NCBI GenBank assembly: GCA_002314915.1
Contig: DCHU01000029.1
Span: 35,452 to 99,451, forward strand
Reading direction: 5' to 3'
Length of the DNA: 64,000 nt
Source of the DNA: Bacillales bacterium UBA1744
Lineage (GTDB): Bacteria > Bacillota_I > Bacilli_A > RFN20 > CAG-826
Shown: piece by piece, positions 1-64,000 of the stretch
How the letters are laid out: each line of letters starts with the position of its first letter
How positions within the stretch are numbered: the stretch's first letter is position 1
Program-made: the position numbers and the translations under genes
The notes under the pieces: model-generated
What the model was told of the DNA's origin: nothing
Seen by the model: the letters and a program-made list of their open reading frames with translations, nothing else
Database searches by the model: none

Positions 1-985
1 ATTGTTTGCCGTCAACGGAATTGAACTTATCAGGGTTGATTGGGGAGTGGTCGGCATTGTAGACGATAACCCTATCACGCGCCATGTTAGCGTAGTGAGA
101 TGAGTTGCTGTATCCGGCCTCGACACCACTTTGTGATGCGAGGAGATAAAGGAATACCATGGCGAATGAGAAAACGGTGAAGACAATCGTTGAGAAGATG
201 TTCTTCTTTGGGGTGCCTTTGATGTTCTTCCATGCCATTGAGAGCTGGAGCCACTTATTCTTCTTGATTTCAGCCGGTTTGACGACTTCTTCATCAATAG
301 ATGAGGATTGACCCATTGAGATGTCTTCCGCGACTTGTCCGTCGTGAATTCTAATCTTTCTTGTGAGTATTGGGTCGGCCTGTTCCTCGTTATGTGTGAC
401 GATGAGGACCAACTTGCCCGCGGATACTTCCTTCAAGAGGTTGATGATGTCCTCACCTGACTTGGAGTCGAGGTTTCCCGTAGGCTCATCACACGCAAGG
501 ATTGGGGTGTCCTTCGCTAACGCTCTAGCGATGACGCATCTCTGCTTTTCGCCGCCTGATAACTGGCTGCCTTTGGATCTAATTCTGTGGGAGAGATGGA
601 CTTTCTCGATTAAGACTTTCGCCTTCTCGATAGCCTCTTTCTCACTCATGCCATTGATGATCAATGGAAGGGTGACGTTCTCTAAAACGGAATATGAATC
701 GATAATGTTGTAATTCTGGTTGATGAATGCGACGTTCTTCTTTCTGAACTCGTCACGATCTCTTTCGTCGAAATAGCTTGTCTCTTCGCCGTTGAAGAGT
801 ATTTCGCCGTCATCGTAAGAGTCCATGCCGGAGATTACATTCAAAAGGGTTGATTTACCGGATCCTGATTCACCGACAATACCCACTATCTCATTCTTCT
901 CGAATGACAGGTTGATGTTGTGGAGTCCAAGAGTAGTTACGCCACCGTTGTTGTAGTACTTGCTCAGGTTCTTGATTTCAATCAT
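1..985 (-). CDS. ABC transporter, fused ATPase + MacB/FtsX-type permease (N-terminal part; gene continues past window start)
   Basis: The ORF is open at the window edge, so it is absent from the ORF track. My minus-strand translation from the ATG at 985 gives MIEIKNLSKYYNNGGVTTLGLHNINLSFEKNEIVGIVGESGSGKSTLLNV... It has Walker A GESGSGKST, signature LSGGEKQR and Walker B ILACDEPT, then a linker and the TM segment IFSTIVFTVFSFAMVFLYLL. RBS AAAGGAGGA lies just upstream. Track ORF 363..713(+) is its antisense shadow. Confidence 0.85.
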   Translation of the reverse strand, partial: MIEIKNLSKYYNNGGVTTLGLHNINLSFEKNEIVGIVGESGSGKSTLLNVISGMDSYDDGEILFNGEETSYFDERDRDEFRKKNVAFINQNYNIIDSYSVLENVTLPLIINGMSEKEAIEKAKVLIEKVHLSHRIRSKGSQLSGGEKQRCVIARALAKDTPILACDEPTGNLDSKSGEDIINLLKEVSAGKLVLIVTHNEEQADPILTRKIRIHDGQVAEDISMGQSSSIDEEVVKPAEIKKNKWLQLSMAWKNIKGTPKKNIFSTIVFTVFSFAMVFLYLLASQSGVEAGYSNSSHYANMARDRVIVYNADHSPINPDKFNSVDGKQ

Positions 986-1111
986 GGGGATCCTCCTTTC
1001 TTAATAAAACGCAATGCGCAAAGGTTAATTGCTCATGTGCGTATGAACATTGACTTTTATGCTCTTTCCTTATCGATGTTTTGCTACCGATATATTGTTG
1101 GAAAGACACTT

Positions 1112-1141
1112 ATTCTTAGAATTGTTAATTCTATATTGCAA
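1112..1141 (-). promoter_or_regulatory. Candidate MerR-type promoter/operator upstream of the ABC exporter gene
   Basis: The minus strand reads TTGCAA ta TAGAATTAACAATTCTA AGAAT. That gives -35 TTGCAA (1136-1141), a perfect 7-3-7 dyad TAGAATT/AATTCTA (1117-1133) filling an 18-19 nt spacer, and a -10-like AAGAAT (1112-1117). An over-long spacer carrying a dyad is the MerR-family hallmark. The site sits between the merR-like terminator and the ABC gene. Confidence 0.45.
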
Positions 1142-1188
1142 CCTTATTTTTACAAAATGACGAATTTCAAAACAAATGTTCGCATTAA

Positions 1189-1212
1189 AAAAGACCCGAT
1201 TCAAGTCGGATC
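1189..1212 (-). terminator. Rho-independent terminator after the merR-like gene
   Basis: The minus strand reads GATCCGACTTGAATCGGGTC followed by TTTTTT. Confidence 0.65.
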
Positions 1213-1234
1213 TAGTTTGTTTTTGTAGGGATTA

Positions 1235-2023
1235 CTACTCAATCGGGATCTGAATCTCTGTTAAATACTCGTCTTCGCTTTCTTTGTCCCAGCATCCGTT
1301 GATGTAGACTTCTCTTATCGGTGCAGCGATTTTGAGGTTCTTCTCTTTGATTTCGTTGAGCACGAATTCATAGCCCGCTGCCAAGTTGGCGTAAGGGCCT
1401 TTGACCTCGACGCATAACGCTTTGATTGCGGGATCAACTCTGAACTTAACGCCATCCCCTTCTACGCCTCTAGTTTCAACTGCCTCGACATACTCGAGTT
1501 CGATGTCGCTTTCCTTGTATTCACCTGCGGTGTATGTGACGTAGCAATAGTTCTTGCACTTGAGGTTTGGATTGAGTTTGCCGCATGCGGCACCTGTTGC
1601 TAAGACGAAGTCGAACATGTTCTCCATTGATACAATGACGCCGTGTCTGAAGTATACGATATTCTCTTCGATCGTTTTGATTGTGGATTTGAATTCCATA
1701 GTTGTTTTTGCTCCTTTCAATATTCTTTTTAAGGAGGTTATCTGTGAGGCTTTCTTTTTCTTCTCGCCTTCTAGGTATTTAACGTGCTCAGCGAGGATTC
1801 GCTTCTCATCTCCACCGTCAAAGATCTCTAGAATATCTTCGATTGGCAAATCGAGAGAACGCAGTTCCATAATCTTCAGCAAATCCTTTAGTTGTTCGAG
1901 TTCATAGTATCTATACCCGTTCTCATCGACAAAGCTAGGTCTAAACAATCCTATGTCGTCGTAGTATCTAAGAGTCTTGATTGTAGTCTTTGCAACCTTT
2001 GAGAATTCACCTATCTTAAGCAT
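1235..2023 (-). CDS. MerR-family transcriptional regulator with C-terminal GyrI-like effector-binding domain (BmrR-like architecture)
   Basis: The N-terminus MLKIGEFSKVAKTTIKTLRYYDDIGLFRP...NGYRYY is the MerR HTH signature. A coiled linker and a ~150 aa C-terminal domain follow, matching the size and position of GyrI-like domains. RBS AGGAGGAAAG lies upstream. Confidence 0.85.
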   Translation of the reverse strand: MLKIGEFSKVAKTTIKTLRYYDDIGLFRPSFVDENGYRYYELEQLKDLLKIMELRSLDLPIEDILEIFDGGDEKRILAEHVKYLEGEKKKKASQITSLKRILKGAKTTMEFKSTIKTIEENIVYFRHGVIVSMENMFDFVLATGAACGKLNPNLKCKNYCYVTYTAGEYKESDIELEYVEAVETRGVEGDGVKFRVDPAIKALCVEVKGPYANLAAGYEFVLNEIKEKNLKIAAPIREVYINGCWDKESEDEYLTEIQIPIE

Positions 2024-2044
2024 GTTTCTTTCCTCCTGGACACT

Positions 2045-2075
2045 ACTCTAAATTCTACCCTAACGGGAGAGTCAA
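2045..2075 (-). promoter_or_regulatory. Candidate autoregulated MerR-type promoter (19-nt spacer)
   Basis: The minus strand reads TTGACT (2070-2075), then the 19-nt spacer CTCCCGTTAGGGTAGAATT, then TAGAGT (2045-2050). The spacer contains an imperfect dyad CTCCC-GTTA-GGGtAG that, from memory, resembles the bmr operator (CTCCCCTTAGGGGAG). Confidence 0.45.
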
Positions 2076-2113
2076 AACAAAATTACACTTTTTTTATATT
2101 TCTTTTGGCAAAC

Positions 2114-2138
2114 AAAAAGCTCAGCCTTTCGACTGAGC
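2114..2138 (-). terminator. Rho-independent terminator after tRNA-Trp
   Basis: The minus strand reads GCTCAGTCGAAAGGCTGAGC followed by TTTTT. Confidence 0.8.
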
Positions 2139-2150
2139 GTGTTTGTTGTC

Positions 2151-2224
2151 TGGCAGGGGATGAAGGAATCGAACCCTCATCAAAGGTTTTGGAGACCTCT
2201 GTTCTACCACTGAACCAATCCCCT
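2151..2224 (-). tRNA. tRNA-Trp (anticodon CCA)
   Basis: The minus strand reads AGGGGATTGGTTCAGTGGTAGAACAGAGGTCTCCAAAACCTTTGATGAGGGTTCGATTCCTTCATCCCCTGCCA. This folds as a cloverleaf with a 7-bp acceptor stem, T-loop TTCGATT, anticodon loop CTCCAAA and an encoded CCA end. Confidence 0.9.
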
Positions 2225-2270
2225 AGGCTCGGTAATGATACCCCAATTGATTTGTTATATCAAGGTGTAT

Positions 2271-4313
2271 TTATACCCTTCTTCTTAGAGGCAAGTAAGC
2301 GTTAATATCAGAAGCCATTTGGATGTATTTGGTCTTCAATTGCTCGTTCTCGGTTTCTTGAGAAAGCTGGATGAGTTCGTTCCTCTTCTTCTCCATAATG
2401 GCAAGAACATCCTTCATCTTAAGCTTAGCGTGAGTTCCCTCTTTCTCGATTATCGCTTTAGATAATGCGCCATATTCTTCGATGATGATGTCAATTGCTT
2501 CCGCTTTGACGAGGTTTTCGTGGCTAATTGCAGCGGTTCTGTCACGTTTTAGCCTATGAATTAATCCTCTATATCTTCCATCTGAATAGAATCTGACGAG
2601 TGGGTCGAAGAACAATCCTTTAGCGGCATAGATGCAGATGAAGATCTCCAATCGGGCAAACATCATACCGATCGTGCAGTCCACGAGCATGATGTTATAT
2701 GGGACAAGAGACTCACCGTTTGCCTGCAAGCAGTGCTTATAATCCAAGAATGAATGGACCACTGTTCCATTAACGTCGAAATCAAAGACGGTTAATCCAA
2801 GAGTTGATAACGCGGATGAGAAGTTATAGATGGAGCTTCTGAAGTCGGTGTATGGTAAAGCGGCAATTATCGATGCGCCTACTACAAGCGTGCATACGTA
2901 TAAAAGGATATAGTTATAGGCCTCGGTCTTATCTGACTCCCCAACATCGAGAATCTCACCGTGTCTATACATCTGGTGCGTGGTAACGGTTCTATCGTTC
3001 TTGGCTTTCTTTCTCCATGACCAAGCGAAGTCTTTGATTGCGATGCCGAATCTCCACTGCTTCACGCCGCCTGCGGTTGAGCCAGTTGCGCCACCGATTG
3101 ACATTGAGAATATTGATAAGATGATTGCGAAGTCACCCAATGCTGTAAGTGAACCCGTAACAGGTGCCAATGGACCCGAGTTGGAATAACCGGTTGTTGA
3201 TAAAGCACAGACCGAATAGAAGAAGTTATAACGGAATGACTCGAGAATTGTGAGGTGATCAGTTCCAGCATAGGCAAGGTAATCGCCGTAGTTTGCGAGG
3301 TTCTGGTTGATGTATAACCAAGTACCCGCCGTAGCCAAGAATGCGATAAGAAGGATGTAAATAATGGAGAATCTGAACTCAAAATCCCTGAAAACTGCAG
3401 GGAAACGCTTCTTTAAGTCATCCATCTTCAGTCCTTTTGCGAATACGGTGAAGAATAAGAAATGGATAACGAATGACGTTGAGCCTAAGAACATGAGGAT
3501 TTCGAAAACGATTTCCATGGCGATTTGTCTTCCGCGTGACAAAGCGTTCGCGCCGACCTGCCAATAAAGCAATCCTTCGCCTCTAGTTGAGAATCCGCCT
3601 GTCGCTAAACAGGAGACGGAATGACAGAATGCCTCAAATGGATTCATGCCGATTATCCAAAGTGCCGCAGCGCCAAGAACGATGAATACGAGATAGATTA
3701 AGAAGATCCATCTAGCGGTTTTTGCGATGTTTGGAAGAAGGTGGTCATTATGGCCTTCTGCAGAGAACAATTTAGCGTTGTTCTTGTCATGGATGATTGA
3801 GGTGAAGATAAGGACTAGGCCAACGCCACCGATGAACTGCATCATTGCACGGTGGAACAAGAACACGTGAGCGTACTCAAAGCCCGTTCCCAAGTAACCG
3901 GAGTAAACGGTTAAGCCGGTTGTGGAATAACCCGACATTGCTTCGAAGAAGGCTTCTGTATAGGACATATCCATTTCACCGAATAAGGTCGAAACATAGA
4001 AAGGGGATGCTCCTACTGCAACAGCAGAGAGCCAAAGCATGATAAGCATTACCGATTCCTGGTTCTTATGGAGCTTTCCAGGCTTTCTTCCCGCCAAGAA
4101 GATTAAGTATAAGAGAATGCCAAGAACAAAGGCGCAGCCAGCCGGAATTGCGAAATCCTTCCAGCAACCAGCCTCATTAGGATAGAATGCGAGAATTGCC
4201 AATGAGAAAACGGTTATGAAAGCTTCGGCCATTAGGAACAATCCTAAATAACCGAGAATCATAGGGAAACCATTCACATACTTTTTCTCTTTACGTTTTC
4301 GTAATATCGGCAT
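2271..4313 (-). CDS. trkH: TrkH/KtrB-family K+ transporter subunit, long form with ~130 aa C-terminal cytoplasmic extension (paralogue 2)
   Basis: The protein has multiple TM helices and selectivity-loop-like segments SGYSTTGLT, CLATGGFSTRG, LSTTGYSN and GGATGSTAGGVKQ. It aligns by eye along its full length with the neighbouring gene. Confidence 0.8.
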   Translation of the reverse strand: MPILRKRKEKKYVNGFPMILGYLGLFLMAEAFITVFSLAILAFYPNEAGCWKDFAIPAGCAFVLGILLYLIFLAGRKPGKLHKNQESVMLIMLWLSAVAVGASPFYVSTLFGEMDMSYTEAFFEAMSGYSTTGLTVYSGYLGTGFEYAHVFLFHRAMMQFIGGVGLVLIFTSIIHDKNNAKLFSAEGHNDHLLPNIAKTARWIFLIYLVFIVLGAAALWIIGMNPFEAFCHSVSCLATGGFSTRGEGLLYWQVGANALSRGRQIAMEIVFEILMFLGSTSFVIHFLFFTVFAKGLKMDDLKKRFPAVFRDFEFRFSIIYILLIAFLATAGTWLYINQNLANYGDYLAYAGTDHLTILESFRYNFFYSVCALSTTGYSNSGPLAPVTGSLTALGDFAIILSIFSMSIGGATGSTAGGVKQWRFGIAIKDFAWSWRKKAKNDRTVTTHQMYRHGEILDVGESDKTEAYNYILLYVCTLVVGASIIAALPYTDFRSSIYNFSSALSTLGLTVFDFDVNGTVVHSFLDYKHCLQANGESLVPYNIMLVDCTIGMMFARLEIFICIYAAKGLFFDPLVRFYSDGRYRGLIHRLKRDRTAAISHENLVKAEAIDIIIEEYGALSKAIIEKEGTHAKLKMKDVLAIMEKKRNELIQLSQETENEQLKTKYIQMASDINAYLPLRRRV

Positions 4314-4322
4314 AACGGGAAA

Positions 4323-6383
4323 TTAAATTTTCTTTCTGAGTCTCCTTGGCAAGAACCAATTGAGTTCTGCTGCCATGTACATATATCTGTTTCTTTCAGT
4401 CTCATCTTCTGATTGTCTGGCTGCTGAAATATAGAAGTCACGACGATTTACGATAATGCGTCTAACATCATTGCTATTGAGGGAAGCGTGCGTACCGTTG
4501 ACGCGGATATTTGCTTCATAGAGGGTTTCGTATTCATTGATGACCATGCTGATTGCTTCAGCCTTGTCCATCTTGTTCATTCTGATTGCGATGAACTTTT
4601 GTTCTTTAAGAACATAGATAAGGCCTTTGTACTTACCGGTGACGATGATTTCTCTAATTGGGTCATAGAAGAATGACTTGAATGCGAAGTAGCAAGCAAG
4701 TATTTCAAGACGTCCAAGAATCATGCCGACATCAATGATTGCAAGCATAAAATAGTAACCTGTAGCATCACCCGTTGTAGCAAGGAGGGCTTGTTTATAA
4801 CCAGTGAATGAATAGACGGTTGTTGTTCCAACCTGGAAATCAAACAATCCTAAACCTGTACCCGATAGGGCAGATGCGAAGTTGTACACCGAGCTTCCAA
4901 ATGTAGTATATGGGAGCGCGAGCAATGCGAGCGAGCCAATGAACAAGACCGAGAAGTACAGGAACGAATAGTTATATGCGTCAGACTTGTCTGAATCGGA
5001 AATTTGGACAACTTCACCATGGTGGGTGATTGGGCTTGGCGTGACGGTTCCGTGTGTGACAAATCTAGATTTGACTGACCAATAGAACTCTTTGATCGCA
5101 ACGCCAAATCTATACTGTTTGATACCACCACCTGTTGAACCGACGGCACCACCGACGATCATAAGGAATACTGAACATAGGACAGATACCTGACCTAATG
5201 CTGCAAGGCTGCCTGTTGATGGGCTTAATGGGCCACAGTTTGAATAGCCGGTTGTAGTTAGGCATGAGATGACGTTGAAGAGGTTGTATCTAATTGATTC
5301 ACCAACAGTTAAGGTATTGCTGTGAATGCTTAGATACTCAGTCATCAAATCAGGCATTTCCTTAGCATAGAATAGCGAATATGCGGCGGTTATGAATGTG
5401 ACAAGAATGATGATAATCGTTGAGAATCTGATTTCAAAATCCCTGAATAACGCCACAAATCTCTTACCAACAATGCCTTTTTTGTGTGGTTTTGCAAAGA
5501 TTGTGAAGATCAAGAAGTGAATGACAAAGCTTGTAGCGCCAAGAATCATCAACACTTCAAAGACAGTTTCCATAGCAATCTGGCGGCCTAGCGATAAAGC
5601 ACCACTGCCAACCTGCCAGTAAAGAAGTCCGCTTGAACGGGTTGAGAATCCGCCTGTTGCAAGGCATGAGATTGAATGGCAAAGAGCCTCGAATGGGTCC
5701 ATGCCGATAATCCAAAGAGCGCCAGCGCCGACGAGGATATAAACGATGTAGATTAAGAAGATCCATCTAGCGGTTCTGCCCATATTTGGGAGAAGGTGAT
5801 CGTTGTGGCCTTCCGCAAAGAACAATTTGAGATTGTATTTGTCGCTGACGATTGATGTGACAACGAGAACCAATCCGACGCCGCCGATGAACTGCATCAA
5901 GGCGCGGTGGAACAAGAATACGTGGGCGAACTGATATCCTGAGTCTAGGAATCCGTCATAGACGGTTAATCCTGTAGCGGAATATCCCGACATAGATTCA
6001 AAGAATGATTCCCAGAAGTCCATGGTGAGACGTCCGGTATCACCGGTCTTTGCCCCGACAATGCCGTCGATAAAGAATGGCAATGCGCCAAGGATAACTG
6101 CTGACATCCAAAGGAGGAATAACAAGAGAGAATCATCTCTCTTTCCGAACTTGCCCTTCTTGCGTCCAGCGATGAGTAAGAACAAGAGGAATCCGAGGAC
6201 AACGCCTCCCGCTGCAGGGATAACGAAATCCATCCAGCAACCCCATTCGGAAGGGTAAAATGCCAAAATTGCCAAAGGCAAAAGAGTAAGGACTCCCTCG
6301 ACCATCATAAATAAGCCGAGGTATCCAAACAAAAGGCGGAAGCCGTTAGCTGTTTTCTTTTCCCTTTTGAAGAATGATGCCAT
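4323..6383 (-). CDS. trkH: TrkH/KtrB-family K+ transporter subunit, long form with C-terminal extension (paralogue 1)
   Basis: It carries the motifs SGYSATGLT, CLATGGFSTRS, LTTTGYSN and GGAVGSTGGGIKQ. Its start overlaps the upstream stop (TAATG at 6381-6385). Confidence 0.8.
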   Translation of the reverse strand: MASFFKREKKTANGFRLLFGYLGLFMMVEGVLTLLPLAILAFYPSEWGCWMDFVIPAAGGVVLGFLLFLLIAGRKKGKFGKRDDSLLLFLLWMSAVILGALPFFIDGIVGAKTGDTGRLTMDFWESFFESMSGYSATGLTVYDGFLDSGYQFAHVFLFHRALMQFIGGVGLVLVVTSIVSDKYNLKLFFAEGHNDHLLPNMGRTARWIFLIYIVYILVGAGALWIIGMDPFEALCHSISCLATGGFSTRSSGLLYWQVGSGALSLGRQIAMETVFEVLMILGATSFVIHFLIFTIFAKPHKKGIVGKRFVALFRDFEIRFSTIIIILVTFITAAYSLFYAKEMPDLMTEYLSIHSNTLTVGESIRYNLFNVISCLTTTGYSNCGPLSPSTGSLAALGQVSVLCSVFLMIVGGAVGSTGGGIKQYRFGVAIKEFYWSVKSRFVTHGTVTPSPITHHGEVVQISDSDKSDAYNYSFLYFSVLFIGSLALLALPYTTFGSSVYNFASALSGTGLGLFDFQVGTTTVYSFTGYKQALLATTGDATGYYFMLAIIDVGMILGRLEILACYFAFKSFFYDPIREIIVTGKYKGLIYVLKEQKFIAIRMNKMDKAEAISMVINEYETLYEANIRVNGTHASLNSNDVRRIIVNRRDFYISAARQSEDETERNRYMYMAAELNWFLPRRLRKKI

Positions 6384-7075
6384 TATTTTTCTCTAGTCAT
6401 GAACTTTTTGAGTTCATCAACATCCTTTCTGTGACATACACAGTAAACTGAGTCGTTAGCGTGTAAGACGGTTAAACCTTTAGCCATCTCAATTGTGACT
6501 GGCTCACCGTTTTCGGTGTTTGGTCTAAATCTCTTAACGCATGCGATTGTTGCGATAGGAGGACATTTGATTTCCATGATCGTCTTCCCGCAGATTTCAT
6601 AGTTTGAATAGACCTGGAATTCGAATGCCTGAACTTCGTCTTCGATTGTAATAACCTTAAGGTTACCGTTGATATCAGACTCGTTTCTGATGTTCTCGAC
6701 TAACTGAAGTGTAGAACAGATAACTGAGTCAATACCGAGTGATTTGTAGACTTCAACGTTTGAAGGGTTTGTAACTAAGCAAATCGTTCTTGAAACGTAG
6801 AATGAGTTTGCAGCCATGCAGCATGCTGCATAGTTGTTTGTGTCTTTTGTTGATAATGCGATAAAGATGTCAGCGTTGGTGATGTTAGCCTTTTCGAGAA
6901 CGTGGAAGTTCCATGGATGACCAACAATGACGTCGTGTCTCTTTGTCTTTGAGAATTCTTCTGCGAATTCCTTGTTGTCGTTGATGACGATCAACTTGTT
7001 TCCGTCACGGTTGAAAGCGTCGAAGATGTATGACGCTTCATTGGTACCGTTTGCGATAACGATAGTTCTAGCCAT
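6383..7075 (-). CDS. TrkA-like regulatory protein (RCK N-like domain with degenerate nucleotide-binding motif + TrkA-C-like domain)
   Basis: The size and operon position fit KtrA/TrkA. The N-terminus IVIANGTNEASYIF replaces GxGxxG. The C-terminal half (LKVITIEDEVQAFEFQV...GKTIMEI) resembles TrkA-C. A TAATG overlap occurs at both ends. Confidence 0.6.
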   Translation of the reverse strand: MARTIVIANGTNEASYIFDAFNRDGNKLIVINDNKEFAEEFSKTKRHDVIVGHPWNFHVLEKANITNADIFIALSTKDTNNYAACCMAANSFYVSRTICLVTNPSNVEVYKSLGIDSVICSTLQLVENIRNESDINGNLKVITIEDEVQAFEFQVYSNYEICGKTIMEIKCPPIATIACVKRFRPNTENGEPVTIEMAKGLTVLHANDSVYCVCHRKDVDELKKFMTREK

Positions 7076-7497
7076 TAGTCTTCTCCTCCTACTAATTCGT
7101 TGTATTTATCAACCGATAAGTTGAATGGATAAATCGTCTGGACTGAGTTATAGCCGAAAAGCAATGGAGCCATATCGCTGTTGTCAAGACGCACATAAAC
7201 GTGCTTGATGTGATATCTGACTTCGGATAACTGAGCCAAGAAAAGATTCAAGCAGTCATCACCTGTTGCGATGATTACTCTATCAACTTCTTTGATGTGA
7301 CATTTGTTTTCTAATGTTTCAACGTCTGATGCGTCACCGATGATCTTCTCGCCTGAGAACTGATCGGAATCGTCTAAACGTTCGAATGAGCTGCCGATTT
7401 CATCTACAACGTAAACGTTGTATTTTTCTTCGGCATAACGGTTAGCAAGGGCTGCGCCTAGCTTACCACATCCAATAATGAGTACTCTATTTGCCAT
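7075..7497 (-). CDS. trkA: TrkA-N (RCK, NAD-binding) domain protein
   Basis: The N-terminus MANRVLIIGCGKLGAALANRY...VYVVDE shows a Rossmann GxGxxG plus an acidic residue. It is only 140 aa, so it is a stand-alone N domain. RBS AAGGAGGT lies upstream. Confidence 0.75.
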   Translation of the reverse strand: MANRVLIIGCGKLGAALANRYAEEKYNVYVVDEIGSSFERLDDSDQFSGEKIIGDASDVETLENKCHIKEVDRVIIATGDDCLNLFLAQLSEVRYHIKHVYVRLDNSDMAPLLFGYNSVQTIYPFNLSVDKYNELVGGED

Positions 7498-7533
7498 GTT
7501 TTACCTCCTTGGATACGGGGCAAGTATACTCCC

Positions 7534-8139
7534 CTATTCTAGGGGAATCAATTTTTCTTCGTAATGTAGTTCGTCAATAACCTCAACATCAGGGTACTTA
7601 GATGTAATTTCTAAGTACACTTTTTTGGTGTCTTTTTTCTTCAGGTTTTTCCAACCTGATGAGGCATATTGTTCAAAACACCAAGTGACGAATTCCTTGG
7701 TTGATTGAGTCATGTAGTAATGGGATTTTCTCTCGTTGAAGTAATCAAGAGGCATATTAGGTTTGAAGTTCTTGCGGGCATAGACCTTTGAAGCAGCGAT
7801 GACATCACAAACATATTCAACTGAATACTTGTATGGCATCGTCTTTGCTAGGACGTGTCCCTTGAAGAAATCGGCCCAATACTCCCAGTGGTGTTTGTTG
7901 CGTCCACAATGATGGAGACATACGGTTGATGCCATGTTCTCATTTAATCTTTGTTGGAACACCGGGGATGAGGTTCCCTGATAATACTTGGCTGAGTTAT
8001 GGAATTCGGTATAGGAGTATTTGCTGAGGTCATGGCCTAAAGCATGCCAGAAAATACCCATATGGAATCCGTTGCGGATAACCTGGTGTCTATGTTTTGT
8101 GATTGTTACAAAATGTTTGAATGGATGATAGCCGCTCAT
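7534..8139 (-). CDS. DUF5662-like His-rich protein (often mis-annotated as catalase)
   Basis: The motifs KHRHQVIRNGFHMGIFWHALGHDLSKYSYTEF...YYQG...CLHHCGRNKHHWEYW match my recollection of the DUF5662 signature. The gene overlaps the sirtuin stop by 4 nt. Confidence 0.55.
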   Translation of the reverse strand: MSGYHPFKHFVTITKHRHQVIRNGFHMGIFWHALGHDLSKYSYTEFHNSAKYYQGTSSPVFQQRLNENMASTVCLHHCGRNKHHWEYWADFFKGHVLAKTMPYKYSVEYVCDVIAASKVYARKNFKPNMPLDYFNERKSHYYMTQSTKEFVTWCFEQYASSGWKNLKKKDTKKVYLEITSKYPDVEVIDELHYEEKLIPLE

Positions 8140-8864
8140 AAGAGAATCTCCTTAAGTACTCTACCAATATCATCATGGATGACGTAGTCAAATTTTCTAT
8201 CGAGAGGTGTTTCCTCTAAATTGATTAGGATGGATGTATCGCCTTGGAAGTATGAGATTAGTCCCGCTGCAGGATAAACATTTAGCGAAGTTCCGCCAAC
8301 TATGAGGACATCCGCTAGCTGAAGGTCGATAATCGCATGAGTTAGGATTGTCTCATTTAAAGGTTCCTCATATAAAACGACGTCCGGTTTTAAGAGTCCA
8401 CCACACTTTGGGCATTTAGGAATTCCATTCGGTTCGATATCATTAAGTTTGGTGAGATGCATGCACTCCTCGCAGTAGTATCTACGAACCGAACCGTGAA
8501 GTTCATAAACCTTCTTGGAACCGGCATCTTGGTGCAATCCATCGATGTTTTGCGTGAGAATAGCGAGGTTTTTGCCGCGTTTTTCGCATTCGGCAAGAGC
8601 TAAATGGGCGTCGTTTGGTTTAGCGTTAACATTCACCATGTTGTCCCAATAGAACTCATAGAAAATATCCGTGTGGTCAAAGAAATAAGAATGGGAGAGC
8701 ATACGTTCATAGGAAATGCCGTACTTGTTTCTGATGTTATAGATTCCCTGTGGAGAGCGGAAATCAGGTATTCCGGACGCGGTTGATACCCCTGCTCCAC
8801 CAAGAAAAACAATGCGTTCCGCCTTCTTGATGATTGCCTTGATTTCTTCAATGTTATTTTGCAT
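8136..8864 (-). CDS. cobB: NAD-dependent protein deacylase (Sir2/CobB family)
   Basis: It has GAGVSTASGIPDFRSPQGIY, QNIDGLH and Zn-ribbon CEEC...CPKCGG. I trimmed the track ORF (to 8894) to Met11 (MQNNIEEIK) because the extension runs into the mscS terminator hairpin. No SD is present, so the start is uncertain. Confidence 0.85.
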   Translation of the reverse strand: MQNNIEEIKAIIKKAERIVFLGGAGVSTASGIPDFRSPQGIYNIRNKYGISYERMLSHSYFFDHTDIFYEFYWDNMVNVNAKPNDAHLALAECEKRGKNLAILTQNIDGLHQDAGSKKVYELHGSVRRYYCEECMHLTKLNDIEPNGIPKCPKCGGLLKPDVVLYEEPLNETILTHAIIDLQLADVLIVGGTSLNVYPAAGLISYFQGDTSILINLEETPLDRKFDYVIHDDIGRVLKEILL

Positions 8865-8881
8865 ATAACATATCATATAAC

Positions 8882-8901
8882 AAAAAAGCCCCAAATGGGG
8901 C
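8882..8901 (-). terminator. Rho-independent terminator after the MscS-like gene
   Basis: The minus strand reads AGCCCCATTTGGGGCT followed by TTTTTT. Confidence 0.8.
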
Positions 8902-8919
8902 TCTTAAATATAAGAATGT

Positions 8920-10167
8920 TTATTTGTCGTGAAGAATTACTTTGTGGCCTTTTGATGAGAACTCGCTAGAACTAACGATTCCATCCTGCTGTAACTGTCC
9001 TAAAACCTTTGTGGCGGTCGGGAATCCGAGGTTGAATGTTTTCTGAAGTCTTCCTACTGAGCAATATTCCCAAGACATGACCTTATTGATGATCTTTCCA
9101 TAATCATCGTCTTCTTCCTGAGCAACTGCTTTTGGTTCTTCCTTAACTTCAGGGATTCCAGTGATTTTCGGAGATGGCTCAGCTTGGCTGTCATGGATGA
9201 CGACTTGCTGGAATGGGATGTTGATATGATGTTCATCAAACATGATCTTTATTGCTCTGTTGAGATCTCTTCCCACCTGGAATCTGTTCTCTTCTTTGCA
9301 CTTAGCGATGAACTTGAGTTCGATGCCGGATGCACCCAATTCTGAAACGCCTAAATAAATAACGTCTCCGATGCAGTTAGGGATTGTGGAATTAAGATCA
9401 TGGATTTCTGCTTTGATGATTGCTTCAACATCTTTGATGTTCGCACTGTATTCAATCTGAACAACAGACACCGCAACAGAGAGATTGTTTGTCATGTTGA
9501 TGAGTGTTCTGATGTCTGAGTTATTGATGATTTTGACATTGCCTCCAGCATCGACAAGTTGGGTTGTTCTAATACCGATTTCAGTAACTGTTCCTCTGAA
9601 ATCGTCGATGACGATGATGTCACCAACATCAAAGAGTTTTTCAAATACGATGAAGATACCTGCTATGACATCTTCGATGAGTGGCTGAACACCAAGACCG
9701 ACGATAATGGAGATAATTCCTGCCGATGCGAGGAGAGTAACTCCATCCACCCCTAATGCGCCGAGAACGGCGAATATCGCGATGAGTGCGGCTAAATACT
9801 TAATGAACGATGATAAGAGGCTCATCAACGCCTTCCTCTTAACATAAGCTGTTGAGATATAGATGATGAATCTAATTGTGTTGGATAAGGTTAGCAAAAC
9901 AATGAGGATTGAGGCGACACGAAGCACGATTGCACCTTCTGGCATTCCTTCAATTGTTCCGATATCCCAGAACTTGAAGAAGTTCATGGCCTGGTAAATC
10001 CATTGTGCACTTGCCGGGAAGATAACCCCGCCAAGGAACATTATCGTTGTGTAGATAATTCCGACGACGAGGGCGACGATAAAGACTGGGCTGAGTTTGG
10101 CTCTCTCATTCTTGATTCTCTTTTTTGCTTCTTTTGCGTCTTTTTTGATGTCTTCGTTAATATTCAT
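8920..10167 (-). CDS. MscS-family mechanosensitive channel fused to a C-terminal FtsK-gamma-like winged-helix domain
   Basis: TM helices are followed by the MscS beta-domain motif GDIIVIDDFRGTVTEIGIRTTQLVDAGGNVKIINNSDI. An acidic linker follows, then SVGRLQKTFNLGFPTATKVLGQLQQDGIVSS...KGHKVIL. Compare the FtsK gamma pattern ISxxQRxFRIGYNRAARIIDQxExxGIV...REVL. Confidence 0.8.
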   Translation of the reverse strand: MNINEDIKKDAKEAKKRIKNERAKLSPVFIVALVVGIIYTTIMFLGGVIFPASAQWIYQAMNFFKFWDIGTIEGMPEGAIVLRVASILIVLLTLSNTIRFIIYISTAYVKRKALMSLLSSFIKYLAALIAIFAVLGALGVDGVTLLASAGIISIIVGLGVQPLIEDVIAGIFIVFEKLFDVGDIIVIDDFRGTVTEIGIRTTQLVDAGGNVKIINNSDIRTLINMTNNLSVAVSVVQIEYSANIKDVEAIIKAEIHDLNSTIPNCIGDVIYLGVSELGASGIELKFIAKCKEENRFQVGRDLNRAIKIMFDEHHINIPFQQVVIHDSQAEPSPKITGIPEVKEEPKAVAQEEDDDYGKIINKVMSWEYCSVGRLQKTFNLGFPTATKVLGQLQQDGIVSSSEFSSKGHKVILHDK

Positions 10168-10191
10168 GTTTATCCTCCTTCGAAAGATAGT

Positions 10192-10998
10192 TTAAGCGAT
10201 TGTGAATTCCGTTCCAACTAGTGGCACAGATATTTCGGTTCCATCAAACCTCGTGATGGATCCAAATGTGATGAAATACATCTCACCCGATACAGATTCA
10301 ACAGTTCCGTTCGTTGATTCGAATGTGTCTCCTTGAGCGATGAGTTCTCCATTCTCATAGATATACATATCTAGAGTTCCATAGAAAGCATAGGATGCAA
10401 AGTGGGTAAACCCGCTTAAATCACCGCTTGTATAAGTGACACTATAATCCATTCCGTCGAATGTGCACGAAGCGTCTAGAACGCCTCTTTTTGTTTCTAT
10501 GGTTGTGGTGTCTGTATACGTTTGCTGTAATAAGTCCATTACCCTCAAGTCATAGTCTCCAGAGTAGAGCGGAATTGTATCAATGAAGTATTCTTCTTCA
10601 TCATGGTAAATGGTATTTGAGTAGTCAAAATCCCCACAAATCAGCTTAATATCCTGTATATTTGCCGATTTTACAGGCATTGTAATGGCCATCTGACCAT
10701 TATCCTCTACCTTGGATCTGGATATCATTACAACCGCAATTGCAGTGACTGATGTGGCGCCGATTGCAAGGGCCGTAACGATAGTTTTGACCTGGTTGGC
10801 TTTTCTCTTTTCTCTAGCGCTTGTGGCGTGTTCTCGATTCAATGTCGAAAGAACGTACTTGGCATCCTGATACTCGTCGCCAAGCCGTGGGGTTGGATCG
10901 CTCTTAACTTCTTCGTAGGAGTATCCAAATTCTTTTTCGGTTTCGTTCTTTGAATCGTATGACATGTGGTTGTCTGCAAGGCATTTTCTTTGCAGCAA
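10192..10998 (-). CDS. Single-pass membrane-anchored protein, unknown function
   Basis: The only evidence is the ORF plus one TM segment (TIVTALAIGATSVTAIAVVMI). The track start is a TTG without an SD, and the ATG at 10965 (MSYDSKNE) is an alternative start. Confidence 0.5.
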   Translation of the reverse strand: MLQRKCLADNHMSYDSKNETEKEFGYSYEEVKSDPTPRLGDEYQDAKYVLSTLNREHATSAREKRKANQVKTIVTALAIGATSVTAIAVVMISRSKVEDNGQMAITMPVKSANIQDIKLICGDFDYSNTIYHDEEEYFIDTIPLYSGDYDLRVMDLLQQTYTDTTTIETKRGVLDASCTFDGMDYSVTYTSGDLSGFTHFASYAFYGTLDMYIYENGELIAQGDTFESTNGTVESVSGEMYFITFGSITRFDGTEISVPLVGTEFTIA

Positions 10999-11136
10999 AT
11001 AATCATATCATTTTATTCTTTCTTTTGAATGAATAACCATTCTTCTGTTTGGAGATATGGCGATTTTATCAAAGTTTCTTTGAAACATTGCACAATTGAA
11101 GATACACTATATCAGCACTTCATAAAGGAGAGAAAT

Positions 11137-11889
11137 ATGAAGAAATCATTATTAGGATTATTAATGGCAGCACCACTTATGCTCGCTGCATGTGGCGGAG
11201 GCAACACACCAGTTGAACCAGTTTCATCTGAAGAAGGGAGCGTTGCTCCTTCTGGATACAAATACACTGCTACATTCAAAGAAAACTCAGGCTTTGCACT
11301 TACAGGCGTTAAGGCTCAGTGGTGCGACACCACTTCCGGAATCTGCAAAACTCCAGTCGAGGTCAATGACAAAGGATATGCTGAAGCATACTTTGAAGAG
11401 TTATCAAATTACTATGTCCACGTTGTTGGATATAACACAGCAGAATGGGCATTCAACCCATATGCTCACATCGCTACACCAGAGAATAGAGATGTCGAGA
11501 TCAAGATGACATATGTCGCTCTTGGTGATGTAGAACACACAGCAAATACCTACATGACATGTCTCCAGACAATCTCAGACGTTGCATATAACATAACCCT
11601 CTCGCAGGACGAATCGTTCTACTTGGTATTCAACAACACCGGGGAACAGTCATACTCAATCGAGTCATGGCAGAGCGACGCAAACGCTGCAATGAAGGTT
11701 GAGCAAATCAACGGTTATGATGAAACTGTGATTGGCGAAGGCGTTGAAGCAGAGAACGGCAACTTCAAATATGAGTTCTCTCACAACACAACAGACAGGG
11801 TATCTTCCTATTTCAAAATCACATTAACGAACAACCCATATAGAAGCGGAAAGCCTTACACATTCCCATTCTCTATCGTTGAGAAATAA
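11137..11889 (+). CDS. Lipoprotein, unknown function
   Basis: I trimmed the track ORF (11029) to the ATG at 11137, which is preceded by AAGGAGAG. The signal peptide with lipobox is MKKSLLGLLMAAPLMLAAC. Confidence 0.7.
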   Translation: MKKSLLGLLMAAPLMLAACGGGNTPVEPVSSEEGSVAPSGYKYTATFKENSGFALTGVKAQWCDTTSGICKTPVEVNDKGYAEAYFEELSNYYVHVVGYNTAEWAFNPYAHIATPENRDVEIKMTYVALGDVEHTANTYMTCLQTISDVAYNITLSQDESFYLVFNNTGEQSYSIESWQSDANAAMKVEQINGYDETVIGEGVEAENGNFKYEFSHNTTDRVSSYFKITLTNNPYRSGKPYTFPFSIVEK

Positions 11890-11903
11890 GCGCAAAACAA
11901 ACA

Positions 11904-11928
11904 AAAATCCCGGAAATCCCGGGATTTT
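11904..11928. terminator. Bidirectional terminator between convergent genes
   Basis: AAAATCCCGG aaatc CCGGGATTTT forms a perfect 10-bp stem flanked by A and T runs. Confidence 0.8.
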
Positions 11929-11936
11929 CTTTTATT

Positions 11937-13520
11937 TTACTTTGCGATTCCAAGCATTTCGGCATAACACTCAAGGGTGTCCATTCCGATTGCATTTGTC
12001 TCCACACCGATGATCACGCCTTCACTGTCAAGGACGACCGTAATAGGGAATCCGTTGGTCGTGAAGTGTGATGCATACGATGCGTTGTAGTCCATACCGA
12101 AGTCCATGTACATCGTTGTCCAGTCAACTTCAGGTCTCTCTTCTGAGATGTAGTCCCTGCACTCCTCTTTGGTATCAATAGAGTCAAGGATGATTAAATC
12201 TAAGTCGCCTTGATACTTGTTGTAGAAATCCTGGAAGTGAGGCATTTCAGTCTTGCAACCAGCACAGTCGACATACCAGAAGTTAAGGATGGTTGGCGTT
12301 CCGTAATGGTCAGAGATTGTCCATGTTCCGTCGCTTCTAACAAGGTCGAATGTTGCATCAGGCGCAATCATACCGACTTGATATCCCTCAGGAACAGTAT
12401 CGAAGAAATTGTAATAGACAAGCGCAGCGCTTAAGACAACAGTCATTGTTACGCCGACGCCAATTGCCCAACCTTTTTTAAGTTTGTTTCTTGGCTTAGG
12501 GTTCTTTGCGATTGCCTCTGGTCTGATTCTCTCCTGCTTAACAGGTTCAACAACCACTGGTGTTTCGTTCTTGTTTGCCATCTCTGCAAGATTGAGTTTT
12601 CTCTCTGGGATTGGAGTCTCGATTGCGTTAGGAGCAAGGAAGATCTTATCGCCCTTCCACTTGATTGCGTTAACAGGGCAAACAGGGATACATTCTCCGC
12701 AAGAGATACATTCGTGGTCACCAACGTGTTTGATGTCCATCTTACATTTATCTAAGCAAAGTCCGCAGTTTGTGCATGTAACAGGGTCATATTCAACGCC
12801 GAACAAGGCGATTTTGTTGAAGAAACCATAGATTGCGCCAAGTGGGCAGAAGAATCTGCAGAAGAATCTATAGATGAACATTGAGGCCACGATGAACACC
12901 ATAAGAAGACTGAACTTCCAGGTGAACAGAGGTCCCATATCACCCATGTTTGCAGGGTCTGACATTAAGAAGAGAGAACCTTCAAAAGTGCCAACTGGGC
13001 AGATGTATTTACAGAAGGCAGGAATCTGCATTCCGATGAATGAATACATGATTGGGATTGTGACAACGAATACGGCAAGGATTACATATTTGAGGTATGA
13101 TGCAATTCTTGACCATTTGGATTTCTTGAGTTTTGGAGTCTTTACCTTGTAAGCGAACTCTTGGAGCATACCAACTGGGCAAAGCCATCCGCAGATGGTT
13201 CTTCCGCAGATGAGTCCGAAGAGCATGATGCATCCAATTACATAGTAAGGCGTTCTTGTATCAGCGGATTCGAGTGAGTTCTGAAGTGCACCTAAAGGAC
13301 ATGTTCCAATAGCACCTGGGCATGAATAGCAGTTGAAACCAGGCAAGCATGCATACTTGGTGTTGCCAGTGTAGATGCTCGCGTTGATGAAGCCTTTGAT
13401 GTTTGCGTTGTAAAGAAGCGCTACATAGAGCTGAACGATTCTACGTCTGGTTGGTGCATGGTCTTTTAACCAACCCCATACGTTTTTGAAGAACTGTTTA
13501 ATCTTATTCATACTATCCAA
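11937..13520 (-). CDS. NapH/NosR-like polytopic 4Fe-4S protein fused to a C-terminal TM + TlpA/ResA-like thioredoxin domain
   Basis: There are four CxxxCP(V/L)G motifs (CYSCPGAIGTCPLG, CGWLCPVG, CKYICPVG, CRFFCPLG). A 2x[4Fe-4S] ferredoxin motif follows (CTNCGLCLDKC...CISCGECIPVCP), then a basic/Pro linker, then the TM GWAIGVGVTMTVVLSAALVYY. The thioredoxin fold is ILNFWYVDCAGCKTEMPHF...GFPITVVLDSEGVI. Confidence 0.8.
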   Translation of the reverse strand: MDSMNKIKQFFKNVWGWLKDHAPTRRRIVQLYVALLYNANIKGFINASIYTGNTKYACLPGFNCYSCPGAIGTCPLGALQNSLESADTRTPYYVIGCIMLFGLICGRTICGWLCPVGMLQEFAYKVKTPKLKKSKWSRIASYLKYVILAVFVVTIPIMYSFIGMQIPAFCKYICPVGTFEGSLFLMSDPANMGDMGPLFTWKFSLLMVFIVASMFIYRFFCRFFCPLGAIYGFFNKIALFGVEYDPVTCTNCGLCLDKCKMDIKHVGDHECISCGECIPVCPVNAIKWKGDKIFLAPNAIETPIPERKLNLAEMANKNETPVVVEPVKQERIRPEAIAKNPKPRNKLKKGWAIGVGVTMTVVLSAALVYYNFFDTVPEGYQVGMIAPDATFDLVRSDGTWTISDHYGTPTILNFWYVDCAGCKTEMPHFQDFYNKYQGDLDLIILDSIDTKEECRDYISEERPEVDWTTMYMDFGMDYNASYASHFTTNGFPITVVLDSEGVIIGVETNAIGMDTLECYAEMLGIAK

Positions 13521-14349
13521 TTCCTATGCACTCTTTGCAGATTGCGACTGCCTTCTTTAGAGCTTCTGCCGCTCCACCATTGAGGATACCTGCAACTATA
13601 AATGTGATGGCCATAACCAAAATTACGCCTCTAATAATCCAAACAGATTTATCGTTAAGTTTTCTTCTTGGGAGTGGTCTTAAATCATTTTGAGAGGATT
13701 TTAGCACTGCTTTTAACGATTCATATTCAAGTTTTGCCCATAGTTCATTGAGGGCAAACACGATTACTGCGGTTGCAAATGAGATAACGACGAATGGAAG
13801 AACATGCTCCATGCACTTAGCCATTTCCTGCATAAGAGGGATAGTCGCGGTCTCAACGAAATTGTTCTTGTTGAGCAAGTATCCATATGAGAGGCCCGCA
13901 CAGGCTGCTGTGATGACTAAGGACACAATGAAACCAATGAGTCTTCTTGTTTTGTATTTCTTAATGAGGGAGTATTCAATTTCCATTCCAACAACCGGTT
14001 CTTTAGGGAGTTTGGCTTCAAGCTCTCTGATGTTGTCAGCTTTGGCGCCTTTGTATCTCCATCTTCTTTCTTCATGAGGGAAGACGTATGAGAGGACACC
14101 TGCCGTGACGAGCAATATACCCCATAGAATGACGATTGCCATGATTGGAGAGAATGCTGCCCATATGGTTTCTGGAGTATATGGATGGTCGTCCATAGTG
14201 CCTCTATATGTGGCAAATAACCACTGGACTCTAACGATGAAAAGAACACCAACAACGATGGTCAAAAGACCTAAGACTGCTTCTATAATGAAGCATGCCT
14301 TTTTGGCTGGTGTTAGCATTTTGAACTTCTCAATGAGGGCTTTCATCAT
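13513..14349 (-). CDS. Multi-pass membrane protein ending in a CD1871A-like CXXC module
   Basis: The C-terminus ...GILNGGAAEALKKAVAICKECIGIG matches my recollection of the short CD1871A-family CXXC proteins (ICxECIGIG). Its stop overlaps the downstream 4Fe-4S gene start by 8 nt. Confidence 0.6.
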   Translation of the reverse strand: MMKALIEKFKMLTPAKKACFIIEAVLGLLTIVVGVLFIVRVQWLFATYRGTMDDHPYTPETIWAAFSPIMAIVILWGILLVTAGVLSYVFPHEERRWRYKGAKADNIRELEAKLPKEPVVGMEIEYSLIKKYKTRRLIGFIVSLVITAACAGLSYGYLLNKNNFVETATIPLMQEMAKCMEHVLPFVVISFATAVIVFALNELWAKLEYESLKAVLKSSQNDLRPLPRRKLNDKSVWIIRGVILVMAITFIVAGILNGGAAEALKKAVAICKECIGIG

Positions 14350-14355
14350 GAGCCG

Positions 14356-14385
14356 ATTATAAATTAACTAAGGTTTAAAACTCAA
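14356..14385 (-). promoter_or_regulatory. Promoter giving a leaderless transcript of the CXXC/4Fe-4S pair
   Basis: The minus strand reads TTGAGT (14380-14385), an 18-nt spacer, TATAAT (14356-14361), then 6 nt (CGGCTC), then the ATG at 14349. No SD is present. Confidence 0.55.
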
Positions 14386-14493
14386 TTATTTATAATAAAA
14401 AACCATTTTTGTTGACGTTGATAAGCAATTTTTGGTTAGTTTTCAGAATGTTTGGATATAATACGCATGTATATCGATACATAAGGAGACCAT

Positions 14494-16269
14494 ATGAATA
14501 CATCTTGGGACTTATCAAGAATCTGCTCTTCTCAGGAAGAATTTGAGAAGGGTTTAGCCTGGTGCAAAGAAGTTGCAATTCCAGGTGTCGCCTCATTCAA
14601 AGGCAAACTCGGAACCGAAGAGGGATTAATCGGTTATTTGAATCTCGAAAGAGAGATCGAAGAAAAACTTTCTAAGGTCGCTATATTCGCCAGCATGAGA
14701 AGCGATCTCGACAAGAGAGACACTAAAAACGCTCAGGATTTAGCAAGAATCCACTTAGCGTATAACGACTTGGGGGCAGCTGACTCATATTCACAGCCAG
14801 AAATCCTCGCTTTAGGAAAAGAATACATGGATGCGTTCTTTGAAAAACATCCAGAATTCAAAGACTTCGACTACCAGATGGACAAGCTCTTCAACTCACA
14901 GAAGTTCGTTCTTGATGGTGAGAAGGAAGGGTTGCTCGCTAACTATAGCGCGCTCTCAAATGCAGGATCACAGCTCTATTCCATGTTATCCGTTGCAGAC
15001 GCTATGCCAAAAACCATCACTTTATCTGACGGAAGAGAACTCACTGTCACTCAGTCCAATTGGACACACGAAGTAGAACATGCAAAAACCGAAGAAGATA
15101 GAAAAGCAATCTTCGAGGCTTTGTATAGCTACTATGACGAGAGAAAGAACACCTATGGTGAAATCTATGCTCAGGTATTGAACGCAGAGATGGCAACCCT
15201 CAAATCAAGAGGATTCTCATCCATTCTCGAAGAGCACCTCTTCACAAACAAGATTCCAACAAGCGTCTTCACGAACCTCGTTGAAGTAGCCTCAAACAAC
15301 AGCGCAGCTCTCAAGAAGTATTATGAGATTAAGAGAAAATATCTCGGCTTAGAGAAATTCCGCTCATACGACAGATTTGTCCAGCTCGCTAAGAGCGATT
15401 CCAAGTATACATATGAAGAATCACTTAAGATCTTCTATGACTCACTTGAAGGTCTTTATACAGAGGACTACAAGGCTAAGGCTAGAGAAGTCACTGCAGA
15501 AGGCTATGTTGATGTCTTCCCTGGAGCAGGAAAGAGAACAGGTGCTTACTCAACTGGCGGCTATGGAGTTCACCCATATATTCTTTTGAACTTCAACGGA
15601 GGTTTAGACGATATATTCACTGTCGCGCATGAAGCGGGACATTCAGTACACACCATGTACTCAGATGAGGCTCAGCCACTTTTGAAGCAGAATTACACCA
15701 TTTTCGTTGCAGAAATAGCTTCAACATTCAACGAACACAACTTAATTGACTACTTGATGCAGAAAGAAGACGTGTCAAAGAACGACAAGATCTTCCTCTT
15801 ACAGAAGGCAATCGATGAAATTTGCGCCACATTCTATCGCCAGACATTATTCGGCCACTACGAATGGGAAGCAGCTAAGAAGGCAGAGGCTGGTGAGCCT
15901 ATCAACCACGAGGTCTTATCAAACATCATGGTCGACCTCTATCAGCAGTATTACGGCATCGATATCAGAGAAGAGAAGTATAAGCAGTATGTTTGGGCTT
16001 ATATCCCACACCTCTTCTACACTCCATTCTATGTCTACCAGTACGCCACATCATTCACCGCTTCAATGTTGATCTATGAAAACGTTAAGGCAGGTAAACC
16101 AGGAGCATTCGAAAACTACATCAATATGCTCAAGATGGGCGGAAGCGATTATCCAATCGACGAGGTTAAGTCAGCAGGCGTTGACCTCACGACAAAAGAG
16201 CCATTCCTCGCTGTTACAAGACGTATGGAATATCTCGTTGATGAGTTGGAGAAACTCTTAACAGAATAA
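14494..16269 (+). CDS. pepF: Oligoendopeptidase F (M3B family)
   Basis: It is 591 aa with the zinc motif HEAGHSVH and typical PepF length and context. RBS AAGGAGA lies upstream. Confidence 0.85.
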   Translation: MNTSWDLSRICSSQEEFEKGLAWCKEVAIPGVASFKGKLGTEEGLIGYLNLEREIEEKLSKVAIFASMRSDLDKRDTKNAQDLARIHLAYNDLGAADSYSQPEILALGKEYMDAFFEKHPEFKDFDYQMDKLFNSQKFVLDGEKEGLLANYSALSNAGSQLYSMLSVADAMPKTITLSDGRELTVTQSNWTHEVEHAKTEEDRKAIFEALYSYYDERKNTYGEIYAQVLNAEMATLKSRGFSSILEEHLFTNKIPTSVFTNLVEVASNNSAALKKYYEIKRKYLGLEKFRSYDRFVQLAKSDSKYTYEESLKIFYDSLEGLYTEDYKAKAREVTAEGYVDVFPGAGKRTGAYSTGGYGVHPYILLNFNGGLDDIFTVAHEAGHSVHTMYSDEAQPLLKQNYTIFVAEIASTFNEHNLIDYLMQKEDVSKNDKIFLLQKAIDEICATFYRQTLFGHYEWEAAKKAEAGEPINHEVLSNIMVDLYQQYYGIDIREEKYKQYVWAYIPHLFYTPFYVYQYATSFTASMLIYENVKAGKPGAFENYINMLKMGGSDYPIDEVKSAGVDLTTKEPFLAVTRRMEYLVDELEKLLTE

Positions 16270-16278
16270 GCCAAAAAG

Positions 16279-16302
16279 AACCTCCCGGATAACCGAGAGG
16301 TT
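16279..16302. terminator. Bidirectional terminator between pepF and the acyltransferase gene
   Basis: AACCTCcCGG ataa CCGaGAGGTT is flanked by an A run and a T run. Confidence 0.7.
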
Positions 16303-16306
16303 TTTC

Positions 16307-17626
16307 TTATTGTTCTTCTGCTTCTTTATACATCCAGTCGTTCCAAGGGAAGTTCTTCCATGTATTAACATGGAGTCTGTGCATCTCTTGTACGAGCATG
16401 ATTGCTTTAGCGCCGAAATGATCAGCGCCTTCAGGTCTATAGAACTCATAGAGTTCACCATTGAAGAAGATTGCGAATGTTCTGAAGTCATTCTCAACGT
16501 TCATTGTGTAGACTTCTTTGTAGTCTTCGAATATCTCAAATGGTTCACCGAGTTTGGTACCTTTGTAATGGAGACCCTCATGGTCGATTGTTAAGACGCC
16601 CTCACCGCAGATTTCTGTGGTGTTTGGATCCTTAACGCATTTGTATGGAGGGAGGTATCCAAGCTTAACTTCTCTAGAGAATGAGTAGTTAGGGTCTTTT
16701 CTGATCTCTTTGATGATCTGGGCTCTTTCCCAGTCAACCCACTTGGATGGTGTCTCAGGGATTACGCATGTGTCATCGAATGGAAGGAGGTCATAATACT
16801 CATTGACGTTCATACCGTTGCCACACTTGGTGCACTTACATGAATTGCCTTCAGCTACGATTGTGAATTCCTCACCGCACTTAGGACATTTGTAGAGCAT
16901 ATCGTCCCAATGCGAACAAGCGTTGTTCTTGATCTTGTATTTGATCCTAGCGGTCTTGTTCCAGACATAATCGTCGTGGTTGAAGACCTCATCAATCTTG
17001 GTCTGGATTTCATCTCCAGTCATGGCCTTTAAGTCCTCTGGAGTGAATAATTTGTAGATTTTTGCGTAGATTTTGCCAGGTTTATCCTCGATATCGACCT
17101 TATGAGACATGAGATATGCGCCTTTAAGGTCCATGCAGTAGATCGGGATGCCGTAGTGTTTCAAGAACTTACCGGTTCCTGGAACGATAGGCTGAGACAT
17201 ACCGAACATGGATGAAGTTCCTTCTGGCGAGAAGGTGACGACGTTTCCGAGTTTGATTGCTCTATGCATTCCGGCGATTGACACCATATCGCTAGAGAAA
17301 TTCTTCTTAGGAATAACGTTTACAAGATGGAATAAGAATCTAAATTTCTTGCGGAAGAATTCGTTGTAGCCAGCAAGCATATTGAACTGCCTTGGATACA
17401 TGCCTAACTGCAAGAAAAGATAGTCTCTTCTAGAAAGGTGGTTCCAGATAAGGAAGCATGGTCCTGGTTCTTTTCTGATATCATCGACCATCTCAATCTC
17501 TGCGTTATATGGAGCAGCGACGATGTGTGCGAGCACGTTATAAGCCCACCAAACGACTGGGTTTGTCTTTTTAATTTTGCGACGCTCCTCTTGTTGCTGA
17601 AGCGTGAGTTTAGGTTTCTTGGCCAT
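16307..17626 (-). CDS. Lysophospholipid (PlsC-like) acyltransferase with C-terminal zinc-ribbon-containing extension
   Basis: It has the HX4D motif NHLSRRD, the PEGT block (FSPEGTSS) and the ribbon CPKCGEEF...CKCTKCGN. I trimmed the track start (17650) to the ATG at 17626 (MAKKPKL). Confidence 0.7.
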   Translation of the reverse strand: MAKKPKLTLQQQEERRKIKKTNPVVWWAYNVLAHIVAAPYNAEIEMVDDIRKEPGPCFLIWNHLSRRDYLFLQLGMYPRQFNMLAGYNEFFRKKFRFLFHLVNVIPKKNFSSDMVSIAGMHRAIKLGNVVTFSPEGTSSMFGMSQPIVPGTGKFLKHYGIPIYCMDLKGAYLMSHKVDIEDKPGKIYAKIYKLFTPEDLKAMTGDEIQTKIDEVFNHDDYVWNKTARIKYKIKNNACSHWDDMLYKCPKCGEEFTIVAEGNSCKCTKCGNGMNVNEYYDLLPFDDTCVIPETPSKWVDWERAQIIKEIRKDPNYSFSREVKLGYLPPYKCVKDPNTTEICGEGVLTIDHEGLHYKGTKLGEPFEIFEDYKEVYTMNVENDFRTFAIFFNGELYEFYRPEGADHFGAKAIMLVQEMHRLHVNTWKNFPWNDWMYKEAEEQ

Positions 17627-17786
17627 AAAGGTACCTCTGAGATAGGGCAATTATACTTTAAAAGTGTACATTATGGAAATCTCTTAAAACGCCTCGTCTT
17701 AAGAGAATCGTAAGATTGTATATAACATTTACCGTTTATCCTTAGGATATGTCTAAGACAAAAAGAAAGACCACAAAGTGGCCTTT

Positions 17787-20162
17787 TTAGTTTATTTCAA
17801 CGGTTGTTGATGCGTTTCCGAATGGAGATGAGCACTCAATCTTAGCAATACCCTTGCCGATTGGCGCGAATACCGCGAGCGTTTCTCCGAAGTATGTATC
17901 CGACACTTCGGTGATATATCCACGCGTATTGTATGGGCATGCGCTGCCGAATCCGATTAGTTCAAGATTCTCCATCTTCTCAATCTTGATGTCGCCTCTA
18001 ACACTCGAGATGAGAGTTCCGTTTTCATCGGTGTATCTCATTCTCACGTACACGAGTCCATCACTTGCAACTGTTGCTGCCTCAGGTTCAAGCCTTAAGG
18101 TTGGTGTTGAACCACCGCTCACGAGGACCACCTCTCCGATAACATTATTCTCCTTATCGTATGAGACAGCTTTAAGTTCTCCTGGCTGATACTTCACTTT
18201 GAAGATGGTTCTAGCATCATCGTTCATCGCTTTCTTACCAATCTTAGTTCCATTTAAGAAGAGTTCGACGTGATGACAGATTGCATAGACTTCTACTTCA
18301 GTCTTCACGCCTTCGCATCCCGGATATGTCCAAGAGCGTTCAGCCTGTGAGAATTTCCAGCTGGACGGTGAGTGTTTCTTTCCATAATGGAATGGAGCGA
18401 TGACACCCATATTGATTGTGTCGAGCCCGAAAGCCACTCTAGTGTAGTCGGTTTCCGATGTCATCTTTCCAGTGATATCAATGCGTCCTGATCCCGCATT
18501 TAACCATCCTACCTGATGAGCGAAATCGTCATCGCAGTAATCGGATGTTGTCCAAGAACCGATTCCAACTTCTCCGAGATAGTCAAATCCCGCCCAGACA
18601 AAGTCTCCGATGAGTCTAGGGTTGTCTTTTGCGATAGACATGAACTTATATGCATCTGAGCAGAATGTCTCTGATCCTAAGATGATTCTATTTGGGTAGT
18701 TCTTTAAATCTTTTTTGTATCTGTTGATACCGTAGTTATATCCGGCGGCATCCATATTCGCGAACGCATCTCTGGTCTTAACATTCGAGCCATGGAGTGT
18801 TGCTCCAAGCTTCATAAAATCTGCACCTAAGATGCCCGCTAAATCGTTGAAGAATTCTGATCCAACGGACTTTTTCTTCTTTTTTGCTGTGGTTTTTGCA
18901 CTCTTTTCAGCTTTCTTGTCGCTATAGACACCAAAGCCCATAGAGTATAGGTAGTTAAAGAAAATGTTCACGCCACATGACACGTAGCGGGTGTCATCTA
19001 ACTGATGGAGATACTCGGTGAAGTTCTTGGTTAATTCAATTCCGCGTTTTTCGCTTGTTTCAGCGACTTCGTTGCCGGTTGAATAAAGAATTACGGATGG
19101 GTGATTGAAATCCTTGTCAACGATGTTTTCGAGGTCTTTCTTCCAGTTTGCTTCTACATGTGATGCGTAATCATACTGCGTTTTGTGGATATACCAGCAG
19201 TCTACATATTCATCCACCATCAAGACGCCTAATTCATCGCAGGCGTTGAGGATGTTCTTGGAACATGGATTGTGAGCGGATCTCAATGCGTTGTAACCCG
19301 CTTCTTTATGGATTCTTACTTTGCGGTATTCAGCAGCCTTATGGCTTCTTGCGCCGATTGGTCCGTTATCGTGATGGAAACAAGCGCCTTTTAGGATGAC
19401 TCTTTCTCCATTGATGGTGAGTCCTTCTTCTTTTGTTAATGATACAGTTCTGATGCCGAATCTCTCTTTAACGATGTCGCCTTCAAAATTGACTTCCAAC
19501 TCGTAAAGATTTGGGTGTTCTGGCGACCAGAGTTCAGCATTTGGCACAACGATTTCAAGAGTTGCGTTTCCATCCGTTGTTGTAAGGGTGTTCGCCACCA
19601 CTTCTCCGTTGCGGATAACGTTGAGTCTAAGTTCTCCGTTTGTGTTGGTTTTGATGTTTGCGGAAATCTTGCCTTCCTTGTAATCAACAGTCTTTACTTT
19701 TACTCCATTAATTAAGATGTGCTTCTCAGGTAATACATATACGTTTACGTCTCTATAAATACCTGCGCCTGTATACCATCTAGAGTTTGGCTGATCGTGG
19801 TTCTTGGCAATGACTCTAATTGTGTTCTTTCCATCTTTTAACGCTTCGGTGATGTCGGCAAATATGTCGGTGTAGCCATAGTCGCATTCAGAGACCTTAA
19901 CGTCGTTAACGAAAACCTCGGACACCATCATGATGCCTTCGAATTCGATTATGGTCTTCTTCCCTTTCCAAGATTCAGGCAAATCAAACTCTTTTACATA
20001 TTCGTAATCGAGTCCGGCAAAGTACGAGTTATTCGTTCCGCCTTTGTTCTCTAAAGCGCGATCCTCATAGATCATCGCATCATGTGGGAGAGTCACTTCT
20101 TTATAGTCATTCTCTCCTAAATGGGCATACTTCCAGCCCCCATTAAATAATATCTTTTCCAT
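17787..20162 (-). CDS. Glycoside hydrolase family 2 (beta-galactosidase/beta-glucuronidase-like)
   Basis: It is 791 aa with an N-terminal sugar-binding domain pattern (WYTGAGIYRDVNV) and a TIM-barrel with NHPSVILYSTGNEV (acid/base Glu). Confidence 0.8.
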   Translation of the reverse strand: MEKILFNGGWKYAHLGENDYKEVTLPHDAMIYEDRALENKGGTNNSYFAGLDYEYVKEFDLPESWKGKKTIIEFEGIMMVSEVFVNDVKVSECDYGYTDIFADITEALKDGKNTIRVIAKNHDQPNSRWYTGAGIYRDVNVYVLPEKHILINGVKVKTVDYKEGKISANIKTNTNGELRLNVIRNGEVVANTLTTTDGNATLEIVVPNAELWSPEHPNLYELEVNFEGDIVKERFGIRTVSLTKEEGLTINGERVILKGACFHHDNGPIGARSHKAAEYRKVRIHKEAGYNALRSAHNPCSKNILNACDELGVLMVDEYVDCWYIHKTQYDYASHVEANWKKDLENIVDKDFNHPSVILYSTGNEVAETSEKRGIELTKNFTEYLHQLDDTRYVSCGVNIFFNYLYSMGFGVYSDKKAEKSAKTTAKKKKKSVGSEFFNDLAGILGADFMKLGATLHGSNVKTRDAFANMDAAGYNYGINRYKKDLKNYPNRIILGSETFCSDAYKFMSIAKDNPRLIGDFVWAGFDYLGEVGIGSWTTSDYCDDDFAHQVGWLNAGSGRIDITGKMTSETDYTRVAFGLDTINMGVIAPFHYGKKHSPSSWKFSQAERSWTYPGCEGVKTEVEVYAICHHVELFLNGTKIGKKAMNDDARTIFKVKYQPGELKAVSYDKENNVIGEVVLVSGGSTPTLRLEPEAATVASDGLVYVRMRYTDENGTLISSVRGDIKIEKMENLELIGFGSACPYNTRGYITEVSDTYFGETLAVFAPIGKGIAKIECSSPFGNASTTVEIN

Positions 20163-20199
20163 CGTTGATGTTATTTTATCAGTTATTTGACTATGTTTT

Positions 20200-20226
20200 T
20201 GCGTAAATTATGCCGTATTTTACGCA
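20200..20226 (-). promoter_or_regulatory. Dyad operator overlapping the putative GH2 promoter
   Basis: TGCGTAAA-n11-TTTACGCA is a perfect 8-bp inverted repeat. On the minus strand it brackets a putative TTCATA-17-CATAAT promoter 40-60 nt upstream of the GH2 ATG. Confidence 0.4.
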
Positions 20227-20237
20227 TTTTATGAAAA

Positions 20238-20263
20238 TGAAAAGGGCAACCATATGGTCGCCC
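20238..20263 (-). terminator. Terminator after the GPH transporter gene
   Basis: The minus strand reads GGGCGACCATATGGTTGCCC followed by TTTTCATTTT. Confidence 0.7.
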
Positions 20264-20280
20264 TAGTTTTGTTAGCTTAA

Positions 20281-22290
20281 TTAAGCAACGTATTCTGGTA
20301 AGCCAGCTGCAACACGGACCTTGTTGAGGTCGATTCTTGCTGCTTCGAGAGCTTCTGCTTCCTTAGCGGCTTTTGCTGCTTTGACTTCTTCTGGGATAGC
20401 TGCTTCTTTTTCTGCCTTCTTTGCATCAGCTGCTGCTTTCTTTTCAGCTGCCTTTGCATCGTTAGCTGCCTTCTTCTCTAAGAACTTAGCGTTCTCAGCA
20501 TCGAAGTCGAGATGCTTCTTCTCGCAGTCTTTCTTCAACTGATCGATACGAGCCTCTTCAACGAGTCTTGCATTTTCTTCAGCTTCCTGAGCTGCTCTGA
20601 CTTCTGGTTCGATCCATTCACCGCCTGCAGCGAGGACTTTAGCCTTCTGGTCAGCGACGATAGCGAGGTTGTCAATCTTGGAGAACTTCTCAACGTTCAT
20701 GAAGACGAACATAACAGCGATTAAGAGATAGCAGACACCTTCAACGCCGAATGCGAGTGTTGTGTTGAGCATTTTGCCGATTGTTGGGAATGCTGAGTTG
20801 AGACCGACGATGATACCGTTACAAACGCCTGCCATAGCGACCATGATTGCGCCGTAGACTGCCATTGTGAATCCGTCTGTACGGATGCCGTGGACTGCTT
20901 CCTGGTGATCGAGAACGTTGGCCATGAGAGCGATTGAGATGTACATTGCAGGTGCTGTACCTAATGCCTTAACGCAGAATGATGCGACAGCGATTGCTGT
21001 AGTTCCAGCAACGTTCATTGAGACGAAGACTGGGATGTAGCAGACTGCTGCTGCAACGAATGCGATGACACCGCCTAATGCGATTGTCTTAGATTTTGTG
21101 AGTTTTGCAGCGATAGGCCAGACGATTGCCATGCCTAATGCTGTTGGGATAGCACCAACTGTGTTGATGACTGAAGCGACTGAGTTTCCGCCTGTCATTG
21201 ACTGTGAGTAGAATGACATTGCGTTGTTCTTCATCTGACCACCGAACTGGTAGAGGAAGAAGAAGATAATGATGAACCACCAATATTTGTCTTTGACACA
21301 AACCTTGATCTGGTCTGCCATTGAAGTCTTTTTGACTTCTGGAGCTGACTCGCCAGCTGCTGCTGCAGCTTCTGCGTTGTTGACAGCTTCTTCTGTGATT
21401 CTTTCACGTGTGAAGAAGTATTCGAGTAAGCAACCAATGACAAGTGTGGCAACCATGACGATCATGAGGATTGTCCACTTCTGGTTTGCCTGAGCACGTG
21501 AGATTTCAGTTGTGTAATCGACGTTTGGAAGTAAGTTCTTAACGAGGTTGAAGTCGTTTGTCTGTGTAACGCCTTCGCCTAATTCAGCTGCGTGGAGATT
21601 AACATATGCGTCTGTGTATTTGTAAACTGGTAATAAGCCGAGTAAGTCGACTAAGATACCACCGAACATACCAGAGACACCAGCTGCTGCGAGCTGAGCT
21701 GCCATGATAGCTGTTCCTAAGAGTCCACGAGCTCCGCCATCACGGGTGGAGAGGTTGACTAATGCGGAATGTGATGTGTAGTAGATTGGCCATGCGATTG
21801 CATAGAAGAGGTTGTAACCAACTGCGATTAAGATGGATGCAAGGAGCATTCCGTCCTTTGGCAATGCGCTGTTGGTGAGAAGAGCCTGAATGATTGTGCT
21901 TTCATCAGCAGCCTGTGGGAGTGGAACGATGAACAAGACAACCATTGCGATTGCGATGACAGGCATTCCTAATAAGATCAATGGTCTTGCTTTACCTGCA
22001 AGTGTAGGTTTTCTTTCCATCAAACGTCCGACGAATAAGTTACCGATGACGATAACGATTGCGGAGATGATAGGAAGGAGAGTCTCAAACAATGGTGCCC
22101 AAGTTCCCAATCCAAGAACCTTGTCCCAATACTGAATGAGCCAAATGTTGATAACGCCGTTTCCGAGGAGTGCGCAAATAGGTCCAAGTAAATAGCCTAA
22201 AGCAGCCTCAGGGAAAAGCGATACGGTTGCGCTTTTTATTTTTGACTTCATTAAAGGGGTCTCAAAAAAGCTCTTTCTTTTTTCAGCCAT
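20281..22290 (-). CDS. GPH/MFS-type sugar:cation symporter with ~130 aa Lys/Ala/Glu-rich C-terminal tail
   Basis: It has about 12 TM segments with a MelB/GPH-like N-terminus. The tail is ...KAAEKKAAADAKKAEKEAAIPEEVKAAKAAKEAEALEAARIDL. RBS AAGGAGG lies upstream. Confidence 0.65.
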   Translation of the reverse strand: MAEKRKSFFETPLMKSKIKSATVSLFPEAALGYLLGPICALLGNGVINIWLIQYWDKVLGLGTWAPLFETLLPIISAIVIVIGNLFVGRLMERKPTLAGKARPLILLGMPVIAIAMVVLFIVPLPQAADESTIIQALLTNSALPKDGMLLASILIAVGYNLFYAIAWPIYYTSHSALVNLSTRDGGARGLLGTAIMAAQLAAAGVSGMFGGILVDLLGLLPVYKYTDAYVNLHAAELGEGVTQTNDFNLVKNLLPNVDYTTEISRAQANQKWTILMIVMVATLVIGCLLEYFFTRERITEEAVNNAEAAAAAGESAPEVKKTSMADQIKVCVKDKYWWFIIIFFFLYQFGGQMKNNAMSFYSQSMTGGNSVASVINTVGAIPTALGMAIVWPIAAKLTKSKTIALGGVIAFVAAAVCYIPVFVSMNVAGTTAIAVASFCVKALGTAPAMYISIALMANVLDHQEAVHGIRTDGFTMAVYGAIMVAMAGVCNGIIVGLNSAFPTIGKMLNTTLAFGVEGVCYLLIAVMFVFMNVEKFSKIDNLAIVADQKAKVLAAGGEWIEPEVRAAQEAEENARLVEEARIDQLKKDCEKKHLDFDAENAKFLEKKAANDAKAAEKKAAADAKKAEKEAAIPEEVKAAKAAKEAEALEAARIDLNKVRVAAGLPEYVA

Positions 22291-22453
22291 AACAGCCTCC
22301 TTAAATTTTGATACTTAATTATAAACATAATTGAAAATAAAAGAGAGTGGGCAATGCGCAAGTATCGTCATTTTTGCCATAAGTGGTAACTTTCACGGCA
22401 TTTTTTGCATAGTTTTTGCGTCTCTCCTCCTGAAAAAACGATTAGTAGAATAA

Positions 22454-22480
22454 GAAAAAGCCCTTATTTTACTAAAGGCT
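22454..22480 (-). terminator. Terminator after the GNAT-MGMT gene
   Basis: The minus strand reads AGCCTTTAGTAAAATAAGGGCT followed by TTTTTC. Confidence 0.6.
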
Positions 22481-22489
22481 TATCTGGGT

Positions 22490-23362
22490 TTAGAGGTAGC
22501 GATATTGGTACTTTGACAGGTCGACTTTGTAGTCTTTGACCACTACTCCATCGTTTTCGAGTCGCCTTTTTTGCTCATCAATTCCGCCTGGCGCACCAAA
22601 GTGTTTTGCAAGTTCTCCTTTGGCGTTTACGACCTTGAAACAAGGGTTCTTGTCTGGATCCGGATTCACATGGAGGATGTTGCCGACCACTCTTGCGAGG
22701 CGTTTGTCTCCTAGGTATTCAGCAATCTGACCATATGTGGCGACTTTGCCATCAGGGATCATTCTAAGGAAGGTATACACTCTTTCGCTTAAAGGGACTC
22801 TATTATTCCAGATGACTCGGCCTATGGACGGCTCTTCAGTGCCCATACGAGTTTCGAACGTGAATGACTTGCAGTCCTGGAAACCGACCTTATGTTGCAC
22901 CCTTTCAGATTGTGGATTGGAGATGAAACTGCAGCAAGTAATGCAATCGACTTCTTGTTCTTTGAAGAGATATTCAATTGCGGCCTTTGCTAGTTCAGGC
23001 ATAAATCCTCTACCCCAAAATGGCTTAGCGAGGACATATCCTAGTTCTTTGCATTTATATTCGTTTAGTTCTGGAAAATGATTTGGGTTTGTTTCCTCAA
23101 TGCCGAGTGAGCCAATAACTTTACCGTCATAGACGATTGCGAATGTTTTCTTCCCATTCATGAACATATCAAGAATCATTTGTGATTCGTTGATGTCTTT
23201 GTGATGTGACCATCCCGCCATTTCTCCTACTCCAGGCACTTTTGCATATTCAAAGAAATCCTCTAAGTCCGAAGGCTTAAAAGCCCTTAAAGTGAGTCTT
23301 TCGGTGTTAATTACTACATTTGTTAGGTCGATTGGGAAGTCCATAGATCTCTTATACCCCAT
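22490..23362 (-). CDS. GNAT (RimJ/RimL-like) N-acetyltransferase fused to an MGMT/Ogt-type DNA-binding domain with altered active site
   Basis: The N-terminal half shows a GNAT pattern (LTLRAF...GYVLAKPFWGRGFMPEL). The C-terminal half is ATYGQIAEYLGDKRLARVVGNILHVNPDPDKNPCFKVVNAKGEL, against the canonical TYGxIAxxxGxPxAxRAVGxAxxxNPxxxxxPCHRV. The start may be Met7. Confidence 0.75.
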   Translation of the reverse strand: MGYKRSMDFPIDLTNVVINTERLTLRAFKPSDLEDFFEYAKVPGVGEMAGWSHHKDINESQMILDMFMNGKKTFAIVYDGKVIGSLGIEETNPNHFPELNEYKCKELGYVLAKPFWGRGFMPELAKAAIEYLFKEQEVDCITCCSFISNPQSERVQHKVGFQDCKSFTFETRMGTEEPSIGRVIWNNRVPLSERVYTFLRMIPDGKVATYGQIAEYLGDKRLARVVGNILHVNPDPDKNPCFKVVNAKGELAKHFGAPGGIDEQKRRLENDGVVVKDYKVDLSKYQYRYL

Positions 23363-23461
23363 CTATTGTACCTATTCAATGACAGATAAAGAAAACCACC
23401 GGTTTCCCGATGGTTTATGTTTCAGGCTTTTTACTTCTTAAATCCGCTGTTAAATTTCAAA

Positions 23462-23493
23462 CAGACACAACCCTTTCGGTTGGTTCATGGGTT
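23462..23493 (+). pseudogene. Partial, inverted tRNA-Glu-like fragment
   Basis: The plus strand AGACACAACCCTTTCGGTTGGTTCATGGGTT resembles the sense sequence of the adjacent tRNA-Glu, AGACACCACCCTTTCACGGTGGGTTCATGGGTT. The differences are a 2-nt deletion and 2 mismatches. It lacks acceptor arms. Confidence 0.4.
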
Positions 23494-23495
23494 AA

Positions 23496-23524
23496 AGAAA
23501 AACCGGACCTTTTAGATCCGGTTT
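23496..23524 (-). terminator. Terminator after the tRNA-Asn/tRNA-Glu pair
   Basis: The minus strand reads AAACCGGATCTAAAAGGTCCGGTTT followed by TTCTTT. Confidence 0.75.
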
Positions 23525-23533
23525 ATAGTCAGT

Positions 23534-23608
23534 TGGTGACCTGTACGGGACTCGAACCCATGAACCCACCGTGAAAGGGTGGTGTCTTAACCGCTTGACG
23601 AACAGGCC
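23534..23608 (-). tRNA. tRNA-Glu (anticodon UUC)
   Basis: The minus strand reads GGCCTGTTCGTCAAGCGGTTAAGACACCACCCTTTCACGGTGGGTTCATGGGTTCGAGTCCCGTACAGGTCACCA. The anticodon loop is CTTTCAC and CCA is encoded. Confidence 0.9.
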
Positions 23609-23611
23609 AGC

Positions 23612-23686
23612 TGGCGCTAACTAGAGGGCTCGAACCTCCAACCGATCGGTTAACAGCCGATTGCTCTGCCATTGAGCTAAGTTAGC
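23612..23686 (-). tRNA. tRNA-Asn (anticodon GUU)
   Basis: The minus strand reads GCTAACTTAGCTCAATGGCAGAGCAATCGGCTGTTAACCGATCGGTTGGAGGTTCGAGCCCTCTAGTTAGCGCCA. The anticodon loop is CTGTTAA. Confidence 0.9.
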
Positions 23687-23719
23687 ACTAGACTTACGCT
23701 TCTATAAAAGCGCTCAAAT

Positions 23720-23748
23720 ATATTAAGCAACTCCTTAAAAATTTGCAA
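23720..23748 (-). promoter_or_regulatory. Promoter of the tRNA-Asn/tRNA-Glu operon
   Basis: The minus strand reads TTGCAA (23743-23748), a 17-nt spacer, then TAATAT (23720-23725), about 35 nt upstream of tRNA-Asn. Confidence 0.6.
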
Positions 23749-23781
23749 CAATAAATACAACACTTTTTGAATGTTATTAAT

Positions 23782-23804
23782 AAAAGCGGCCCGAATGGAC
23801 CGCT
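23782..23804 (-). terminator. Terminator after acpP
   Basis: The minus strand reads AGCGGTCCATTCGGGCCGCT followed by TTTTATT. Confidence 0.75.
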
Positions 23805-23821
23805 CTTGTTGCTAATTAGCG

Positions 23822-24055
23822 TTATTTGGAAGCAACTTTGGAATCGATCTTACCGAGTAAGTCACCGACAGTCTTGAACTCAGCGAGTTCTTCTGTGGCG
23901 AACTGGATTCCATACTTATCTTCAAGATCTAAGCACATCTCGACGACGTCAAGGCTGTCCAAACCTAAATCCTTAAGAGCCTTGTCATCTGCGATTGTGT
24001 CTGCACCGACTTTGTCGGCTAAGAACTTTCTAATTTCTTCAACTTGTCTACTCAT
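23822..24055 (-). CDS. acpP: Acyl carrier protein
   Basis: It is 77 aa with the phosphopantetheine site LGLDSLDVVEM. RBS GAGGT lies upstream, and a possible own promoter TTAACA-17-TATAAT is present. Confidence 0.9.
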   Translation of the reverse strand: MSRQVEEIRKFLADKVGADTIADDKALKDLGLDSLDVVEMCLDLEDKYGIQFATEELAEFKTVGDLLGKIDSKVASK

Positions 24056-24128
24056 AGTTTTGTACCTCGAGGTAATTATAGTGCAATTAAAGACCTTTGT
24101 TAAATGAGTTTCAAGTTGTATCTTGCGA

Positions 24129-24272
24129 TTATCCTAATGCTGATGAGATTGTGATCTGGCTTGCAACGTCCTGTGCGGACTGCTGGAAAGCCGGGATTAA
24201 AACTGCTGCGATGATGCCGAATACGGCGATGACTAAAACCATCGTGAGCAACGTTCCTTTTAGTTCTGACAT
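24129..24272 (-). CDS. Flp-sized type IV pilin-like protein (47 aa; not in ORF track)
   Basis: My translation is MSELKGTLLTMVLVIAVFGIIAAVLIPAFQQSAQDVASQITISSALG, ending in TAA. A strong RBS AAAGGAGGT lies 5 nt upstream of the ATG at 24272. A short charged leader ends in Gly6 and is followed by a ~22-residue hydrophobic helix. It is the last gene of the Tad-like operon. Track ORF 24097..24294(+) is its antisense shadow. Confidence 0.7.
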   Translation of the reverse strand: MSELKGTLLTMVLVIAVFGIIAAVLIPAFQQSAQDVASQITISSALG

Positions 24273-24285
24273 GGTTACCTCCTTT

Positions 24286-24624
24286 CTAATCTAAATAACC
24301 GATGACCGTCGATCGGGTAACCGACACTGTCATGGCAGATTGCGACATTACAAGAGGGTCGTATTCCCTCGATAAGGTGAATATGAAAACATCACCAGGC
24401 CTTGATGCGGTTGTGGTCTCTATTTTGACGGTGGCTTTGTTCTTCTCTATAAGAGATAGCGTTTCTTTCGATATGGTTCCCTCCAAAGACACCTTCTTTG
24501 CAACCGTCAAAGCGGTAGAGTCTAAGGCGCTGTGGATGGCCTGTATCGAATATAGGTCACCAGAATAGGCGATGACCTCGATTATGAAGAATAAGGTTAG
24601 GATGAATCCGAGTTTAGAGCCCAT
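24286..24624 (-). CDS. TadE-like pseudopilin/minor pilin
   Basis: MGSKLG/FILTLFFIIEVIAYSGDLYSIQAIHSALDSTALTVAKKV has a 6-residue leader ending in Gly. A hydrophobic helix with an embedded Glu and an A-rich amphipathic stretch follow, as in TadE N-terminal domains. Confidence 0.55.
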   Translation of the reverse strand: MGSKLGFILTLFFIIEVIAYSGDLYSIQAIHSALDSTALTVAKKVSLEGTISKETLSLIEKNKATVKIETTTASRPGDVFIFTLSREYDPLVMSQSAMTVSVTRSTVIGYLD

Positions 24625-25255
24625 TGACTATGCCTCCCATGATATTGATTATTCCGACCGTTATCATAATCATCGTCAGAGCGCTTCCGACGAGAGGGAA
24701 GTAAGAGCCTGTGGCTAGTTTCTTATCAAGTCGTTTAACCTCTTGCTTTCTCTCATTTTGCAAAAGGGATGTGAAAAGGAAATTGAACTGATTGATATAG
24801 GAGACATCCCCTCCTTCTATCGACATCCTGTAGATTGAGATGAGGACTTGTTTGCATTCCAATGTGCCGAGTTCCTCACCAAACTCCATAAAAGGCCTGA
24901 CGGTTTTGTCGTTATCAACGCTTTTCAAGAGATTCGTTAGTTTATCCGCCATGGAAGGAGTGGCGAACTGTATTACTTCTTCTATTGCGTTATAAACAGG
25001 AAGCCCGTTTTTGATATAGATTGCAAAATACGAGAAAATCCTGATGAATTCCTGTGATAACGCATCTTTTTCGTCCTGAATCTTTTTCTTTGGACTCGTT
25101 ATGAACAAATAATTCGCAACGGCTAAAATTAGGAATAAAGATATAGGCATAAGCAAAGAGTTCTGCAGCAAGAAACTCAACACAACGAAGGCTATGCCTA
25201 TAACATCCCCTATTATCAATATGATCAGCTGAGTCTTATTTAGTTTTATTCGCAT
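24614..25255 (-). CDS. Single-domain T2SS-F/TadC-like membrane platform protein
   Basis: It has an N-terminal TM pair, a cytoplasmic helical domain (FIRIFSYFAIYIKNGLPVYNAIEEV...) and a C-terminal TM. The size and topology match TadB/TadC. Confidence 0.65.
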   Translation of the reverse strand: MRIKLNKTQLIILIIGDVIGIAFVVLSFLLQNSLLMPISLFLILAVANYLFITSPKKKIQDEKDALSQEFIRIFSYFAIYIKNGLPVYNAIEEVIQFATPSMADKLTNLLKSVDNDKTVRPFMEFGEELGTLECKQVLISIYRMSIEGGDVSYINQFNFLFTSLLQNERKQEVKRLDKKLATGSYFPLVGSALTMIMITVGIINIMGGIVNGL

Positions 25256-25955
25256 TGCGTTTCCTCCATTCGAATTTGAGTTTTTCTCCCGTTATGTTCA
25301 TTGTGAAGAAAAGAGATGAGCCTATCACAAGGACAAAATAGGACACGGTTAAAAGGATGTAGATGATCGAGTTTGATAATTCCTCATAGAACATCGATAA
25401 ACCAAATCTGATGGACAGGAGGATAATCGCGCTTAAGGCCCACAAGGTCAGGAACTGAACCAAGTTATTCATCTTCACTTTGTCCTTCTGATTCTCTACT
25501 TTCTCCACCTCCGCGACCTCGACTAACAAAGGGCCGGCAAGATCTAGGACATCGCCTCCTTGTTCTTCATAGATATGAAATATGGACAAGAACATCTTGT
25601 AGTAATCCTGATGGAAGTAGTTGGCTAGATACTGGATCTTTTCTCTTGCCTGATATTGGTCTATCGAATCCGTTATGTCCTTTTCTTCTCCTGTCACTCC
25701 TTCGATAGCGCTGTAATAAGCGCCATCAACCGAGTTAAGACTGGATAGCGAGACCATGAAAGAGTAGACGAACTGATAACACTCATGCCTCCTTCTCGTT
25801 TTAACTACGTAGTCTCCAACCATAGGCCTAACAAGGAATAGAAGAACCACTTCGAATACCGCAAAAATCAATATCCCGAGAATGATGTTGTTCAACAATA
25901 GGTATCCCATCACCCCATATATCAGGGCGATAACACTGAAAATCGCGTAAATCAT
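25236..25955 (-). CDS. Single-domain T2SS-F/TadB-like membrane platform protein
   Basis: The topology is the same as its neighbour (TMs flanking a helical cytoplasmic domain). It overlaps both neighbours, by 20 nt and 4 nt. Confidence 0.6.
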   Translation of the reverse strand: MIYAIFSVIALIYGVMGYLLLNNIILGILIFAVFEVVLLFLVRPMVGDYVVKTRRRHECYQFVYSFMVSLSSLNSVDGAYYSAIEGVTGEEKDITDSIDQYQAREKIQYLANYFHQDYYKMFLSIFHIYEEQGGDVLDLAGPLLVEVAEVEKVENQKDKVKMNNLVQFLTLWALSAIILLSIRFGLSMFYEELSNSIIYILLTVSYFVLVIGSSLFFTMNITGEKLKFEWRKRNANKTK

Positions 25956-26905
25956 TTATCCCTCCTAAAGAGAACTTCCATGGTTCCGTCGTCATTCAAC
26001 GTACCGATTTCATCTACAAATCGGTGGATGCGGCCGTCTTGGCTCTGTTCTCTTTTTAAAAATATGTAGTTCTTTATGTGCTTAGACACATCGTCTCTAA
26101 GTTCATCCGGCGAGGAACGCTTGTCTCCTTGCATACAAAGTTTGACTATACGGTTTGGCATGGACTCAAGGTTCAAGGCGTGTATGGATGAGATGAGACT
26201 GTGTCCTGATGTCGCGGACACCAAAGCGTCATACATCTCGCCACCTCTGCCCTCCGCGACCACTATGTAGTCAGGATTATTTCTTAAAGCGTTCCTTATG
26301 AGCTTAGGAAATGACGAGGTTTCGTTCTTGTCGTTTGATATCCAAACCGTTAAATCAAGATGAGGTATGGACATTATGTCCAGCTCCTCAATGTTGTCGA
26401 TTACGATGACTCTGGTGTTATCGGGCATCTTGGTTAAAAGCCATTTCTCAAGCTCGGTTTTGCCGGTTGATGTCTCTCCTCCAACGATGATGGAACCTCG
26501 GTTTCTAAGCATTTCTAGGACCAAATCCCTGCTATTTCCTAGGAAAAAGCCTTCATCTTTATCTATTTTCGATTCAAATGACTCTATTCTTAGGTCGAAC
26601 GTGAACACCTTTTCGTTGGAACTCCTTGCGATTGATTTGTAGGTGGCATTTAGCCTATAACGCCCAAAGCTGACATCTAATATCGGAGATGAATACGAGA
26701 ACTGTTTCTCTGATAGGTTGGCAACCTGACGAAGGAAATCACCAACTGTATCACTGCTTATTGCCAAATCTCCTTTGAGCCTTCCCCTCTCGCTTGTCAT
26801 ATAGAAAAGAGCGGTACCGTTATATGAGATGTCGGTTACCTCGGGAATAGAGAGGAATGGTTTTAAGAATGATTCCTCTATGTATTTGGATGTGTCCTTA
26901 TCCAT
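25952..26905 (-). CDS. Secretion ATPase of the VirB11/CpaF(TadA) class (minimal, 317 aa)
   Basis: It has Walker A IIVGGETSTGKTE, an Asp-box/Walker B region RVIVIDNIEE...PDYIVVAEGRGGE, and a His box SGHSLISSIHA. Confidence 0.8.
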   Translation of the reverse strand: MDKDTSKYIEESFLKPFLSIPEVTDISYNGTALFYMTSERGRLKGDLAISSDTVGDFLRQVANLSEKQFSYSSPILDVSFGRYRLNATYKSIARSSNEKVFTFDLRIESFESKIDKDEGFFLGNSRDLVLEMLRNRGSIIVGGETSTGKTELEKWLLTKMPDNTRVIVIDNIEELDIMSIPHLDLTVWISNDKNETSSFPKLIRNALRNNPDYIVVAEGRGGEMYDALVSATSGHSLISSIHALNLESMPNRIVKLCMQGDKRSSPDELRDDVSKHIKNYIFLKREQSQDGRIHRFVDEIGTLNDDGTMEVLFRRDK

Positions 26906-27293
26906 ATATGGCCTCCCCCTCTTTTATGTAAAAGGAAGAAACGCTCTCATAGTGGTATGTGGACAAGAAGTCTCCATAGAACGTGATATCAATCCATGTG
27001 GTTCTCCATACGCCTTCTTCGTAAAACCCATCCAACGGTTCCGTCATGAAGCTATATTTGAGCATTGGCTTGTACATATCTAGATTTGTCTTCAGGTATG
27101 TCTTTACGGTTGATTCCACAACATGTTCGTCAAAGAACGGCTTAGAGGCATCCATAACATTGACCGCCTGGCGGAATACATTCTCATCAAGACCCTGGAA
27201 CGTTCTGTCTAGAGCGCCATAACTCACGGAGAAAGAGAACATCGTGACGCTCAAGATGAAGAGCATCGTCGCTAATAACATATTTGCCATCAT
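26898..27293 (-). CDS. Small N-terminally anchored protein of the Tad-like operon
   Basis: I trimmed the start to ATGATG, which overlaps the upstream TGA (ATGA at 27290-27293), with GGGAGAGA as RBS. The N-terminal TM is MMANMLLATMLFILSVTMFSF. I found no recognisable domain. Confidence 0.55.
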   Translation of the reverse strand: MMANMLLATMLFILSVTMFSFSVSYGALDRTFQGLDENVFRQAVNVMDASKPFFDEHVVESTVKTYLKTNLDMYKPMLKYSFMTEPLDGFYEEGVWRTTWIDITFYGDFLSTYHYESVSSFYIKEGEAIYG

Positions 27294-28360
27294 TCTCTCC
27301 CTACACAATATGTGGACGATATGCAGGATCCGATGAAGTTCTTGGTCTTGGTTACTTCAAACTGATACACCCATTTGTCAAGTTGGTTTGGACCGGTGTC
27401 TATTACTTCTAATATGCACTTGAAAACCTTGGCCTCACCCGCCTCAACCGGAGGGAAGTACAGATCGTTGGTGTACAAATCGGTATCGTTTTTGTCCTCC
27501 ATGCGTTTCATCGTTCTTCCATCCATTGTGACCGCGTATGTGTCCCGGAGTTGGAAGGTGTACATCTCGTTGTCATCGGACTCCACTATCTCAACCGGAA
27601 TCTGTCTCCATGACGTATATCCATCCGTTTCCAAAGGAAAAATATCAAAATCGCTGAGATAATTCGTGATTTTGATATAAGCGTTTCGGTATAACGGCAT
27701 CACAAGTTCTTTCTTATAGTCAAGAACGCCTATCTGAAGTTGATTAAAAGGCAGGCGATTCTTATCAGGATTCTTAAACTCTTTTACAAACCCTTCATGC
27801 TTTATTGTGTACGCGTTCTGATAGACGGTATGATCGCTCACGCTTGCACCCGTGAAGGCGTCTTTATCTCTTTTTAAATCTCCTTCGGTTGTTAAGTCCC
27901 ATGTCCTTGGGCTTTGAACATCGAGTCTGAAATAGGAAACGAATGTAGCGCTCTTTGTGCCATCGGCATTCGTCTCTCTGTTATATAGCCAGAACTTGTT
28001 TCCGGTCGCATTGATCATTTTCCTATCAACCGTAATCGATAGAGTCTTTGTTCCTTTGGCGAATATGGTCACTTTCATCCACATGGTGTCCCTGTAGACA
28101 AAAGAGGTTGGAAACTTGCCGTCGTTGTGGAATTCGGGTGTTGATTCAACGAGGCTGTTATTGAAAACGATGTAGAATTCGTGCGTTCCTTTTCTGACGG
28201 CTTTAAGTTTGATGTCCAGATTAAAATCCTGGTCATTATTTGGAATGCAGCCTATCTCCTGATCGTCTAAGAATGCCGTTTGGGTAACCGTATCTGTCGC
28301 GGTGGTCGCAAAGCATCCGAGGAACATCGAACCAATTAAAGATACCATTGAAAATCTCAT
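27290..28360 (-). CDS. Secreted or lipoprotein-like protein, first gene of the Tad-like operon
   Basis: The signal-like N-terminus MRFSMVSLIGSMFLGC carries a borderline lipobox. RBS AGGGAGA lies upstream. I recognised no family. Confidence 0.55.
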   Translation of the reverse strand: MRFSMVSLIGSMFLGCFATTATDTVTQTAFLDDQEIGCIPNNDQDFNLDIKLKAVRKGTHEFYIVFNNSLVESTPEFHNDGKFPTSFVYRDTMWMKVTIFAKGTKTLSITVDRKMINATGNKFWLYNRETNADGTKSATFVSYFRLDVQSPRTWDLTTEGDLKRDKDAFTGASVSDHTVYQNAYTIKHEGFVKEFKNPDKNRLPFNQLQIGVLDYKKELVMPLYRNAYIKITNYLSDFDIFPLETDGYTSWRQIPVEIVESDDNEMYTFQLRDTYAVTMDGRTMKRMEDKNDTDLYTNDLYFPPVEAGEAKVFKCILEVIDTGPNQLDKWVYQFEVTKTKNFIGSCISSTYCVGRE

Positions 28361-28440
28361 AAAAATTTCTCCCTACACTAATAAGTAGCGGTGAAATTCG
28401 ATTTTTTTCCCAAAAAGTTATTATTTTTGCGAAATATTTA

Positions 28441-28446
28441 TATAAT
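28441..28446 (+). promoter_or_regulatory. -10 box giving leaderless gmk mRNA
   Basis: TATAAT is followed by 6 nt (GTTGGC) and then the ATG at 28453. There is no SD, and the -35 is weak. Confidence 0.5.
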
Positions 28447-28452
28447 GTTGGC

Positions 28453-28995
28453 ATGATTATCCTCGTTGGAGCCTCCGCTAGCGGAAAAACTGAAGTTGCT
28501 AAACTCTTGAGAGTGAAGCACGGAATCGTTAAGGCCATCACCACTACCACTAGAACAATCCGTCCTAGCGAGACTGATGGAGTTGACTACTTTTTCTTAA
28601 CCAAAGAGCAGTTCTTGGAGTTAAAAGAGAAGGACAATTTCGTTGAGACGACCTTATATAACGGCAACTACTATGGCTGTTCTAAGTCACAGGTTGCGGA
28701 TGATAAGGCGGTCATCGTCGATCCAAATGGACTCAAGTCATTCTTGGCACTCAACAATCCAGGAGTCGTAACCTTCTACCTCACAGCAAAAGAAGAGACG
28801 CGTGGAGCGCGTATGAAGATGAGAGGCGATACCGATGAGAACATCGCTCTCAGATTGAATGGTGACAAAATCGAATTCGCACCAGAAAAAATAGCCCCTA
28901 CGGACTATGTGATTGCGACGGATGACTTATCGCTCGATGAAGTTACCGAAATCGTTTATAAAGACTATATTGAGGCGTTAAAGAAAAGACGCTAA
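28453..28995 (+). CDS. gmk: Guanylate kinase
   Basis: It has P-loop GASASGKT, TTTRTIRPSETDGVDYFF and NGNYYG. Confidence 0.8.
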   Translation: MIILVGASASGKTEVAKLLRVKHGIVKAITTTTRTIRPSETDGVDYFFLTKEQFLELKEKDNFVETTLYNGNYYGCSKSQVADDKAVIVDPNGLKSFLALNNPGVVTFYLTAKEETRGARMKMRGDTDENIALRLNGDKIEFAPEKIAPTDYVIATDDLSLDEVTEIVYKDYIEALKKRR

Positions 28996-29000
28996 GAACT

Positions 29001-29024
29001 GGGCCGTTAGGCTCTTTTCTTTTG
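29001..29024 (+). terminator. Weak terminator after gmk
   Basis: GGGCC gtta GGCTC is followed by TTTTCTTTTG. Confidence 0.45.
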
Positions 29025-29030
29025 CGTCTA

Positions 29031-30329
29031 TTAATCGTTGTCTTTGCGTCTTCTTGCGTAATAGTGGACTGAGCACTCCTCTACGGTGAACTCGGTTGCT
29101 TTCGTGACAATCAACTCTATTGTGCCGTACTTAATCTTGTCGCCGACTCTAGCGAATTTCTCGAGTCTATCGTTAATCCAACCGGATAATGTGGAATAAT
29201 CCTCATTAAGTTCTTCATCATCCATGTGGAATCTGTTGAAGAAATCGGTGATGTTCATCATGCCTTTGACGATATAGATGTTTCTCTTGTTAGTCTTCTT
29301 GACTGCGTCATCGACGATTTCTGACTCATCCCACATCTCTCCGACAAGCTCTTCGAGAATATCTTCGAGAGTGATGATACCTTCGGTACCTCCGAATTCA
29401 TCTCTAACTACAGCGATGTGGTTATGGGAGTCTTTCATCATTGCCATGACGAAGGAGATGGTCATGGTTCTTGGAACCGAGATCAATGGGAGGAGGATTG
29501 ATTTCACATCAACCGTTCTCTCTTTGACGAGTTTTCTTAAAAGAGTCTTAACCGGGATGAAGCCGATGATGTGGTCAAGATTCTCCTTATAGACAGGGAT
29601 TCTCGAGTGTTTAAAGACATCTTCTTGCTTCAGGAATTCCTGGAATGATGTTTCGATATCGTAGGCAAAGACCTTAACGCGAGGAGTCATGATTTCATAA
29701 CATGATGTCTCTTTGAAGTCGATTGACTTGGAGAGGAGCTCACTCTGATCGTGGTCAATGATGCCTTCGCGTTCAATCTCGTCGACCATGGCCTGAAGTT
29801 CATCATCAGATGCAACGGATTCTTCGCCATCATCAGCCTTTTCGATGAGCGGAGATGTGATGAGTTGAGCGAACTTGTTGGTTGGCCAAACGAATGGTAA
29901 GAAGAGTTTTCTAATCACCATAACAAATGGCGAGAAGAACTTCGCGAATGCGTATGAATGGGATTTGGCAATCTCTTTAGGGAAGATTTCTCCGAAGATT
30001 AAAACGACCACTAAGAGAATACCTGCACCAATTACCTCTGCAGTATCAGCGTCAATTGAGGTGCTTCCTGTCTTATTTAAGACGGAAACCGCAAGGAATG
30101 TGACGATAGATGAGGCGAGGATGTTGACAAAGTCATTACCAAATAAGATTGAGGCAATCGTCGTCTCATAGTCCTCTACGCACCTGAGTGCGCGCTTAGC
30201 GCCTTTGCTTGTTTTAGCGTGTCTCTTGAGTTTGAGGATGTTGACGCTTGAGTAAGCCATATCCATCGCTGAGAACATGGCGGAGAAGACGATACAGACA
30301 GCGATGATTACTGAATACACGATAATCAT
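29031..30329 (-). CDS. CNNM/CorC-family protein (DUF21 + CBS pair + CorC_HlyC)
   Basis: It has a four-TM DUF21 N-terminus, a CBS region (EIMTPRVKVF...HIAVVRDEFGGTEGIITLEDILEELVGE) and a C-terminal transporter-associated domain. Confidence 0.8.
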   Translation of the reverse strand: MIIVYSVIIAVCIVFSAMFSAMDMAYSSVNILKLKRHAKTSKGAKRALRCVEDYETTIASILFGNDFVNILASSIVTFLAVSVLNKTGSTSIDADTAEVIGAGILLVVVLIFGEIFPKEIAKSHSYAFAKFFSPFVMVIRKLFLPFVWPTNKFAQLITSPLIEKADDGEESVASDDELQAMVDEIEREGIIDHDQSELLSKSIDFKETSCYEIMTPRVKVFAYDIETSFQEFLKQEDVFKHSRIPVYKENLDHIIGFIPVKTLLRKLVKERTVDVKSILLPLISVPRTMTISFVMAMMKDSHNHIAVVRDEFGGTEGIITLEDILEELVGEMWDESEIVDDAVKKTNKRNIYIVKGMMNITDFFNRFHMDDEELNEDYSTLSGWINDRLEKFARVGDKIKYGTIELIVTKATEFTVEECSVHYYARRRKDND

Positions 30330-31354
30330 TATTTGCCCTCCTCTCCGAGAGTGTTCCTCTCATTGATTGGACCGACGAGTTCCTCAAGAACGTCTTCCAT
30401 GGTGACCATGCCGATAAGCTCCTTGTCTTTCATGACATAGGCGATCTGGGTGTGATGGTCCTTAAAGCCGTCGACTAAATCATCCATCTTAATGGAAGGT
30501 GAGACGATGTATGGCTTCTGGATATAGTCTTTGAGTTTGATATTTGGGTTCTTGAGATAGGCCGCAAGGAAGTTCTTTACGATGATCGTGCCGATGATTC
30601 TGTTTTTCTCACCGAAATAGACCGGGATACGGGAGTACTTGGTTGAGCAGATTATCTCAGCGAGTTTTGAGTTTGTGAGGCCCTGGATGTCTATTTCAAA
30701 CATCTTATTTGGTCTTGTGAGAACTTCTTTGACCGATGTATCGGTAAAGTCGAATGAAGCCTGGATTAAATCGGACTCATTCTCTTCGAGAAGACCTTCT
30801 TTTTCGTTAAGGTCAAGAACGGAGTTGAAATCGGATTCCGTGAATTCCTCTTCTCCTTTTGAACCGGTGATCTTCTTAGCGAGGGCGATTAAACCTCTAA
30901 AGATGATGGAAATCGGATAGAAAAGAATGATGAAGAATGAAAGAGGGTAGCAAAGAATGGAGGCCATTCTGTTAGGAATTCTCTTGGAAACCTGCTTTGG
31001 AATTGTTTCCGAGAAAATATAAACGATGATGGTCATCACGATTGATGCGATGAGGGAGGTTAACCAATCAAGGTTCTCTCCAAGGCCTAACCAGAACGTG
31101 AATAATGCAGTTGAGATTGTTGATAAAAGAACCGCCGCAACGTTTGTGCCGATAAGGATTGATACGAGTGACTGCTCATAGTGTTTTCTGACCCACAAAA
31201 CTATTTTTGCGGTCTTGCTTCCGTCATCCGCTTTAGTTTCGAAACGATACTTGTTTAAGCAAGAAAAAGCAGTCTCAGAGGCTGCAAAGAAACTAGATAC
31301 AATTACAAGAATTATGATTATCCCAATATATATGGGCCAACTGTCAGGGTTCAA
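30329..31354 (-). CDS. CNNM-family protein (DUF21 + CBS pair, no CorC_HlyC domain)
   Basis: It is a paralogue of the downstream gene (VKEVLTRPNKMF...QIAYVMKDKELIGMVTMEDVLEELVG). The start is TTG, 8 nt after AAGGAGA. Its stop abuts the next start. Confidence 0.75.
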   Translation of the reverse strand: MNPDSWPIYIGIIIILVIVSSFFAASETAFSCLNKYRFETKADDGSKTAKIVLWVRKHYEQSLVSILIGTNVAAVLLSTISTALFTFWLGLGENLDWLTSLIASIVMTIIVYIFSETIPKQVSKRIPNRMASILCYPLSFFIILFYPISIIFRGLIALAKKITGSKGEEEFTESDFNSVLDLNEKEGLLEENESDLIQASFDFTDTSVKEVLTRPNKMFEIDIQGLTNSKLAEIICSTKYSRIPVYFGEKNRIIGTIIVKNFLAAYLKNPNIKLKDYIQKPYIVSPSIKMDDLVDGFKDHHTQIAYVMKDKELIGMVTMEDVLEELVGPINERNTLGEEGK

Positions 31355-31418
31355 CTACGTATTCTCCTTGTCGGATAACCGACTGCAATATATTAGCAAA
31401 GATTTCAGCATAATAAAA

Positions 31419-31443
31419 GCACCCCTCCTAGAAGGAAGGGTGC
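31419..31443 (-). terminator. Terminator after the repeat-protein gene
   Basis: The minus strand reads GCACCCTTCCTTCTAGGAGGGGTGC followed by TTTTATT. Confidence 0.75.
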
Positions 31444-31456
31444 AATTAGTTAAGGA

Positions 31457-33631
31457 TTATTCCTCGTCAGCGTCTTCGTCGTCGCCACCCTGAGGCTTAT
31501 AGTTCTTAAGCTCTTCAGCGTAGTTTGCTTCAACGATGTCACCCTGAACGAGAGGCTCATTGTCTCCCTGCTTAGCGGTGCATGCCATGTCGATGAGCTG
31601 TTTTGCTCTCTTCATCGAGAGTCCGCTCTTGACCTTGAAGCAGCATGGAATGTCTTTGTAGATATTCTTTGCGCTTGCATCGATGACTGGGATTGGTGAA
31701 TCTGCGAAGTCATTTGGGTTGAGAGCTAAGTATAACTTAAGTCCCTTACCTGCGACTGTGACTTTGCAGTATGTTGTGCAGCTTAATCTGAATGTGTCAC
31801 CTGAATTTGAGAGTCTGCTCTTTAATCCATAGGATAAGAGGTATGCCTTGATCTCGTTGTAGTTGTCTAAGAGTGACTGATCGCATTCTGCAAAGCGGTC
31901 TGCGAATGTCTTTCTTTCATAGACGACTGCTGGAGCCGGTTCTTCAACGACAGGCTCTGGCTCTGGTGCTGGCTCTTCAACAACTGGCTCAGGCTCTGGC
32001 TCTGGTGCTGGCTCTGGTGCAGGTGCTGGAGCTGGTGTTAATAAAGCGATTTCCTCACGGATGATTGCGCGGATGTCTTCGCTTGAGAGTGCTGGAGCTG
32101 GCTCTGGTGCTGGCTCTTCTTCAGCAGCTTTCTTTTCGATTTCCTCAGAGACGATGACTCTGATTTCTTCTGCTGTTAAGACTGAATCTGCGATAGCTTT
32201 GATTGCTTCGTTCTGTCTTTCTTCGACTGCCTTCTGAGCTTCTTCCTTTTCAGCATCCTTAGCTGACTGAGCAGCGAATGCGTCATTGATGACTGAACGG
32301 ATGTCATCGAGAGAGATAGCTGGAGCAGGTGCTGGTTCTTCAACGACAGGCTCTGGCTCTGGCTCTGGTGCTGGCTCTGGCTCTGGTGCTGGAGCTGGGA
32401 CTAATGCCTGGATTTCTTCGCGGATGATAGCGCGGAGATCATCGCCTGTTAATGTGTCGTCTTCGACGACTGGTTCTTCTTCAACTGGTTCTTCTTCAAC
32501 AGCTGGAGTTGCTCCTGCATAGTATGCATCGAGTTCCTTGCGGACGAGGTCACGAGCTTCGTCGTCTGTTAATGGACGATCGTTCTCTGGGTGATCATGG
32601 TCATCAAGAGCTTCTGCGATGATTTCGCGGAGTTCTTTTGCTGTTAATGGTCTGTTGTCTTCTTCAACAACAGGCTCTGGTGCTGGAGCAGGTGCTGGAG
32701 CTGGTTCTTCCTTCTTCTCCTCTGGCTGTGGATATGGATAGTATGGAGGGAATGGTGGATATGGGTATGGGTATGGAGCATACTGAACTGGAGCTGGCTG
32801 AGCTGCTGGAGCTGGTCCTGCGCAGTAGAAATTCTGGACGATCTGAGGTCCGTTCTTTCCTGGGACTTCTGCCTGTCCTGCTTTAGCAAGTTCATCATAC
32901 TGAGCTGCCTTGAGAGCTGCTTCGTCTGCTGCCTTGTCTTCTTCTTTTGCTTCTTCTGCAACTGGTTCGTCAGACTTGACTTCGCCAAGCTTAGCGTTCT
33001 TAGCTGCTTTAGCTTCTTTTGCCTTCTTGACTCTCTTCTTGCCGTTTTTAACAGCGTCAGCGAGTGACTGGAATTCATAAACGACTGCGATGATTAAAGC
33101 AACAGCAGCGAGGATGAATGGGAGAGCTGTGTAAAGCATCTGGACAACAACTTTGAGTTTCTCAACGAACGTTCCAGATAATGGGAGAGCACCCTTAATG
33201 ATAGACGAGAGTGTTGCTGATGGAGCGATTGCGCCTGCAGTGATTGCTGACAAAAGGATTGTGTATGCTGCTGCAGATGTAATGAGATAGAGGATTGTGC
33301 AGACTGTGCCTGATCCACGTCTCTTTGCGATGAATCCGATGAACTGGATTAACCAGACGATGACGAGGAAGATTAATCCTCCGAATGCGACCCAAGCACC
33401 GATCTTTCCGAATGTGACTGTGCCTGCGGAACCTGTGAATCCTAAAGCCGCGAATAAGTTCATAAAGGTTGCTGGAACAGCCTTAATGATTGAGAGTAGC
33501 GCTCTAGGTTCTGACTTGATGAGCGAGATGTTCTTTCCTGCAATCTGGAGTGGAGTGAGGAAGAGAACTAATGCTGCTAATCCGACAAGAACTAGTGCTA
33601 CTATGGCATTTACAATAGATTTTTTCTTCAT
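31457..33631 (-). CDS. Membrane protein with long Pro/Glu/Ala-rich repeat region and conserved C-terminal globular domain, unknown function
   Basis: I trimmed the track ORF to the ATG at 33631 (MKKKSIVNAIVALVLVGLAAL; RBS AGAGGT). It has about 5 N-terminal TMs. Six amphipathic modules (for example DDLRAIIREEIQAL and SEDIRAIIREEIALL) are separated by (PA/PE)n linkers. The C-terminal domain is YERKTFADRF...KVKSGLSMKRAKQLIDMA. Confidence 0.7.
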   Translation of the reverse strand: MKKKSIVNAIVALVLVGLAALVLFLTPLQIAGKNISLIKSEPRALLSIIKAVPATFMNLFAALGFTGSAGTVTFGKIGAWVAFGGLIFLVIVWLIQFIGFIAKRRGSGTVCTILYLITSAAAYTILLSAITAGAIAPSATLSSIIKGALPLSGTFVEKLKVVVQMLYTALPFILAAVALIIAVVYEFQSLADAVKNGKKRVKKAKEAKAAKNAKLGEVKSDEPVAEEAKEEDKAADEAALKAAQYDELAKAGQAEVPGKNGPQIVQNFYCAGPAPAAQPAPVQYAPYPYPYPPFPPYYPYPQPEEKKEEPAPAPAPAPEPVVEEDNRPLTAKELREIIAEALDDHDHPENDRPLTDDEARDLVRKELDAYYAGATPAVEEEPVEEEPVVEDDTLTGDDLRAIIREEIQALVPAPAPEPEPAPEPEPEPVVEEPAPAPAISLDDIRSVINDAFAAQSAKDAEKEEAQKAVEERQNEAIKAIADSVLTAEEIRVIVSEEIEKKAAEEEPAPEPAPALSSEDIRAIIREEIALLTPAPAPAPEPAPEPEPEPVVEEPAPEPEPVVEEPAPAVVYERKTFADRFAECDQSLLDNYNEIKAYLLSYGLKSRLSNSGDTFRLSCTTYCKVTVAGKGLKLYLALNPNDFADSPIPVIDASAKNIYKDIPCCFKVKSGLSMKRAKQLIDMACTAKQGDNEPLVQGDIVEANYAEELKNYKPQGGDDEDADEE
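31925..32830 (-). repeat. Intragenic coding repeats (hexamer-periodic GCTCTG/GTGCTG tracts; ~396-bp spaced duplicated block)
   Basis: The exact 29-mer GGTTCTTCAACGACAGGCTCTGGCTCTGG occurs at 31938 and again at 32334. Both copies are followed by (GGCTCT/GGTGCT)n and by a GATTTC..CGGATGAT.GCGCGGA block. Confidence 0.8.
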
Positions 33632-33711
33632 AGTATTACCTCTTTTGCCTTTATATAATACACACGCACACAAAAAAGAAAAGCGCAATTTATCACATTT
33701 TTGCAAAGTTT

Positions 33712-34557
33712 CTATTTAAAAAGTGCTCGAATTGCGTGTTTTTCTGTATCAATAATTGCGTTTCCGGAAAGGAATTCCTCTCCATCTATACACCACGTTA
33801 GATTATCACCTTTTACGAGGATTTCTAAATGTTCGCTTGTTTTCATATATACATTTTTCTTGGTAGCATACGAACATAAACCGTTAAACATTTTTCCGCG
33901 CGAAACAAACAAATCTAACAAACCGTCATCTCTTTTTCCCAGTTTATTAACCTTAAATCCACCAACATATGGACCGTTCAAAACCATGATGAAACCGGCA
34001 GTTCCTTTTTCTTCAAAAATTTCGTATTTTATTGCAACTTTTTTGAATAAAGCCTTAAACGCAGCCCAGTAATATGAGAATTTGCCAAGACCTTTTTTCC
34101 ATCTTTTAGTTTTGTAGGAGATATCTGAGTAGGCTCCCACTGCCGCCATATAACTGAAATATTTGGATGTGCCCTCAACCGTTATCTTTCCGATATCGCA
34201 AGGTTTGACGTTCATCCTCTTGATTGTCTTGATGCTCTTCTTGATGCTCTTCGTTATACCGAATAAACGACCAGCATCGCCGAGCGTTCCGTTGTTGATA
34301 TAGCCAATGACTGGCCTAGCCTCGTTTTCCATCACGGCGTTTATGGCATTGTTGAAAGTGCCATCCCCTCCAGCGATGATGAGGACGTCATAATTCTTGT
34401 AAGCGTTCTTCTCCACCTCATAGGCCTCTTCTCTTGTGTCTGGGCATACCGTATCGAGCACTTCAAACACCGGATCAAGTTCTTTATGAGCATAAGAAAG
34501 ATAACGGGAGAAATCTCTTCTTCCGCTAGCTTTCGAATATAGGAGTAATGCTTTCAT
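33712..34557 (-). CDS. Diacylglycerol/lipid kinase (YegS/DagK family)
   Basis: It has the DAGK catalytic motif VLIIAGGDGTFNNAINAV and a typical ~280 aa length. Confidence 0.75.
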   Translation of the reverse strand: MKALLLYSKASGRRDFSRYLSYAHKELDPVFEVLDTVCPDTREEAYEVEKNAYKNYDVLIIAGGDGTFNNAINAVMENEARPVIGYINNGTLGDAGRLFGITKSIKKSIKTIKRMNVKPCDIGKITVEGTSKYFSYMAAVGAYSDISYKTKRWKKGLGKFSYYWAAFKALFKKVAIKYEIFEEKGTAGFIMVLNGPYVGGFKVNKLGKRDDGLLDLFVSRGKMFNGLCSYATKKNVYMKTSEHLEILVKGDNLTWCIDGEEFLSGNAIIDTEKHAIRALFK

Positions 34558-34563
34558 GCCACT

Positions 34564-34572
34564 AGTATAGCA
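34564..34572 (-). promoter_or_regulatory. Extended -10 box giving a leaderless lipid-kinase mRNA
   Basis: The minus strand reads TGcTATACT, then 6 nt (AGTGGC), then the ATG at 34557. No SD is present. Confidence 0.5.
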
Positions 34573-34574
34573 CT

Positions 34575-36182
34575 TTATCTTTTCTTGTTTTCGATACTTG
34601 CCTTGATAAAGCCTGCGAACATTGGGTTTGGCTTAAGAGGTCTAGATGTGAATTCTGGGTGGAACTGACCTGCAAGGAAGAATGGATGATCAGGTATTTC
34701 AATCATTTCGCAGAGGTTTCTCTGTGGGTTAATTCCTGCGAATACGACACCAGCATCTTCAAATGCCTTCTTGAAATCGTTGTTAAACTCATATCTGTGA
34801 CGGTGGCGCTCCTGGATATCGTGTGTGCCATAGCACTTGTAAGCGAGTGTGTTTTCATCTTCGATATGGCAGTCGTAGAGACCAAGACGGAGTGTTCCGC
34901 CCATATCGATTCCGGTGTACTGGTCTTTGAGTAAGTCAATGACAGGATACTTTGTATGCGGATCAAATTCCGTTGTGTTAGCGCCTTTATAACCTAAGAC
35001 GTTCTCTGCAAATTCTATTAATGCGAGCTGCATACCTAAGCAGATGCCAAGGAATGGTACCTTATTCTCTCTAGCGTATTTGATTGCAAGTTTCTTTCCG
35101 TCTGTTCCACGTTCTCCGAATCCGCCTGGAACAAGAATTCCATCGTAATCCTTGAGCAACTCTTCGACGTTATCCTTTGTGACATCCATGGACTTAATCC
35201 ATCCGATTTCAACGTTGTGATTGTTGTGCCAGCTGGCGTGCTTTAATGCAGATGAGACGGAAAGGTATGCGTCGTGTAATTCAACATATTTGCCAACAAG
35301 CGCGATTTTGACGGTTTCCTTTGAATTCTCAATCTTCTTAACGTAAGCGTTCCAGTCATCAATGTTTGCTGGAGGTACGTCTAATCTAAGATGATTGCAG
35401 ACGAAATCATCTACACCCTGATCATGAAGACATTGTGGAAGTCTATATAGGATGTCCATGTTGACTGCATCAAAAACACCACGTGATGGAATGTTGCAGA
35501 ACAGGGAGATTTTGTCTTTAGCGCCCTGTGGGACAGGAACTTCCGATCTCAAGATGACAGCGTCAGGCTGAATTCCCAATGAAAGGAGCTCTTTTACTGA
35601 GTGCTGAGTTGGTTTTGTTTTGATTTCGCCCGCTGCATGGAGGTATGGGACGAGCGTGTTATGCATGAACATGACGTTCTCGTAGCCGAGTTCGGCACGA
35701 GTCTGTCTCATGGATTCTAAATACGGGAGTGATTCGATATCACCTACGGTGCCACCGATTTCAACGATGACGACATCGGCGTTAGAGACTTTGGCCGCTT
35801 CCATGAATCTTGCGCGGATTTCATTGGTGACGTGAGGGATGACCTGAATGCAAGCGCCGAGATAATCTCCCCTTCTCTCTTTATCGATGACGGCCTTATA
35901 GACCTTGCCTGATGTGATTGATGACTCTTTTCTAAGGTTGATGTCAACCCATCTTTCGTAATGGCCGAAGTCCAAATCGGTTTCTCCTCCATCGTCGGTG
36001 ACGTAGACCTCACCGTGCTGGTAAGGCGACATGGTTCCTGGGTCGACGTTGAGATAAGGGTCACACTTAATCATGAAGACCTTAAGGCCTCTAGACTTCA
36101 AAAGCATGCCTAAAGAAGAGGCGAAGATGCCTTTGCCTAATGAGCTAACGACACCGCCTGTAACGAATATGAACTTGGACAT
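34575..36182 (-). CDS. pyrG: CTP synthase
   Basis: [18 protein letters not shown]..., a glutamine amidotransferase half with GICLGMQ, and a 535 aa length. Confidence 0.95.
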
Positions 36183-36292
36183 AACTGAACCTCCTTTCAG
36201 GATAGTCCTATTTAAAAAACTGTCCTCAATTCTAATTATTGATATAAAGAGGTCAATATTTTTTTATCGAAAACAGTAAATATTTTTGCGAG

Positions 36293-36973
36293 TTAGATTT
36301 CAGAGGCAACTTTGAAGCCGAGTGACGCACATTTTTCCTTAAGTGTCTCTGATTCGAAGTGCATCAGGATGAACTTGGAACGGAGGCTGTCTGGGACAAG
36401 TCTAGCGAGATCATCAATACCAATATGCATTGGAGACGATTTGGATGCTACCTCATGATAGATTCGATTGATTATTTTGCCTTTGAGGAGGTCTAAAGCG
36501 TCGAGTGAGAGGACAGATGTGTCTCCAGAATAGAAGAATCCGTCTTCTTTGTCTTTAACGACATAGCCGTAAGAATTCTGAATGTGGTATTGAGGGATAG
36601 CCTCGATATGAAGTCCGTTAAGGTTGAAAGCCTCCTCTTCAATCCAATTAACTTCACCTTTGTAGTTAAGCATCTTAATAAACGCTTCCAGAGGCTCTCT
36701 ATTCGGATAGATGATTGTGACATTGGTGATTTTGGTAAATATGCGGATATAGGTTAATAATGGTTCTAGTGAGCCAATGTGGTCCGCGTGCATATGTGTA
36801 ATAAAGATATTAACGGAGGTAACGCCATCCAAAAGGCCTAAATCAATGACTTTTGAAGCGATTTTCTCCCCCATATCGATGAAATAGATGGTTGAGCCAT
36901 CCTTCCAATAGCATGAATTGCAATCATCCTTGTATGAAAAGGCTGAGCCCACTCCTAAGAATTTGACGTCCAT
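36293..36973 (-). CDS. MBL-fold metallo-hydrolase
   Basis: It has the HxHxDH motif (THMHADHIGS). RBS GGAGG lies upstream. Confidence 0.75.
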   Translation of the reverse strand: MDVKFLGVGSAFSYKDDCNSCYWKDGSTIYFIDMGEKIASKVIDLGLLDGVTSVNIFITHMHADHIGSLEPLLTYIRIFTKITNVTIIYPNREPLEAFIKMLNYKGEVNWIEEEAFNLNGLHIEAIPQYHIQNSYGYVVKDKEDGFFYSGDTSVLSLDALDLLKGKIINRIYHEVASKSSPMHIGIDDLARLVPDSLRSKFILMHFESETLKEKCASLGFKVASEI

Positions 36974-37011
36974 ACGGTAACCTCCGAATTACATATAAAT
37001 ATATGGCAAAA

Positions 37012-37036
37012 GAAAAACGGCCTCAAGTGAGACCGT
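37012..37036 (-). terminator. Terminator after the aquaporin gene
   Basis: The minus strand reads ACGGTCTCACTTGAGGCCGT followed by TTTTTC. Confidence 0.7.
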
Positions 37037-37054
37037 TATATCTGTTTGGGGTTA

Positions 37055-37807
37055 TTAAGCAGCCTGCTCTGCTTTTGCTTTTGTGATGAGCTTGTAGACG
37101 ATAGCTGCAAGAGCGCCACCAGCGAGAGGAGCGAGGATCCAGATCCAGACCTGTGATAAGGATGTTGCATCTCCTGCGATTGCCTGGAGAACAGCTGGAG
37201 CAAGTGATCTTGCTGGGTTGACTGATGTGCCTGTGAAGCCTAAGCCGATGAGGTGGACGAGTGTTAATGCACCACCGATGACGAGGCCAGCCTGCTTGCC
37301 TTCATGGAACTTGGAGTCTGTGACGCCGAGGATTGCCATGACGAAGATGAATGTGAGAACGACTTCAACGACGAATGCGCCGATGTATGACCATGCGTTG
37401 AGTGTGTAGCCTGTTACGATGCCGAGTGAGTTGGTCTCAGGAACCATAAGGGCTGTCTGGATTGCGTTTCCGCCGAGTGAAGCGAATCCGCCTTTGTTGA
37501 TTAAGCATAAGCCTAAGAGTGCAGAACCGACGAATGCGCCGACAACCTGTGATCCGACGTATGCGAGGAATTCCTTGAGTGTCATCTTTCCGCTGATGAA
37601 CATAGCGATGGAGACTGCTGGGTTGATGTGACATCCAGAGACGTTTCCGATGCTATATGCCATCGCAACGATGACAAGTCCGAAAGCGACAGAGGTTGCA
37701 ATCCACCATGAGTCTGATCCGCCTGCTACAACAGCAACGCCGCATGCAGCAAAGCATAATACTGCAGTGCCGATTACCTCAGCAATGCACTTTTTGATTA
37801 AGTTCAT
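37055..37807 (-). CDS. MIP-family channel (aquaporin/glycerol facilitator)
   Basis: It has two NPA boxes (HINPAVS, SVNPARS) and six TMs. Confidence 0.9.
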   Translation of the reverse strand: MNLIKKCIAEVIGTAVLCFAACGVAVVAGGSDSWWIATSVAFGLVIVAMAYSIGNVSGCHINPAVSIAMFISGKMTLKEFLAYVGSQVVGAFVGSALLGLCLINKGGFASLGGNAIQTALMVPETNSLGIVTGYTLNAWSYIGAFVVEVVLTFIFVMAILGVTDSKFHEGKQAGLVIGGALTLVHLIGLGFTGTSVNPARSLAPAVLQAIAGDATSLSQVWIWILAPLAGGALAAIVYKLITKAKAEQAA

Positions 37808-37863
37808 AATGAACCTCCTAATTGTTAAATTAATTTTAGTTTCACTTCGGTTGTTTGTTAATA

Positions 37864-37891
37864 GAAAAAACGAGTTTTTTGCGCTCGTTTT
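37864..37891 (-). terminator. Terminator after the lipoprotein gene
   Basis: The minus strand reads AAAACGAGCGCAAAAAACTCGTTTT followed by TTC. Confidence 0.7.
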
Positions 37892-37901
37892 GCTCTATTT
37901 T

Positions 37902-38984
37902 TTAGAAATTGATTTCAATGTGTCCGCCGTGATAGGAACGATCGGTGTCACCCTTATCACCTTTTTCGCTTCCGTAGTCGGAATAATGGCTGAAGTCGAG
38001 GCCGCAGTTGATGTACTGGCCAATTTCTTCTTCTGTGAGTTTTGTGACTTTTGTCTTGTTATAGCTGAAGTTCATCTCAACTGAGAAGACAGATTTAGTT
38101 ACTTTGTAATTGAGTAATGATGTCAACTTTGAAAGAACTGAGTCATCAAGCATCTCTGACTTGTTGAATTTGACTGACGTGAACACCTTGTCCACTACGT
38201 TCATGGCAACTGTAGCAACGCCTTCATCTAAAGTGATGTCTGCGGTAACAATGTTTCCTTTTGTGGATGTTACTGCAACCTTTCCTTCGTCAAGCAACTG
38301 GTCGATAACGTCTTTGACGCTGAGTTCTGAATCATGGCGAAGCTTGACGTTTGATGCCATCGATACGAAGTAATCGCTGAATTCTGAATACGCTCTTTCA
38401 AGGTCGATGTTGTATGCGAGGTTTGCCTGAATGCTTCCGAGCCAGTTGTTTGTGGCTGTTTGCTTTGCAAAGAGTGTGCCATCCTGATAATTCAAGCCGA
38501 TGCTTTCAGATCCTGCGTGGAGGAGATTGTCCTGATACTCATGTGAGAGTGATGCGTCGAGGAGGAATCCTGATTCTGTCTTTTCGAAGTCGACTGTGTA
38601 GTTCTGCTTATCGATCTGATGCGTTATTTCTTGATCGTTGAGTGATACGGCGAACTCGAAGTCGAGCTTGTAGTCGGCATGGAAAGAGTTGATCTCCAAT
38701 GTCTCAGCAGGCTCGACTTCTGTGACTGAAGACTCAGGAGTCTCACTGTCCACAGATGGAATGTCAGAATCTTCAAATCTGGCTTTGGCTTTTTGAGTTG
38801 AAGAGGTAGTTGATTCTGCCGCTGCTAGGTTTGCATCTGACTGAGTGTAGATATTTGAGAAGTTTTCTTTGTCCTTTGCGGATGTGATGACTCCCTTGTC
38901 GAATTCTTTTGAGGCTTCTCCGCCTAACGAGCATCCCATTAAGAGGAACGCAGGTAATAATACGAGTAATTTGTTTGCTTTCAT
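37902..38984 (-). CDS. Lipoprotein paralogous to the ectodomain of the adjacent anti-sigma-like protein
   Basis: I trimmed the track ORF (39215) to the ATG at 38984, after AAGGAG. The lipobox is MKANKLLVLLPAFLLMGC. It aligns by eye with 39088..40227 (FHADYKLDF/YHVDYKLHY; YQDGTLFAKQ/YRDGRLYTKQ; C-terminal RSYHGGH in both). Confidence 0.75.
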   Translation of the reverse strand: MKANKLLVLLPAFLLMGCSLGGEASKEFDKGVITSAKDKENFSNIYTQSDANLAAAESTTSSTQKAKARFEDSDIPSVDSETPESSVTEVEPAETLEINSFHADYKLDFEFAVSLNDQEITHQIDKQNYTVDFEKTESGFLLDASLSHEYQDNLLHAGSESIGLNYQDGTLFAKQTATNNWLGSIQANLAYNIDLERAYSEFSDYFVSMASNVKLRHDSELSVKDVIDQLLDEGKVAVTSTKGNIVTADITLDEGVATVAMNVVDKVFTSVKFNKSEMLDDSVLSKLTSLLNYKVTKSVFSVEMNFSYNKTKVTKLTEEEIGQYINCGLDFSHYSDYGSEKGDKGDTDRSYHGGHIEINF

Positions 38985-39003
38985 TTTGTTTCTAAGCTCC
39001 TTA

Positions 39004-39018
39004 CACCAAATGTAACGA
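39004..39018 (-). promoter_or_regulatory. Shared upstream motif (copy 1), candidate ECF-type promoter element
   Basis: The minus strand reads TTCGTTACATTTGGT about 20 nt upstream of the lipoprotein ATG. A near-identical TTCGTTACATTGGT lies upstream of the sigma gene. Confidence 0.4.
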
Positions 39019-39050
39019 AGGAGATATTCGAAATTATTGAGAAAAGTTTT

Positions 39051-39082
39051 GAAAAAATAAAAAACTGCCAAATTTGGCAGTT
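39051..39082 (-). terminator. Terminator after the anti-sigma-like gene
   Basis: The perfect palindrome AACTGCCAAATTTGGCAGTT is followed on the minus strand by TTTTTATTTTTT. Confidence 0.8.
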
Positions 39083-39087
39083 CCTTA

Positions 39088-40227
39088 TTAATAAGAAGTC
39101 TTGTTATGTCCACCGTGGTATGAACGGGATTCACTGTAACCATCATCGGTTTCTTTATCAAATGCGCTGTAATGGAGGAGGTCGGAGAGTCCGATATAAT
39201 CGCTTTCCACGACATCGCTGACTTTCACGTCGTCGTCATACTTGAAGTTTAACTCACATGAGAACTCGTATTTATCTAGTGACACGAGCGGGTTGTCTTC
39301 GATCGTGATCTCTGTTTTGAGTTTGGAGTAATCGAAGCGGATTCCGTTGAATCTTCCGTTATCTGTGTCGATGTTCGTTGTGATAAGGGCCTCATCGGTG
39401 TCGGTTGCCACTTTAATGGAATGAGGTTTAGTCTCAACTACTTCTGCTTCTCCTTTGTTGATGATGGAGTTGATGAGAGCGATGTTTTCGTCATCTGAGA
39501 GATTTGAGAATCTAGCGTTCTCAAGCATTGAGATAAAGTATTCAGGGAACTTATTGAAAATGTCGTTCTTTCCGATGGTGTAGTAATAATTGATGTCAAT
39601 TTTGAAGTTATCAATCAAGGTTGTTGACCAGGAAACGGATTGTTTCGTGTATAGGCGTCCATCTCTATATATCGCATTGATGTTATGGCTTGCGACATAA
39701 TGAGTTAATGGAGTATCCTCGGCAAGCGTAACAGCGCTACTCATCTCGAATCTCGTCCCGTTGGTATCCTGAATGAAGTCGAATGAGTAAGCCTCATCAT
39801 CGCTCTCGGACCAAGTCATTCCGATTGCAGTTGCTTCCATTGCATAATGGAGTTTGTAATCGACGTGATATGAGTATTCTGTTAAGTCATTGGCTCTCTT
39901 GGCTTTTTTGTTTGTGTTGCCGTTCTCAAGGTTTGCAAGAGTTGTGTATGAGTTGGAATAAAGAGCGGATGCCTTTGCTTTCTTTTCTGGATCTGTGATT
40001 TTGCCAGTTGCGAAATCAGGGTTTGTTGAACCCATTGGGATGATGATAGCGGCAACAATTCCAGCGGTTAAACCTAAGGCGAATAAGGATGATAAAGAGG
40101 CAATTAAAGGGGTTTTTGATGATTTTTTCTCGGATTTAAGCTCTAATTTGGCCGCCAATTCCTCGAAATGGTCTTCTGCGACGAATTTGGATTCGACATC
40201 TTTTCTGTACTTGTCTTCCGTTCTCAT
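39088..40227 (-). CDS. Anti-sigma-factor-like single-pass membrane protein
   Basis: Its start overlaps the sigma gene stop by 4 nt. It has a short cytoplasmic N-terminus, one TM (LIASLSSLFALGLTAGIVAAIIIP) and a large ectodomain. No zinc-finger anti-sigma motif is present. Confidence 0.6.
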   Translation of the reverse strand: MRTEDKYRKDVESKFVAEDHFEELAAKLELKSEKKSSKTPLIASLSSLFALGLTAGIVAAIIIPMGSTNPDFATGKITDPEKKAKASALYSNSYTTLANLENGNTNKKAKRANDLTEYSYHVDYKLHYAMEATAIGMTWSESDDEAYSFDFIQDTNGTRFEMSSAVTLAEDTPLTHYVASHNINAIYRDGRLYTKQSVSWSTTLIDNFKIDINYYYTIGKNDIFNKFPEYFISMLENARFSNLSDDENIALINSIINKGEAEVVETKPHSIKVATDTDEALITTNIDTDNGRFNGIRFDYSKLKTEITIEDNPLVSLDKYEFSCELNFKYDDDVKVSDVVESDYIGLSDLLHYSAFDKETDDGYSESRSYHGGHNKTSY

Positions 40228-40739
40228 TTCTCTTTCTCCTTGTAGTAATCTTTAAGCTTCTTTATTGCCTTGTAGTATTTGCCTTGTATCGTTCCAAGCG
40301 TTTCTTTTGTTTCGTCTGCGATTTCTTGGAACGTGTAATCGTAGACGACTTTCAGTGCGACAATGCTCGCTTCATCAACCTCTAATACTTTATTGAGGGT
40401 GATCGTCAGTTCTGCATCATTCAGGTCCTCGGTGGAGATGGAGTCTATCATCTCATCGGTCGCTGACGCTCGTTTCGTCTTCCTTCGGTATAGGTCGATC
40501 GCCTCGTTTTCTGCCATTCTTGACAGGAGTTGTTTGATCGATGAGTCATCATCCACTCCTTCTATGTTCTCCATGAACTTGATGAATGTCTGTTGCGTCA
40601 CATCTTCTGCGTCTTCCTTGTTGTTGAGCACCGAGTAGGCTCGATAGAAGACGAGGTTTTTGTATTGATGGTAGACAATATCAAAAGCTTCGAGCGACTT
40701 CCGTTTTAGGCGTTTAATCAGCTTTGAATCTTTCCCCAT
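40224..40739 (-). CDS. ECF-type sigma-70 family RNA polymerase sigma factor
   Basis: Region 2 is AEDVTQQTFIKF...NEAIDLYRRK and region 4 is YTFQEIADETKETLGTIQGKYYKAIKKLK. It is 171 aa. Confidence 0.8.
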   Translation of the reverse strand: MGKDSKLIKRLKRKSLEAFDIVYHQYKNLVFYRAYSVLNNKEDAEDVTQQTFIKFMENIEGVDDDSSIKQLLSRMAENEAIDLYRRKTKRASATDEMIDSISTEDLNDAELTITLNKVLEVDEASIVALKVVYDYTFQEIADETKETLGTIQGKYYKAIKKLKDYYKEKEK

Positions 40740-40750
40740 ATCTACCTCTC

Positions 40751-40766
40751 AACCAATGTAACGAAT
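40751..40766 (-). promoter_or_regulatory. Shared upstream motif (copy 2), candidate autoregulated ECF promoter element
   Basis: The minus strand reads ATTCGTTACATTGGTT about 12 nt upstream of the sigma ATG. Confidence 0.4.
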
Positions 40767-40837
40767 ATCTATCCTTATTTTATTTAAGAAATTTGCAATG
40801 TTCCGTAATATTACTCCCATTCGTTTCTAAAACGAAC

Positions 40838-40861
40838 AAAAAAGGCCGGTTTGCACCGACC
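40838..40861 (-). terminator. Terminator after the TlpA-like lipoprotein gene
   Basis: The minus strand reads GGTCGGTGCAAACCGGCC followed by TTTTTTG. Confidence 0.7.
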
Positions 40862-40866
40862 ATTTA

Positions 40867-41715
40867 TTACTGTTGTATCTCAAATGAGTTTTTCTTGTAG
40901 AACACCGGTTCGTAATCATCCCCGGTGAAGGAATCTATTAGGTTAGAGAATTCCTGGGAATCAAGAATCTGTCCATTCATCAAGAAACAGATGAATCCAT
41001 ATCTATCGATAATCGCTGTTGTAGGGAATGATGTGACTCCATATCCGCCTGTCATGTTATCGTAGTCGTATGCGATGTCGAAGTTGAAACCCTTATCCTC
41101 TTTTGCCTGGCACAAGAGTTCATCGGTTCCATCTTTCTTGTCGTAGTAATCTACGCCCAACATATATGCACCGTTGTCCTTGTGTGGAGCATAAGCTTTG
41201 GTTATGCATGGTGCTTCCATATCGCAAGCGGAGCAGTCGATGTACCAGAAGTTGAGAATCAGGCAATCGTTTGTCCTGAGTTTATCTTTGAGAGTTATAA
41301 GCTCTTTCTGAACCTTCCCATCTTCAGTTTTCTCAAGCGTCATAAAGGAATAATCATATGCGATATTGCCAATTCCGATTGTCGTTCCTCTTTCAAGAGG
41401 CTTACTGATGAGTTCTGACTCAAGAACAATCGTGTAGTCCGTCATGCCATCGAGTTTGAACGATTCAATTTTTGAATATCCGTCAGGAAGTGATTTGAAT
41501 TCAACGGTACCAATTGCGGAGGCGTTTTTCAAAACGGCACTGCCTTTGTAGTTGGTGACGTATGACTTTCCGTTTAACGAAAGTTCAACGCCTTCAACTG
41601 GAAGGTTGTGTCTATTGATAATGGTAACAGTGATTGGGACTGATTTTGAGCAGCCGACCAAGGAAGCTAACATCATCGCGATAGGTAATATGGCGATTTT
41701 AGCGTATTTTTTCAT
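40867..41715 (-). CDS. Lipoprotein with C-terminal TlpA/ResA-like thioredoxin domain
   Basis: The lipobox is MKKYAKIAILPIAMMLASLVGC. The redox motif is LILNFWYIDCSACDMEAP, followed by SFPTTAIIDRYGFI. Confidence 0.75.
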   Translation of the reverse strand: MKKYAKIAILPIAMMLASLVGCSKSVPITVTIINRHNLPVEGVELSLNGKSYVTNYKGSAVLKNASAIGTVEFKSLPDGYSKIESFKLDGMTDYTIVLESELISKPLERGTTIGIGNIAYDYSFMTLEKTEDGKVQKELITLKDKLRTNDCLILNFWYIDCSACDMEAPCITKAYAPHKDNGAYMLGVDYYDKKDGTDELLCQAKEDKGFNFDIAYDYDNMTGGYGVTSFPTTAIIDRYGFICFLMNGQILDSQEFSNLIDSFTGDDYEPVFYKKNSFEIQQ

Positions 41716-41720
41716 AGTTT

Positions 41721-43577
41721 TTAGAATTCTTTGTATGCCATTACGAGGAACATGACTTTCTTGCCTTCGAGCATCAATACTGCCTGAGCGCCGAGTTTGT
41801 CTTCGCCAGCATAGTATAAATCATTTTCGTAATCACCCTTAAATGTGTAATCAGGATCGAGGTCCCAACCGGAGTTTACGAATGCCTTCGAGATTGCCGT
41901 TGCTGCTGCAAGAGCCTCTTCCTGGGTCTCATATGTGAGGGCGTACATGTATCCGAAGTACACTTCTTCGTACTTGTAGACGTACTCAGCTTTGTAGAAG
42001 TCAGTCATATCGGAGAATCCGACACGTGATGCTTCTTTGAGCGTCGTTGGGAGCTCAGGGAACATGTTGTAATCTTTGTGGATTGAGTTGAACTGGCTGA
42101 CGAATGTGGACCACTCGGTGTCATCGCCATAGTCAGTTGTCATTGGTTCTGTTGCGTAGAGGGAAATCGAGAAACTTGCCGTATTTGGCTTGTTGTCGAT
42201 TTCGATGAAATATGAGTATCCACCGTTTGAGATGTAATAAAGAACGCTGTTGTCTGTTCCAAGTTTGGAATCATCGAATGAGATGAATCCAGAGTTCTCT
42301 AACTTTGTTGCATATGCCTGGAGATTCTCTAATGCCACTTCTGCACTTGAGTATTCAGATGAGAATGTGTCTAAGAAATAGAATCCAAGGGTTGGCGCAT
42401 ATGATGAGTAATCGGTGTAGACGAATGAGATATCTTCGGTTGATGTGAAGTCAACGATTGGTTCTAGTTCGCATTCCGTTGCTCTCTTGTTTTTGAACGT
42501 GTTGAATCTAGCGATGCTGTATATTTCTTCGGAAGCATAGCTTAACTTGAACTGGCCCTGTGGATAGTAGGTCGTGTAGTAGTCTTTCTCATAGTAATAA
42601 TCATCGAGATAATCACCTGAGATCCAGGCAGCCTGAACATACTGTTTCTTGACGAGTTCTCCGTTATCTAAAATGTCTCTGTGGTAAATCTTTGACTCGA
42701 AGCCGACCTTCTTTGTTGAGTCGTTGTCTGTTTCGTGCGAGTCAAGAGTCCAACCAGCGTTAGCGAGTGTATCGCCGAATGAGGAAACGACGTTTCCACA
42801 TCCAAGGTCTGTTAAGACTCTCTGGCTGTCATTAACTGTAACGGCGTATGAAGCGTCGTACATTGGGAGAGCTTCACCCAAAAGATCAACCATATCCGCT
42901 TTCATAGATGCTGGATAATCCGTGATTTTCTCCATTTTGGTTGGGTTTGCTAAATAGGCTTCAACAACAGCGTCTTTCGTGTTTCCGATGTCGGAGAAGT
43001 CGAGGTTTACATCATATTCGGAGAAGCTGAACTTGATGTTAGCGGTTGAGCAATCCTTATGTGAAGGGAATGTGAGAGTAATCTTGTTGTCGATAATCTT
43101 GTCGGCAAGTGACGATTCTCCTCCAAGGAATGCAGCATAGTAGACGATGTCCTTGTCTGTTGTTGTGTAGACGTTCATGTCTTCATCATCCTGCTCCCAA
43201 GCATCGATGTCTTCGAATAACTTGGCTGGGTAATATGTTAAATCGCTGATTTTGAGATTTGCGTTGATTGTCTCGCAATAGTCGATGGAGATGTTTTCTC
43301 CATAATAAAATCTGAATGAGCCTTGCTCGGTTCTGAGATATCCAACGTCTTTCTTATCGAAATCCTGCTCGTATGCTTTGCTGAAATCATAGAAGAATGC
43401 ATCATCTCCTAAGAAATATGTCTGCCACAATCCATCAACATCGATTGTGCAGTTTCCGGCCTTCAATGAATCGGCGAATTTTTCGATGACTGTTCTAGTG
43501 TCTTTTGTCTGTCCGCAGCCTGCGAGAAGCATGGTAGCGGAGGCAAGAGTAACCATTAATTTATTAAATTTCTTCAT
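41721..43577 (-). CDS. Large lipoprotein, unknown function
   Basis: I trimmed the start to the ATG at 43577, after GAAGGAGAC. The lipobox is MKKFNKLMVTLASATMLLAGC. Confidence 0.7.
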   Translation of the reverse strand: MKKFNKLMVTLASATMLLAGCGQTKDTRTVIEKFADSLKAGNCTIDVDGLWQTYFLGDDAFFYDFSKAYEQDFDKKDVGYLRTEQGSFRFYYGENISIDYCETINANLKISDLTYYPAKLFEDIDAWEQDDEDMNVYTTTDKDIVYYAAFLGGESSLADKIIDNKITLTFPSHKDCSTANIKFSFSEYDVNLDFSDIGNTKDAVVEAYLANPTKMEKITDYPASMKADMVDLLGEALPMYDASYAVTVNDSQRVLTDLGCGNVVSSFGDTLANAGWTLDSHETDNDSTKKVGFESKIYHRDILDNGELVKKQYVQAAWISGDYLDDYYYEKDYYTTYYPQGQFKLSYASEEIYSIARFNTFKNKRATECELEPIVDFTSTEDISFVYTDYSSYAPTLGFYFLDTFSSEYSSAEVALENLQAYATKLENSGFISFDDSKLGTDNSVLYYISNGGYSYFIEIDNKPNTASFSISLYATEPMTTDYGDDTEWSTFVSQFNSIHKDYNMFPELPTTLKEASRVGFSDMTDFYKAEYVYKYEEVYFGYMYALTYETQEEALAAATAISKAFVNSGWDLDPDYTFKGDYENDLYYAGEDKLGAQAVLMLEGKKVMFLVMAYKEF

Positions 43578-43722
43578 AGTCGTCTCCTTCGTCACGAGGG
43601 AAACAATAAAGGCAAACGGACTTTAAATCAACCATAAAAGGTTAATTTAGGGGCAAAAAGGTGCTTTTTAGACAGAAAGTAAATAAAAAAGAGAGCCAAT
43701 GGCCCTCTTATTTATCGTTTTC

Positions 43723-44448
43723 TTATTTTGAAGCGTAGTAGTCTCTAGCGACGTCACATGCGACGTTGATCATGTCGACGAGCGATGTCTGTCTCTCTTC
43801 TGAAGTCAAGATTCCAGGAGCGACGAATGAGTCTGAGATTGTGCAAACGGCGAGTGCTTTCTTGCCGAGTCCTGCAGCGATGCAGTAGAGAGCGTATGCT
43901 TCCATTTCAACTGCGATGACTCCCATCTTGGCCCACTTCTTCCAGCCATCTGTATCTGGGTTGTAGAAGCAGTTTGCGGATAAGACGTTTCCGACCTTTG
44001 AAACGATGTTGTTCTTCTTTGCTGAATTTGCAGCGCTAACTAATAAGTCAAAGTCTGCGATTGCTGAATATGAGCAAGTTGGGAATAAGTAATTGGTCAA
44101 TGGGTTGCTGTCGTGGCATGCTGCCTGAGCGATGACGACTGACTTGAGTGGGCACTCTGCGGAATATGATCCTGCTGTGCCAACACGGATGATGACCTCT
44201 ACTCCATACTCAGCGAATAATTCCTGAGCGTAGATGCTGATTGATGGGACTCCCATGCCTGAAGGCATAACTGAGATTGGAGTACCGTCTTCAAGTTCTC
44301 CTGTGTATGCTGTCATTCCTCTGACATCATTTACTTTTTTGGCGTTCTTGAAGAATGTGTTTGCGATCCATTCTGCTCTTCTTGGATCTCCTGGCATTAA
44401 GACGACTTTAGCGAATGAACCCGCTGGTGCACCGATGTGTATGGACAT
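43723..44448 (-). CDS. deoD: Purine nucleoside phosphorylase, DeoD type
   Basis: VVLMPGDPRRAEWIA...NDVRGM...GMGVPSISIYAQEL...IIRVGTAG aligns with E. coli DeoD motifs. Confidence 0.9.
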   Translation of the reverse strand: MSIHIGAPAGSFAKVVLMPGDPRRAEWIANTFFKNAKKVNDVRGMTAYTGELEDGTPISVMPSGMGVPSISIYAQELFAEYGVEVIIRVGTAGSYSAECPLKSVVIAQAACHDSNPLTNYLFPTCSYSAIADFDLLVSAANSAKKNNIVSKVGNVLSANCFYNPDTDGWKKWAKMGVIAVEMEAYALYCIAAGLGKKALAVCTISDSFVAPGILTSEERQTSLVDMINVACDVARDYYASK

Positions 44449-44538
44449 AGTTATTTCCTCTATTTCTGCTACTAGTATAACAAAGTTAGCCCATTACGAT
44501 ATATGAGTTATGAGTAAAAAGAAAGAGGCAAATCGCCT

Positions 44539-45438
44539 CTATTCAATTTTTGATGGTCTTCCGTTCTCATCGTACTCATCGGCTGAGACGTCTCTATCCG
44601 GGTCGATGTAGATGAGTTTCTTGAACCAATTGGTCGCCTTTTCTTTGGTCTTTTTGCTCTTTTCCTCTTCTTTTGCAAGCTTGGCTTTGACCGCCTGAGG
44701 AACAAGTTCTGACAGTTTATTAACTGTCTCATCTTTCTTTTCCTTCATTTCCTCTCTTAATTTTTCATAAGTGAGGGCAACCGGATTGTTCTTGGTGAAC
44801 TTGACGATTTTATGGAAGAGACCTGCACTGTTAATCCAGTCGATGAGCATAACTCCATAAAGGATTCCGATACCGAAGATGACGAAGAATTCAGTGATTA
44901 AACTTGAGCTATCTCCAACGGTGAAGAATGAGGATAGCATCTCGAAGAACGAGAAGATGAATGGGTTGATTCCATAGTAGTAAATCACTGCAACAACACA
45001 CCATATGAGGTTGAACTGAGGACAGATAACGCCTTTGATGTTTCCTTTGAAGTTTGTGTAATCCCAGAGTCTGACTTTGAAGCCGTTAACGAAAATGATA
45101 CCCGCAACCAACTCAAGGAGAATGGTTCCGATTGCCATCAATGCCAGTGGAATGAGGTCGTACCAGGTACCGCCAGACACCCCGCTTCTCCAGAACAAAT
45201 CACCCATTGGGTTATAGAACTGCCAGGATGCTGGGGCAATTGTCTCTATTAAAAAGCAAACGGAGAACATGAGCAGGAGACCGAATCCATAAAGAGGAAG
45301 CCAAGGTCCTCTCATGAAACCCGGGTTAACCCATTTCTTTGCTGCAAAACGTCTGTATAAGACTTCAAGTAAATATCCACCCATGCAGCCGATGATGAAC
45401 ATCACTAGGTAGATAAGTAAAATCTCTCGCCAATCCAT
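44539..45438 (-). CDS. Polytopic membrane protein of the putative ABC-transporter type IV (PF06541-like) family with Lys/Glu-rich tail
   Basis: GCMGGYLLEVLYRRF...VNPGFMRGPWLPLYGFG matches my recollection of the PF06541 signature. Confidence 0.55.
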   Translation of the reverse strand: MDWREILLIYLVMFIIGCMGGYLLEVLYRRFAAKKWVNPGFMRGPWLPLYGFGLLLMFSVCFLIETIAPASWQFYNPMGDLFWRSGVSGGTWYDLIPLALMAIGTILLELVAGIIFVNGFKVRLWDYTNFKGNIKGVICPQFNLIWCVVAVIYYYGINPFIFSFFEMLSSFFTVGDSSSLITEFFVIFGIGILYGVMLIDWINSAGLFHKIVKFTKNNPVALTYEKLREEMKEKKDETVNKLSELVPQAVKAKLAKEEEKSKKTKEKATNWFKKLIYIDPDRDVSADEYDENGRPSKIE

Positions 45439-45444
45439 GCAATC

Positions 45445-45453
45445 ATCATAGCA
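45445..45453 (-). promoter_or_regulatory. Extended -10 box giving a leaderless mRNA
   Basis: The minus strand reads TGcTATGAT, then 6 nt (GATTGC), then the ATG at 45438. No SD is present. Confidence 0.5.
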
Positions 45454-45578
45454 CCCTAGAAATGAAATGGTTCATTAAATGATGTGTTTTTTGTGGATAA
45501 AAAGTATACTTTGTCAATTTAATGCTTTTATGTGGAGGATATTTCTATAAAATATGCTTGTTTTTAGGAGGACCGCCC

Positions 45579-46895
45579 ATGAAAAAGAATTGGATATTCG
45601 GCTTATCATTAGCGGCATTATTAATGGTTGGTTGCGGAACGCCTGATAAATCAGAATCATCAAGCGTTGAAAAAACATCAGAATCAGCGACTTCCGAAGT
45701 TGTGTCTTCAGAAGAGACTTCAGTTACATCAGAGTCAACCCCTGTTACATCAGAATCGGTTCCAGTGACATCAGAATCATCTAAAGAGTCGAGCTCTGAA
45801 GCATCGTCCGAATCGAGTTCAAGCTCAGAAGAGCCGGACTCATCAGAAGACGAGGAGGAAGAGGAAATCGTCACAGAGTCTACTGTCAACAAATTAATCG
45901 AGATTGCTGATAAGCAGGACGCCGGAAAGTATTCCGCAGATAAATATACTGTCACATGCTTTGTAAAAGAAATGATTGAGACAAGGGCAAACGGTGATTC
46001 ATTCCTTGTCGTATTCACTATCGCGGATACCGTGGATTCAGATAAGGTCATAGAGACAAAATGCGCGGTTGAAAATGAATTCGTAGCACAGGAGTTCACA
46101 ACGGGCGCCAAGATAAAAACTGAAGGCATGGTTGGCCGTTTCGTTAATGGCGAAGTCACAACCTACTCAATGTACAATCACGCATGTGAGTTGATTGAAT
46201 CAGCGTTGGTCGATGCAACGGAATTAAGCATCGGAAACGATGTCTCATTGAGTGTTGGTCAAAAGTCCAAGCTTGAGGCGGCATGGAGCCCATCAAATGC
46301 TCGCAAAGAAGCAATAACCTGGTCTTCATCCGATGAGAAAGTTGCAACCGTAAACAATGGAACTATCACCGCAATTGCGGAAGGAAACGCAACAATCACT
46401 GCAAAAACAACACATTTTACAAAAACAATCGCAGTTACAGTAAGTGCAGCGACAACAAAAACACAGACCATCAGTTTCACCAAAGCGACAGAGGGAGGAG
46501 ACATTCCAACAACCACTATCGCAACTGATAAGATACTTGACGCACTTGTGTCAGACGGATTGGATTTGATCGAATCGTGCGATGAGTCAAAATACGTTTA
46601 TTATGGTGGCCAGTCCTTGAAGTTCAACCCAAACGGATTCCTCACGCTCACATTGAAAAATCAGATAAATGTCTCAGAGGTCAAGTTTGAGGCGATGAGA
46701 TATCAGACCAAGAACGCTAAAATCGGATTTGAGACCACGAACTTTACCGGAGAACTGACAACCTCTGGACCAACCTCTGCAACTGAGTACGAAGACATCG
46801 TCTACGACTTAGGCGGAGTTGATGTAAAGACATTCAAATTCAGTTCCACTGATAAGGTGTTCATCAAATCAATAACTTTTAGTTATAACGGCTAA
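45579..46895 (+). CDS. Lipoprotein with Ser/Glu-rich linker and Big_2 (bacterial Ig-like) domain
   Basis: I trimmed the start to the ATG at 45579, after TAGGAGGA. The lipobox is MKKNWIFGLSLAALLMVGC. The Big_2 signature is ITWSSSDEKVATVNNGTITAIAEGNATITAKT. Confidence 0.75.
   Translation: MKKNWIFGLSLAALLMVGCGTPDKSESSSVEKTSESATSEVVSSEETSVTSESTPVTSESVPVTSESSKESSSEASSESSSSSEEPDSSEDEEEEEIVTESTVNKLIEIADKQDAGKYSADKYTVTCFVKEMIETRANGDSFLVVFTIADTVDSDKVIETKCAVENEFVAQEFTTGAKIKTEGMVGRFVNGEVTTYSMYNHACELIESALVDATELSIGNDVSLSVGQKSKLEAAWSPSNARKEAITWSSSDEKVATVNNGTITAIAEGNATITAKTTHFTKTIAVTVSAATTKTQTISFTKATEGGDIPTTTIATDKILDALVSDGLDLIESCDESKYVYYGGQSLKFNPNGFLTLTLKNQINVSEVKFEAMRYQTKNAKIGFETTNFTGELTTSGPTSATEYEDIVYDLGGVDVKTFKFSSTDKVFIKSITFSYNG
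45723..45785 (+). repeat. Three tandem 21-nt coding repeats (VTSESxP)
   Basis: GTTACATCAGAGTCAACCCCT / GTTACATCAGAATCGGTTCCA / GTGACATCAGAATCATCTAAA. Confidence 0.8.
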
Positions 46896-46900
46896 AAAAG

Positions 46901-46922
46901 AACCCCGATTGAAGTCGGGGTT
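46901..46922. terminator. Bidirectional terminator between convergent lipoprotein genes
   Basis: AACCCCGATTGAAGTCGGGGTT is flanked by AAAAAAG and TTTC. Confidence 0.8.
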
Positions 46923-46925
46923 TTC

Positions 46926-47558
46926 TTATGCAAATAAGATTTTGATTGGCAATGTTTCAACGGTATTGACGTTGTAGTAGAAGTCTTGCAATGCTGCGTC
47001 GTACTGGTTTGTTGCCGAGAGCCAACCATCACATCCTTCAACGGAATAATAGCTCTTGCCGTTGTATTCCGTTTTCAGACTACCGCAAACGTAGTCTGCT
47101 GAACTGGAACCGTATATAGCATAGGTGGCACCGTCAATTTTGGCTTCTTTGCCCCCGTCCATCCAGGTATCGTGATGAGGGAAATCGTAAAGAAATGAGG
47201 CGGGTATATCTACGGCATCTTCAGATGCATAGATGCTTTCTATCGTAGCCATGTTTATAACGCTGGAGCTTTTAACGTAGAGGATTCCTGGATAATCCTT
47301 AACCGTGTAGATTCTTGTGGAGTAATTGTCTTTGTCGTTAAACGCTGCGATGTATTCGTCTTTCTCGTTAAAACCATCTTCAGGTGTTCCGGCACGACGA
47401 TAAAGGGTGTCACCCACCATAAGATTTGTTATATCGGCAAACTGGGACTCATCAAGGTAATGAGCGTTTCCGAATTCTTCGACTTTAAAACACGAGGTTA
47501 ACAACCCGGATAGCAATAGAATTGGCACCACTACGATTCTTTTCTTCATGCGAGTCAT
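46926..47558 (-). CDS. Lipoprotein, unknown function
   Basis: The lipobox is MTRMKKRIVVVPILLLSGLLTSC. RBS GAAGGAT lies upstream. Confidence 0.65.
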   Translation of the reverse strand: MTRMKKRIVVVPILLLSGLLTSCFKVEEFGNAHYLDESQFADITNLMVGDTLYRRAGTPEDGFNEKDEYIAAFNDKDNYSTRIYTVKDYPGILYVKSSSVINMATIESIYASEDAVDIPASFLYDFPHHDTWMDGGKEAKIDGATYAIYGSSSADYVCGSLKTEYNGKSYYSVEGCDGWLSATNQYDAALQDFYYNVNTVETLPIKILFA

Positions 47559-47576
47559 TATACATCCTTCTGCAAA

Positions 47577-48161
47577 TTATATGGTTGGGTCAAATGCGTA
47601 AACACCAGAAAAGTAAACCATGCATGGCGCACAATTGGCATCATCGTGACAATCTCCGCAGTATTGTCGAGTCATCTTTATGTTTTCTGTGACATAGTAT
47701 TCATCCCCATCGTAATCAGATAGATACTTACAGTGCCCTTCTTTGTCGGTTACGATGAAATCGGCATAAACGGCATAAGCGTTCATGGAGCTAAATTCTT
47801 CTTTGGATACATGGTGAACGGTTGGTTGCTCAAAAGAATAAGATATTACCTTACCCGAAGTTAAAACCATTGTTGATGGGTATGTCTCTTGGATGTAAAT
47901 ACTTCCTGTATAAGTTATCGTGAATAGAGAGCCGATAAGAAGATTATCCGGCACTTTTACTTCTTCGAATCCCTTACCGAGGTATGAGGAGCCAATTAAA
48001 ATGGACCCTGGGTATTCGTTGTCCACCCCCGTTACGCTATTGACGACCAAATCGACACTAAATGTGTCAGTTTCGCTGAAGATCAAATCAGGAACATCCA
48101 CAATGTTGCATCCCGTTAAAGCTAAAACAGATATCGGGAGTAATAAGTTTTTAATTCTCAT
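47577..48161 (-). CDS. Lipoprotein, Cys-rich C-terminus, unknown function
   Basis: The lipobox is MRIKNLLLPISVLALTGC. RBS GAGGT lies upstream. The C-terminus contains CGDCHDDANCAPC. Confidence 0.65.
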   Translation of the reverse strand: MRIKNLLLPISVLALTGCNIVDVPDLIFSETDTFSVDLVVNSVTGVDNEYPGSILIGSSYLGKGFEEVKVPDNLLIGSLFTITYTGSIYIQETYPSTMVLTSGKVISYSFEQPTVHHVSKEEFSSMNAYAVYADFIVTDKEGHCKYLSDYDGDEYYVTENIKMTRQYCGDCHDDANCAPCMVYFSGVYAFDPTI

Positions 48162-48218
48162 ATCTTATACCTCGCTTTATATGACAGTTATTGAACTGCT
48201 TCCGTTACAAACTATAAC

Positions 48219-48244
48219 AAAAAAAGCCCGACTTCAATCAGGCT
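48219..48244 (-). terminator. Terminator after the CoA-transferase gene
   Basis: The minus strand reads AGCCTGATTGAAGTCGGGCT followed by TTTTTTT. Confidence 0.8.
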
Positions 48245-48257
48245 TTAAGATGATTCG

Positions 48258-49793
48258 TTACTTTCTCTTGGAGATTTTGGCAGGATACTCAACCGGGAAC
48301 GGGAGTAAATCCAAGATATCTTTCTGTGGGTCGACACCTGGATACACTTCAACGAGTTTCAATCCGTTTTCGCCGAGTTCAAAGATACATCTTTCGGTTA
48401 CGTAAAGAACTCTTTGCCCATTCTTTATAGCGCGCTGTCCATTAAAGGAGATGGCACTGACATTTGGAACGAATTTAGGAACGGTTCCGTTCTCCAAGAT
48501 TGTAACTGTATTGTTTGAACGGTCTACGTTTAATCCCTTTGTGTTGAAGGTTAAGCAGAAGACGACGTTTGGCGTCTTAGCGGTGATGTTCGCGAATCCT
48601 CCGATTCCGGAGAAATTACCTGGCATCTGGTGAGAGTTGACGTTACCGAACTGATCGACTTCGAATCCGCCCATGAAGCAGATATCTAATGTTCCGTTGT
48701 CGTAAAGGTCGAACTGGTTAGCCATATCATAAACTGATGCTGCGCCGATCATCGCACCGAATACTTTTCCGGATACAGGAAGTCCACCAATACCGCCTGA
48801 TTCTACAGTTAAGGTGATTTTTTCAAGGATTCCGCTCTTTCTTGCGTAATCTGCGACCTGTTCTGGAATTCCGATTCCGATGTTGACTAGGTCATCTTCT
48901 TTGAGTTCTTTTGCAGCGCGTTTGCCGATGACTTTAAATGCTGGATTAACCTTGACGTGAACGGTGCTGATGTCATCAATCATGCTCTTCCAGCCCTTCC
49001 ATTCTGAATATGGGATTTCGAATCCGCCTGTCAGAGCGCGGAATGAAACTGGGTAATCTTCTCTTTCGACGACAACGATTGCGTCAACGAGGCTGCCCGG
49101 AATAATGGTATTTCTAGGTCTAGATGGCGTTGCGACGAGTCTATCAACCTGAACGATGACTGTGCCATGGTTGGCTTTGACTGCCTGGCAAACCGATAAT
49201 GCGTCGCCTGACATGAACTGGTCATCGAATGCGATGTTGCCTTTCTTATCTGCGACAGTTCCCTTGATTAAGGCAACGTTAAGTTTTGGCAATTGATAAT
49301 ATAGGAATTCCTCTCCATCTAAGTTTACTAGTTTGACGAGGTTCTTATCTGTTGAAAGGCTATTGACGCCAGGTCCTTTGACTCTTGGGTCTACAAAGAT
49401 ATCTAATCCGACTTTTGATAAAGCACCAGGTAAACCTGCTGCCTGCGAGCGGATTGCGTGTGATATACATCCTAATGGAAGGTTATATGCTTCGAATCTA
49501 TCTTCCATAAGGAGTTTCTTGGTGCTTGGCATAGCGCCGAAGTGTCCGCAGATGAGTTTAGAGACTGCGCCGTCTCTGATGTAGCCTTCTGCTGCTCTAT
49601 CTTCTTCCCAGATACCAAAGCCTGCGCTTGATACGAGGGTTAAGTTCTTTGGTGAGCCTGTTGATTTATATTTGGCATAAATGCCTTCATGAAGTGCGAC
49701 TGGGTTTTCAATTCCGACGAAAGAGTTGAGGCAAATAATGTCGCCATCATGAATCAAATTCACTGCTTCTTCGATAGTCATTATTTTATGCAT
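48258..49793 (-). CDS. Acyl-CoA:carboxylate CoA-transferase (propionate CoA-transferase/YdiF family, fused alpha-beta)
   Basis: It is collinear by eye with Clostridium Pct/YdiF. Shared features include IEEAVNLIHDGDIICLNSFVG, the active-site region LTVESGGIGGLP, and GGFANI. Confidence 0.8.
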   Translation of the reverse strand: MHKIMTIEEAVNLIHDGDIICLNSFVGIENPVALHEGIYAKYKSTGSPKNLTLVSSAGFGIWEEDRAAEGYIRDGAVSKLICGHFGAMPSTKKLLMEDRFEAYNLPLGCISHAIRSQAAGLPGALSKVGLDIFVDPRVKGPGVNSLSTDKNLVKLVNLDGEEFLYYQLPKLNVALIKGTVADKKGNIAFDDQFMSGDALSVCQAVKANHGTVIVQVDRLVATPSRPRNTIIPGSLVDAIVVVEREDYPVSFRALTGGFEIPYSEWKGWKSMIDDISTVHVKVNPAFKVIGKRAAKELKEDDLVNIGIGIPEQVADYARKSGILEKITLTVESGGIGGLPVSGKVFGAMIGAASVYDMANQFDLYDNGTLDICFMGGFEVDQFGNVNSHQMPGNFSGIGGFANITAKTPNVVFCLTFNTKGLNVDRSNNTVTILENGTVPKFVPNVSAISFNGQRAIKNGQRVLYVTERCIFELGENGLKLVEVYPGVDPQKDILDLLPFPVEYPAKISKRK

Positions 49794-49973
49794 AGCTACT
49801 GCCCTCCTTCTGACGCCGATGTCAGTTGTGTATAAATGATGCCTATTTAGTAGATAATTTCACTAAAAAATACATAAAAAGCGATTTCATAAAGGGAAAA
49901 AGTGCAAATTGTTTAGATTTTTGGGTCAATTTTTCAAAAACTCCGCTACTTAATAGTAGGAGGTTATTTGAAA

Positions 49974-50792
49974 ATGCCAAAAAATAACGGAAAAGAATAT
50001 GAGCGTTTGTTCGTTGAGGCCATCAATAACAAAAAGGTTTGTGAGGTGCCTCAAGGGTTCAGGGAGAATCTTGATCGAATGTTCAAACGCCTAAAGGATG
50101 GGGATGTTGTTAAGGCCGGATTGGTTGAAGGATGTCAGAAACCTGATTTCTATGTGAGTATCAACGGGACCAGGAAAAACGTTTCTTTGAAGACAGGATT
50201 CGCCACTCAGGTTGGAGGAATTTCTCTCAAAGAGTTCATCGCTTTTATGCGATCGAAAGGTGTCAGCGAGGACACATTGAAGACAATTGTTTTACTCCAC
50301 TTCTGCGATGGAACTTTCAATAACACAGGGGCGGTTAGATACGACGTTATGGATTTCAGAATGAGATTCAAGGACAGGATTAAGAAGGCAAATAAAGAGT
50401 TGAATCACGACAAGAGTTTCGTGAAAGACTTTGTTTACACGGTTGTTTTCAAAGGGTTTTATAAGGGTAATATCGCAGCGGATTATCTATATTTTGGAAG
50501 CCAAGAGTTCGGTTTTTGCTGCAATTTTAAGCAGATTTGCAGGCTAATTGACGATAAAAGGTGGGCAAAAACTGAAAACCTTCACATCGGACCAATCCAG
50601 TTCAGGCCTGTTGCTAGATACACAGGTATGAAGGTACGCGATGATTCAAAGAGATGGGGAGTCAGATTTTATTGGCCGGGTTTAGAGGGAGAGATTAGAA
50701 GGGTCGGAATACAATACAGATACCATTACGATGGATACATACCTCTTGCTGAGAGGGCGGAAGAAGGCGAGAGCAATATTAACCAAGCATGA
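49974..50792 (+). CDS. PD-(D/E)xK nuclease-like protein resembling MspI/HinP1I-type restriction endonucleases; no adjacent methyltransferase
   Basis: I trimmed the start to the ATG 10 nt after GGAGG. The core is CQKPDFYVSINGTRKNVSLKTGFATQVGG (PD...SxK followed by GFxxQ). The late motif GPIQFRP recalls, from memory, the HinP1I/MspI LQFK. Arg codons are AGG 9, AGA 8 and CGN 5 (my count), whereas argG uses AGA only. Confidence 0.4.
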   Translation: MPKNNGKEYERLFVEAINNKKVCEVPQGFRENLDRMFKRLKDGDVVKAGLVEGCQKPDFYVSINGTRKNVSLKTGFATQVGGISLKEFIAFMRSKGVSEDTLKTIVLLHFCDGTFNNTGAVRYDVMDFRMRFKDRIKKANKELNHDKSFVKDFVYTVVFKGFYKGNIAADYLYFGSQEFGFCCNFKQICRLIDDKRWAKTENLHIGPIQFRPVARYTGMKVRDDSKRWGVRFYWPGLEGEIRRVGIQYRYHYDGYIPLAERAEEGESNINQA

Positions 50793-50847
50793 AAGGTTTT
50801 CGATTTATTGTTGAAAACAAAAATGCTTAATGGTTTAATATTGCTCG

Positions 50848-50922
50848 CGGCCCTGTCGTCAAGCGGTTAAGACACCGCCCTCTCAAGGCGGGTTCCCGGG
50901 TTCGAATCCCGGCAGGGTCACC
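50848..50922 (+). tRNA. tRNA-Glu (anticodon CUC)
   Basis: GGCCCTGTCGTCAAGCGGTTAAGACACCGCCCTCTCAAGGCGGGTTCCCGGGTTCGAATCCCGGCAGGGTCACCA. The anticodon loop is CTCTCAA. Confidence 0.9.
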
Positions 50923-50934
50923 AAATGAATTGTA

Positions 50935-50961
50935 AAGCCTCGACTATGTTCGGGGCTTTTT
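50935..50961 (+). terminator. Terminator after tRNA-Glu(CUC)
   Basis: AGCCTCG actatgtt CGGGGCT is followed by TTTTTT. Confidence 0.75.
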
Positions 50962-50990
50962 TCATGCGGTGATTCTGCCTGGGATGAGAA

Positions 50991-51019
50991 CAAAATAAAA
51001 GGCAGGACTTTTGCCCTGC
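50991..51019 (-). terminator. Terminator after gltX
   Basis: The minus strand reads GGCAGGGCAAAAGTCCTGCC followed by TTTTATTTT. Confidence 0.75.
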
Positions 51020-51030
51020 CAGTTTGAATA

Positions 51031-52686
51031 TTAGTCGATTGCGTTTAAGAGTCTGTCCACTACTCTATCTTTTCCTAAGATATCAATGACCTCGTGGAGG
51101 TTAGGTGAGTTCTTGGAACATGTAAGGGCGATACGGATCAATTCCGCTGCGTCTGCGACGTTTCCTTTGAACAACTCAGGATTTGCCTTGTACTCTTTGT
51201 TATTTGTCGCAAAGCCGTTCTTTGCAGCCAATTCTTTGACACTGTTGAACCATGTTGATTCATCAACGCCGTATGTCATCTCTTCTGAGGCTTTCTTTAA
51301 GAAATCCTTGATAAATGCGTTGTCGAACTTCTCGTTGAATGGAAGTCCTGCTTTCTTGATCTCAGCGTAATCCTCATCGAAGAAGAATCTGGTGATTGGT
51401 TCGATGTCGCTGTATTTAGCGTAGTCTTTACGTGGGTTTGGTTTATCTTTGTCGATGTTGATGATTCTAGCTAAGAATGCTGGATCTTTCTCAATCTTTG
51501 CATAGAGCTTTGGATCATAGACTTTTGCCCACTCTGTGGCAGCTGGGAGGATTGTGTCTGCGTGTTCTTTGCCGAGAACTTCTCTGCAGAAATAAGCAAG
51601 CTTATCAATATCGAAGAGAGCGCCGTCTAATGACATCTTGTTCCATGTGAACTGGAAGTGTGAGATGTCGTAGTCTTTGCTCTGCATCGTCCAATCTTCG
51701 AAGTTGGAATTAGCGATGTTCATCAAGTATACGAGTAATCCTTTTGCTGGATATCCGCTTTCGATGAAGAATGAGACTGCTGCTTCTGGGTCTTTTCTCT
51801 TTGAGAGTTTTCTCTTGTTTCCGTTATCGAGTTTCATGATAACTGGAAGGTGAGCATACTTTGTTGGTTTCCAACCAAGAGCTCTGAAAAGGTCGAGGTG
51901 GATTGGGGTTGATGGGATCCACTCTTCGCCACGGGAGACGACTGTTGTTCTCATGAAGTGGTCGTCGACTACGTGTGCAAAGTGATATGTTGGGAGACCG
52001 TCACCTTTGAGGATAACAACATCAACGTCATTCTCCTGGATTTCGATCTTTCCGCGGATAGCGTCTGTGAATGCGACTTTTCTATTGTGGTCACCGTTTG
52101 ATTTATAACGGACGACGTATGGCATTCCTGCTTTGATTTTCTCAATCTGCTCGTCTGGGGTGAGGTTTCTGTCTCTAGCGAATTCGCCATAGTAACCAGG
52201 GAGAATCTTGTTCGCTTCCTGATATGCTCTGATCTTCTCTAAATCCTCTGGTGTGCAGAAATCTGCATATGCCTTGCCTTCCTGGACGAGGTGTTTGATG
52301 ACGGTTCTATAGATATCTCTTCTCTTTGACTGCTGATATGGACCATAAGCGCCTTTATCGCCTTCTGGGAAGTAGCCTTCATCTGAGACGATGCCGAAGT
52401 TTGCAAGCTGGACGATTAAATCGTCTGCTGAACCAGCGATTGTTCTCTTGGTGTCTGTATCCTCAAGTCTGAACATGTAGATACCGCCGGACTGCTTCGC
52501 GTACTTATATCCCACGAGCGCGGTAAATAAAGAACCTGTGTGTAAGAAGCCTGTAGGTGATGGGGCAAATCTAGTGACCTGCGCGCCTTCTGGTAACTGT
52601 CTGACAGGGTATTCGTTTTCTAAGTCATCAACTGTCTTTGTGATGTCCGGGAACATGAGTTCCGCTAAATCGTAATAATTAGCCAT
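51031..52686 (-). CDS. gltX: Glutamate--tRNA ligase
   Basis: It has the HIGH-region RFAPSPTGFLHTGSL and KMSKS-like KLSKRK. I trimmed the start from the track TTG (52701) to the ATG at 52686, 7 nt after GGAGGA. Confidence 0.9.
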   Translation of the reverse strand: MANYYDLAELMFPDITKTVDDLENEYPVRQLPEGAQVTRFAPSPTGFLHTGSLFTALVGYKYAKQSGGIYMFRLEDTDTKRTIAGSADDLIVQLANFGIVSDEGYFPEGDKGAYGPYQQSKRRDIYRTVIKHLVQEGKAYADFCTPEDLEKIRAYQEANKILPGYYGEFARDRNLTPDEQIEKIKAGMPYVVRYKSNGDHNRKVAFTDAIRGKIEIQENDVDVVILKGDGLPTYHFAHVVDDHFMRTTVVSRGEEWIPSTPIHLDLFRALGWKPTKYAHLPVIMKLDNGNKRKLSKRKDPEAAVSFFIESGYPAKGLLVYLMNIANSNFEDWTMQSKDYDISHFQFTWNKMSLDGALFDIDKLAYFCREVLGKEHADTILPAATEWAKVYDPKLYAKIEKDPAFLARIINIDKDKPNPRKDYAKYSDIEPITRFFFDEDYAEIKKAGLPFNEKFDNAFIKDFLKKASEEMTYGVDESTWFNSVKELAAKNGFATNNKEYKANPELFKGNVADAAELIRIALTCSKNSPNLHEVIDILGKDRVVDRLLNAID

Positions 52687-52746
52687 AATGTATTCCTCCA
52701 ATTCGGAGCCTTATGAATTATATTCAATATTTTTGTAGTTTTCTAC

Positions 52747-52775
52747 TTGCCAATAGTAAAACACCTAATTATAAT
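52747..52775 (+). promoter_or_regulatory. Promoter of tRNA-Gly
   Basis: TTGCCA (52747-52752), a 17-nt spacer, then TATAAT (52770-52775), 27 nt upstream of the tRNA. Confidence 0.7.
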
Positions 52776-52801
52776 AAACCACGCTCTCACAAAGAGTGAT
52801 T

Positions 52802-52875
52802 GCAGGTGTAGTTCAATGGTAGAACGCGACCTTGCCAAGGTCGACACGCGGGTCCGATTCCCGTCACTTGCTCCA
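52802..52875 (+). tRNA. tRNA-Gly (anticodon GCC)
   Basis: GCAGGTGTAGTTCAATGGTAGAACGCGACCTTGCCAAGGTCGACACGCGGGTCCGATTCCCGTCACTTGCTCCA. The anticodon loop is TTGCCAA. Confidence 0.9.
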
Positions 52876-52885
52876 GTTGATAGTT

Positions 52886-52916
52886 AACCCTCGAGTAATC
52901 GGGGGTTTTATTTTTG
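52886..52916 (+). terminator. Terminator after tRNA-Gly
   Basis: AACCCTCG agtaat CGGGGGTT is followed by TTATTTTTG. Confidence 0.7.
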
Positions 52917-53049
52917 TTCGGACCCGCGTTTTTCCTCTTAATTTATTAAGGTGATTATTAGCTGTTTTTATGTTTTGTCCGGTGTAAGTGCTTTCTTTAA
53001 AAAATCGAAAATTAACGCTTTAAATTATTCGACTTTTGTTTAATATGAC

Positions 53050-53311
53050 CCCATAGCGATGAAGGGAAATAGTACCTTTTGAGTAAGATCTGAGCGAGCT
53101 GCCGATGGTGAGAGGGCGGTATCTGAGGCAATTGGGAACGCGTCCTAGAGCTGATTCTCTGAAATGAGTAGGAGATTCCGTGTTCGCACGTTACAGCGAC
53201 TTTGGGATAAATAACTTATCCTGGAAAGGTAACACTCGTGAGAGTGTTATAAACTAAGGTGGCACCACGTTAAAAAAACGTCCTTAGACTTTGTTAGTCT
53301 GGGGACTTTTT
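53050..53311 (+). promoter_or_regulatory. T-box leader (tRNA-sensing riboswitch), probable Arg specifier CGC, controlling the arg operon
   Basis: The stem I base is AGCGATGAAGGGAAATAGTA, the AG-bulge-like element is AGCGAG, and the distal loop is GGTGAGA. The specifier-loop context is GGGAA-CGC-G (CGC at 53139-53141). The T-box sequence is AAACTAAGGTGGCACCACG (53252-53269). A terminator CCTTAGACT ttgtt AGTCTGGGG followed by ACTTTTT (53282-53311) lies 30 nt before the argG ATG. Confidence 0.8.
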
Positions 53312-53341
53312 GTTTACTAGGCTGAAGGAAAGAGAGAAAAA

Positions 53342-54565
53342 ATGGACAAGAAAAACATCAAAAAGGTCGTCTTAGCCTACTCAGGTGGCTTAGACACATC
53401 AATCATCATCCCATGGTTGAAGGAGAACTATAACAACTGTGAAGTTATAGCGGTATCCGGCAACGTTGGACAGGCTGATGAACTCGAGGGATTAGAGGAG
53501 AAAGCACTTAAGACAGGCGCTAGCAAACTCTATGTTCTCGACTTAACCGACGATTATGTCGACAACTACATCATCCCAACAATGAAGGCAGGCGCATTAT
53601 ATGAGGAATACTACCTCGGCACCTCACACGCTAGACCATGCATCGCTAAAGGATTGGTCGAAATCGCACTCAAAGAAGGCGCGGATGCAATCTGCCACGG
53701 CTGCACCGGAAAAGGAAACGACCAGGTCAGATTTGAGTTAACCATCAAGAGATTTGCACCAAATATGCCAATCATCGCTCCATGGAGAGAATGGTCAATC
53801 AAATCAAGAGACGAGGAAATCGATTACGCGGAGGCGCATAACATTCCTCTTAAGATCAACAGAGAAACTAACTACTCAAAGGACAAGAACCTCTGGCACT
53901 TATCACACGAGGGTCTCGACCTTGAAGATACAGGCAATGAGCCATTATATGACAAGCCAGGATTCCTTGAGATGGGCGTATCCCCAATCAAGGCTCCAGA
54001 CACCCCTACTTATGTCGAACTCGAGTTCGTCAAAGGCGTTCCAGTCGCGATCGACGGAGAAAAGATGTCCGCAAAGAACATCATCTACAAGTTGAATAAG
54101 CTCGGCGGCGAGAACGGAATCGGATTACTCGACATCGTTGAGAATAGACTTGTCGGCATGAAGTGCAGAGGCGTCTATGAGACACCTGGAGGCACAATCC
54201 TCTATAAAGCACACAGCTATCTCGAATCATTGTGCTTAGACAAGATGACGATGCACGAGAAAGAGAAACTAGCAATCACCTTTGGTGAGTTGGTCTATAA
54301 CGGTCAGTGGTTCACCCCGCTTAGAGAAGCTATCTCAGCATTTGTCGACAAGACACAGGAAACAGTTACAGGTAAGGTCAAACTCAAACTTTATAAGGGC
54401 AACGTCATCAAAGCGGGAGCTTGGTCAGACTATTCGCTATACAGCGAAGATATCGCTACATTCGGAGAATCCGACTACAACCAGAAGGATTCAGAAGGAT
54501 TCATCAACTTATATGGCTTACCACTCAAGGTCGCTGCATTAGTTGATGCAAAGAACAACAAATAA
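53342..54565 (+). CDS. argG: Argininosuccinate synthase
   Basis: [12 protein letters not shown]..., [15 protein letters not shown]-like [15 protein letters not shown], 407 aa. RBS GAAAGAGAG lies upstream. Confidence 0.95.
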
Positions 54566-54577
54566 GGAGCAAACAAT

Positions 54578-55954
54578 ATGGCAAAAATGTGGGCCGGAAG
54601 AACATCGGGAATTACATCTAAAATCGCGGACGACTATAACTCATCCATCTCTTTCGACTCGAGAATGTTCGAGGAGGACATCGCCGGTTCAATGGTCCAC
54701 GCCTTAATGCTCGCTTCAAAAGGGATAATCACGGAAGATGAGGCCTCTAAAATCAACGAGGGTCTCACTTCCATCCTTGAAGATATCAAATCCGGCAAAT
54801 TGGAAATCGACTTGAGCGCCGAGGATATCCACATGTTCGTGGAATCGGTTCTCACAGAGAGAGTCGGAACGGTCGGAAAGAAACTCCACACAGCAAGAAG
54901 CAGAAACGATCAGGTCGCTCTCGACATGAAGATGTATGTGAGAAAAGAAATCACCTCTATTGAGGAGAAGGTCAAGGGACTCATCGCCGCAATCGTTGAT
55001 AAGGCGGATGAGTACACGTGTTACATCATGCCTGGATATACACATCTTCAGAGAGCGCAGCCAATCACTTATGGACATGACTTAATGGCCTATGCATTCA
55101 TGTTTGAAAGGGATTTATCCCGTTTAAATGACTGCAAAAAGCGCTTAAACCTCTCTCCTATCGGCTGTTGCGCACTTGCGGGCACCACTTATGACACAGA
55201 CCGCGACTTCGAAGCAGAACGCCTTGGATTTGATGGGGTTGTGCTAAATTCGCTCGACGGAGTATCCGATAGGGATTACTTGGTTGAGTTGCTCTCATGC
55301 TTATCTCTCATCATGGTTCACTTATCAAGAATGTCAGAGGAGATAATCCTCTTCTCATCCTGGGAGTTTAAGTTCATTGAGTTAGATGACGCGTTCACAA
55401 CCGGGTCATCAATCATGCCTCAGAAGAAGAACTCGGATATGGCCGAGCTTGCTCGTGGCAAGTCAGGAAGAGTGTTCGGCTCCCTTATGGGTATGTTAAC
55501 CGTCCTCAAAGGACTTCCACTCGCATACAACAAGGACATGCAGGAAGACAAAGAGCAGACATATGACGCGATTGACACGGTCAAGATGACCCTTGATGTG
55601 TTCACTCCTATGGTCGCAACAATCAAGGCTAATGAGGAAAATATGTTGAACGCCGCTAAGAAGGGCTTCATCAACGCGACCGACTTGGCGGATTACCTCA
55701 CCAAGAAAGGCATGCCATTCCGCGATGCGTATAAGCTCACAGGCATGCTTGTGAATAAGTGCATTGAAGAGAATAAGACGCTCGAAGACATCACGCTTGA
55801 TGAATACAAAAAGTCATCAGATCTCTTCGACAGCGACTTATATGAGGAAATCTCTCTCAAGACATGTGTTGAAAGAAGAGTCTCCAAAGGAGGCACATCT
55901 TTCGCATCAGTAAAAGAACAGATTGCTTATCTAAAAGATAAATTGGGTTTATAG
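54578..55954 (+). CDS. argH: Argininosuccinate lyase
   Basis: MWAGRTSG..., GYTHLQRAQP, and the fumarate-lyase signature GSSIMPQKKNSD. Confidence 0.95.
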   Translation: MAKMWAGRTSGITSKIADDYNSSISFDSRMFEEDIAGSMVHALMLASKGIITEDEASKINEGLTSILEDIKSGKLEIDLSAEDIHMFVESVLTERVGTVGKKLHTARSRNDQVALDMKMYVRKEITSIEEKVKGLIAAIVDKADEYTCYIMPGYTHLQRAQPITYGHDLMAYAFMFERDLSRLNDCKKRLNLSPIGCCALAGTTYDTDRDFEAERLGFDGVVLNSLDGVSDRDYLVELLSCLSLIMVHLSRMSEEIILFSSWEFKFIELDDAFTTGSSIMPQKKNSDMAELARGKSGRVFGSLMGMLTVLKGLPLAYNKDMQEDKEQTYDAIDTVKMTLDVFTPMVATIKANEENMLNAAKKGFINATDLADYLTKKGMPFRDAYKLTGMLVNKCIEENKTLEDITLDEYKKSSDLFDSDLYEEISLKTCVERRVSKGGTSFASVKEQIAYLKDKLGL

Positions 55955-55965
55955 AGGAACTGGAA

Positions 55966-56892
55966 ATGAAAAAGAAAGTATTTATAGATGGTTCCTCAGG
56001 AACTACCGGATTAAAGATATTTGACCGATTGAAGGATAGAACGGATATCGAATTGCTCATCCTTGATGAGGAGCATAGAAAAGATCCATCATCAATCAGA
56101 CATATGATCAACAACTCGGATGTCACAATCCTTTGCTTACCGGATGATGCATCTAGAGAAGCACTCGCGATGGTCGACAACCCAAATACCGTCATCATCG
56201 ATACCTCAACCGCATTCAGAACAAGCCCGGACTTCGTCTATGGCTTCGCTGAATTGGGCGGATTTGAAAACAAAATCAAAAAATCAAAAAGAATAGCGAA
56301 TCCTGGATGCCACGCATCGGGATTCATTGCTCTCATATACCCGCTCGTGAGCAAGGGCATATTGAGCAAGAAAGCCAAACTCTCATGCTTCTCCCTCACC
56401 GGTTATTCCGGAGGCGGCAAGAAGATGATCGAGGAATATGAAGGCGAGAATAGAGATACATTACTCGATTCACCTCGAGTATACGGACTCAACCAAAATC
56501 ACAAACACCTTAAAGAGATGAAGTCGATTTGTGGTTTGGGATCAGAACCGGTGTTCATCCCGGTTGTCGGAGACTTCTATTCCGGCATGGAGGTCACAAT
56601 CCCTCTATTCAAGGGAGACGTGAACCTCTCAAAAGAAGAGTTAATCAAGTTCTATGAGAACTACTACAACTCAGATATCGTCCATGTTAGCAAGGACACA
56701 GAAGGAAACTTCATGGCAAGCAATAAGCTAAGCGGACTTGATGTCATGGAGATATCGGTTCAGGGAAACGATGAGAGAATGACACTCGTCGCCAGATACG
56801 ACAACTTAGGCAAAGGGGCCTCAGGAAGCGCGATCGAGAACCTGAACATTGTCATCGGACAAGAAAAAACCACATCACTCAAATTAAAGTAG
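55966..56892 (+). CDS. argC: N-acetyl-gamma-glutamyl-phosphate reductase (short, type-2 form)
   Basis: It has the N-terminal Rossmann motif VFIDGSSGTTG and the active-site Cys in ANPGCHASG. It is 308 aa and sits in an arg operon context. Confidence 0.85.
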   Translation: MKKKVFIDGSSGTTGLKIFDRLKDRTDIELLILDEEHRKDPSSIRHMINNSDVTILCLPDDASREALAMVDNPNTVIIDTSTAFRTSPDFVYGFAELGGFENKIKKSKRIANPGCHASGFIALIYPLVSKGILSKKAKLSCFSLTGYSGGGKKMIEEYEGENRDTLLDSPRVYGLNQNHKHLKEMKSICGLGSEPVFIPVVGDFYSGMEVTIPLFKGDVNLSKEELIKFYENYYNSDIVHVSKDTEGNFMASNKLSGLDVMEISVQGNDERMTLVARYDNLGKGASGSAIENLNIVIGQEKTTSLKLK

Positions 56893-56902
56893 GAGGCAGG
56901 AA

Positions 56903-58117
56903 ATGAAATTTATCGAAGGCGGAGTTACAGCTGCAAAAGGATTCCTCGCAACAGGCATCCACTGCGGCATCAGAAAGAATCGCTCCAAAAGAGATTTAGC
57001 TCTCATCTACTCAACAACCTTATGCACCGCTAGCGCAGTCTATACGACCAACTTGGTCAAAGGCGCACCGCTCCTCGTTACAAAGGAACACCTCAAGGAC
57101 GGACACGCCCAGGCTGTCATCTGCAACTCAGGAAATGCAAACACATGCAACTGGAATGGCGCGCAAATCGCTGAGGAAACATGTGAAATCCTCGCAAAAG
57201 AGTTAAATATCCCTAGCAATAACATCGTCGTTGCCTCTACAGGCGTCATCGGACAGCTCATGGACATCGAGCCATTCAAGGTTGGCATCCCACCACTTGT
57301 TAAGGCCTTAAATGAGAACGGTTCCGATGAAGCAGCGGAAGGAATCATGACAACCGACACCATCAAGAAAGAGGTCGCAGTCGAGTTTGAAATCGGCGGC
57401 AAGACATGCAAGATGGGAGGCATCGCAAAAGGAAGCGGCATGATTCATCCAAATATGGCAACCATGCTCGTCTTCATCACAAGTGACGTCGCGATATCAA
57501 GCGAGATGCTCGATAAGGCGCTCAAGAACGATATCAAGAACACATTCAATATGGTATCGGTCGATGGAGACACCTCCACAAACGATATGGTCACGGTCCT
57601 CGCAAACGGACAGGCCGGTAACAGAGTTATCGACAAAGACGATGAGGACTTCAAGACATTCATGAAGGCTCTCAATACATTAACCATCTCCTTATGCAGA
57701 AAGATTGCAGGAGACGGCGAAGGCGCAACAAAGCTCTTGGAGTGCGTTGTGACCTGTGCATCAAGCGAAGAAATCGCAAAAGTCGTCGCTAAAAGCGTCA
57801 TCACATCTTCGCTCACCAAGGCCGCGATGTTCGGCGCTGATGCAAACTGGGGCCGAGTCCTTTGTGCAATCGGCTATAGCGGAGCAAATGTGGACGTTAA
57901 CAAAATCGATGTCTCATTTAAGTCAGTAAAAGGAACAATCGAGGTCTGCAAGAACGGAGCGGGAATCGATTTCAGTGAAGAAATAGCAAAGGAAATCCTT
58001 TTAGAGAAGGAAATAGACATTTTGGTCAACCTCAACTCGGGATACGAAAAGGCAACCGCTTGGGGATGCGACCTCACATACGACTACGTAAGAATCAATG
58101 GCGATTACAGAACCTAA
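56903..58117 (+). CDS. argJ: Bifunctional ornithine acetyltransferase / N-acetylglutamate synthase
   Basis: It has the autoprocessing site region KGSGMIHPNMATML (cleavage before the Thr of ATML) and is 404 aa. Confidence 0.9.
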   Translation: MKFIEGGVTAAKGFLATGIHCGIRKNRSKRDLALIYSTTLCTASAVYTTNLVKGAPLLVTKEHLKDGHAQAVICNSGNANTCNWNGAQIAEETCEILAKELNIPSNNIVVASTGVIGQLMDIEPFKVGIPPLVKALNENGSDEAAEGIMTTDTIKKEVAVEFEIGGKTCKMGGIAKGSGMIHPNMATMLVFITSDVAISSEMLDKALKNDIKNTFNMVSVDGDTSTNDMVTVLANGQAGNRVIDKDDEDFKTFMKALNTLTISLCRKIAGDGEGATKLLECVVTCASSEEIAKVVAKSVITSSLTKAAMFGADANWGRVLCAIGYSGANVDVNKIDVSFKSVKGTIEVCKNGAGIDFSEEIAKEILLEKEIDILVNLNSGYEKATAWGCDLTYDYVRINGDYRT

Positions 58118-58135
58118 TGAGAAGGGAGTAAAACT

Positions 58136-58999
58136 ATGAACCTATCAAACTTTGAGAGAGCCAAAGTCTTAACCCAAGCTCTTCCATACATCAAGAAATA
58201 CACGAATAGAATCGTCGTCATCAAGTATGGCGGCAACGCTATGATCAGCCCTGAACTCAAGGCACAGGTCATCGAAGATTTGGTTTTGCTCTGGACAATC
58301 GGAGTCAAAATCGTCTTGGTCCACGGTGGAGGTCCAGAGATCAATGAACTATCCAAAAAGCTCGGAAAAGAGGCGACTTGGGTCAACGGATTAAGAGTGA
58401 CCGATGAAGAAACAGTCGACATCGCTCAGATGGTCCTCTCAGGAAAGATCAACAAGCATTTGGTCAACTTGCTCCAGACACAGGGCGGTAACGCAATCGG
58501 AATCTCAGGCGTTGACGGAAAACTCATCGAAGCTGAGATGAAGGACCCTGCGTTGGGTTATGTTGGCAAAATCACAAAAATCAATCCAGGCGCAATACAG
58601 GATTTATTGGACCTCGGTTATTTGCCAGTTATCTCCACGATTGGACGTGATAAAAAAGGAAATCTCTACAATATCAACGCAGATACGGCCGCTTCTTCTA
58701 TCGCAGCAGCCTTAAATGCCAAGCGTCTCGTTCTCTTAACTGACATCAACGGAATCTTAAAAGACAAGAACGATCCAAGCTCTGTCATTGAGGAAATGAC
58801 TGTCCAGGAAGCAAAAGACTTATGCTCCTCCGACATCATCTCAGGCGGAATGATTCCTAAACTCGAATGCGCAATCCAGGCAGTCGAAGGCGGAGTTTAC
58901 AAAACCACCATCATCGACGGAAGAGTCCCACACTCAATCGTCATGGAGTTATTGACCGATGAAGGTGCTGGCACCCTTATTAAAGGAGATGTCCAATAA
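58136..58999 (+). CDS. argB: Acetylglutamate kinase
   Basis: VVIKYGGNAM..., VLVHGGGPEI, NINADTAA. Confidence 0.95.
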   Translation: MNLSNFERAKVLTQALPYIKKYTNRIVVIKYGGNAMISPELKAQVIEDLVLLWTIGVKIVLVHGGGPEINELSKKLGKEATWVNGLRVTDEETVDIAQMVLSGKINKHLVNLLQTQGGNAIGISGVDGKLIEAEMKDPALGYVGKITKINPGAIQDLLDLGYLPVISTIGRDKKGNLYNINADTAASSIAAALNAKRLVLLTDINGILKDKNDPSSVIEEMTVQEAKDLCSSDIISGGMIPKLECAIQAVEGGVYKTTIIDGRVPHSIVMELLTDEGAGTLIKGDVQ

Positions 59000-60171
59000 T
59001 GAGTATCTTTGAACAGGATAAAGAATACATAGTTGGATCATACAATCGTTTCCCGATAGAGATCGTTAAGGGCAAAGGCTCTCTAGCATATGATGCAGAT
59101 GGCAAGGAGTACATAGACCTTGGCTCTGGCATCGCGGTCAACACTTTCGGATATTCGGATGAGGAATGGATAAAAGCTGTTGAGTCTCAGTTAGGACTAT
59201 TCCAGCACACATCAAACCTCTATTACACCAAACCATGCGTTGAACTTGCTAAAGCAATAACCGAGAGGACGGGAATGAGCAAAGTGTTCTTCGGAAACTC
59301 GGGCGCAGAAGCAAATGAGTGCTTGGTGAAGGTCGCAAGGAAATGGGCCGCTGAAAACAAGGGCGAGAATTGCTACACAATCGTCACACTCGAGAATTCC
59401 TTCCACGGAAGAACCCTCACAACACTTGCTTTGACGGGCCAGGACCACTACCACGAATTGTATCAGCCATTAACCCCGGGTTTTAAACACATCGAAGCGG
59501 GCAACATCGAAGAAGCTGAATACGTCATCTCTAGAGGCAATGTCGCCGCAGTCATAATCGAGACTGTTCAGGGCGAAGGCGGAGTAAACGTCATCGACAA
59601 AGAATATGTCGAAGGTCTATATCAGCTCTGCAAAAAATACAACGTATTGTTCATGGTTGACGAGGTTCAGACAGGCAATGGAAGAACCGGAAAACTATAT
59701 TCATACATGCACTACGACGTCGAGGTCGATGCCTTCTCAACCGCTAAAGGCCTTGGAGGTGGACTTCCAATCGGGGCATGCGTTGTAAGCGATAAGCTTA
59801 AAGACGTGATCAAATTCGGTGACCATGGATCCACATTCGGAGGAAACCCAATCGCCTGCGCTGGCGGTTTGTCGATAATCAATAGATTAGATGATGAGTT
59901 CCTCGCTGAAGTGGCTAAGAAAGGCGATTACATAGTAAATAGCCTTAAAGATGTTCCGGGAGTCGAGTCAATCTCGCATCTTGGAATGATGATTGGAATC
60001 AAACCAACCAAAGATGTTGCAGGCGCGATTGTGAAAGAACTAATGAATCGCGGTGTGCTTGCCTTAACCGCAAAGAACAAAGTCAGATTATTGCCTGCGC
60101 TAAACATCGACTATCCAACGCTCGATAAGGCGTTAGATATATTGAAAACAGTATTAAAGGAGAATGCCTAA
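58999..60171 (+). CDS. argD: Acetylornithine aminotransferase
   Basis: It is a class-III aminotransferase with FFGNSGAEANE, DEVQTGNGRTG, and the PLP Lys in FSTAKGLGGG. A TAATG overlap joins it to argB. Confidence 0.9.
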   Translation: MSIFEQDKEYIVGSYNRFPIEIVKGKGSLAYDADGKEYIDLGSGIAVNTFGYSDEEWIKAVESQLGLFQHTSNLYYTKPCVELAKAITERTGMSKVFFGNSGAEANECLVKVARKWAAENKGENCYTIVTLENSFHGRTLTTLALTGQDHYHELYQPLTPGFKHIEAGNIEEAEYVISRGNVAAVIIETVQGEGGVNVIDKEYVEGLYQLCKKYNVLFMVDEVQTGNGRTGKLYSYMHYDVEVDAFSTAKGLGGGLPIGACVVSDKLKDVIKFGDHGSTFGGNPIACAGGLSIINRLDDEFLAEVAKKGDYIVNSLKDVPGVESISHLGMMIGIKPTKDVAGAIVKELMNRGVLALTAKNKVRLLPALNIDYPTLDKALDILKTVLKENA

Positions 60172-61184
60172 TGAGTTACTACAAAAAGAGTTTCTTAAAG
60201 TTACTAGACTTCACCAGTGAGGAGATCGCAACCCATTTGAAGGTCGCAAAGAACCTCAAGGCCGAGAAGAAATCCGGAGTCTCACACCGAGTACTCGAGG
60301 GAAAGAACATCGCTCTCGTCTTCGAGAAGACCTCAACCAGAACCAGATGTGCTTTCGAAGTTGCTGGCAGCGATTTGGGCATGCACCCTGTATACCTCGA
60401 CCCTAAGTCATCCCAAATCGGAAAGAAAGAGTCGATTGAAGATACCGCAAGGGTCCTTGGAAGGATGTTTGACGGAATCGAGTACCGTGGATATGGTCAG
60501 GAAATCGTTCAGAAACTCTCCGATTACAGCGGAGTCCCAGTCTGGAACGGTCTCACAAACGAATACCACCCAACACAGATTCTCGCAGACTTGTTAACCA
60601 TTCAGGAACACCTCGGAGAACTCAAGGGAAAGACCCTCGTCTTCATGGGCGACTGCCGCTACAACATGGCAAATTCACTCATGGTCGGTTGCGCAAAGAT
60701 GGGAATGAATTTCGTTGCTTCATCCAACAAAAAATACTTCCCAAACGACGAATTAACATCAATTTGCAAGGAAATTGCCAAGGAAACAGGCGCAACAATC
60801 ACTTTTGAGGAAGATCCAATCAAGGCCGTTAAGGGCGCAGATGTCATCTATACAGACGTCTGGGTATCAATGGGTGAAGACCCTTCTGTTTGGGATGAGA
60901 GAATCAAAGACTTGCTCCCATATCAGGTCAACAAAACCCTTATGGAATCAACAGGCAAGGAAACAACCAAGTTCATGCACTGCTTACCTGCCTTCCATGA
61001 CTTAAAGACTGAAATCGGAAAAGACATCTACGACAGATATGGCCTTACCGCGATGGAAGTCGCAGACGACGTGTTCGAGAGCGAGGCATCAATCGTGTTC
61101 GATGAGGCCGAGAACAGAATGCACACCATCAAGGCTGTCATGCTCTGCTCACTCGTCGAAGACATCTCAAGATGGGCTAAATAA
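60171..61184 (+). CDS. argF: Ornithine carbamoyltransferase
   Basis: FEKTSTRTRCAFE, HPTQ, and HCLPAFH. A TAATG overlap joins it to argD. Confidence 0.95.
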   Translation: MSYYKKSFLKLLDFTSEEIATHLKVAKNLKAEKKSGVSHRVLEGKNIALVFEKTSTRTRCAFEVAGSDLGMHPVYLDPKSSQIGKKESIEDTARVLGRMFDGIEYRGYGQEIVQKLSDYSGVPVWNGLTNEYHPTQILADLLTIQEHLGELKGKTLVFMGDCRYNMANSLMVGCAKMGMNFVASSNKKYFPNDELTSICKEIAKETGATITFEEDPIKAVKGADVIYTDVWVSMGEDPSVWDERIKDLLPYQVNKTLMESTGKETTKFMHCLPAFHDLKTEIGKDIYDRYGLTAMEVADDVFESEASIVFDEAENRMHTIKAVMLCSLVEDISRWAK

Positions 61185-61195
61185 ATAACAAACAG

Positions 61196-61227
61196 AGGAC
61201 GATTAGAAAATATCGTCCTTTTTGTTT
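61196..61227 (+). terminator. Terminator of the arg operon
   Basis: AGGACGAT tagaaaat ATCGTCCT is followed by TTTTGTTTT. Confidence 0.8.
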
Positions 61228-61236
61228 TAATAATTC

Positions 61237-61264
61237 TTGAATATATTCCCGATGCTTTTATAAA
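61237..61264 (+). promoter_or_regulatory. Promoter giving a leaderless M20-peptidase mRNA
   Basis: TTGAAT (61237-61242), a 16-nt spacer, TATAAA (61259-61264), then 7 nt, then the ATG at 61272. No SD is present. Confidence 0.5.
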
Positions 61265-61271
61265 TAACCTC

Positions 61272-62588
61272 ATGAGCGAAAAACTTGATTTATACACATC
61301 TAAGCTATCTAAGATGATCCAGGCTGAGACTGTATCATCCTTTTCAGAACCTGATTTAGACAAATTCAAACACTTTAGGTCTTTGCTTAAGGATTTATTC
61401 CCGCTGGTATTCAAAACCTGCGAGATGGAAGAATTTGACGGCTCCCTTCTTTTGGAGTGGAAAGGTGTATCTTCGGATAAGCCATCACTTCTCATGAACC
61501 ATTATGATGTTGTTGAGGCGACCGGGGAATGGTCACATTCAGCATTCTCTGGAGAGGTTGTAGACGACAAGCTGTATGGCAGAGGCACATTGGACGACAA
61601 AGGACCATTATTCGCTATGCTTCAGGGCATCGAGGAGATGATTGAGAGCGGATTTACGCCAAAGAATGACATCTATATCGAAACCGGAAGAAACGAGGAA
61701 ACCGACGGAAGAGGAGCGGATGCAATATCCAGGGCCTTAGAAGAAAGAGGAATCAGAATCGACTTCGTTCTCGATGAAGGTGGAGAAATCATGTATGACC
61801 CGCTCGGCGGAGCAGATGGAACGTTCGCAGTAGTCGGACTTGGAGAAAAGTGCACGGTCGACTTGAAATTCACCGCAAGAAGCGCCGGAGGTCATGCATC
61901 CACGCCGGGAAAGAACACCCCACTCGTACGATTGGGCAAGTTCATGGCGGAGGTTGATTCAAAAGACTTATTCAAGAAGTCGCTTTCTCCAGTCATTAAA
62001 AACATGTTCAAAGATATGGCTCCAACGGTAAAGGGGCCTCTGGGTTTCGTTTTCGCACATCCAACATTCTTTTGGTCGATCCTAAAAACAGTTATGCCGA
62101 AGGTATCTCCATCCGCAAAGGCACTCCTTCAGACAACTATCGCATTTACGATGGCTAAGGGAAGCGATGGAGACAACGTGTTGCCGCAAGAGGCATATGT
62201 CATCGCAAATATGAGAACATCCCATCACGAGGGCTTGGAACACTCCATTGCAGCAGTAAAGAAAATCGCAGATAAATACGGGCTTGAGACTGAGGTGGTC
62301 AGCGACCCGTTTGAGTCTCCTTTGAGTGATGTAAATTCAGAACAATACAAGTTGCTCAAAAACATCATAAAAGAGTCGTTCCCAAATGTCATACCAACCA
62401 CATATATCATGAATGGAGCATCTGACTCCAAATACTTCTCAAGAGTCAGCAACAACGTATTCAGATTCGCCCCATTCACAATTGATGAACAGCAATTAAG
62501 CAGCATCCACGGAATTGATGAGAACGTTGATATCGATACATTAGAGCCGGCGGTAAACTTCTATCGAAACTTGATAAAGGAACTATAA
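61272..62588 (+). CDS. M20-family metallopeptidase/amidohydrolase
   Basis: NHYDVV (metal His/Asp), GRGTLDDKG, and the catalytic/metal NEETDG. Confidence 0.75.
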   Translation: MSEKLDLYTSKLSKMIQAETVSSFSEPDLDKFKHFRSLLKDLFPLVFKTCEMEEFDGSLLLEWKGVSSDKPSLLMNHYDVVEATGEWSHSAFSGEVVDDKLYGRGTLDDKGPLFAMLQGIEEMIESGFTPKNDIYIETGRNEETDGRGADAISRALEERGIRIDFVLDEGGEIMYDPLGGADGTFAVVGLGEKCTVDLKFTARSAGGHASTPGKNTPLVRLGKFMAEVDSKDLFKKSLSPVIKNMFKDMAPTVKGPLGFVFAHPTFFWSILKTVMPKVSPSAKALLQTTIAFTMAKGSDGDNVLPQEAYVIANMRTSHHEGLEHSIAAVKKIADKYGLETEVVSDPFESPLSDVNSEQYKLLKNIIKESFPNVIPTTYIMNGASDSKYFSRVSNNVFRFAPFTIDEQQLSSIHGIDENVDIDTLEPAVNFYRNLIKEL

Positions 62589-63995
62589 ATGGCAGCAGAA
62601 ACCACGCAAAACCAAAAGAAAAAGGGTTTAAACATACCTTTACGCAGCTTTTTAACATCTGTTGCGGTCATTTTTGTTTTGATGCTCGTCTCATATATAC
62701 TCACGTTCGTCATACCGTCCGGTGAATATGCAAGAAACGCTGACGGGATGATCGAATCTACTTCTTCGTTCACATTTGTAGACGCATCGTTCCCATTTTG
62801 GAAATGGATATTGTCCCCATTCCTAGTGTTGGGCGCAGATGGCAGCACAACCATCTTCTTGGTACTCGCATTCTTGCTTATAATCGGCGGTGTTTTCACG
62901 GCTCTGGAAGAGTGCAATTTCATGGGATATCTCCTAGGAAGAATAATCGCTAGATTCGGCAAGAAAAGATATACCCTTCTATTCGTGATTTCCGGATTCT
63001 TTATGCTGATGGGCGCATTCGTCGGAAGCTTTGAGGAATGCCTTCCATTGGTACCATTAGTGGTATCCTTGGCACTCGCTTTAGGATGGGATGAGATTAC
63101 CGGATTAGCCATCAGCCTCGTCGCTGTTGGATGCGGATTCGCAACAGGTATTCTCAATCCTTTCACCATTGGAGTTGCCCAGACTATTGCCGGTGTCCCT
63201 ATGTTCTCCGGAATGTGGCTGCGAATCGTCAGCGGAGTGCTCATCTATGGCCTCCTTGCCCTGTTCACATATCTCCACGCCAAAAAGGTCGAGAAGCCGA
63301 TAAGTGATGAAAACTCAATCGAGGTACAGGAAAAGGATCCAAAGAAAAATAGAGCGTTAATAGTCTTCTTATCTGCTCTCGGAGCCGGAATATTGATTAT
63401 CCTCTGCTCCACTTTCCTCACGTTCTTACAGGACTATACGATGGTCGTCATTGTCCTCATGTTCCTTGTTGCAGGCATCCCAGCGTGCTTCCTATCTGGA
63501 ATGAAAGCCAAAGATTTCTTTAAATCTTTTGGTAAAGGCGTCTTAGGAGTCCTTCCAGCGATCGTAATGATCCTCATGGCAAGCTCTGTTAAATACATCC
63601 TTACAGAGGCAAAGATACTTGATTCAATCCTCTATTACGCAACAGAAGCCGCGAGTGGCATGCACCCAACCCTAATCGTGTTGTTCATGTACCTCATCGC
63701 ACTTGTCCTCAACTTCTTTGTTCCATCAGGTTCTGCTGAAGCGATCCTTCTCATACCGCTTCTTGTTCCTATGGGGGAGATGTTCGGCATATCAAAACAG
63801 ATATCAATTTTGGCTTATGTATACGGTGATGGATTCTCAAATGTCCTATACCCGACGAACTCGGTATTGCTTATCGCGCTGGGCCTTGTTGGACTAAGTT
63901 ATGGAAAGTACTTCAAGTGGGTTTGGAAACTAGAGTTAGCCCTACTCGTCTTAACAAGCGGAATACTCGTCTTTGCCTACCTCATCAATTATTAA
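62589..63995 (+). CDS. YfcC-family (DcuC-like) transporter, putative basic amino acid/peptide carrier
   Basis: It aligns by eye with E. coli YfcC (GFATGILNPFTIGVAQTIAGVPMFSG; FNFFVPSGSAEAILLIPLLVPMGEMFGISKQISILAYVYGDGFSN). Its start directly abuts the M20 stop. Confidence 0.8.
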   Translation: MAAETTQNQKKKGLNIPLRSFLTSVAVIFVLMLVSYILTFVIPSGEYARNADGMIESTSSFTFVDASFPFWKWILSPFLVLGADGSTTIFLVLAFLLIIGGVFTALEECNFMGYLLGRIIARFGKKRYTLLFVISGFFMLMGAFVGSFEECLPLVPLVVSLALALGWDEITGLAISLVAVGCGFATGILNPFTIGVAQTIAGVPMFSGMWLRIVSGVLIYGLLALFTYLHAKKVEKPISDENSIEVQEKDPKKNRALIVFLSALGAGILIILCSTFLTFLQDYTMVVIVLMFLVAGIPACFLSGMKAKDFFKSFGKGVLGVLPAIVMILMASSVKYILTEAKILDSILYYATEAASGMHPTLIVLFMYLIALVLNFFVPSGSAEAILLIPLLVPMGEMFGISKQISILAYVYGDGFSNVLYPTNSVLLIALGLVGLSYGKYFKWVWKLELALLVLTSGILVFAYLINY

Positions 63996-64000
63996 AAGAG

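Follow-up and report, generated by a model that had tools for sequence, protein, structure and literature searches.

A CXXC-tailed membrane protein and a NapH-like thioredoxin fusion as a candidate ferredoxin-driven system for reductant export

A gene pair in a Bacillales bacterium encodes a membrane protein with a C-terminal CXXC tail, followed by a NapH-like iron-sulfur protein fused to a thioredoxin domain. The pair was analyzed within a 64,000-nucleotide stretch of contig DCHU01000029.1, referred to here as the window. As judged by sequence comparison, it is a three-part module in fused form, comprising the CXXC-tailed partner, a NapH-like core, and an extracytoplasmic thioredoxin. We consider it rather likely that this module is a system for ferredoxin-driven reductant export to surface thiol-disulfide oxidoreductases, one that would operate independently of DsbD and CcdA. 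A DsbD/CcdA-independent reductant relay had been proposed in the initial annotation, and the proposal is supported by the linkage of the module genes, the type and anchor of the thioredoxin, the lack of CcdA/DsbD, of Tat, and of quinone synthesis in carriers, and the co-occurrence of thioredoxin lipoproteins.

The gene pair and its CXXC-tailed partner

Gene 1 (13513..14349) and gene 2 (11937..13511) are open reading frames on the minus strand, at the positions where they were first annotated. Gene 1 encodes a 278-residue membrane protein with five transmembrane segments and gene 2, delimited from its reading frame and sequence, a 524-residue NapH-like Fe-S/thioredoxin fusion. Gene 2 starts with the ATG at 13511, after a gap of 1 nt past the gene 1 stop codon (TAG-T-ATG). 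The two genes had been described as overlapping by 8 nt, an arrangement that would require initiation at the TTG at position 13520; the database gene call of 524 residues and the N termini of homologues favor the ATG at 13511 instead.

A promoter scan detected a sigma-70-type promoter, TTGAGT-18 nt-TATAAT, at 14356..14385 on the minus strand (10/12 match). The promoter ends 6 nt ahead of the gene 1 ATG. This TATAAT-to-ATG spacing had been noticed before, and the TTGAGT element 18 nt upstream of the TATAAT can now be added to it. The layout TTGAGT-N18-TATAAT-N6-ATGATG is kept in two related genomes (L012 and L013), and the short spacing together with its conservation suggests that the transcript of the gene pair is leaderless. 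At the other end, a bidirectional intrinsic terminator (11903..11929; terminator scan of both strands, 10-12 stem pairs) separates gene 2 from a convergent lipoprotein gene.

The gene 1 protein contains five hydrophobic segments and ends in AICKECIGIG immediately before the stop codon. Hydropathy and the positive-inside rule, applied to this protein and to 65 family members, predict that the N terminus is inside and the C terminus outside. A variable N-terminal domain of four transmembrane segments precedes a conserved last transmembrane segment and the CXXC tail. These last two elements form a CD1871A-type module (residues 242-278; 13516..13626, minus strand) with the tail NGGAAEALKKAVAICKECIGIG, in which the CXXC motif is C271/C274, encoded at 13528-13539. 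Residues 242-278 scored 33.4 bits with NCBIfam NF040920 (CD1871A_fam; cut-off 32), and the module scored 37.8 bits with the same model in a six-frame search of the genome, in agreement with the earlier description of gene 1 as a polytopic protein with a CD1871A-family C-terminal signature. Conservation of at least 85% in the partner family is limited to this module in 65 relatives, where the tail is conserved at 89-100% and Lys-266, Ala-267, Cys-271, Cys-274, Gly-276, and Gly-278 are present in 100%; the consensus of the outward-facing tail is KA..IC.ECIG(I/L)G. The gene 1 family comprises 2021 representative clusters.

The similarity of gene 1 to the CD1871A family lies in the last transmembrane segment, the tail, and the extreme C-terminal IC.ECIGIG, and also in gene order, the small CD1871A proteins likewise being encoded just ahead of a NapH-like gene that has CYSCP and CX3CP motifs. 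Like family members, gene 1 closes with a transmembrane segment and a short terminal tail of the pattern CXXC-(I/V)-G-(I/L)-G. Typical CD1871A members, however, are single-pass peptides of about 45-60 residues (short-form open frames span 45-100 residues) paired with a NapH-like protein of ~300 residues that has no thioredoxin, whereas the module here terminates a five-pass protein and is paired with a core from a separate, thioredoxin-linked clade (100% local support). At 278 residues and with four extra N-terminal transmembrane segments, gene 1 is outside the typical size range, and it therefore carries the CD1871A domain without being typical of the family.

The NapH-like core and the thioredoxin domain of gene 2

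Gene 2 matched the Pfam families Fer4_5, Fer4/Fer4_7, AhpC-TSA, Redoxin, and Thioredoxin_8, and its AlphaFold2 model had a pLDDT of 88.8 and a pTM of 0.80. The NapH-like membrane core (residues 20-232; 12816..13454, minus strand) was delimited from Fer4_5 matches, alignments, hydropathy and charge, and the helices of the model, which has a kinked TM1 followed by TM2, TM3, and TM4. Fer4_5 (PF12801) was matched over three stretches with 56.8 bits against a gathering score of 22 bits. In alignments of 52 and 116 sequences the invariant cysteines of the core form two groups. The outer group, C55/C61/C64(/C71) together with C167/C171, is in loops whose predicted position is outside, and the CX3CP pairs C107/C111 and C218/C222 are at the inner face. 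Cys-55 and Cys-71-Pro-72 are invariant or nearly so (Cys-71 in at least 90% of rows). Of the four CxxxCP motifs first described, three are indeed CX3CP (CGWLCP, CKYICP, and CRFFCP); the fourth, CYSCP, is CX2CP. TM1 is marginally hydrophobic, with a mean Kyte-Doolittle value of 0.03. Loop 1 has a net charge of +3.2, unusual for an outside loop; the charge of loop 2, +3.6, accords with the predicted topology. Given the charge of loop 1 and the weak hydrophobicity of TM1, loop 1 may be re-entrant or membrane-embedded instead of exposed.

The best-scoring named families were NapH/MauN (TIGR02163, 83.9 bits; NF007013, 63.5 bits), with scores below the respective cut-offs of 213 and 234. Gene 2 has in common with NapH/MauN four helices, two CX3CP motifs at the cytoplasmic face, and a C-terminal pair of [4Fe-4S] sites. 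NapH/MauN, however, is the quinol dehydrogenase subunit of periplasmic nitrate reductase, whereas gene 2 has extra outer cysteine motifs, a further transmembrane segment, and the thioredoxin domain. A NapH-type quinol dehydrogenase delivering menaquinol electrons to the surface thioredoxin would accord with this homology and with the proposal that the membrane domain of NapH oxidizes quinol (PMC5928378). It is nevertheless close to excluded. The host genome and 52 of 53 carriers have no UbiA/MenA-family quinone prenyltransferase, with 14 of 14 control genomes positive; the NapH models score well under their cut-offs; and no nap genes flank the gene pair, NapG, NapA, and NapC being absent from its vicinity.

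A Fer4_5 core with CX3CP motifs is also found in NosR, RdhC/PceC, and NapH-like systems (PMC8238504), and NosR additionally has a cytoplasmic 2x[4Fe-4S] domain. Meheust et al. 2021 (PMC8238504) view NapH-like proteins as modular conduits that carry electrons across the membrane to FMN domains on the extracytosolic side, and the fusion of such a conduit to an outside redox domain is a logic common to gene 2 and the NosR/RdhC systems. In gene 2, however, the outside domain is a thioredoxin and not a flavinylated FMN-binding domain: FMN_bind gave no match in gene 2 at E <= 0.01, and the NosR equivalog model scored 26.8 bits against a cut-off of 1000. Gene 2 differs further in having two extra invariant cysteine motifs in predicted outer loops, an obligatory CD1871A-type partner, and carriers without quinone synthesis. 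In NapH, NosR, and RdhC the CX3CP motifs are essential, with no function assigned, and because NosR holds at most 8 Fe a disulfide role for them is favored over an extra cluster (PMC5928378).

The core is followed by a ferredoxin-type domain with two [4Fe-4S] sites (residues 240-295; 12627..12794, minus strand) that matched Fer4, Fer4_7, and Fer4_16. All eight of its cysteines (C246/249/252/256 and C268/271/274/278) are invariant in the 52- and 116-sequence alignments. TatC is absent from 48 of 53 carriers, the host included, so the domain could not be exported in a folded state and, on this reading of gene content, must be cytoplasmic in the carriers. Next come a basic linker (residues 296-345), of low confidence in the AlphaFold2 model (pLDDT 56-64), and a helix, TM5 (residues 346-370), assigned from the model and hydropathy; both are encoded at 12402..12626 on the minus strand. 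TM5 is predicted to return the chain to the outside. In split forms of the module its counterpart is the N-terminal type II anchor (MNK-TM-DHNEDY) of a separate thioredoxin gene. The 2x[4Fe-4S] module, basic linker, and additional transmembrane segment that had been read from the sequence of gene 2 are all recovered by the Pfam matches, the AlphaFold2 model, and hydropathy.

Pfam, PDB sequence matches, and Foldseek identify the C-terminal region (residues 375-524; 11940..12389, minus strand) as a TlpA/ResA-like thioredoxin domain. Its scores with AhpC-TSA (41.4 bits), Thioredoxin_8 (39.4 bits), and Redoxin (31.1 bits) all exceed the cut-offs. PDB sequence matches were to SdbA, ResA, StoA, Etrx, and TlpA, and Foldseek found similarity to ResA (TM-score on target 0.86-0.89), Etrx2, CcmG, and StoA. 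With the ResA subfamily model NF002854 the domain scored 47.9 bits against a cut-off of 170; by these comparisons it is a relative of the TlpA/ResA/CcmG group and not ResA itself. The active site, C416-A-G-C419, is encoded at 12255-12266. Cys-416, Cys-419, Glu-422, and the cis-proline Pro-489 are invariant in 52 sequences, and the gene 2 family retains the CxxCxxExP pattern and cis-proline of reductive TlpA/ResA proteins. The motif FWYVDCAGC, initially called unusual, is present, but it is a lineage variant, most relatives having WCxPC or WCGGC. The outward orientation first suggested for the domain is also predicted here, from the type II anchor in split forms, the charge bias (net charge of the thioredoxin region, -17), and the absence of Tat; cytoplasmic placement was not predicted.

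The AhpC-TSA and Redoxin matches, and the presence of Etrx1/2 and SdbA among the nearest solved relatives, would also suit a role in surface antioxidant defense or repair. Here the thioredoxin would destroy peroxides or feed methionine sulfoxide reductases, like the CcdA-Etrx-MsrAB2 system of S. pneumoniae. CcdA-Etrx-MsrAB pathways are known in streptococci (PMC3914529, PMC7034828), and the carriers are oxygen-sensitive gut anaerobes. We regard such a role as unlikely, since the active site is a TlpA-type CXXC with no peroxidatic Cys motif of the peroxiredoxin kind and Msr genes are not among the recurrent neighbors of the module. It agrees with reductant export to surface thiol-disulfide oxidoreductases on outward flow and differs in the client alone.

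Distribution of the module and of alternative routes

The fusion was found in at least 599 species genomes, mostly of gut Clostridia. In each of the 80 long-form loci examined, and in all readable short-form loci, the NapH-like gene is immediately preceded by the partner gene. CD1871A matches were obtained in 36 of 200 Clostridia and in 6 of 299 genomes of the host phylum, and downstream of every one lies a NapH-like gene in which CYSCP is accompanied by additional CX3CP motifs, numbering three in nearly all readable loci. The thioredoxin part accompanies the other two in fused, split-off, or neighboring form. The great majority of the 80 long-form loci have it fused to the core, and it is a separate gene with a transmembrane anchor in 4 loci and in genome G592; in the short form, a co-directional thioredoxin lipoprotein gene lies 1-2 genes away in 15 of 20 loci. 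The survey of gene neighborhoods thus finds the CXXC-4Fe4S-thioredoxin arrangement to be widespread and strictly linked, and the literature searched gives no description of this family and no assigned role for it. Recurrent neighbors of the module are Ig-like lipoproteins, large unknown lipoproteins, an S8 protease, and Opp transporters. Two-component regulators adjoin 5 of 20 short-form loci and locus L006.

Metal handling would offer another use for the CXXC tail and outer cysteines, which might bind or reduce surface Cu or Fe, like CcoG or TlpA/Sco copper delivery. CXXC tails are typical metal ligands, gene 2 has a weak match to CcoG/RdxA/FixG (E = 0.0036), and the adjoining regulators would be in keeping with such a role. 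We give this explanation very little weight, however, as the CcoG model gave 16 bits where its cut-off is 317, metal transporters and cuproenzymes are not among the recurrent neighbors, and the third, constant part of the module is a thiol-disulfide oxidoreductase.

Neither DsbD_TM (PF02683) nor DsbD_2 (PF13386) was detected in either protein, in the window, or in the 1.69-Mb host genome (91% complete), extending to the whole genome the original observation that the window contains no CcdA/DsbD. DsbD_TM was above cut-off in 0 of 50 carriers, compared with 89 of 200 evenly drawn Clostridia (Fisher p = 1.8e-11, uncorrected for phylogeny). The distribution of DsbD/CcdA is in this respect complementary to that of the module, in part for phylogenetic reasons, as the whole family of the host is without CcdA whether the module is present or not. 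Three of 53 carriers have DsbD_2, and CcdA also occurs in 9 of 36 short-form carriers.

The job proposed for the module is that of DsbD/CcdA/ScsB, namely the transfer of reductant across the membrane to an anchored TlpA/ResA-like thioredoxin outside. The thioredoxin-fold clients of those systems are ResA, StoA, CcmG, TlpA, Etrx1/2, and SdbA, and in DsbD and ScsB, too, thioredoxin-like domains are fused to the membrane conduit. Nevertheless, the module has no homology to DsbD/CcdA, its conduit is a NapH-like core with 2x[4Fe-4S], and a separate CXXC-tailed partner is required. With a conduit that carries a ferredoxin domain, the donor is probably ferredoxin and not cytoplasmic thioredoxin. The host genome encodes PFOR and an [FeFe] hydrogenase with a NuoF-like subunit; a crude motif screen of the host did not find a gene for a small 2x[4Fe-4S] ferredoxin.

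Proposed electron flow and surface clients

In the mechanism we propose, the two [4Fe-4S] clusters would be reduced at low potential in the cytoplasm by a putative donor, reduced ferredoxin or flavodoxin, from the PFOR and hydrogenase system. Electrons would pass from the clusters to the inner CX3CP pair (C107/C111 and C218/C222), across to the outer set (C55/C61/C64/C71 and C167/C171) with the CXXC of the partner, and on to the thioredoxin CXXC (C416/C419). The thioredoxin domain would then reduce disulfides of surface proteins, the likely targets being the three thioredoxin lipoproteins of the genome and the module-linked Ig-like lipoproteins with Cys pairs. Cysteines of the CX3CP motifs and of the outer set could act as dithiol/disulfide pairs, giving the route through membrane Cys pairs originally envisaged, or as ligands of extra metal centers.

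Passing electrons from one-electron Fe-S centers to a two-electron disulfide requires FTR- or Hdr-like chemistry. In FTR and HdrB, Fe-S centers beside a redox-active cysteine pair turn one-electron donors into disulfide reduction. The analogy is one of chemistry alone, these being soluble or cytoplasmic enzymes with no sequence similarity to the module; indeed, neither protein of the gene pair has homology to FTR or Hdr enzymes (Pfam, E <= 0.01).

We infer that the direction of electron flow is outward. The architecture by itself leaves the direction unfixed, and under reverse flow the surface thioredoxin would oxidize the thiols of secreted proteins like DsbA while the core passed electrons inward as an analogue of DsbB/VKOR. 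Many of the neighboring lipoproteins have Cys pairs that could form structural disulfides, and the carriers are without quinones, so the classical DsbB/VKOR route is unavailable to them. Such a reversal is improbable, however. The sequence and fold of the thioredoxin place it in the reductive TlpA/ResA/CcmG/StoA/Etrx group, with CxxCxxExP kept; the carriers are strictly anaerobic bacteria whose metabolism includes PFOR and hydrogenase; and electron transfer from a thiol/disulfide couple onto low-potential [4Fe-4S] clusters of the ferredoxin type is uphill by established redox potentials.

For outward reductant export, candidate clients are encoded in the window itself. The convergent lipoprotein gene (11029..11889, plus strand; likely start MKKSLL...LAAC, within the listed reading frame) encodes an Ig-like domain with a Cys pair, AQWC-x6-C, and its product matched no Pfam or NCBIfam family above cut-off. 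With a profile of this Ig-like domain, neighbors of the module were matched at 40 of 80 loci, most often at +1 or +2, yet in the whole host genome the profile matched only 3 proteins, this lipoprotein included. A homologue is encoded at the same position in L012. The lipoprotein is therefore a candidate client or partner of the module, as far as sequence and gene position indicate.

A second lipoprotein (40867..41715, minus strand) combines an Ig-like domain with a TlpA-like thioredoxin domain (AhpC-TSA, 34.7 bits). The motif FWYIDCSAC reported for it earlier was located within the redoxin domain. Its active site, ILNFWYIDCSAC..E.P, is nearly identical to that of gene 2, and this stretch stands out against an overall identity of 27% to the fused thioredoxin domain. 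It is one of three surface thioredoxin lipoproteins in the host genome. Among 61 genomes of the host family, large surface thioredoxin proteins occur only in G000, G113, and G592, which are the carriers of the module. The lipoprotein probably receives reductant from the module or acts beside it.

The chances seem to us about even that the partner, the NapH-like core, and the surface thioredoxin constitute a third class of transmembrane thiol-reductant machinery, driven by ferredoxin, in which cysteine sets at both faces of the membrane would perform an FTR-like conversion and the clients would be undescribed surface lipoproteins of gut anaerobes. If so, this third class would join DsbD and CcdA while being non-homologous to either, and its clients would comprise Ig-like domains that carry Cys pairs as well as large domains marked by "DGYYH ... 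CYYY" motifs.

Organization of the gene pair and features of its products

The CXXC-tailed partner protein (gene 1), the NapH-like core and the thioredoxin (Trx) domain fused to it (both gene 2) form a module that probably acts as an outward relay, carrying electrons from reduced ferredoxin through core, partner and Trx to surface disulfides. The two minus-strand open reading frames lie where the initial annotation had placed them. Gene 1, at 13513-14349, encodes 278 residues with five hydrophobic segments, and gene 2, at 11937-13511, encodes 524 residues in the public gene call. The 8-nt overlap previously described between them holds only if TTG at 13520 is taken as the start codon; the public call and the N-termini of relatives fit an ATG at 13511, giving a TAG-T-ATG junction. 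A promoter scan of the minus strand identified TTGAGT-18 nt-TATAAT (10/12 match), ending 6 nt before the gene 1 ATG, with no Shine-Dalgarno sequence in between. The arrangement TTGAGT-N18-TATAAT-N6-ATGATG is kept whole in the two closest genomes (loci L012 and L013), whose proteins are ~75-79% identical to those of the window, and this conservation gives reasonable comparative support to the prediction that the gene pair has a leaderless transcript. A bidirectional terminator at 11903-11929 lies 3' of gene 2.

The C-terminal end of gene 1 is ...NGGAAEALKKAVAICKECIGIG. Residues 242-278 pass the NCBIfam CD1871A model with 33.4 bits against a cut-off of 32, confirming the proposed tail type; the family match in the host genome search was 37.8 bits. 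This NCBI model describes the tail, and the proteins carry no functional name there. The gene 1 family has no Pfam model. A word-indexed protein search with gene 1 returned only 7 relatives, and a full HMM scan of representatives returned 2021 representative clusters. Conservation in the family is confined to the last transmembrane helix (TM) and the tail, where Lys-266, Ala-267, Cys-271, Cys-274, Gly-276 and Gly-278 are 100% conserved; no residue of the four N-terminal helices is conserved at 85% or more. The Lys + Arg content of successive loops from the N-terminus to the tail (5, 2, 13, 2, 8 and 3) predicts, by the positive-inside rule, a cytoplasmic N-terminus and a 21-residue tail on the outside.

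Gene 2 scores above the Pfam cut-offs for Fer4_5 (56.8 bits, three stretches), 4Fe-4S dicluster families, AhpC-TSA, Redoxin and Thioredoxin_8. Its best named NCBIfam models, NapH/MauN (83.9 bits, cut-off 213) and ResA (47.9 bits, cut-off 170), are both far below threshold. At E <= 0.001, 7553 of the 8000 candidate proteins examined are homologues of the fusion, bearing only generic names such as "4Fe-4S binding protein" or "redoxin family protein". Four CxxxCP motifs had been assigned to the protein; CGWLCP, CKYICP and CRFFCP are indeed CX3CP, but CYSCP is CX2CP. The Trx active site, WYVDCAGC, had been considered unusual and is better described as a lineage variant, most relatives having WCxPC or WCGGC. 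A Glu three residues after the CXXC and a cis-Pro, both typical of reductive TlpA/ResA proteins, are invariant in the relatives. Inward, oxidative electron flow through the module is unlikely, being disfavored by this reductive type of Trx as well as by redox potentials.

Predicted topology and electron path

A first AlphaFold2 model of gene 2, from a 52-sequence alignment, had a mean pLDDT of 66.6 and an unreliable membrane part. With a 116-sequence alignment that included cores of the short form of the module, which has no fused Trx, the pLDDT was 88.8 and the pTM 0.80. The helices modeled are a kinked TM1 (residues 22-43), TM2 (87-110), TM3 (132-157), TM4 (193-212) and TM5 (346-370), along with a predicted ferredoxin domain, a disordered basic linker before TM5 and a thioredoxin fold after it. 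A Foldseek search of the PDB superposed this fold on ResA with TM-scores of 0.86-0.89, followed by Etrx2, CcmG, StoA and SdbA; the top 50 matches were all to the thioredoxin domain, with no solved analogue of the membrane core.

As previously proposed, the Trx domain is predicted to face outward. In split forms of the module the Trx genes begin MNK-TM-DHNEDY, a type II signal anchor, which would by itself put Trx on the outside, whatever the topology of the remaining protein. Reasoning backwards from an outside Trx, the ferredoxin domain and the CX3CP motifs after TM2 and TM4 would be cytoplasmic, and loop 1 (Cys-55, Cys-61, Cys-64 and Cys-71) and loop 3 (Cys-167 and Cys-171) are predicted to face outward. 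Net charges across the family of +3.6 for loop 2, -0.3 for loop 3 and -17 for the Trx domain agree with this topology. TM1, which is barely hydrophobic, and loop 1, with a net charge of +3.2, do not fit it, and loop 1 may therefore be re-entrant or buried.

The host genome has no TatC, and neither do 48 of 53 genomes carrying the module (carriers), so that the ferredoxin domain could not be exported folded, nor an outer Fe-S center delivered by Tat. Residues 20-27 of gene 2 (window ~13431-13454) include an invariant Arg-23 and Gln-27 at the start of TM1, with the consensus T-K-R-R-L-I-Q. This motif superficially resembles a twin-arginine motif; most carriers lack TatC. Tat export of a cluster-loaded loop 1 by way of the conserved RR in TM1 was considered and rejected because of the absence of TatC in those 48 carriers.

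In NapH, NosR and RdhC the CX3CP motifs are indispensable and have been assigned no function; since NosR holds at most 8 Fe, they are more likely to be dithiol/disulfide pairs than to bind a cluster (PMC5928378). Metal handling by the module is very improbable. In the outward relay, reduced ferredoxin would load both [4Fe-4S] clusters, from which electrons would pass to the inner CX3CP pair and then to the outer cysteine set and the CXXC of the partner (Cys-271/Cys-274). These would reduce the Trx CXXC (Cys-416/Cys-419), and reduced Trx would in turn reduce surface disulfides. NapH-like cores have already been interpreted as modular conduits to extracytosolic FMN domains (PMC8238504); a term search of that article found no Trx-linked version.

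Distribution of the module and other routes of reductant

At least 599 species, each represented in the scan by a single genome, carry the fusion, and nearly all of them are gut Clostridia that have not been cultured (Oscillospiraceae, Christensenellaceae/Borkfalkiaceae, Lachnospiraceae and others). In 78 of 80 kept loci an open reading frame ending ...KA..IC(T)ECIG(L/I)G stops just 5' of the fusion gene, and the other two loci prove to have a partner once the search interval is widened or a variant tail accepted, so that the neighborhood survey upholds the pairing in 80/80. Two fusion loci are labeled Alloprevotella sp. and Bacteroidaceae (L040 and L058); their sequences nest among Clostridia copies and may result from misbinning or from lateral transfer into Bacteroidota.

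Of 200 evenly drawn Clostridia, 36 have a short CD1871A gene, an open frame of 45-100 residues, as do 6 of the 299 genomes from the host's phylum. At each readable locus the short gene is followed by a NapH-like gene of ~300 residues with CYSCP and CX3CP and without Trx. Of 20 short-form loci examined with wider flanks, 15 have a Trx lipoprotein gene in the same orientation at a distance of one or two genes. In four loci of the long, Trx-linked form and in G592, a genome of the host's family, Trx is a separate gene with its own N-terminal TM anchor. By fusion, fission and adjacency, the same three parts are thus linked. A tree of the membrane core separates the short and Trx-linked forms into two clades with 100% local support. 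Genes for an OmpR-type response regulator and a histidine kinase adjoin the short-form module at L006 and at 5 of 20 sampled loci (L129-L148), suggesting regulated expression of that form.

The absence of CcdA/DsbD noted for the window extends to the whole host genome, in which DsbD_TM was not found. DsbD_TM exceeded its cut-off in 0/50 carriers compared with 89/200 evenly drawn Clostridia (Fisher p = 1.8e-11, a value that ignores phylogeny). DsbD_2 is likewise missing from the host genome and is present in 3/53 carriers. CcdA is missing throughout the host's family, from genomes with and without the module alike, so the pattern is partly phylogenetic. CcdA occurs in 9/36 short-form carriers and in 80/164 non-carriers (p = 0.01). 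There is apparently no known alternative feed for the surface thioredoxins of carriers.

UbiA/MenA-type prenyltransferases, positive in 14/14 control genomes, are absent in 52/53 carriers. The kind of quinol donor proposed for NapH is therefore very unlikely here, and a quinol-driven NapH function was rejected on this ground as nearly excluded. For the ferredoxin-driven relay, the host genome encodes PFOR together with an [FeFe] hydrogenase that has a NuoF-like subunit, and the cytoplasmic 2x[4Fe-4S] domain should accordingly have access to ferredoxin or flavodoxin of low potential. A motif screen of the host for a small 2x[4Fe-4S] ferredoxin gene found nothing convincing.

Few genomes of the host's phylum have the module (6/299), and it was not found in a search of five genomes of the host's genus. 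In the membrane-core tree the Bacilli copies form three small, mutually distinct clades near the root of the Trx-linked clade, where the branching order is not resolved, and the other two carriers of the host's family do not cluster with the window's copy. The rarity, the absence from the genus and the scattered clades fit an accessory module that would move between gut Bacillota along with its clients.

Candidate clients and significance

Three surface Trx lipoproteins are encoded in the host genome, all carrying an Ig-like domain at the N-terminus: one in the window at 40867-41715 (minus strand), one outside it at C77_1372-2271 and one of 895 residues at C30_3392-6076, which runs on into a large domain of no known family. 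The first carries ILNFWYIDCSAC, as the initial annotation had pointed out; it is 27% identical overall to the Trx domain of gene 2, the active-site stretch being almost the same. Among 61 genomes of the host's family, surface Trx lipoproteins are found only in the three module carriers (G000, G113 and G592). A single cluster in G592 contains the partner, the NapH-like core, a split Trx, an 817-residue lipoprotein whose Ig-like domain has "VQWC...C", and an 897-residue Trx lipoprotein. A dedicated antioxidant or Msr-feeding role, which we regard as improbable, would use the same conduit as the relay to surface disulfides and differ in the client alone.

Adjacent genes on host contig C30 (1165-6076) and at L124 (4832-9981) encode a pair of very large lipoproteins. 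On C30 these are a 737-residue protein with an Ig-like domain and the 895-residue protein, in which an Ig-like domain and a TlpA-like Trx precede ~600 residues with recurring "DGYYH" and "W..L.CYYY" motifs; sequence searches with this large domain matched nothing in Pfam, NCBIfam or the PDB. Homologues of both directly adjoin the module in G592.

The Trx lipoprotein at 40867-41715 belongs to a minus-strand cluster (39088-43595). It is preceded by a 624-residue lipoprotein of no known family (41721-43595) and followed by an ECF-type sigma factor gene (40224-40739; Sigma70_r2 and r4_2), beside which a 379-residue single-TM protein could be an anti-sigma factor. The cluster may place surface redox proteins under envelope-stress control.

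Convergent on gene 2 is an Ig-like lipoprotein at 11029-11889 (plus strand) with a Cys pair, AQWC-x6-C, and no Pfam or NCBIfam family match. Neighbors with this domain were counted by a two-round profile search, regular expressions ("DGYYH/CYYY", "QxC..C") having missed the window's own lipoprotein. At 40 of the 80 module loci the profile matches a neighbor, usually the first or second gene downstream, and about half of the domain copies have a C-x(2-12)-C pair. In the host genome it matches three proteins: the 11029-11889 lipoprotein, the big Trx lipoprotein and the neighbor of the latter. An S8 protease also recurs beside the module, at 15 loci, as do Opp-type ABC transporters, at 6. In the window an M3 oligoendopeptidase F gene (14494-16269, plus strand) lies upstream of gene 1 and divergent from it. 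Judged by these neighbors, a tie between the module and the use of extracellular protein or peptides is possible.

Searches of the literature (CD1871A, NapH-like + thioredoxin, Fer4_5/PF12801, 4Fe-4S binding protein + CcdA) found no description of the module, and a 2025 review of clostridial disulfide enzymes contains none of the terms 4Fe-4S, ferredoxin, CcdA, DsbD, TlpA or "reducing pathway". The module is widespread and yet is not an already characterized family in the literature searched; its parts are of known kinds, and their combination and inferred job are undescribed there.

About half of the sampled Clostridia lack DsbD/CcdA. Surface and periplasmic thioredoxins require an electron source, and to our knowledge DsbD and CcdA are the only established membrane conduits to them. 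The window offers a Bacilli copy of the module with a conserved leaderless-type promoter, its co-inheritance with surface Trx lipoproteins within one family, an Ig-like lipoprotein as a specific conserved neighbor, and carriers without Tat or quinone synthesis. Should the module prove to be that missing conduit, it would account for the way in which surface thiols are kept reduced in many abundant gut anaerobes and would couple that reduction directly to ferredoxin metabolism. It would also provide a function for the enigmatic CX3CP motifs common to NapH, NosR and RdhC and a role for a family of tiny CXXC proteins that is annotated but not understood, and it points to a set of surface lipoproteins of unknown function as the likely beneficiaries.

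Follow-up and report, generated by a model that had tools for sequence, protein, structure and literature searches.

A conserved seven-gene operon of uncultured gut and rumen Bacilli and its probable place in the type IV filament superfamily

Seven tightly packed genes on the minus strand of the window (the whole 64-kb stretch of DNA that was analysed) raise the question of which machine they encode and whether the host lineage acquired them from elsewhere. An earlier note had read them as the core of a Tad/Flp-type filament machine, departing from the canonical form and obtained by horizontal transfer.

Layout, conservation and codon usage of the operon

All seven open reading frames were recovered between positions 24129 and 28360 and form an overlapping operon, g1 to g7 (Table 1). 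Successive genes from g1 to g6 overlap by 4, 8, 4, 20 and 11 nt, and a gap of 13 nt separates g6 from g7. These coordinates agree with the packing and overlap sizes described in the earlier note, and the ATPase motifs and the two N-terminal strings quoted there (MSELKG/TLLTM and MGSKLG/FILTL) were all found in the sequence.

Table 1. Features of the operon and their positions in the window
Feature	Position	Strand	Description
g1	27290-28360	-	secreted, 356 aa; probable lipoprotein with lipobox FLGC; heads the operon in related loci
g2	26898-27293	-	131 aa from ATG; bitopic, N-terminal anchor (M-x-N, then hydrophobic helix), outer domain of ~100 aa
g3	25952-26905	-	317-aa secretion ATPase; N-terminal domain and catalytic domain only
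g4	25236-25955	-	239 aa; N-terminal TM hairpin, helical cytoplasmic domain of ~110 aa, two C-terminal TM helices (TM prediction)
g5	24614-25255	-	213-aa membrane protein, layout as g4
g6	24286-24624	-	112 aa; N-terminal anchor M-[SGA]-[YS]-K-[LIV]-[GSA]-[FLM]-[ILM]-L-S, beta-rich C-terminal domain, end R-[ST]-x-[VI]-x-G-[YF]
Shine-Dalgarno AAGGAGGT	24277-24284	-	4 nt upstream of g7 ATG; strongest ribosome-binding site of the operon
g7	24129-24272	-	47 aa (relatives 47-67 aa); MSExKG, then [QT][LIM]L, one hydrophobic helix, variable tail

More than 80 independent loci show the seven genes in identical order, which is more than chance, and in these the operon lies between a guanylate-kinase-like gene and an acp (acyl-carrier) gene. 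It thus has a single, fixed place on the chromosome throughout a large group of gut and rumen Bacilli that are uncultured. Since these flanks are kept while the ATPases of the related loci are only 42-59% identical to g3 of the window, the operon is old and vertically inherited in the lineage.

The locus had also been called codon-atypical, and this was taken as a sign of horizontal acquisition. The deviation itself was confirmed. Compared with the 47 other ORFs of the window of at least 120 aa, ATA makes up 44% rather than 10% of the Ile codons and AGG 35% rather than 7% of the Arg codons, and in chi-square per codon every gene of the locus is an outlier, with GC and GC3 ordinary. However, horizontal acquisition was not supported, given the synteny in the diverged loci and, in 37 of 42 loci, an AGG frequency that is higher in the operon than in the flanking DNA. 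The enrichment of rare codons is seen again in most lineages, and this recurrence suggests weak codon selection, not foreign origin. Judged from sequence, the rare codons also suggest low expression of most genes of the operon.

Products of the seven genes

In g3, the Walker A (GETSTGKT), Asp box, Walker B (PDYIVVAEGRGGE) and His box (SGHSLISSIHA) are invariant in the family alignment. The protein matches Pfam T2SSE (E 4.9e-18), and its NCBIfam scores of 95.8 bits for VirB11, 92.3 for the TadA type, 64.4 for FlaI and 48.3 for ComGA are all far below the cut-offs. Profile matches in the PDB were to afGspE (9.4e-25), HP0525 (1.1e-23), FlaI (3.5e-21) and CpaF (2.9e-20). The public names of this ATPase are CpaF or TadA.

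For g4 and g5, which the earlier note had labelled T2SS-F proteins, neither Pfam nor NCBIfam gave a match, and Pfam T2SSF has no match to any member of the family on record, relatives included. The label nevertheless finds support in the predicted fold of g5. The best seven Foldseek matches in the PDB to its AlphaFold model (pLDDT 84.4) were all cytoplasmic domains, those of OutF/EpsF (GspF), SpoIIIAB and PilC, with probabilities of 0.89-0.99 and TM-scores per target of 0.55-0.65 but weak E-values of 0.18-0.68. Because this model resembles the GspF/PilC/SpoIIIAB domains and g4 and g5 are paralogous (hhalign 88%, E 2.9e-6), both are probably platform proteins. Their weak best matches, g4 to canonical TadB (hhalign 33%, E 4.5e-4) and g5 to canonical TadC (46%, E 2.1e-4), parallel the order tadA-tadB-tadC; g4 is the first platform-like protein, in the TadB position, and g5 the second, in the TadC position. 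One g5 homologue carries the JGI name TadB.

The small g7 is kept in every complete related locus and is duplicated in tandem in some of them. Against its nearest relative (L001) it has 24 synonymous codon differences and 1 non-synonymous difference. At g7 the anti-Shine-Dalgarno match is 7-8 nt (mean 7.5) in 44 of 46 distinct orthologues, and the means for g1-g6 are lower, 1.7-5.3. This codon ratio, the invariant MSExKG start of the protein and a ribosome-binding site stronger than any other in the operon show that g7 is a real gene under strong purifying selection, with strong translation signals. As noted earlier, neither the Flp G/xxxxEY motif nor Glu5 is present in it; g7 matched neither Flp_Fap nor N_methyl in Pfam and no pilin in the PDB. 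In NCBIfam it gave weak matches (E 0.003-0.08) to the N-termini of six type IV pilins or pseudopilins, and the representative of its 90%-identity cluster (47 aa) bears the NCBI name 'GspH family protein'. We regard g7 as the candidate major filament subunit, whose MSExKG leader may either be cut by an unlinked peptidase or be left intact. Such a very strong Shine-Dalgarno sequence, together with the high constraint on g7, its variable tail and its tandem copies, would fit a stoichiometrically abundant, exposed subunit.

The absence of a recognisable family for g1 and g2 was upheld by Pfam and NCBIfam. The beta-rich g1 has a highly variable N-terminal half and conserved C-terminal motifs (LYLPP ... 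N[FY]FG.C.NS.YCV), and only 5 homologues were found in the word index. Its low-confidence AlphaFold model (pLDDT 50) gave generic matches to beta-sandwich surface proteins with TM-scores of at most 0.23; g1 is a candidate adhesin or envelope partner. The position of g2, a candidate minor filament subunit, is kept in 83 loci, and its relatives suggest the next Met as the start. The designation of g6 as TadE-like was not sustained, with no match to TadE in Pfam or to any other Pfam or NCBIfam family, no sequence relative in the PDB and no hhalign match to TadE/TadG. Neither g6, also a candidate minor subunit, nor g2 resembled TadE/TadF or any other minor pilin.

Plasmid relatives and comparison with Tad

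The nearest relatives of the operon are collinear, unannotated blocks in conjugative plasmids of Bacillota, such as genes 36-41 of pLS20 and their equivalents in pAW63/pXO2 and pHTbeta; Listeria plasmids also hold closest relatives of g3, g4 and g5. Among plasmid proteins matched by g3 at E ≤ 1e-12, most come from Bacillota conjugative plasmids (best E 1e-33 to 1e-35, 25-31% identity), whereas the T4SS-type (VirB11-like) and Tad-type ATPases of proteobacteria score E 1e-13 to 1e-18. The two plasmid genes after the ATPase gene correspond to g4 (p4; hhalign 95.8%, E 7.5e-9) and g5 (p5; 93.1%, E 3.1e-7), and a 120-aa plasmid gene in the position of g6 (p6) matches it weakly (hmmsearch E 1.3e-4; hhalign 55.6%, E 1.2e-4). 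The similarity of g2 to its plasmid equivalent is also weak, with hmmsearch E-values of 3.7e-4 and 0.012 in a set of 32 sequences and no hhalign support. The plasmid blocks include small proteins of 47-50 aa, in which MLDQNTDR is followed by a TM helix with no Gly at the boundary, and these have no detectable sequence similarity to g7. No plasmid counterpart was found for g1, g0 or the MSExKG protein. The p5 gene is present in 270 plasmids, 223 of them typed as conjugative. Within the conjugation operons, the blocks adjoin VirD4-like and TrbC/VirB2-like genes and are immediately preceded by the gene of a large surface adhesin; in pLS20 this adhesin is Tie (PMC8557374). The earlier reading had been said to fail if the ATPase and platform proteins clustered firmly within a characterised system with the same gene set. 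In part this counts against it, as their nearest relatives do lie in conjugation operons, but the blocks are themselves an uncharacterised, unexplained 'VirB11' gene block, without g1 and the MSExKG pilin.

The proposed core is supported as that of a type IV filament-type machine, with the secretion ATPase, the two single-domain platform-like proteins and the small N-anchored proteins, but neither as a canonical Tad machine nor with respect to TadE. The A24-type peptidase signature GxGDxK is absent from every frame of the 64 kb, all but one of the suitably sized polytopic ORFs fall into other Pfam families, and no prepilin peptidase gene was found up to 8 kb from any of four annotated relatives. 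Neither the operon nor its immediate surroundings contain a TadZ-like or CpaB-like gene, whereas the monoderm Tad loci that we fetched for comparison have both. As the earlier note had stated for the peptidase and TadZ, the 64 kb yielded neither of these, nor CpaB. As for the departures from Tad that had been listed, those of the missing peptidase, TadZ and CpaB, the absent motif in g7 and its last position stand, but two are normal for such systems (Denise et al.); in the fetched monoderm loci, too, the small pilin gene comes behind tadC. Two single-domain platform proteins, as in g4/g5, are found in Tad and archaeal Epd pili, and two such genes are a mark of Tad and Epd-like systems (PMC6668835).

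Competing explanations and a possible role

One possible, though unlikely, explanation is that the operon makes no filament and encodes a translocation engine, in which g3 and the GspF-like pair drive a channel or some step of assembly, in the manner of SpoIIIAA/SpoIIIAB in the sporulation feeding tube or of a VirB11-type gating ATPase, with g2, g6 and g7 as fixed membrane subunits and g1 as the cargo that is exported or assembled. SpoIIIAA/AB is an ATPase and GspF-like partner that works without a pilus. The best structural matches of g5 include SpoIIIAB (probability 0.96), and Pfam weakly matches g7 to SpoIIIAC/AD (E 0.0066). The pilin families match none of g2, g6 and g7, and the missing peptidase and the Gly-less plasmid proteins, without a cleavage site, point the same way. 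However, the NCBIfam scan gave no SpoIIIAA model match, Pfam and NCBIfam scans of the operon revealed neither a ring-forming partner (AG/AH, YscJ-like) nor a polytopic one (AE-like), and the features of g7 suit an exposed, abundant subunit more than part of a channel. Rather improbable is a domesticated remnant of a conjugative element that still serves DNA exchange, through mating-pair contact or a DNA-uptake pseudopilus, and not host adhesion. The location of the closest relatives of g3, g4 and g5 in conjugation operons and the high proportion of conjugative plasmids among carriers of p5 favour it. Nevertheless, no relaxase, VirD4 or VirB4 was found among the Pfam-scanned subset of window ORFs or near four annotated relatives, the operon sits at a fixed site between housekeeping genes with diverged ATPases, identity to the plasmid ATPases is low, several components lack plasmid counterparts, and transfer could have run from chromosome to plasmid or the reverse.

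A ComG-type competence pseudopilus is extremely improbable. The host belongs to the Bacilli, its ATPase and ComGA are of similar size, and g7 weakly matches the N-termini of ComGC and ComGE (E 0.009-0.03). The family scores and the platform architecture nevertheless contradict this candidate: the ComGA model gave g3 48 bits where 300 are required, less than VirB11, TadA or FlaI, and ComGB is a single two-domain platform protein, in contrast to the two single-domain proteins here. Both the KGFTLxE motif and the ComGD-GG set are also missing. A canonical Tad/Flp operon obtained by recent horizontal transfer, with peptidase and accessories elsewhere in the genome, is very unlikely. The public names of the ATPase and of one g5 homologue and the codon usage of the locus could suggest it, and tadV can be encoded apart from the Tad locus (PMC6668835). 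This part of the earlier reading is contradicted by the synteny in more than 80 diverged loci, and the ordinary GC and GC3 and recurrent rare codons, the failure of every protein to reach the cut-off of a Pfam or NCBIfam Tad model, and the lack of the Flp motif, TadZ and CpaB also oppose it. Furthermore, the canonical tad locus of Erysipelotrichales (Bulleidia), with 13 genes and tadV first, is organised differently (PMC12786226).

We therefore consider it probable that this vertically inherited operon of uncultured Bacilli from gut and rumen specifies a member of the type IV filament superfamily, a minimal and highly divergent machine distinct from canonical Tad, ComG and T4SS. A fibre built from g7 is inferred, as are the parts played by g1, g2 and g6 and the biological role of the system. 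A g3 hexamer would sit on the cytoplasmic GspF-fold domains of the g4/g5 platform, and ATP-driven movement of the platform would lift g7 from the membrane into a thin fibre or short pseudopilus, which g6 and g2 may prime or cap. The secreted, beta-rich g1 could be an adhesin, or an envelope partner presented by the fibre. Because the homologous plasmid block follows an adhesin gene and adjoins DNA-transfer genes, the most likely role, by analogy, would be contact with surfaces or other cells.

Layout, conservation and codon usage of the operon

The seven minus-strand open reading frames, named g1 to g7 in transcription order, lie at the positions that an earlier note had read from the sequence, and the ATPase motifs and both N-terminal strings quoted there were found. 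Successive genes overlap by 4, 8, 4, 20 and 11 nt, and a gap of 13 nt lies ahead of g7. The start of g2 is probably the second Met, because its relatives begin with M-x-N. When the seven proteins were scanned against Pfam and NCBIfam, g3 was the sole one to match a model above the cut-off. Thus, of the Tad/Flp-like names proposed earlier, the secretion ATPase (T2SSE) stood for g3, whereas T2SSF did not match g4 or g5, TadE did not match g6, and Flp did not match g7. The label 'TadE-like' for g6 is unsupported, since neither TadE/TadG nor any other family matches it, while g1 and g2 are indeed without a recognisable family (no Pfam or NCBIfam match).

Features of the operon, the window and related loci (positions are those of the window unless another locus is named)
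Feature	Sequence	Positions	Strand	Description
g1	window	27290-28360	minus	356 aa, lipobox FLGC
g2	window	26898-27293	minus	N-anchored, beta-rich outer domain
g3	window	25952-26905	minus	317 aa, secretion ATPase
g4	window	25236-25955	minus	membrane protein, platform-like
g5	window	24614-25255	minus	membrane protein, platform-like
g6	window	24286-24624	minus	N-anchored, beta-rich outer domain
g7	window	24129-24272	minus	47 aa, one-helix protein
tRNA genes	window	23537-23686	minus	two, adjacent
278-aa protein	window	13513-14349	minus	five predicted TM helices, no Pfam family
Membrane protein	window	11937-13520		4Fe-4S/thioredoxin fusion
749-aa protein	window	31457-33706	minus	five N-terminal TM helices, no Pfam family
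ECF-type sigma factor	window	40224-40739	minus	
Gene after sigma factor	window	39088-40227		no Pfam family
Gene after sigma factor	window	37902-39215		no Pfam family
Lipoprotein run	window	40867-48161		five predicted lipoproteins
Lipoprotein	window	40867-41715		predicted
Lipoprotein	window	41721-43595		predicted
Lipoprotein	window	45522-46895		predicted, Big_2 domain
Lipoprotein	window	46926-47558		predicted
Lipoprotein	window	47577-48161		predicted
T-box leader	window	53050-53288	plus	ahead of arginine biosynthesis operon
g0	L002	6179-6532		precedes g1
g0	L004	6140-6502		precedes g1
g0	L006	6208-6561		precedes g1
Endopeptidase	L087 (pHTbeta)	628-1071		CPBP/CAAX type
Endopeptidase	L090 (Listeria pLmN1546)	8792-9493		CPBP/CAAX type

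The collection of species-representative genomes gave one match, a horse-faeces 'Bacilli bacterium' MAG with 82% ATPase identity, which carries the same seven genes between the same flanks. Four remoter relatives (about 50% identity, one of them on a 1.47-Mb contig) share the order CNNM-CNNM-(short-chain dehydrogenase)-guanylate-kinase-like(-)-[g0]-g1-g2-g3-g4-g5-g6-g7-acyl carrier protein. A survey of synteny in metagenomes with HMMs found 80 further loci, and the order and flanks were identical wherever the locus was long enough to show them. This conservation across related loci argues that the operon is old, chromosomal and vertically inherited in this lineage. The lone match in IMG/VR is flanked by the guanylate-kinase-like and acyl carrier protein (acp) genes, as on the chromosome; because this context is identical, the match is taken to be host DNA, and an origin in a mobile element was rejected.

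Horizontal acquisition had been proposed earlier from the codon usage. The anomaly is real: ATA makes up 44% of the Ile codons of the operon and 10% in 47 other open reading frames of the window (120 aa or longer), and AGG makes up 35% and 7% of the Arg codons, respectively, while GC and GC3 of the operon are normal. However, recent import is contradicted by the conserved synteny. Furthermore, 37 of 42 related loci show an enrichment of AGG in the operon over the flanking genes, and this recurrence across lineages suggests weak translational selection on an operon of low expression rather than recent import.

Several other features of these loci were recorded. An additional gene, g0, precedes g1 in about two-thirds of the related loci. 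Its product is cytoplasmic, 113-139 aa long and without a Pfam family, and contains the motif RGRHY.FWW; the gene is missing from the window, from L001 (the nearest relative), and from the related loci L005, L023 and L033. The two tRNA genes lie between acp and a gene for a GNAT/methylguanine-methyltransferase fusion. The 749-aa protein has long acidic EPAPEPEP low-complexity repeats, which account for the bin at 32-33 kb with a GC of 0.509 and an AT-skew of -0.35, followed by a C-terminal globular part; in relatives, the position of its gene upstream of the two CNNM genes is taken by a gene of 570-764 aa, likewise without a Pfam family. Within the window, codon usage deviates most in the gene for an ECF-type sigma factor (chi-square per codon 1.15), and the two overlapping genes that follow it may encode an anti-sigma factor and its partner. 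The T-box leader precedes the genes from argG onward. Most of the predicted lipoproteins of the run have no Pfam family, and the run itself agrees with an earlier remark that the lineage is rich in lipoproteins.

The ATPase, the membrane proteins and the small proteins

The g3 protein matched Pfam T2SSE (PF00437) with an E-value of 4.9e-18 and 65.4 bits (cut-off 24.9). Among the NCBIfam models, VirB11 scored highest (95.8 bits), followed by the actinobacterial TadA-type model (92.3), FlaI (64.4), TrbB (59.6) and ComGA (48.3), with PilT, GspE and PilB below ComGA; every one of these scores is far under its curated cut-off, which is 250 bits for VirB11, 373 for TIGR03819 (the only Tad-type model matched) and 300 for ComGA. 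The Walker A, Asp box, Walker B and His box motifs are unchanged across 30 members of the family. When a profile of these members was compared with the PDB, solved structures matched about equally well, namely the GspE-like ATPase of A. fulgidus (9.4e-25), HP0525 (1.1e-23), FlaI (3.5e-21) and CpaF (2.9e-20), and CpaF was not the best. By these NCBIfam and PDB scores, g3 belongs to the VirB11/Tad/archaeal half of the superfamily and to none of its named families. More than 1000 relatives of the ATPase were found; the best 120 of them are 47-100% identical, are 316-351 aa long and come from MAGs labelled Bacilli or Erysipelotrichaceae.

The two membrane proteins that follow, g4 and g5, have a common layout (a TM hairpin at the N-terminus, then a soluble, helical domain of about 110 aa, then TM helices at the C-terminus) and are distant paralogues (hhalign 88%, E 2.9e-6). 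The T2SSF model (PF00482) did not match g4, g5 or any of their homologues on record, and profile searches of PDB sequences gave nothing meaningful for g4, g5, g6 or g7. A word-index search with the g5 profile returned orthologues only, none with a Pfam domain; in a HMMER scan of 1.84 billion representatives the matches listed were all strong orthologues, with 165 weaker matches besides. The g5 family comprises about 250-400 clusters at 50% identity, from gut and rumen metagenomes. An AlphaFold model of g5 built with 40 homologues had a pLDDT of 84.4, and its seven best Foldseek matches in the PDB were the cytoplasmic domains of OutF/EpsF (GspF-type), SpoIIIAB and PilC, with probabilities of 0.89-0.99 and TM-scores per target of 0.55-0.65, but with weak E-values (0.18-0.68); beyond these seven, the matches were unrelated helical bundles with probabilities below 0.2. 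The best canonical matches, weak and in the soluble domain, were TadB for g4 (hhalign 33%, E 4.5e-4) and TadC for g5 (46%, E 2.1e-4), the references being small profiles from three annotated Tad loci, for which the TadB-TadC control gave 92.7%. The tie of g4 to the GspF fold runs solely through its paralogy with g5. From the layout, the paralogy, the modelled fold of g5 and the TadB/TadC profile matches, we concluded that g4 and g5 are probably very divergent single-domain platform proteins in the order tadB-tadC. The earlier name 'T2SS-F' thus holds for the likeness of the g5 model to the GspF, PilC and SpoIIIAB domains, but not for the Pfam model. Tad and archaeal Epd-like systems characteristically have two platform genes of a single domain each (PMC6668835).

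The smallest gene, g7, was found in every complete locus. The first nine residues of its product are M-S-E-[LIFV]-K-G-[QT]-[LIM]-L, in which S, E, K and G are invariant; the leader MSExKG is short and bears no net charge. Next come a hydrophobic helix, about 20 residues long, and a tail variable in sequence and length (47-67 aa in total). Compared with the relative of 82% ATPase identity, g7 has 24 synonymous codon differences and one non-synonymous difference, and is thus under tighter constraint than the neighbouring acyl carrier gene (23:7 in the same pair). A perfect Shine-Dalgarno sequence, AAGGAGGT, lies 4 nt ahead of the ATG, and the match to the anti-Shine-Dalgarno sequence is 7-8 nt in 44 of 46 distinct orthologues, while the other six genes average 1.7-5.3. 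In some loci g7 is in two tandem copies. The conservation, constraint, ribosome-binding site and tandem copies are, as far as can be judged from sequence, marks of an abundant, exposed, polymerising subunit. NCBIfam gave sub-threshold matches to six type IV pilin or pseudopilin N-termini (E 0.003-0.08) and Pfam to SpoIIIAC and DUF6112. There was no Pfam N_methyl or Flp (PF04964) match and no solved pilin in the PDB profile search. The earlier observation that g7 is without the Flp motif and Glu5 extends to the family: G/xxxxE[YW] is missing from all 46 distinct orthologues, and at position +5 they have Met, Ile or Leu but in no case Glu.

Neither g2 nor g6 matched TadE/TadG profiles or the family libraries. 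The alignment of g1, a secreted protein or lipoprotein for which the word-index search found five homologues, shows that its N-terminal half varies strongly and that motifs near the C-terminus are conserved. Its AlphaFold model had a pLDDT of 50 and matched generic beta-sandwiches in Foldseek (TM-score 0.23 or less); thus the model would justify at most the name 'beta-sandwich-rich surface protein', and no fold was assigned.

Motif and Pfam scans of the window agreed with the earlier statement that it has no prepilin peptidase, TadZ or other accessory gene, and no CpaB-like gene lies in or beside the operon. No A24 peptidase motif was present in any frame of the 64 kb, the polytopic reading frames scanned against Pfam belonged to other families except for one 278-aa protein without a family, and no peptidase gene was found within 8 kb in four annotated relatives. 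TadZ (ParA/MinD-like), CpaB/RcpC (SAF) and TadE/TadF (PF07811) did not match g1-g7 or g0, and two monoderm Tad loci used for comparison (L097 and L098) both carry TadZ-like and CpaB-like genes. In the type IV filament superfamily the peptidase gene is often unlinked or shared between systems (PMC6668835), so finding none in 64 kb does not mean that the genome has none. The 278-aa protein, whose gene adjoins that of the 4Fe-4S/thioredoxin-fusion membrane protein, is the sole small polytopic reading frame of the window that might still be a peptidase.

A related gene block in conjugative plasmids

In a tblastn search of 72,556 plasmids with g3, conjugative plasmids of Gram-positive bacteria came first (E 1e-33 to 1e-35), their best ATPases being 27-31% identical to g3 across 92-96% of the protein, and pLS20 itself (NC_015148.1) was among the matches. 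Proteobacterial ATPases, from a Cupriavidus T4SS, a Rhizobium Tad locus and Campylobacter VirB11, followed at 1e-13 to 1e-18. The plasmid block begins with the gene for an N-anchored protein (about 125 aa). The ATPase gene comes next, and then those for two membrane proteins of 240-280 aa, for another N-anchored protein (about 120 aa) and for a 47-50-aa one-helix protein, the last in one to three copies. This order was seen in pHTbeta, pDSYZ, pXO2, two Listeria plasmids and one B. glycinifermentans plasmid; for a pLS20-like B. subtilis plasmid, the portion downstream of the ATPase was displayed. Each HMM of the operon found the plasmid counterpart at its own position, that of g3 with 164-173 bits. 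When the plasmid genes at the positions of g2, g4, g5, g6 and g7 were called p2, p4, p5, p6 and p7, hhalign gave 95.8% for g4 and p4 (E 7.5e-9), 93.1% for g5 and p5 (E 3.1e-7) and 55.6% for g6 and p6 (E 1.2e-4), and was not significant for g2 with p2 or g7 with p7. The p5 gene is present on 270 plasmids (Bacillus 178, Listeria 45, Enterococcus 31), 223 of which are typed as conjugative. As in the operon, the proteins of the block have no Pfam or NCBIfam families.

The block, known from pLS20 (genes 36-41), pAW63 (CDS 19-25), pXO2/pBT9727, the pMG1-like pHTbeta and Listeria, thus resembles the operon in gene order and sizes. It contains collinear homologues of the ATPase and both membrane proteins, and the flanking small proteins agree in size, topology and position, with significance lacking for p2 and p7. 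There are also differences. At 365-471 aa, the plasmid ATPases exceed g3 in length, have an extension at the N-terminus and are only 25-31% identical to it. The plasmid small proteins start with MLDQNTDR and have no Gly, whereas g7 starts with MSExKG. The plasmids have no counterpart of g1 or g0, and a large surface adhesin gene precedes the block instead, with TrbC/VirB2-like and VirD4-like genes after it. The block thus stands inside conjugation operons (VirD4, VirB4, TrbC/VirB2-like), while the operon is chromosomal and without these genes; no VirD4, VirB4 or relaxase was found among the window reading frames scanned against Pfam or in the flanks of the relatives. A common ancestry of the operon and the plasmid block is the best-supported explanation of these data.

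The small one-helix gene is present in two or three copies in the pDSYZ, pLS20-like and B. glycinifermentans plasmids (loci L088, L091 and L093) and is tandemly duplicated in the chromosomal loci L053/L055/L056 and L072. In pHTbeta and pXO2, a second small gene of the MLDQNTDR type lies upstream of the ATPase. Genes for CPBP/CAAX-type intramembrane endopeptidases lie a few kb from two of the plasmid blocks, and their products could be processing enzymes for the small hydrophobic proteins; no member of the CPBP family was found among the window reading frames scanned against Pfam.

In the literature, the ATPase is called 'putative VirB11' amid genes given as unknown or conserved hypothetical, in pLS20 (PMC8557374) and in pAW63 (PMC1196294; reviewed in PMC9673590). 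The literature that we searched, with incomplete coverage, contained no account of the block as a pilus, a Tad-like system or a pilus-type motor.

Comparison with known systems and possible role

The generic definition of the type IV filament superfamily requires an ATPase, an inner-membrane platform and a major pilin (Denise et al. 2019). With its PF00437 match and invariant motifs, g3 is such an ATPase. Of the class III signal peptide of major pilins (a short leader that ends in Gly, a hydrophobic alpha-1 helix and usually Glu5), g7 has the MSExKG leader and the hydrophobic helix but not Glu5. The Tad/Flp systems (type IVc; Thermoanaerobacterium pTHETHE01, Kineococcus pKRAD01, Bulleidia) resemble the operon in an ATPase without a long N1 domain, in two separate single-domain platform genes (probable ones in the operon) right after it, and in a very small one-helix subunit gene, which in the operon is likewise downstream. 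However, all Tad-specific models of NCBIfam and Pfam stay below their cut-offs (TIGR03819, 92.3 against 373 bits), the Flp motif, seen in Thermoanaerobacterium Flp as ...ERG/ALTLLEW, is missing, and TadZ, CpaB/RcpC, TadE/F/G (PF07811) and TadV are absent; a canonical Tad system was rejected on the ATPase model, the Flp motif and the accessory proteins. Among the archaeal motors (FlaI/ArlI, Archaeoglobus GspE-like, Epd-like), the A. fulgidus secretion ATPase is the best solved match of the g3 profile, and in Epd-like pili, too, a pair of single-domain platform genes is present (PMC6668835). The operon differs in its bacterial host and in having no two-domain FlaJ-type platform, FlaH or other archaeal accessory genes, and the scores of g3 with the archaeal ATPases are no better than with VirB11 or CpaF. 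As to VirB/D4 systems, g3 scores highest with VirB11 among the NCBIfam models, resembles it in its two-domain size (about 320 aa) and has HP0525 as a close PDB match. This candidate was rejected at 95.8 against 250 bits, with no VirB4, VirD4, VirB6 or VirB8 among the window reading frames scanned, and, to our knowledge, platform proteins of the GspF fold do not accompany VirB11 in T4SS. ComG was likewise rejected (ComGA, 48.3 against 300 bits): ComGB is a two-domain platform protein, whereas the operon has two single-domain ones, and the KGFTLxE motif is missing.

The main rival to a filament is an engine, SpoIIIA-like or gating, with the same pair of motor and platform but building no filament. 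SpoIIIAA-SpoIIIAB consists of an ATPase of about 300 aa and a small GspF-fold protein, SpoIIIAB is a top structural match of g5, and the SpoIIIA operon also encodes small hydrophobic proteins. Such an engine would fit the missing peptidase and the missing pilin signatures, but it accounts less well for the properties of g7. SpoIIIA itself was rejected, as no SpoIIIAA model was among the NCBIfam matches of g3, no equivalents of SpoIIIAE-AH are present and there are two platform paralogues, not one; its ties are the fold of g5 and the sub-threshold SpoIIIAC match of g7. The best-supported reading is that the operon encodes a minimal, divergent type IV filament machine, in which g3 would be the motor and g4 and g5 the platform; g7 would be the subunit that is polymerised, g6 and g2 would prime or cap the fibre, and g1 would act as an adhesin or as a partner in the envelope. 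We infer both the existence of the fibre and the processing of g7, and its likely role would be contact with surfaces or cells.

Public annotation already names g3 as CpaF/TadA, one g5 homologue as TadB and the 47-aa representative of the 90%-identity cluster of g7 as 'GspH family protein'; therefore the general idea of a pilus-like locus is not new. As far as we checked, the full conserved seven-gene architecture at a fixed chromosomal site, the model-based structural evidence that two family-less membrane proteins may be platform proteins, and the connection with the unexplained plasmid block (pLS20, pAW63/pXO2 and pHTbeta types) are new. Profile-based surveys of type IV filaments would see a lone ATPase and miss the system, because six of its seven proteins match no Pfam or NCBIfam model. 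Glu5 is commonly considered important in the assembly of pilins; should g7 be a pilin, with neither Glu5 nor a nearby peptidase, it would test the generality of the Glu5 and peptidase rules.

We consider it possible, if on balance rather unlikely, that the operon and the plasmid 'VirB11' blocks form an unclassified branch of type IV filaments in monoderm Bacillota, which polymerises a one-helix subunit of 47-67 aa without Glu5, possibly without a dedicated prepilin peptidase, the plasmid form serving as a contact filament and the chromosomal form in adhesion or cell-cell contact in gut Bacilli with reduced genomes. Plasmids of the pLS20 and pMG1 types are known to mate efficiently in liquid. 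If the proposal is true, the plasmid version would be the long-missing contact filament of Gram-positive plasmids and the chromosomal version its housekeeping cousin. The homologous block has been unexplained since at least 2005, including in the anthrax plasmid pXO2 and the vancomycin-resistance plasmid pHTbeta, and the mating-pair step of Gram-positive plasmids is still called elusive (PMC11730352); if the block is a filament motor, it would offer a testable answer to how mating pairs arise with some of these plasmids, for which no pilus is known. The operon is also a strong candidate colonisation factor of the uncultured host lineage.
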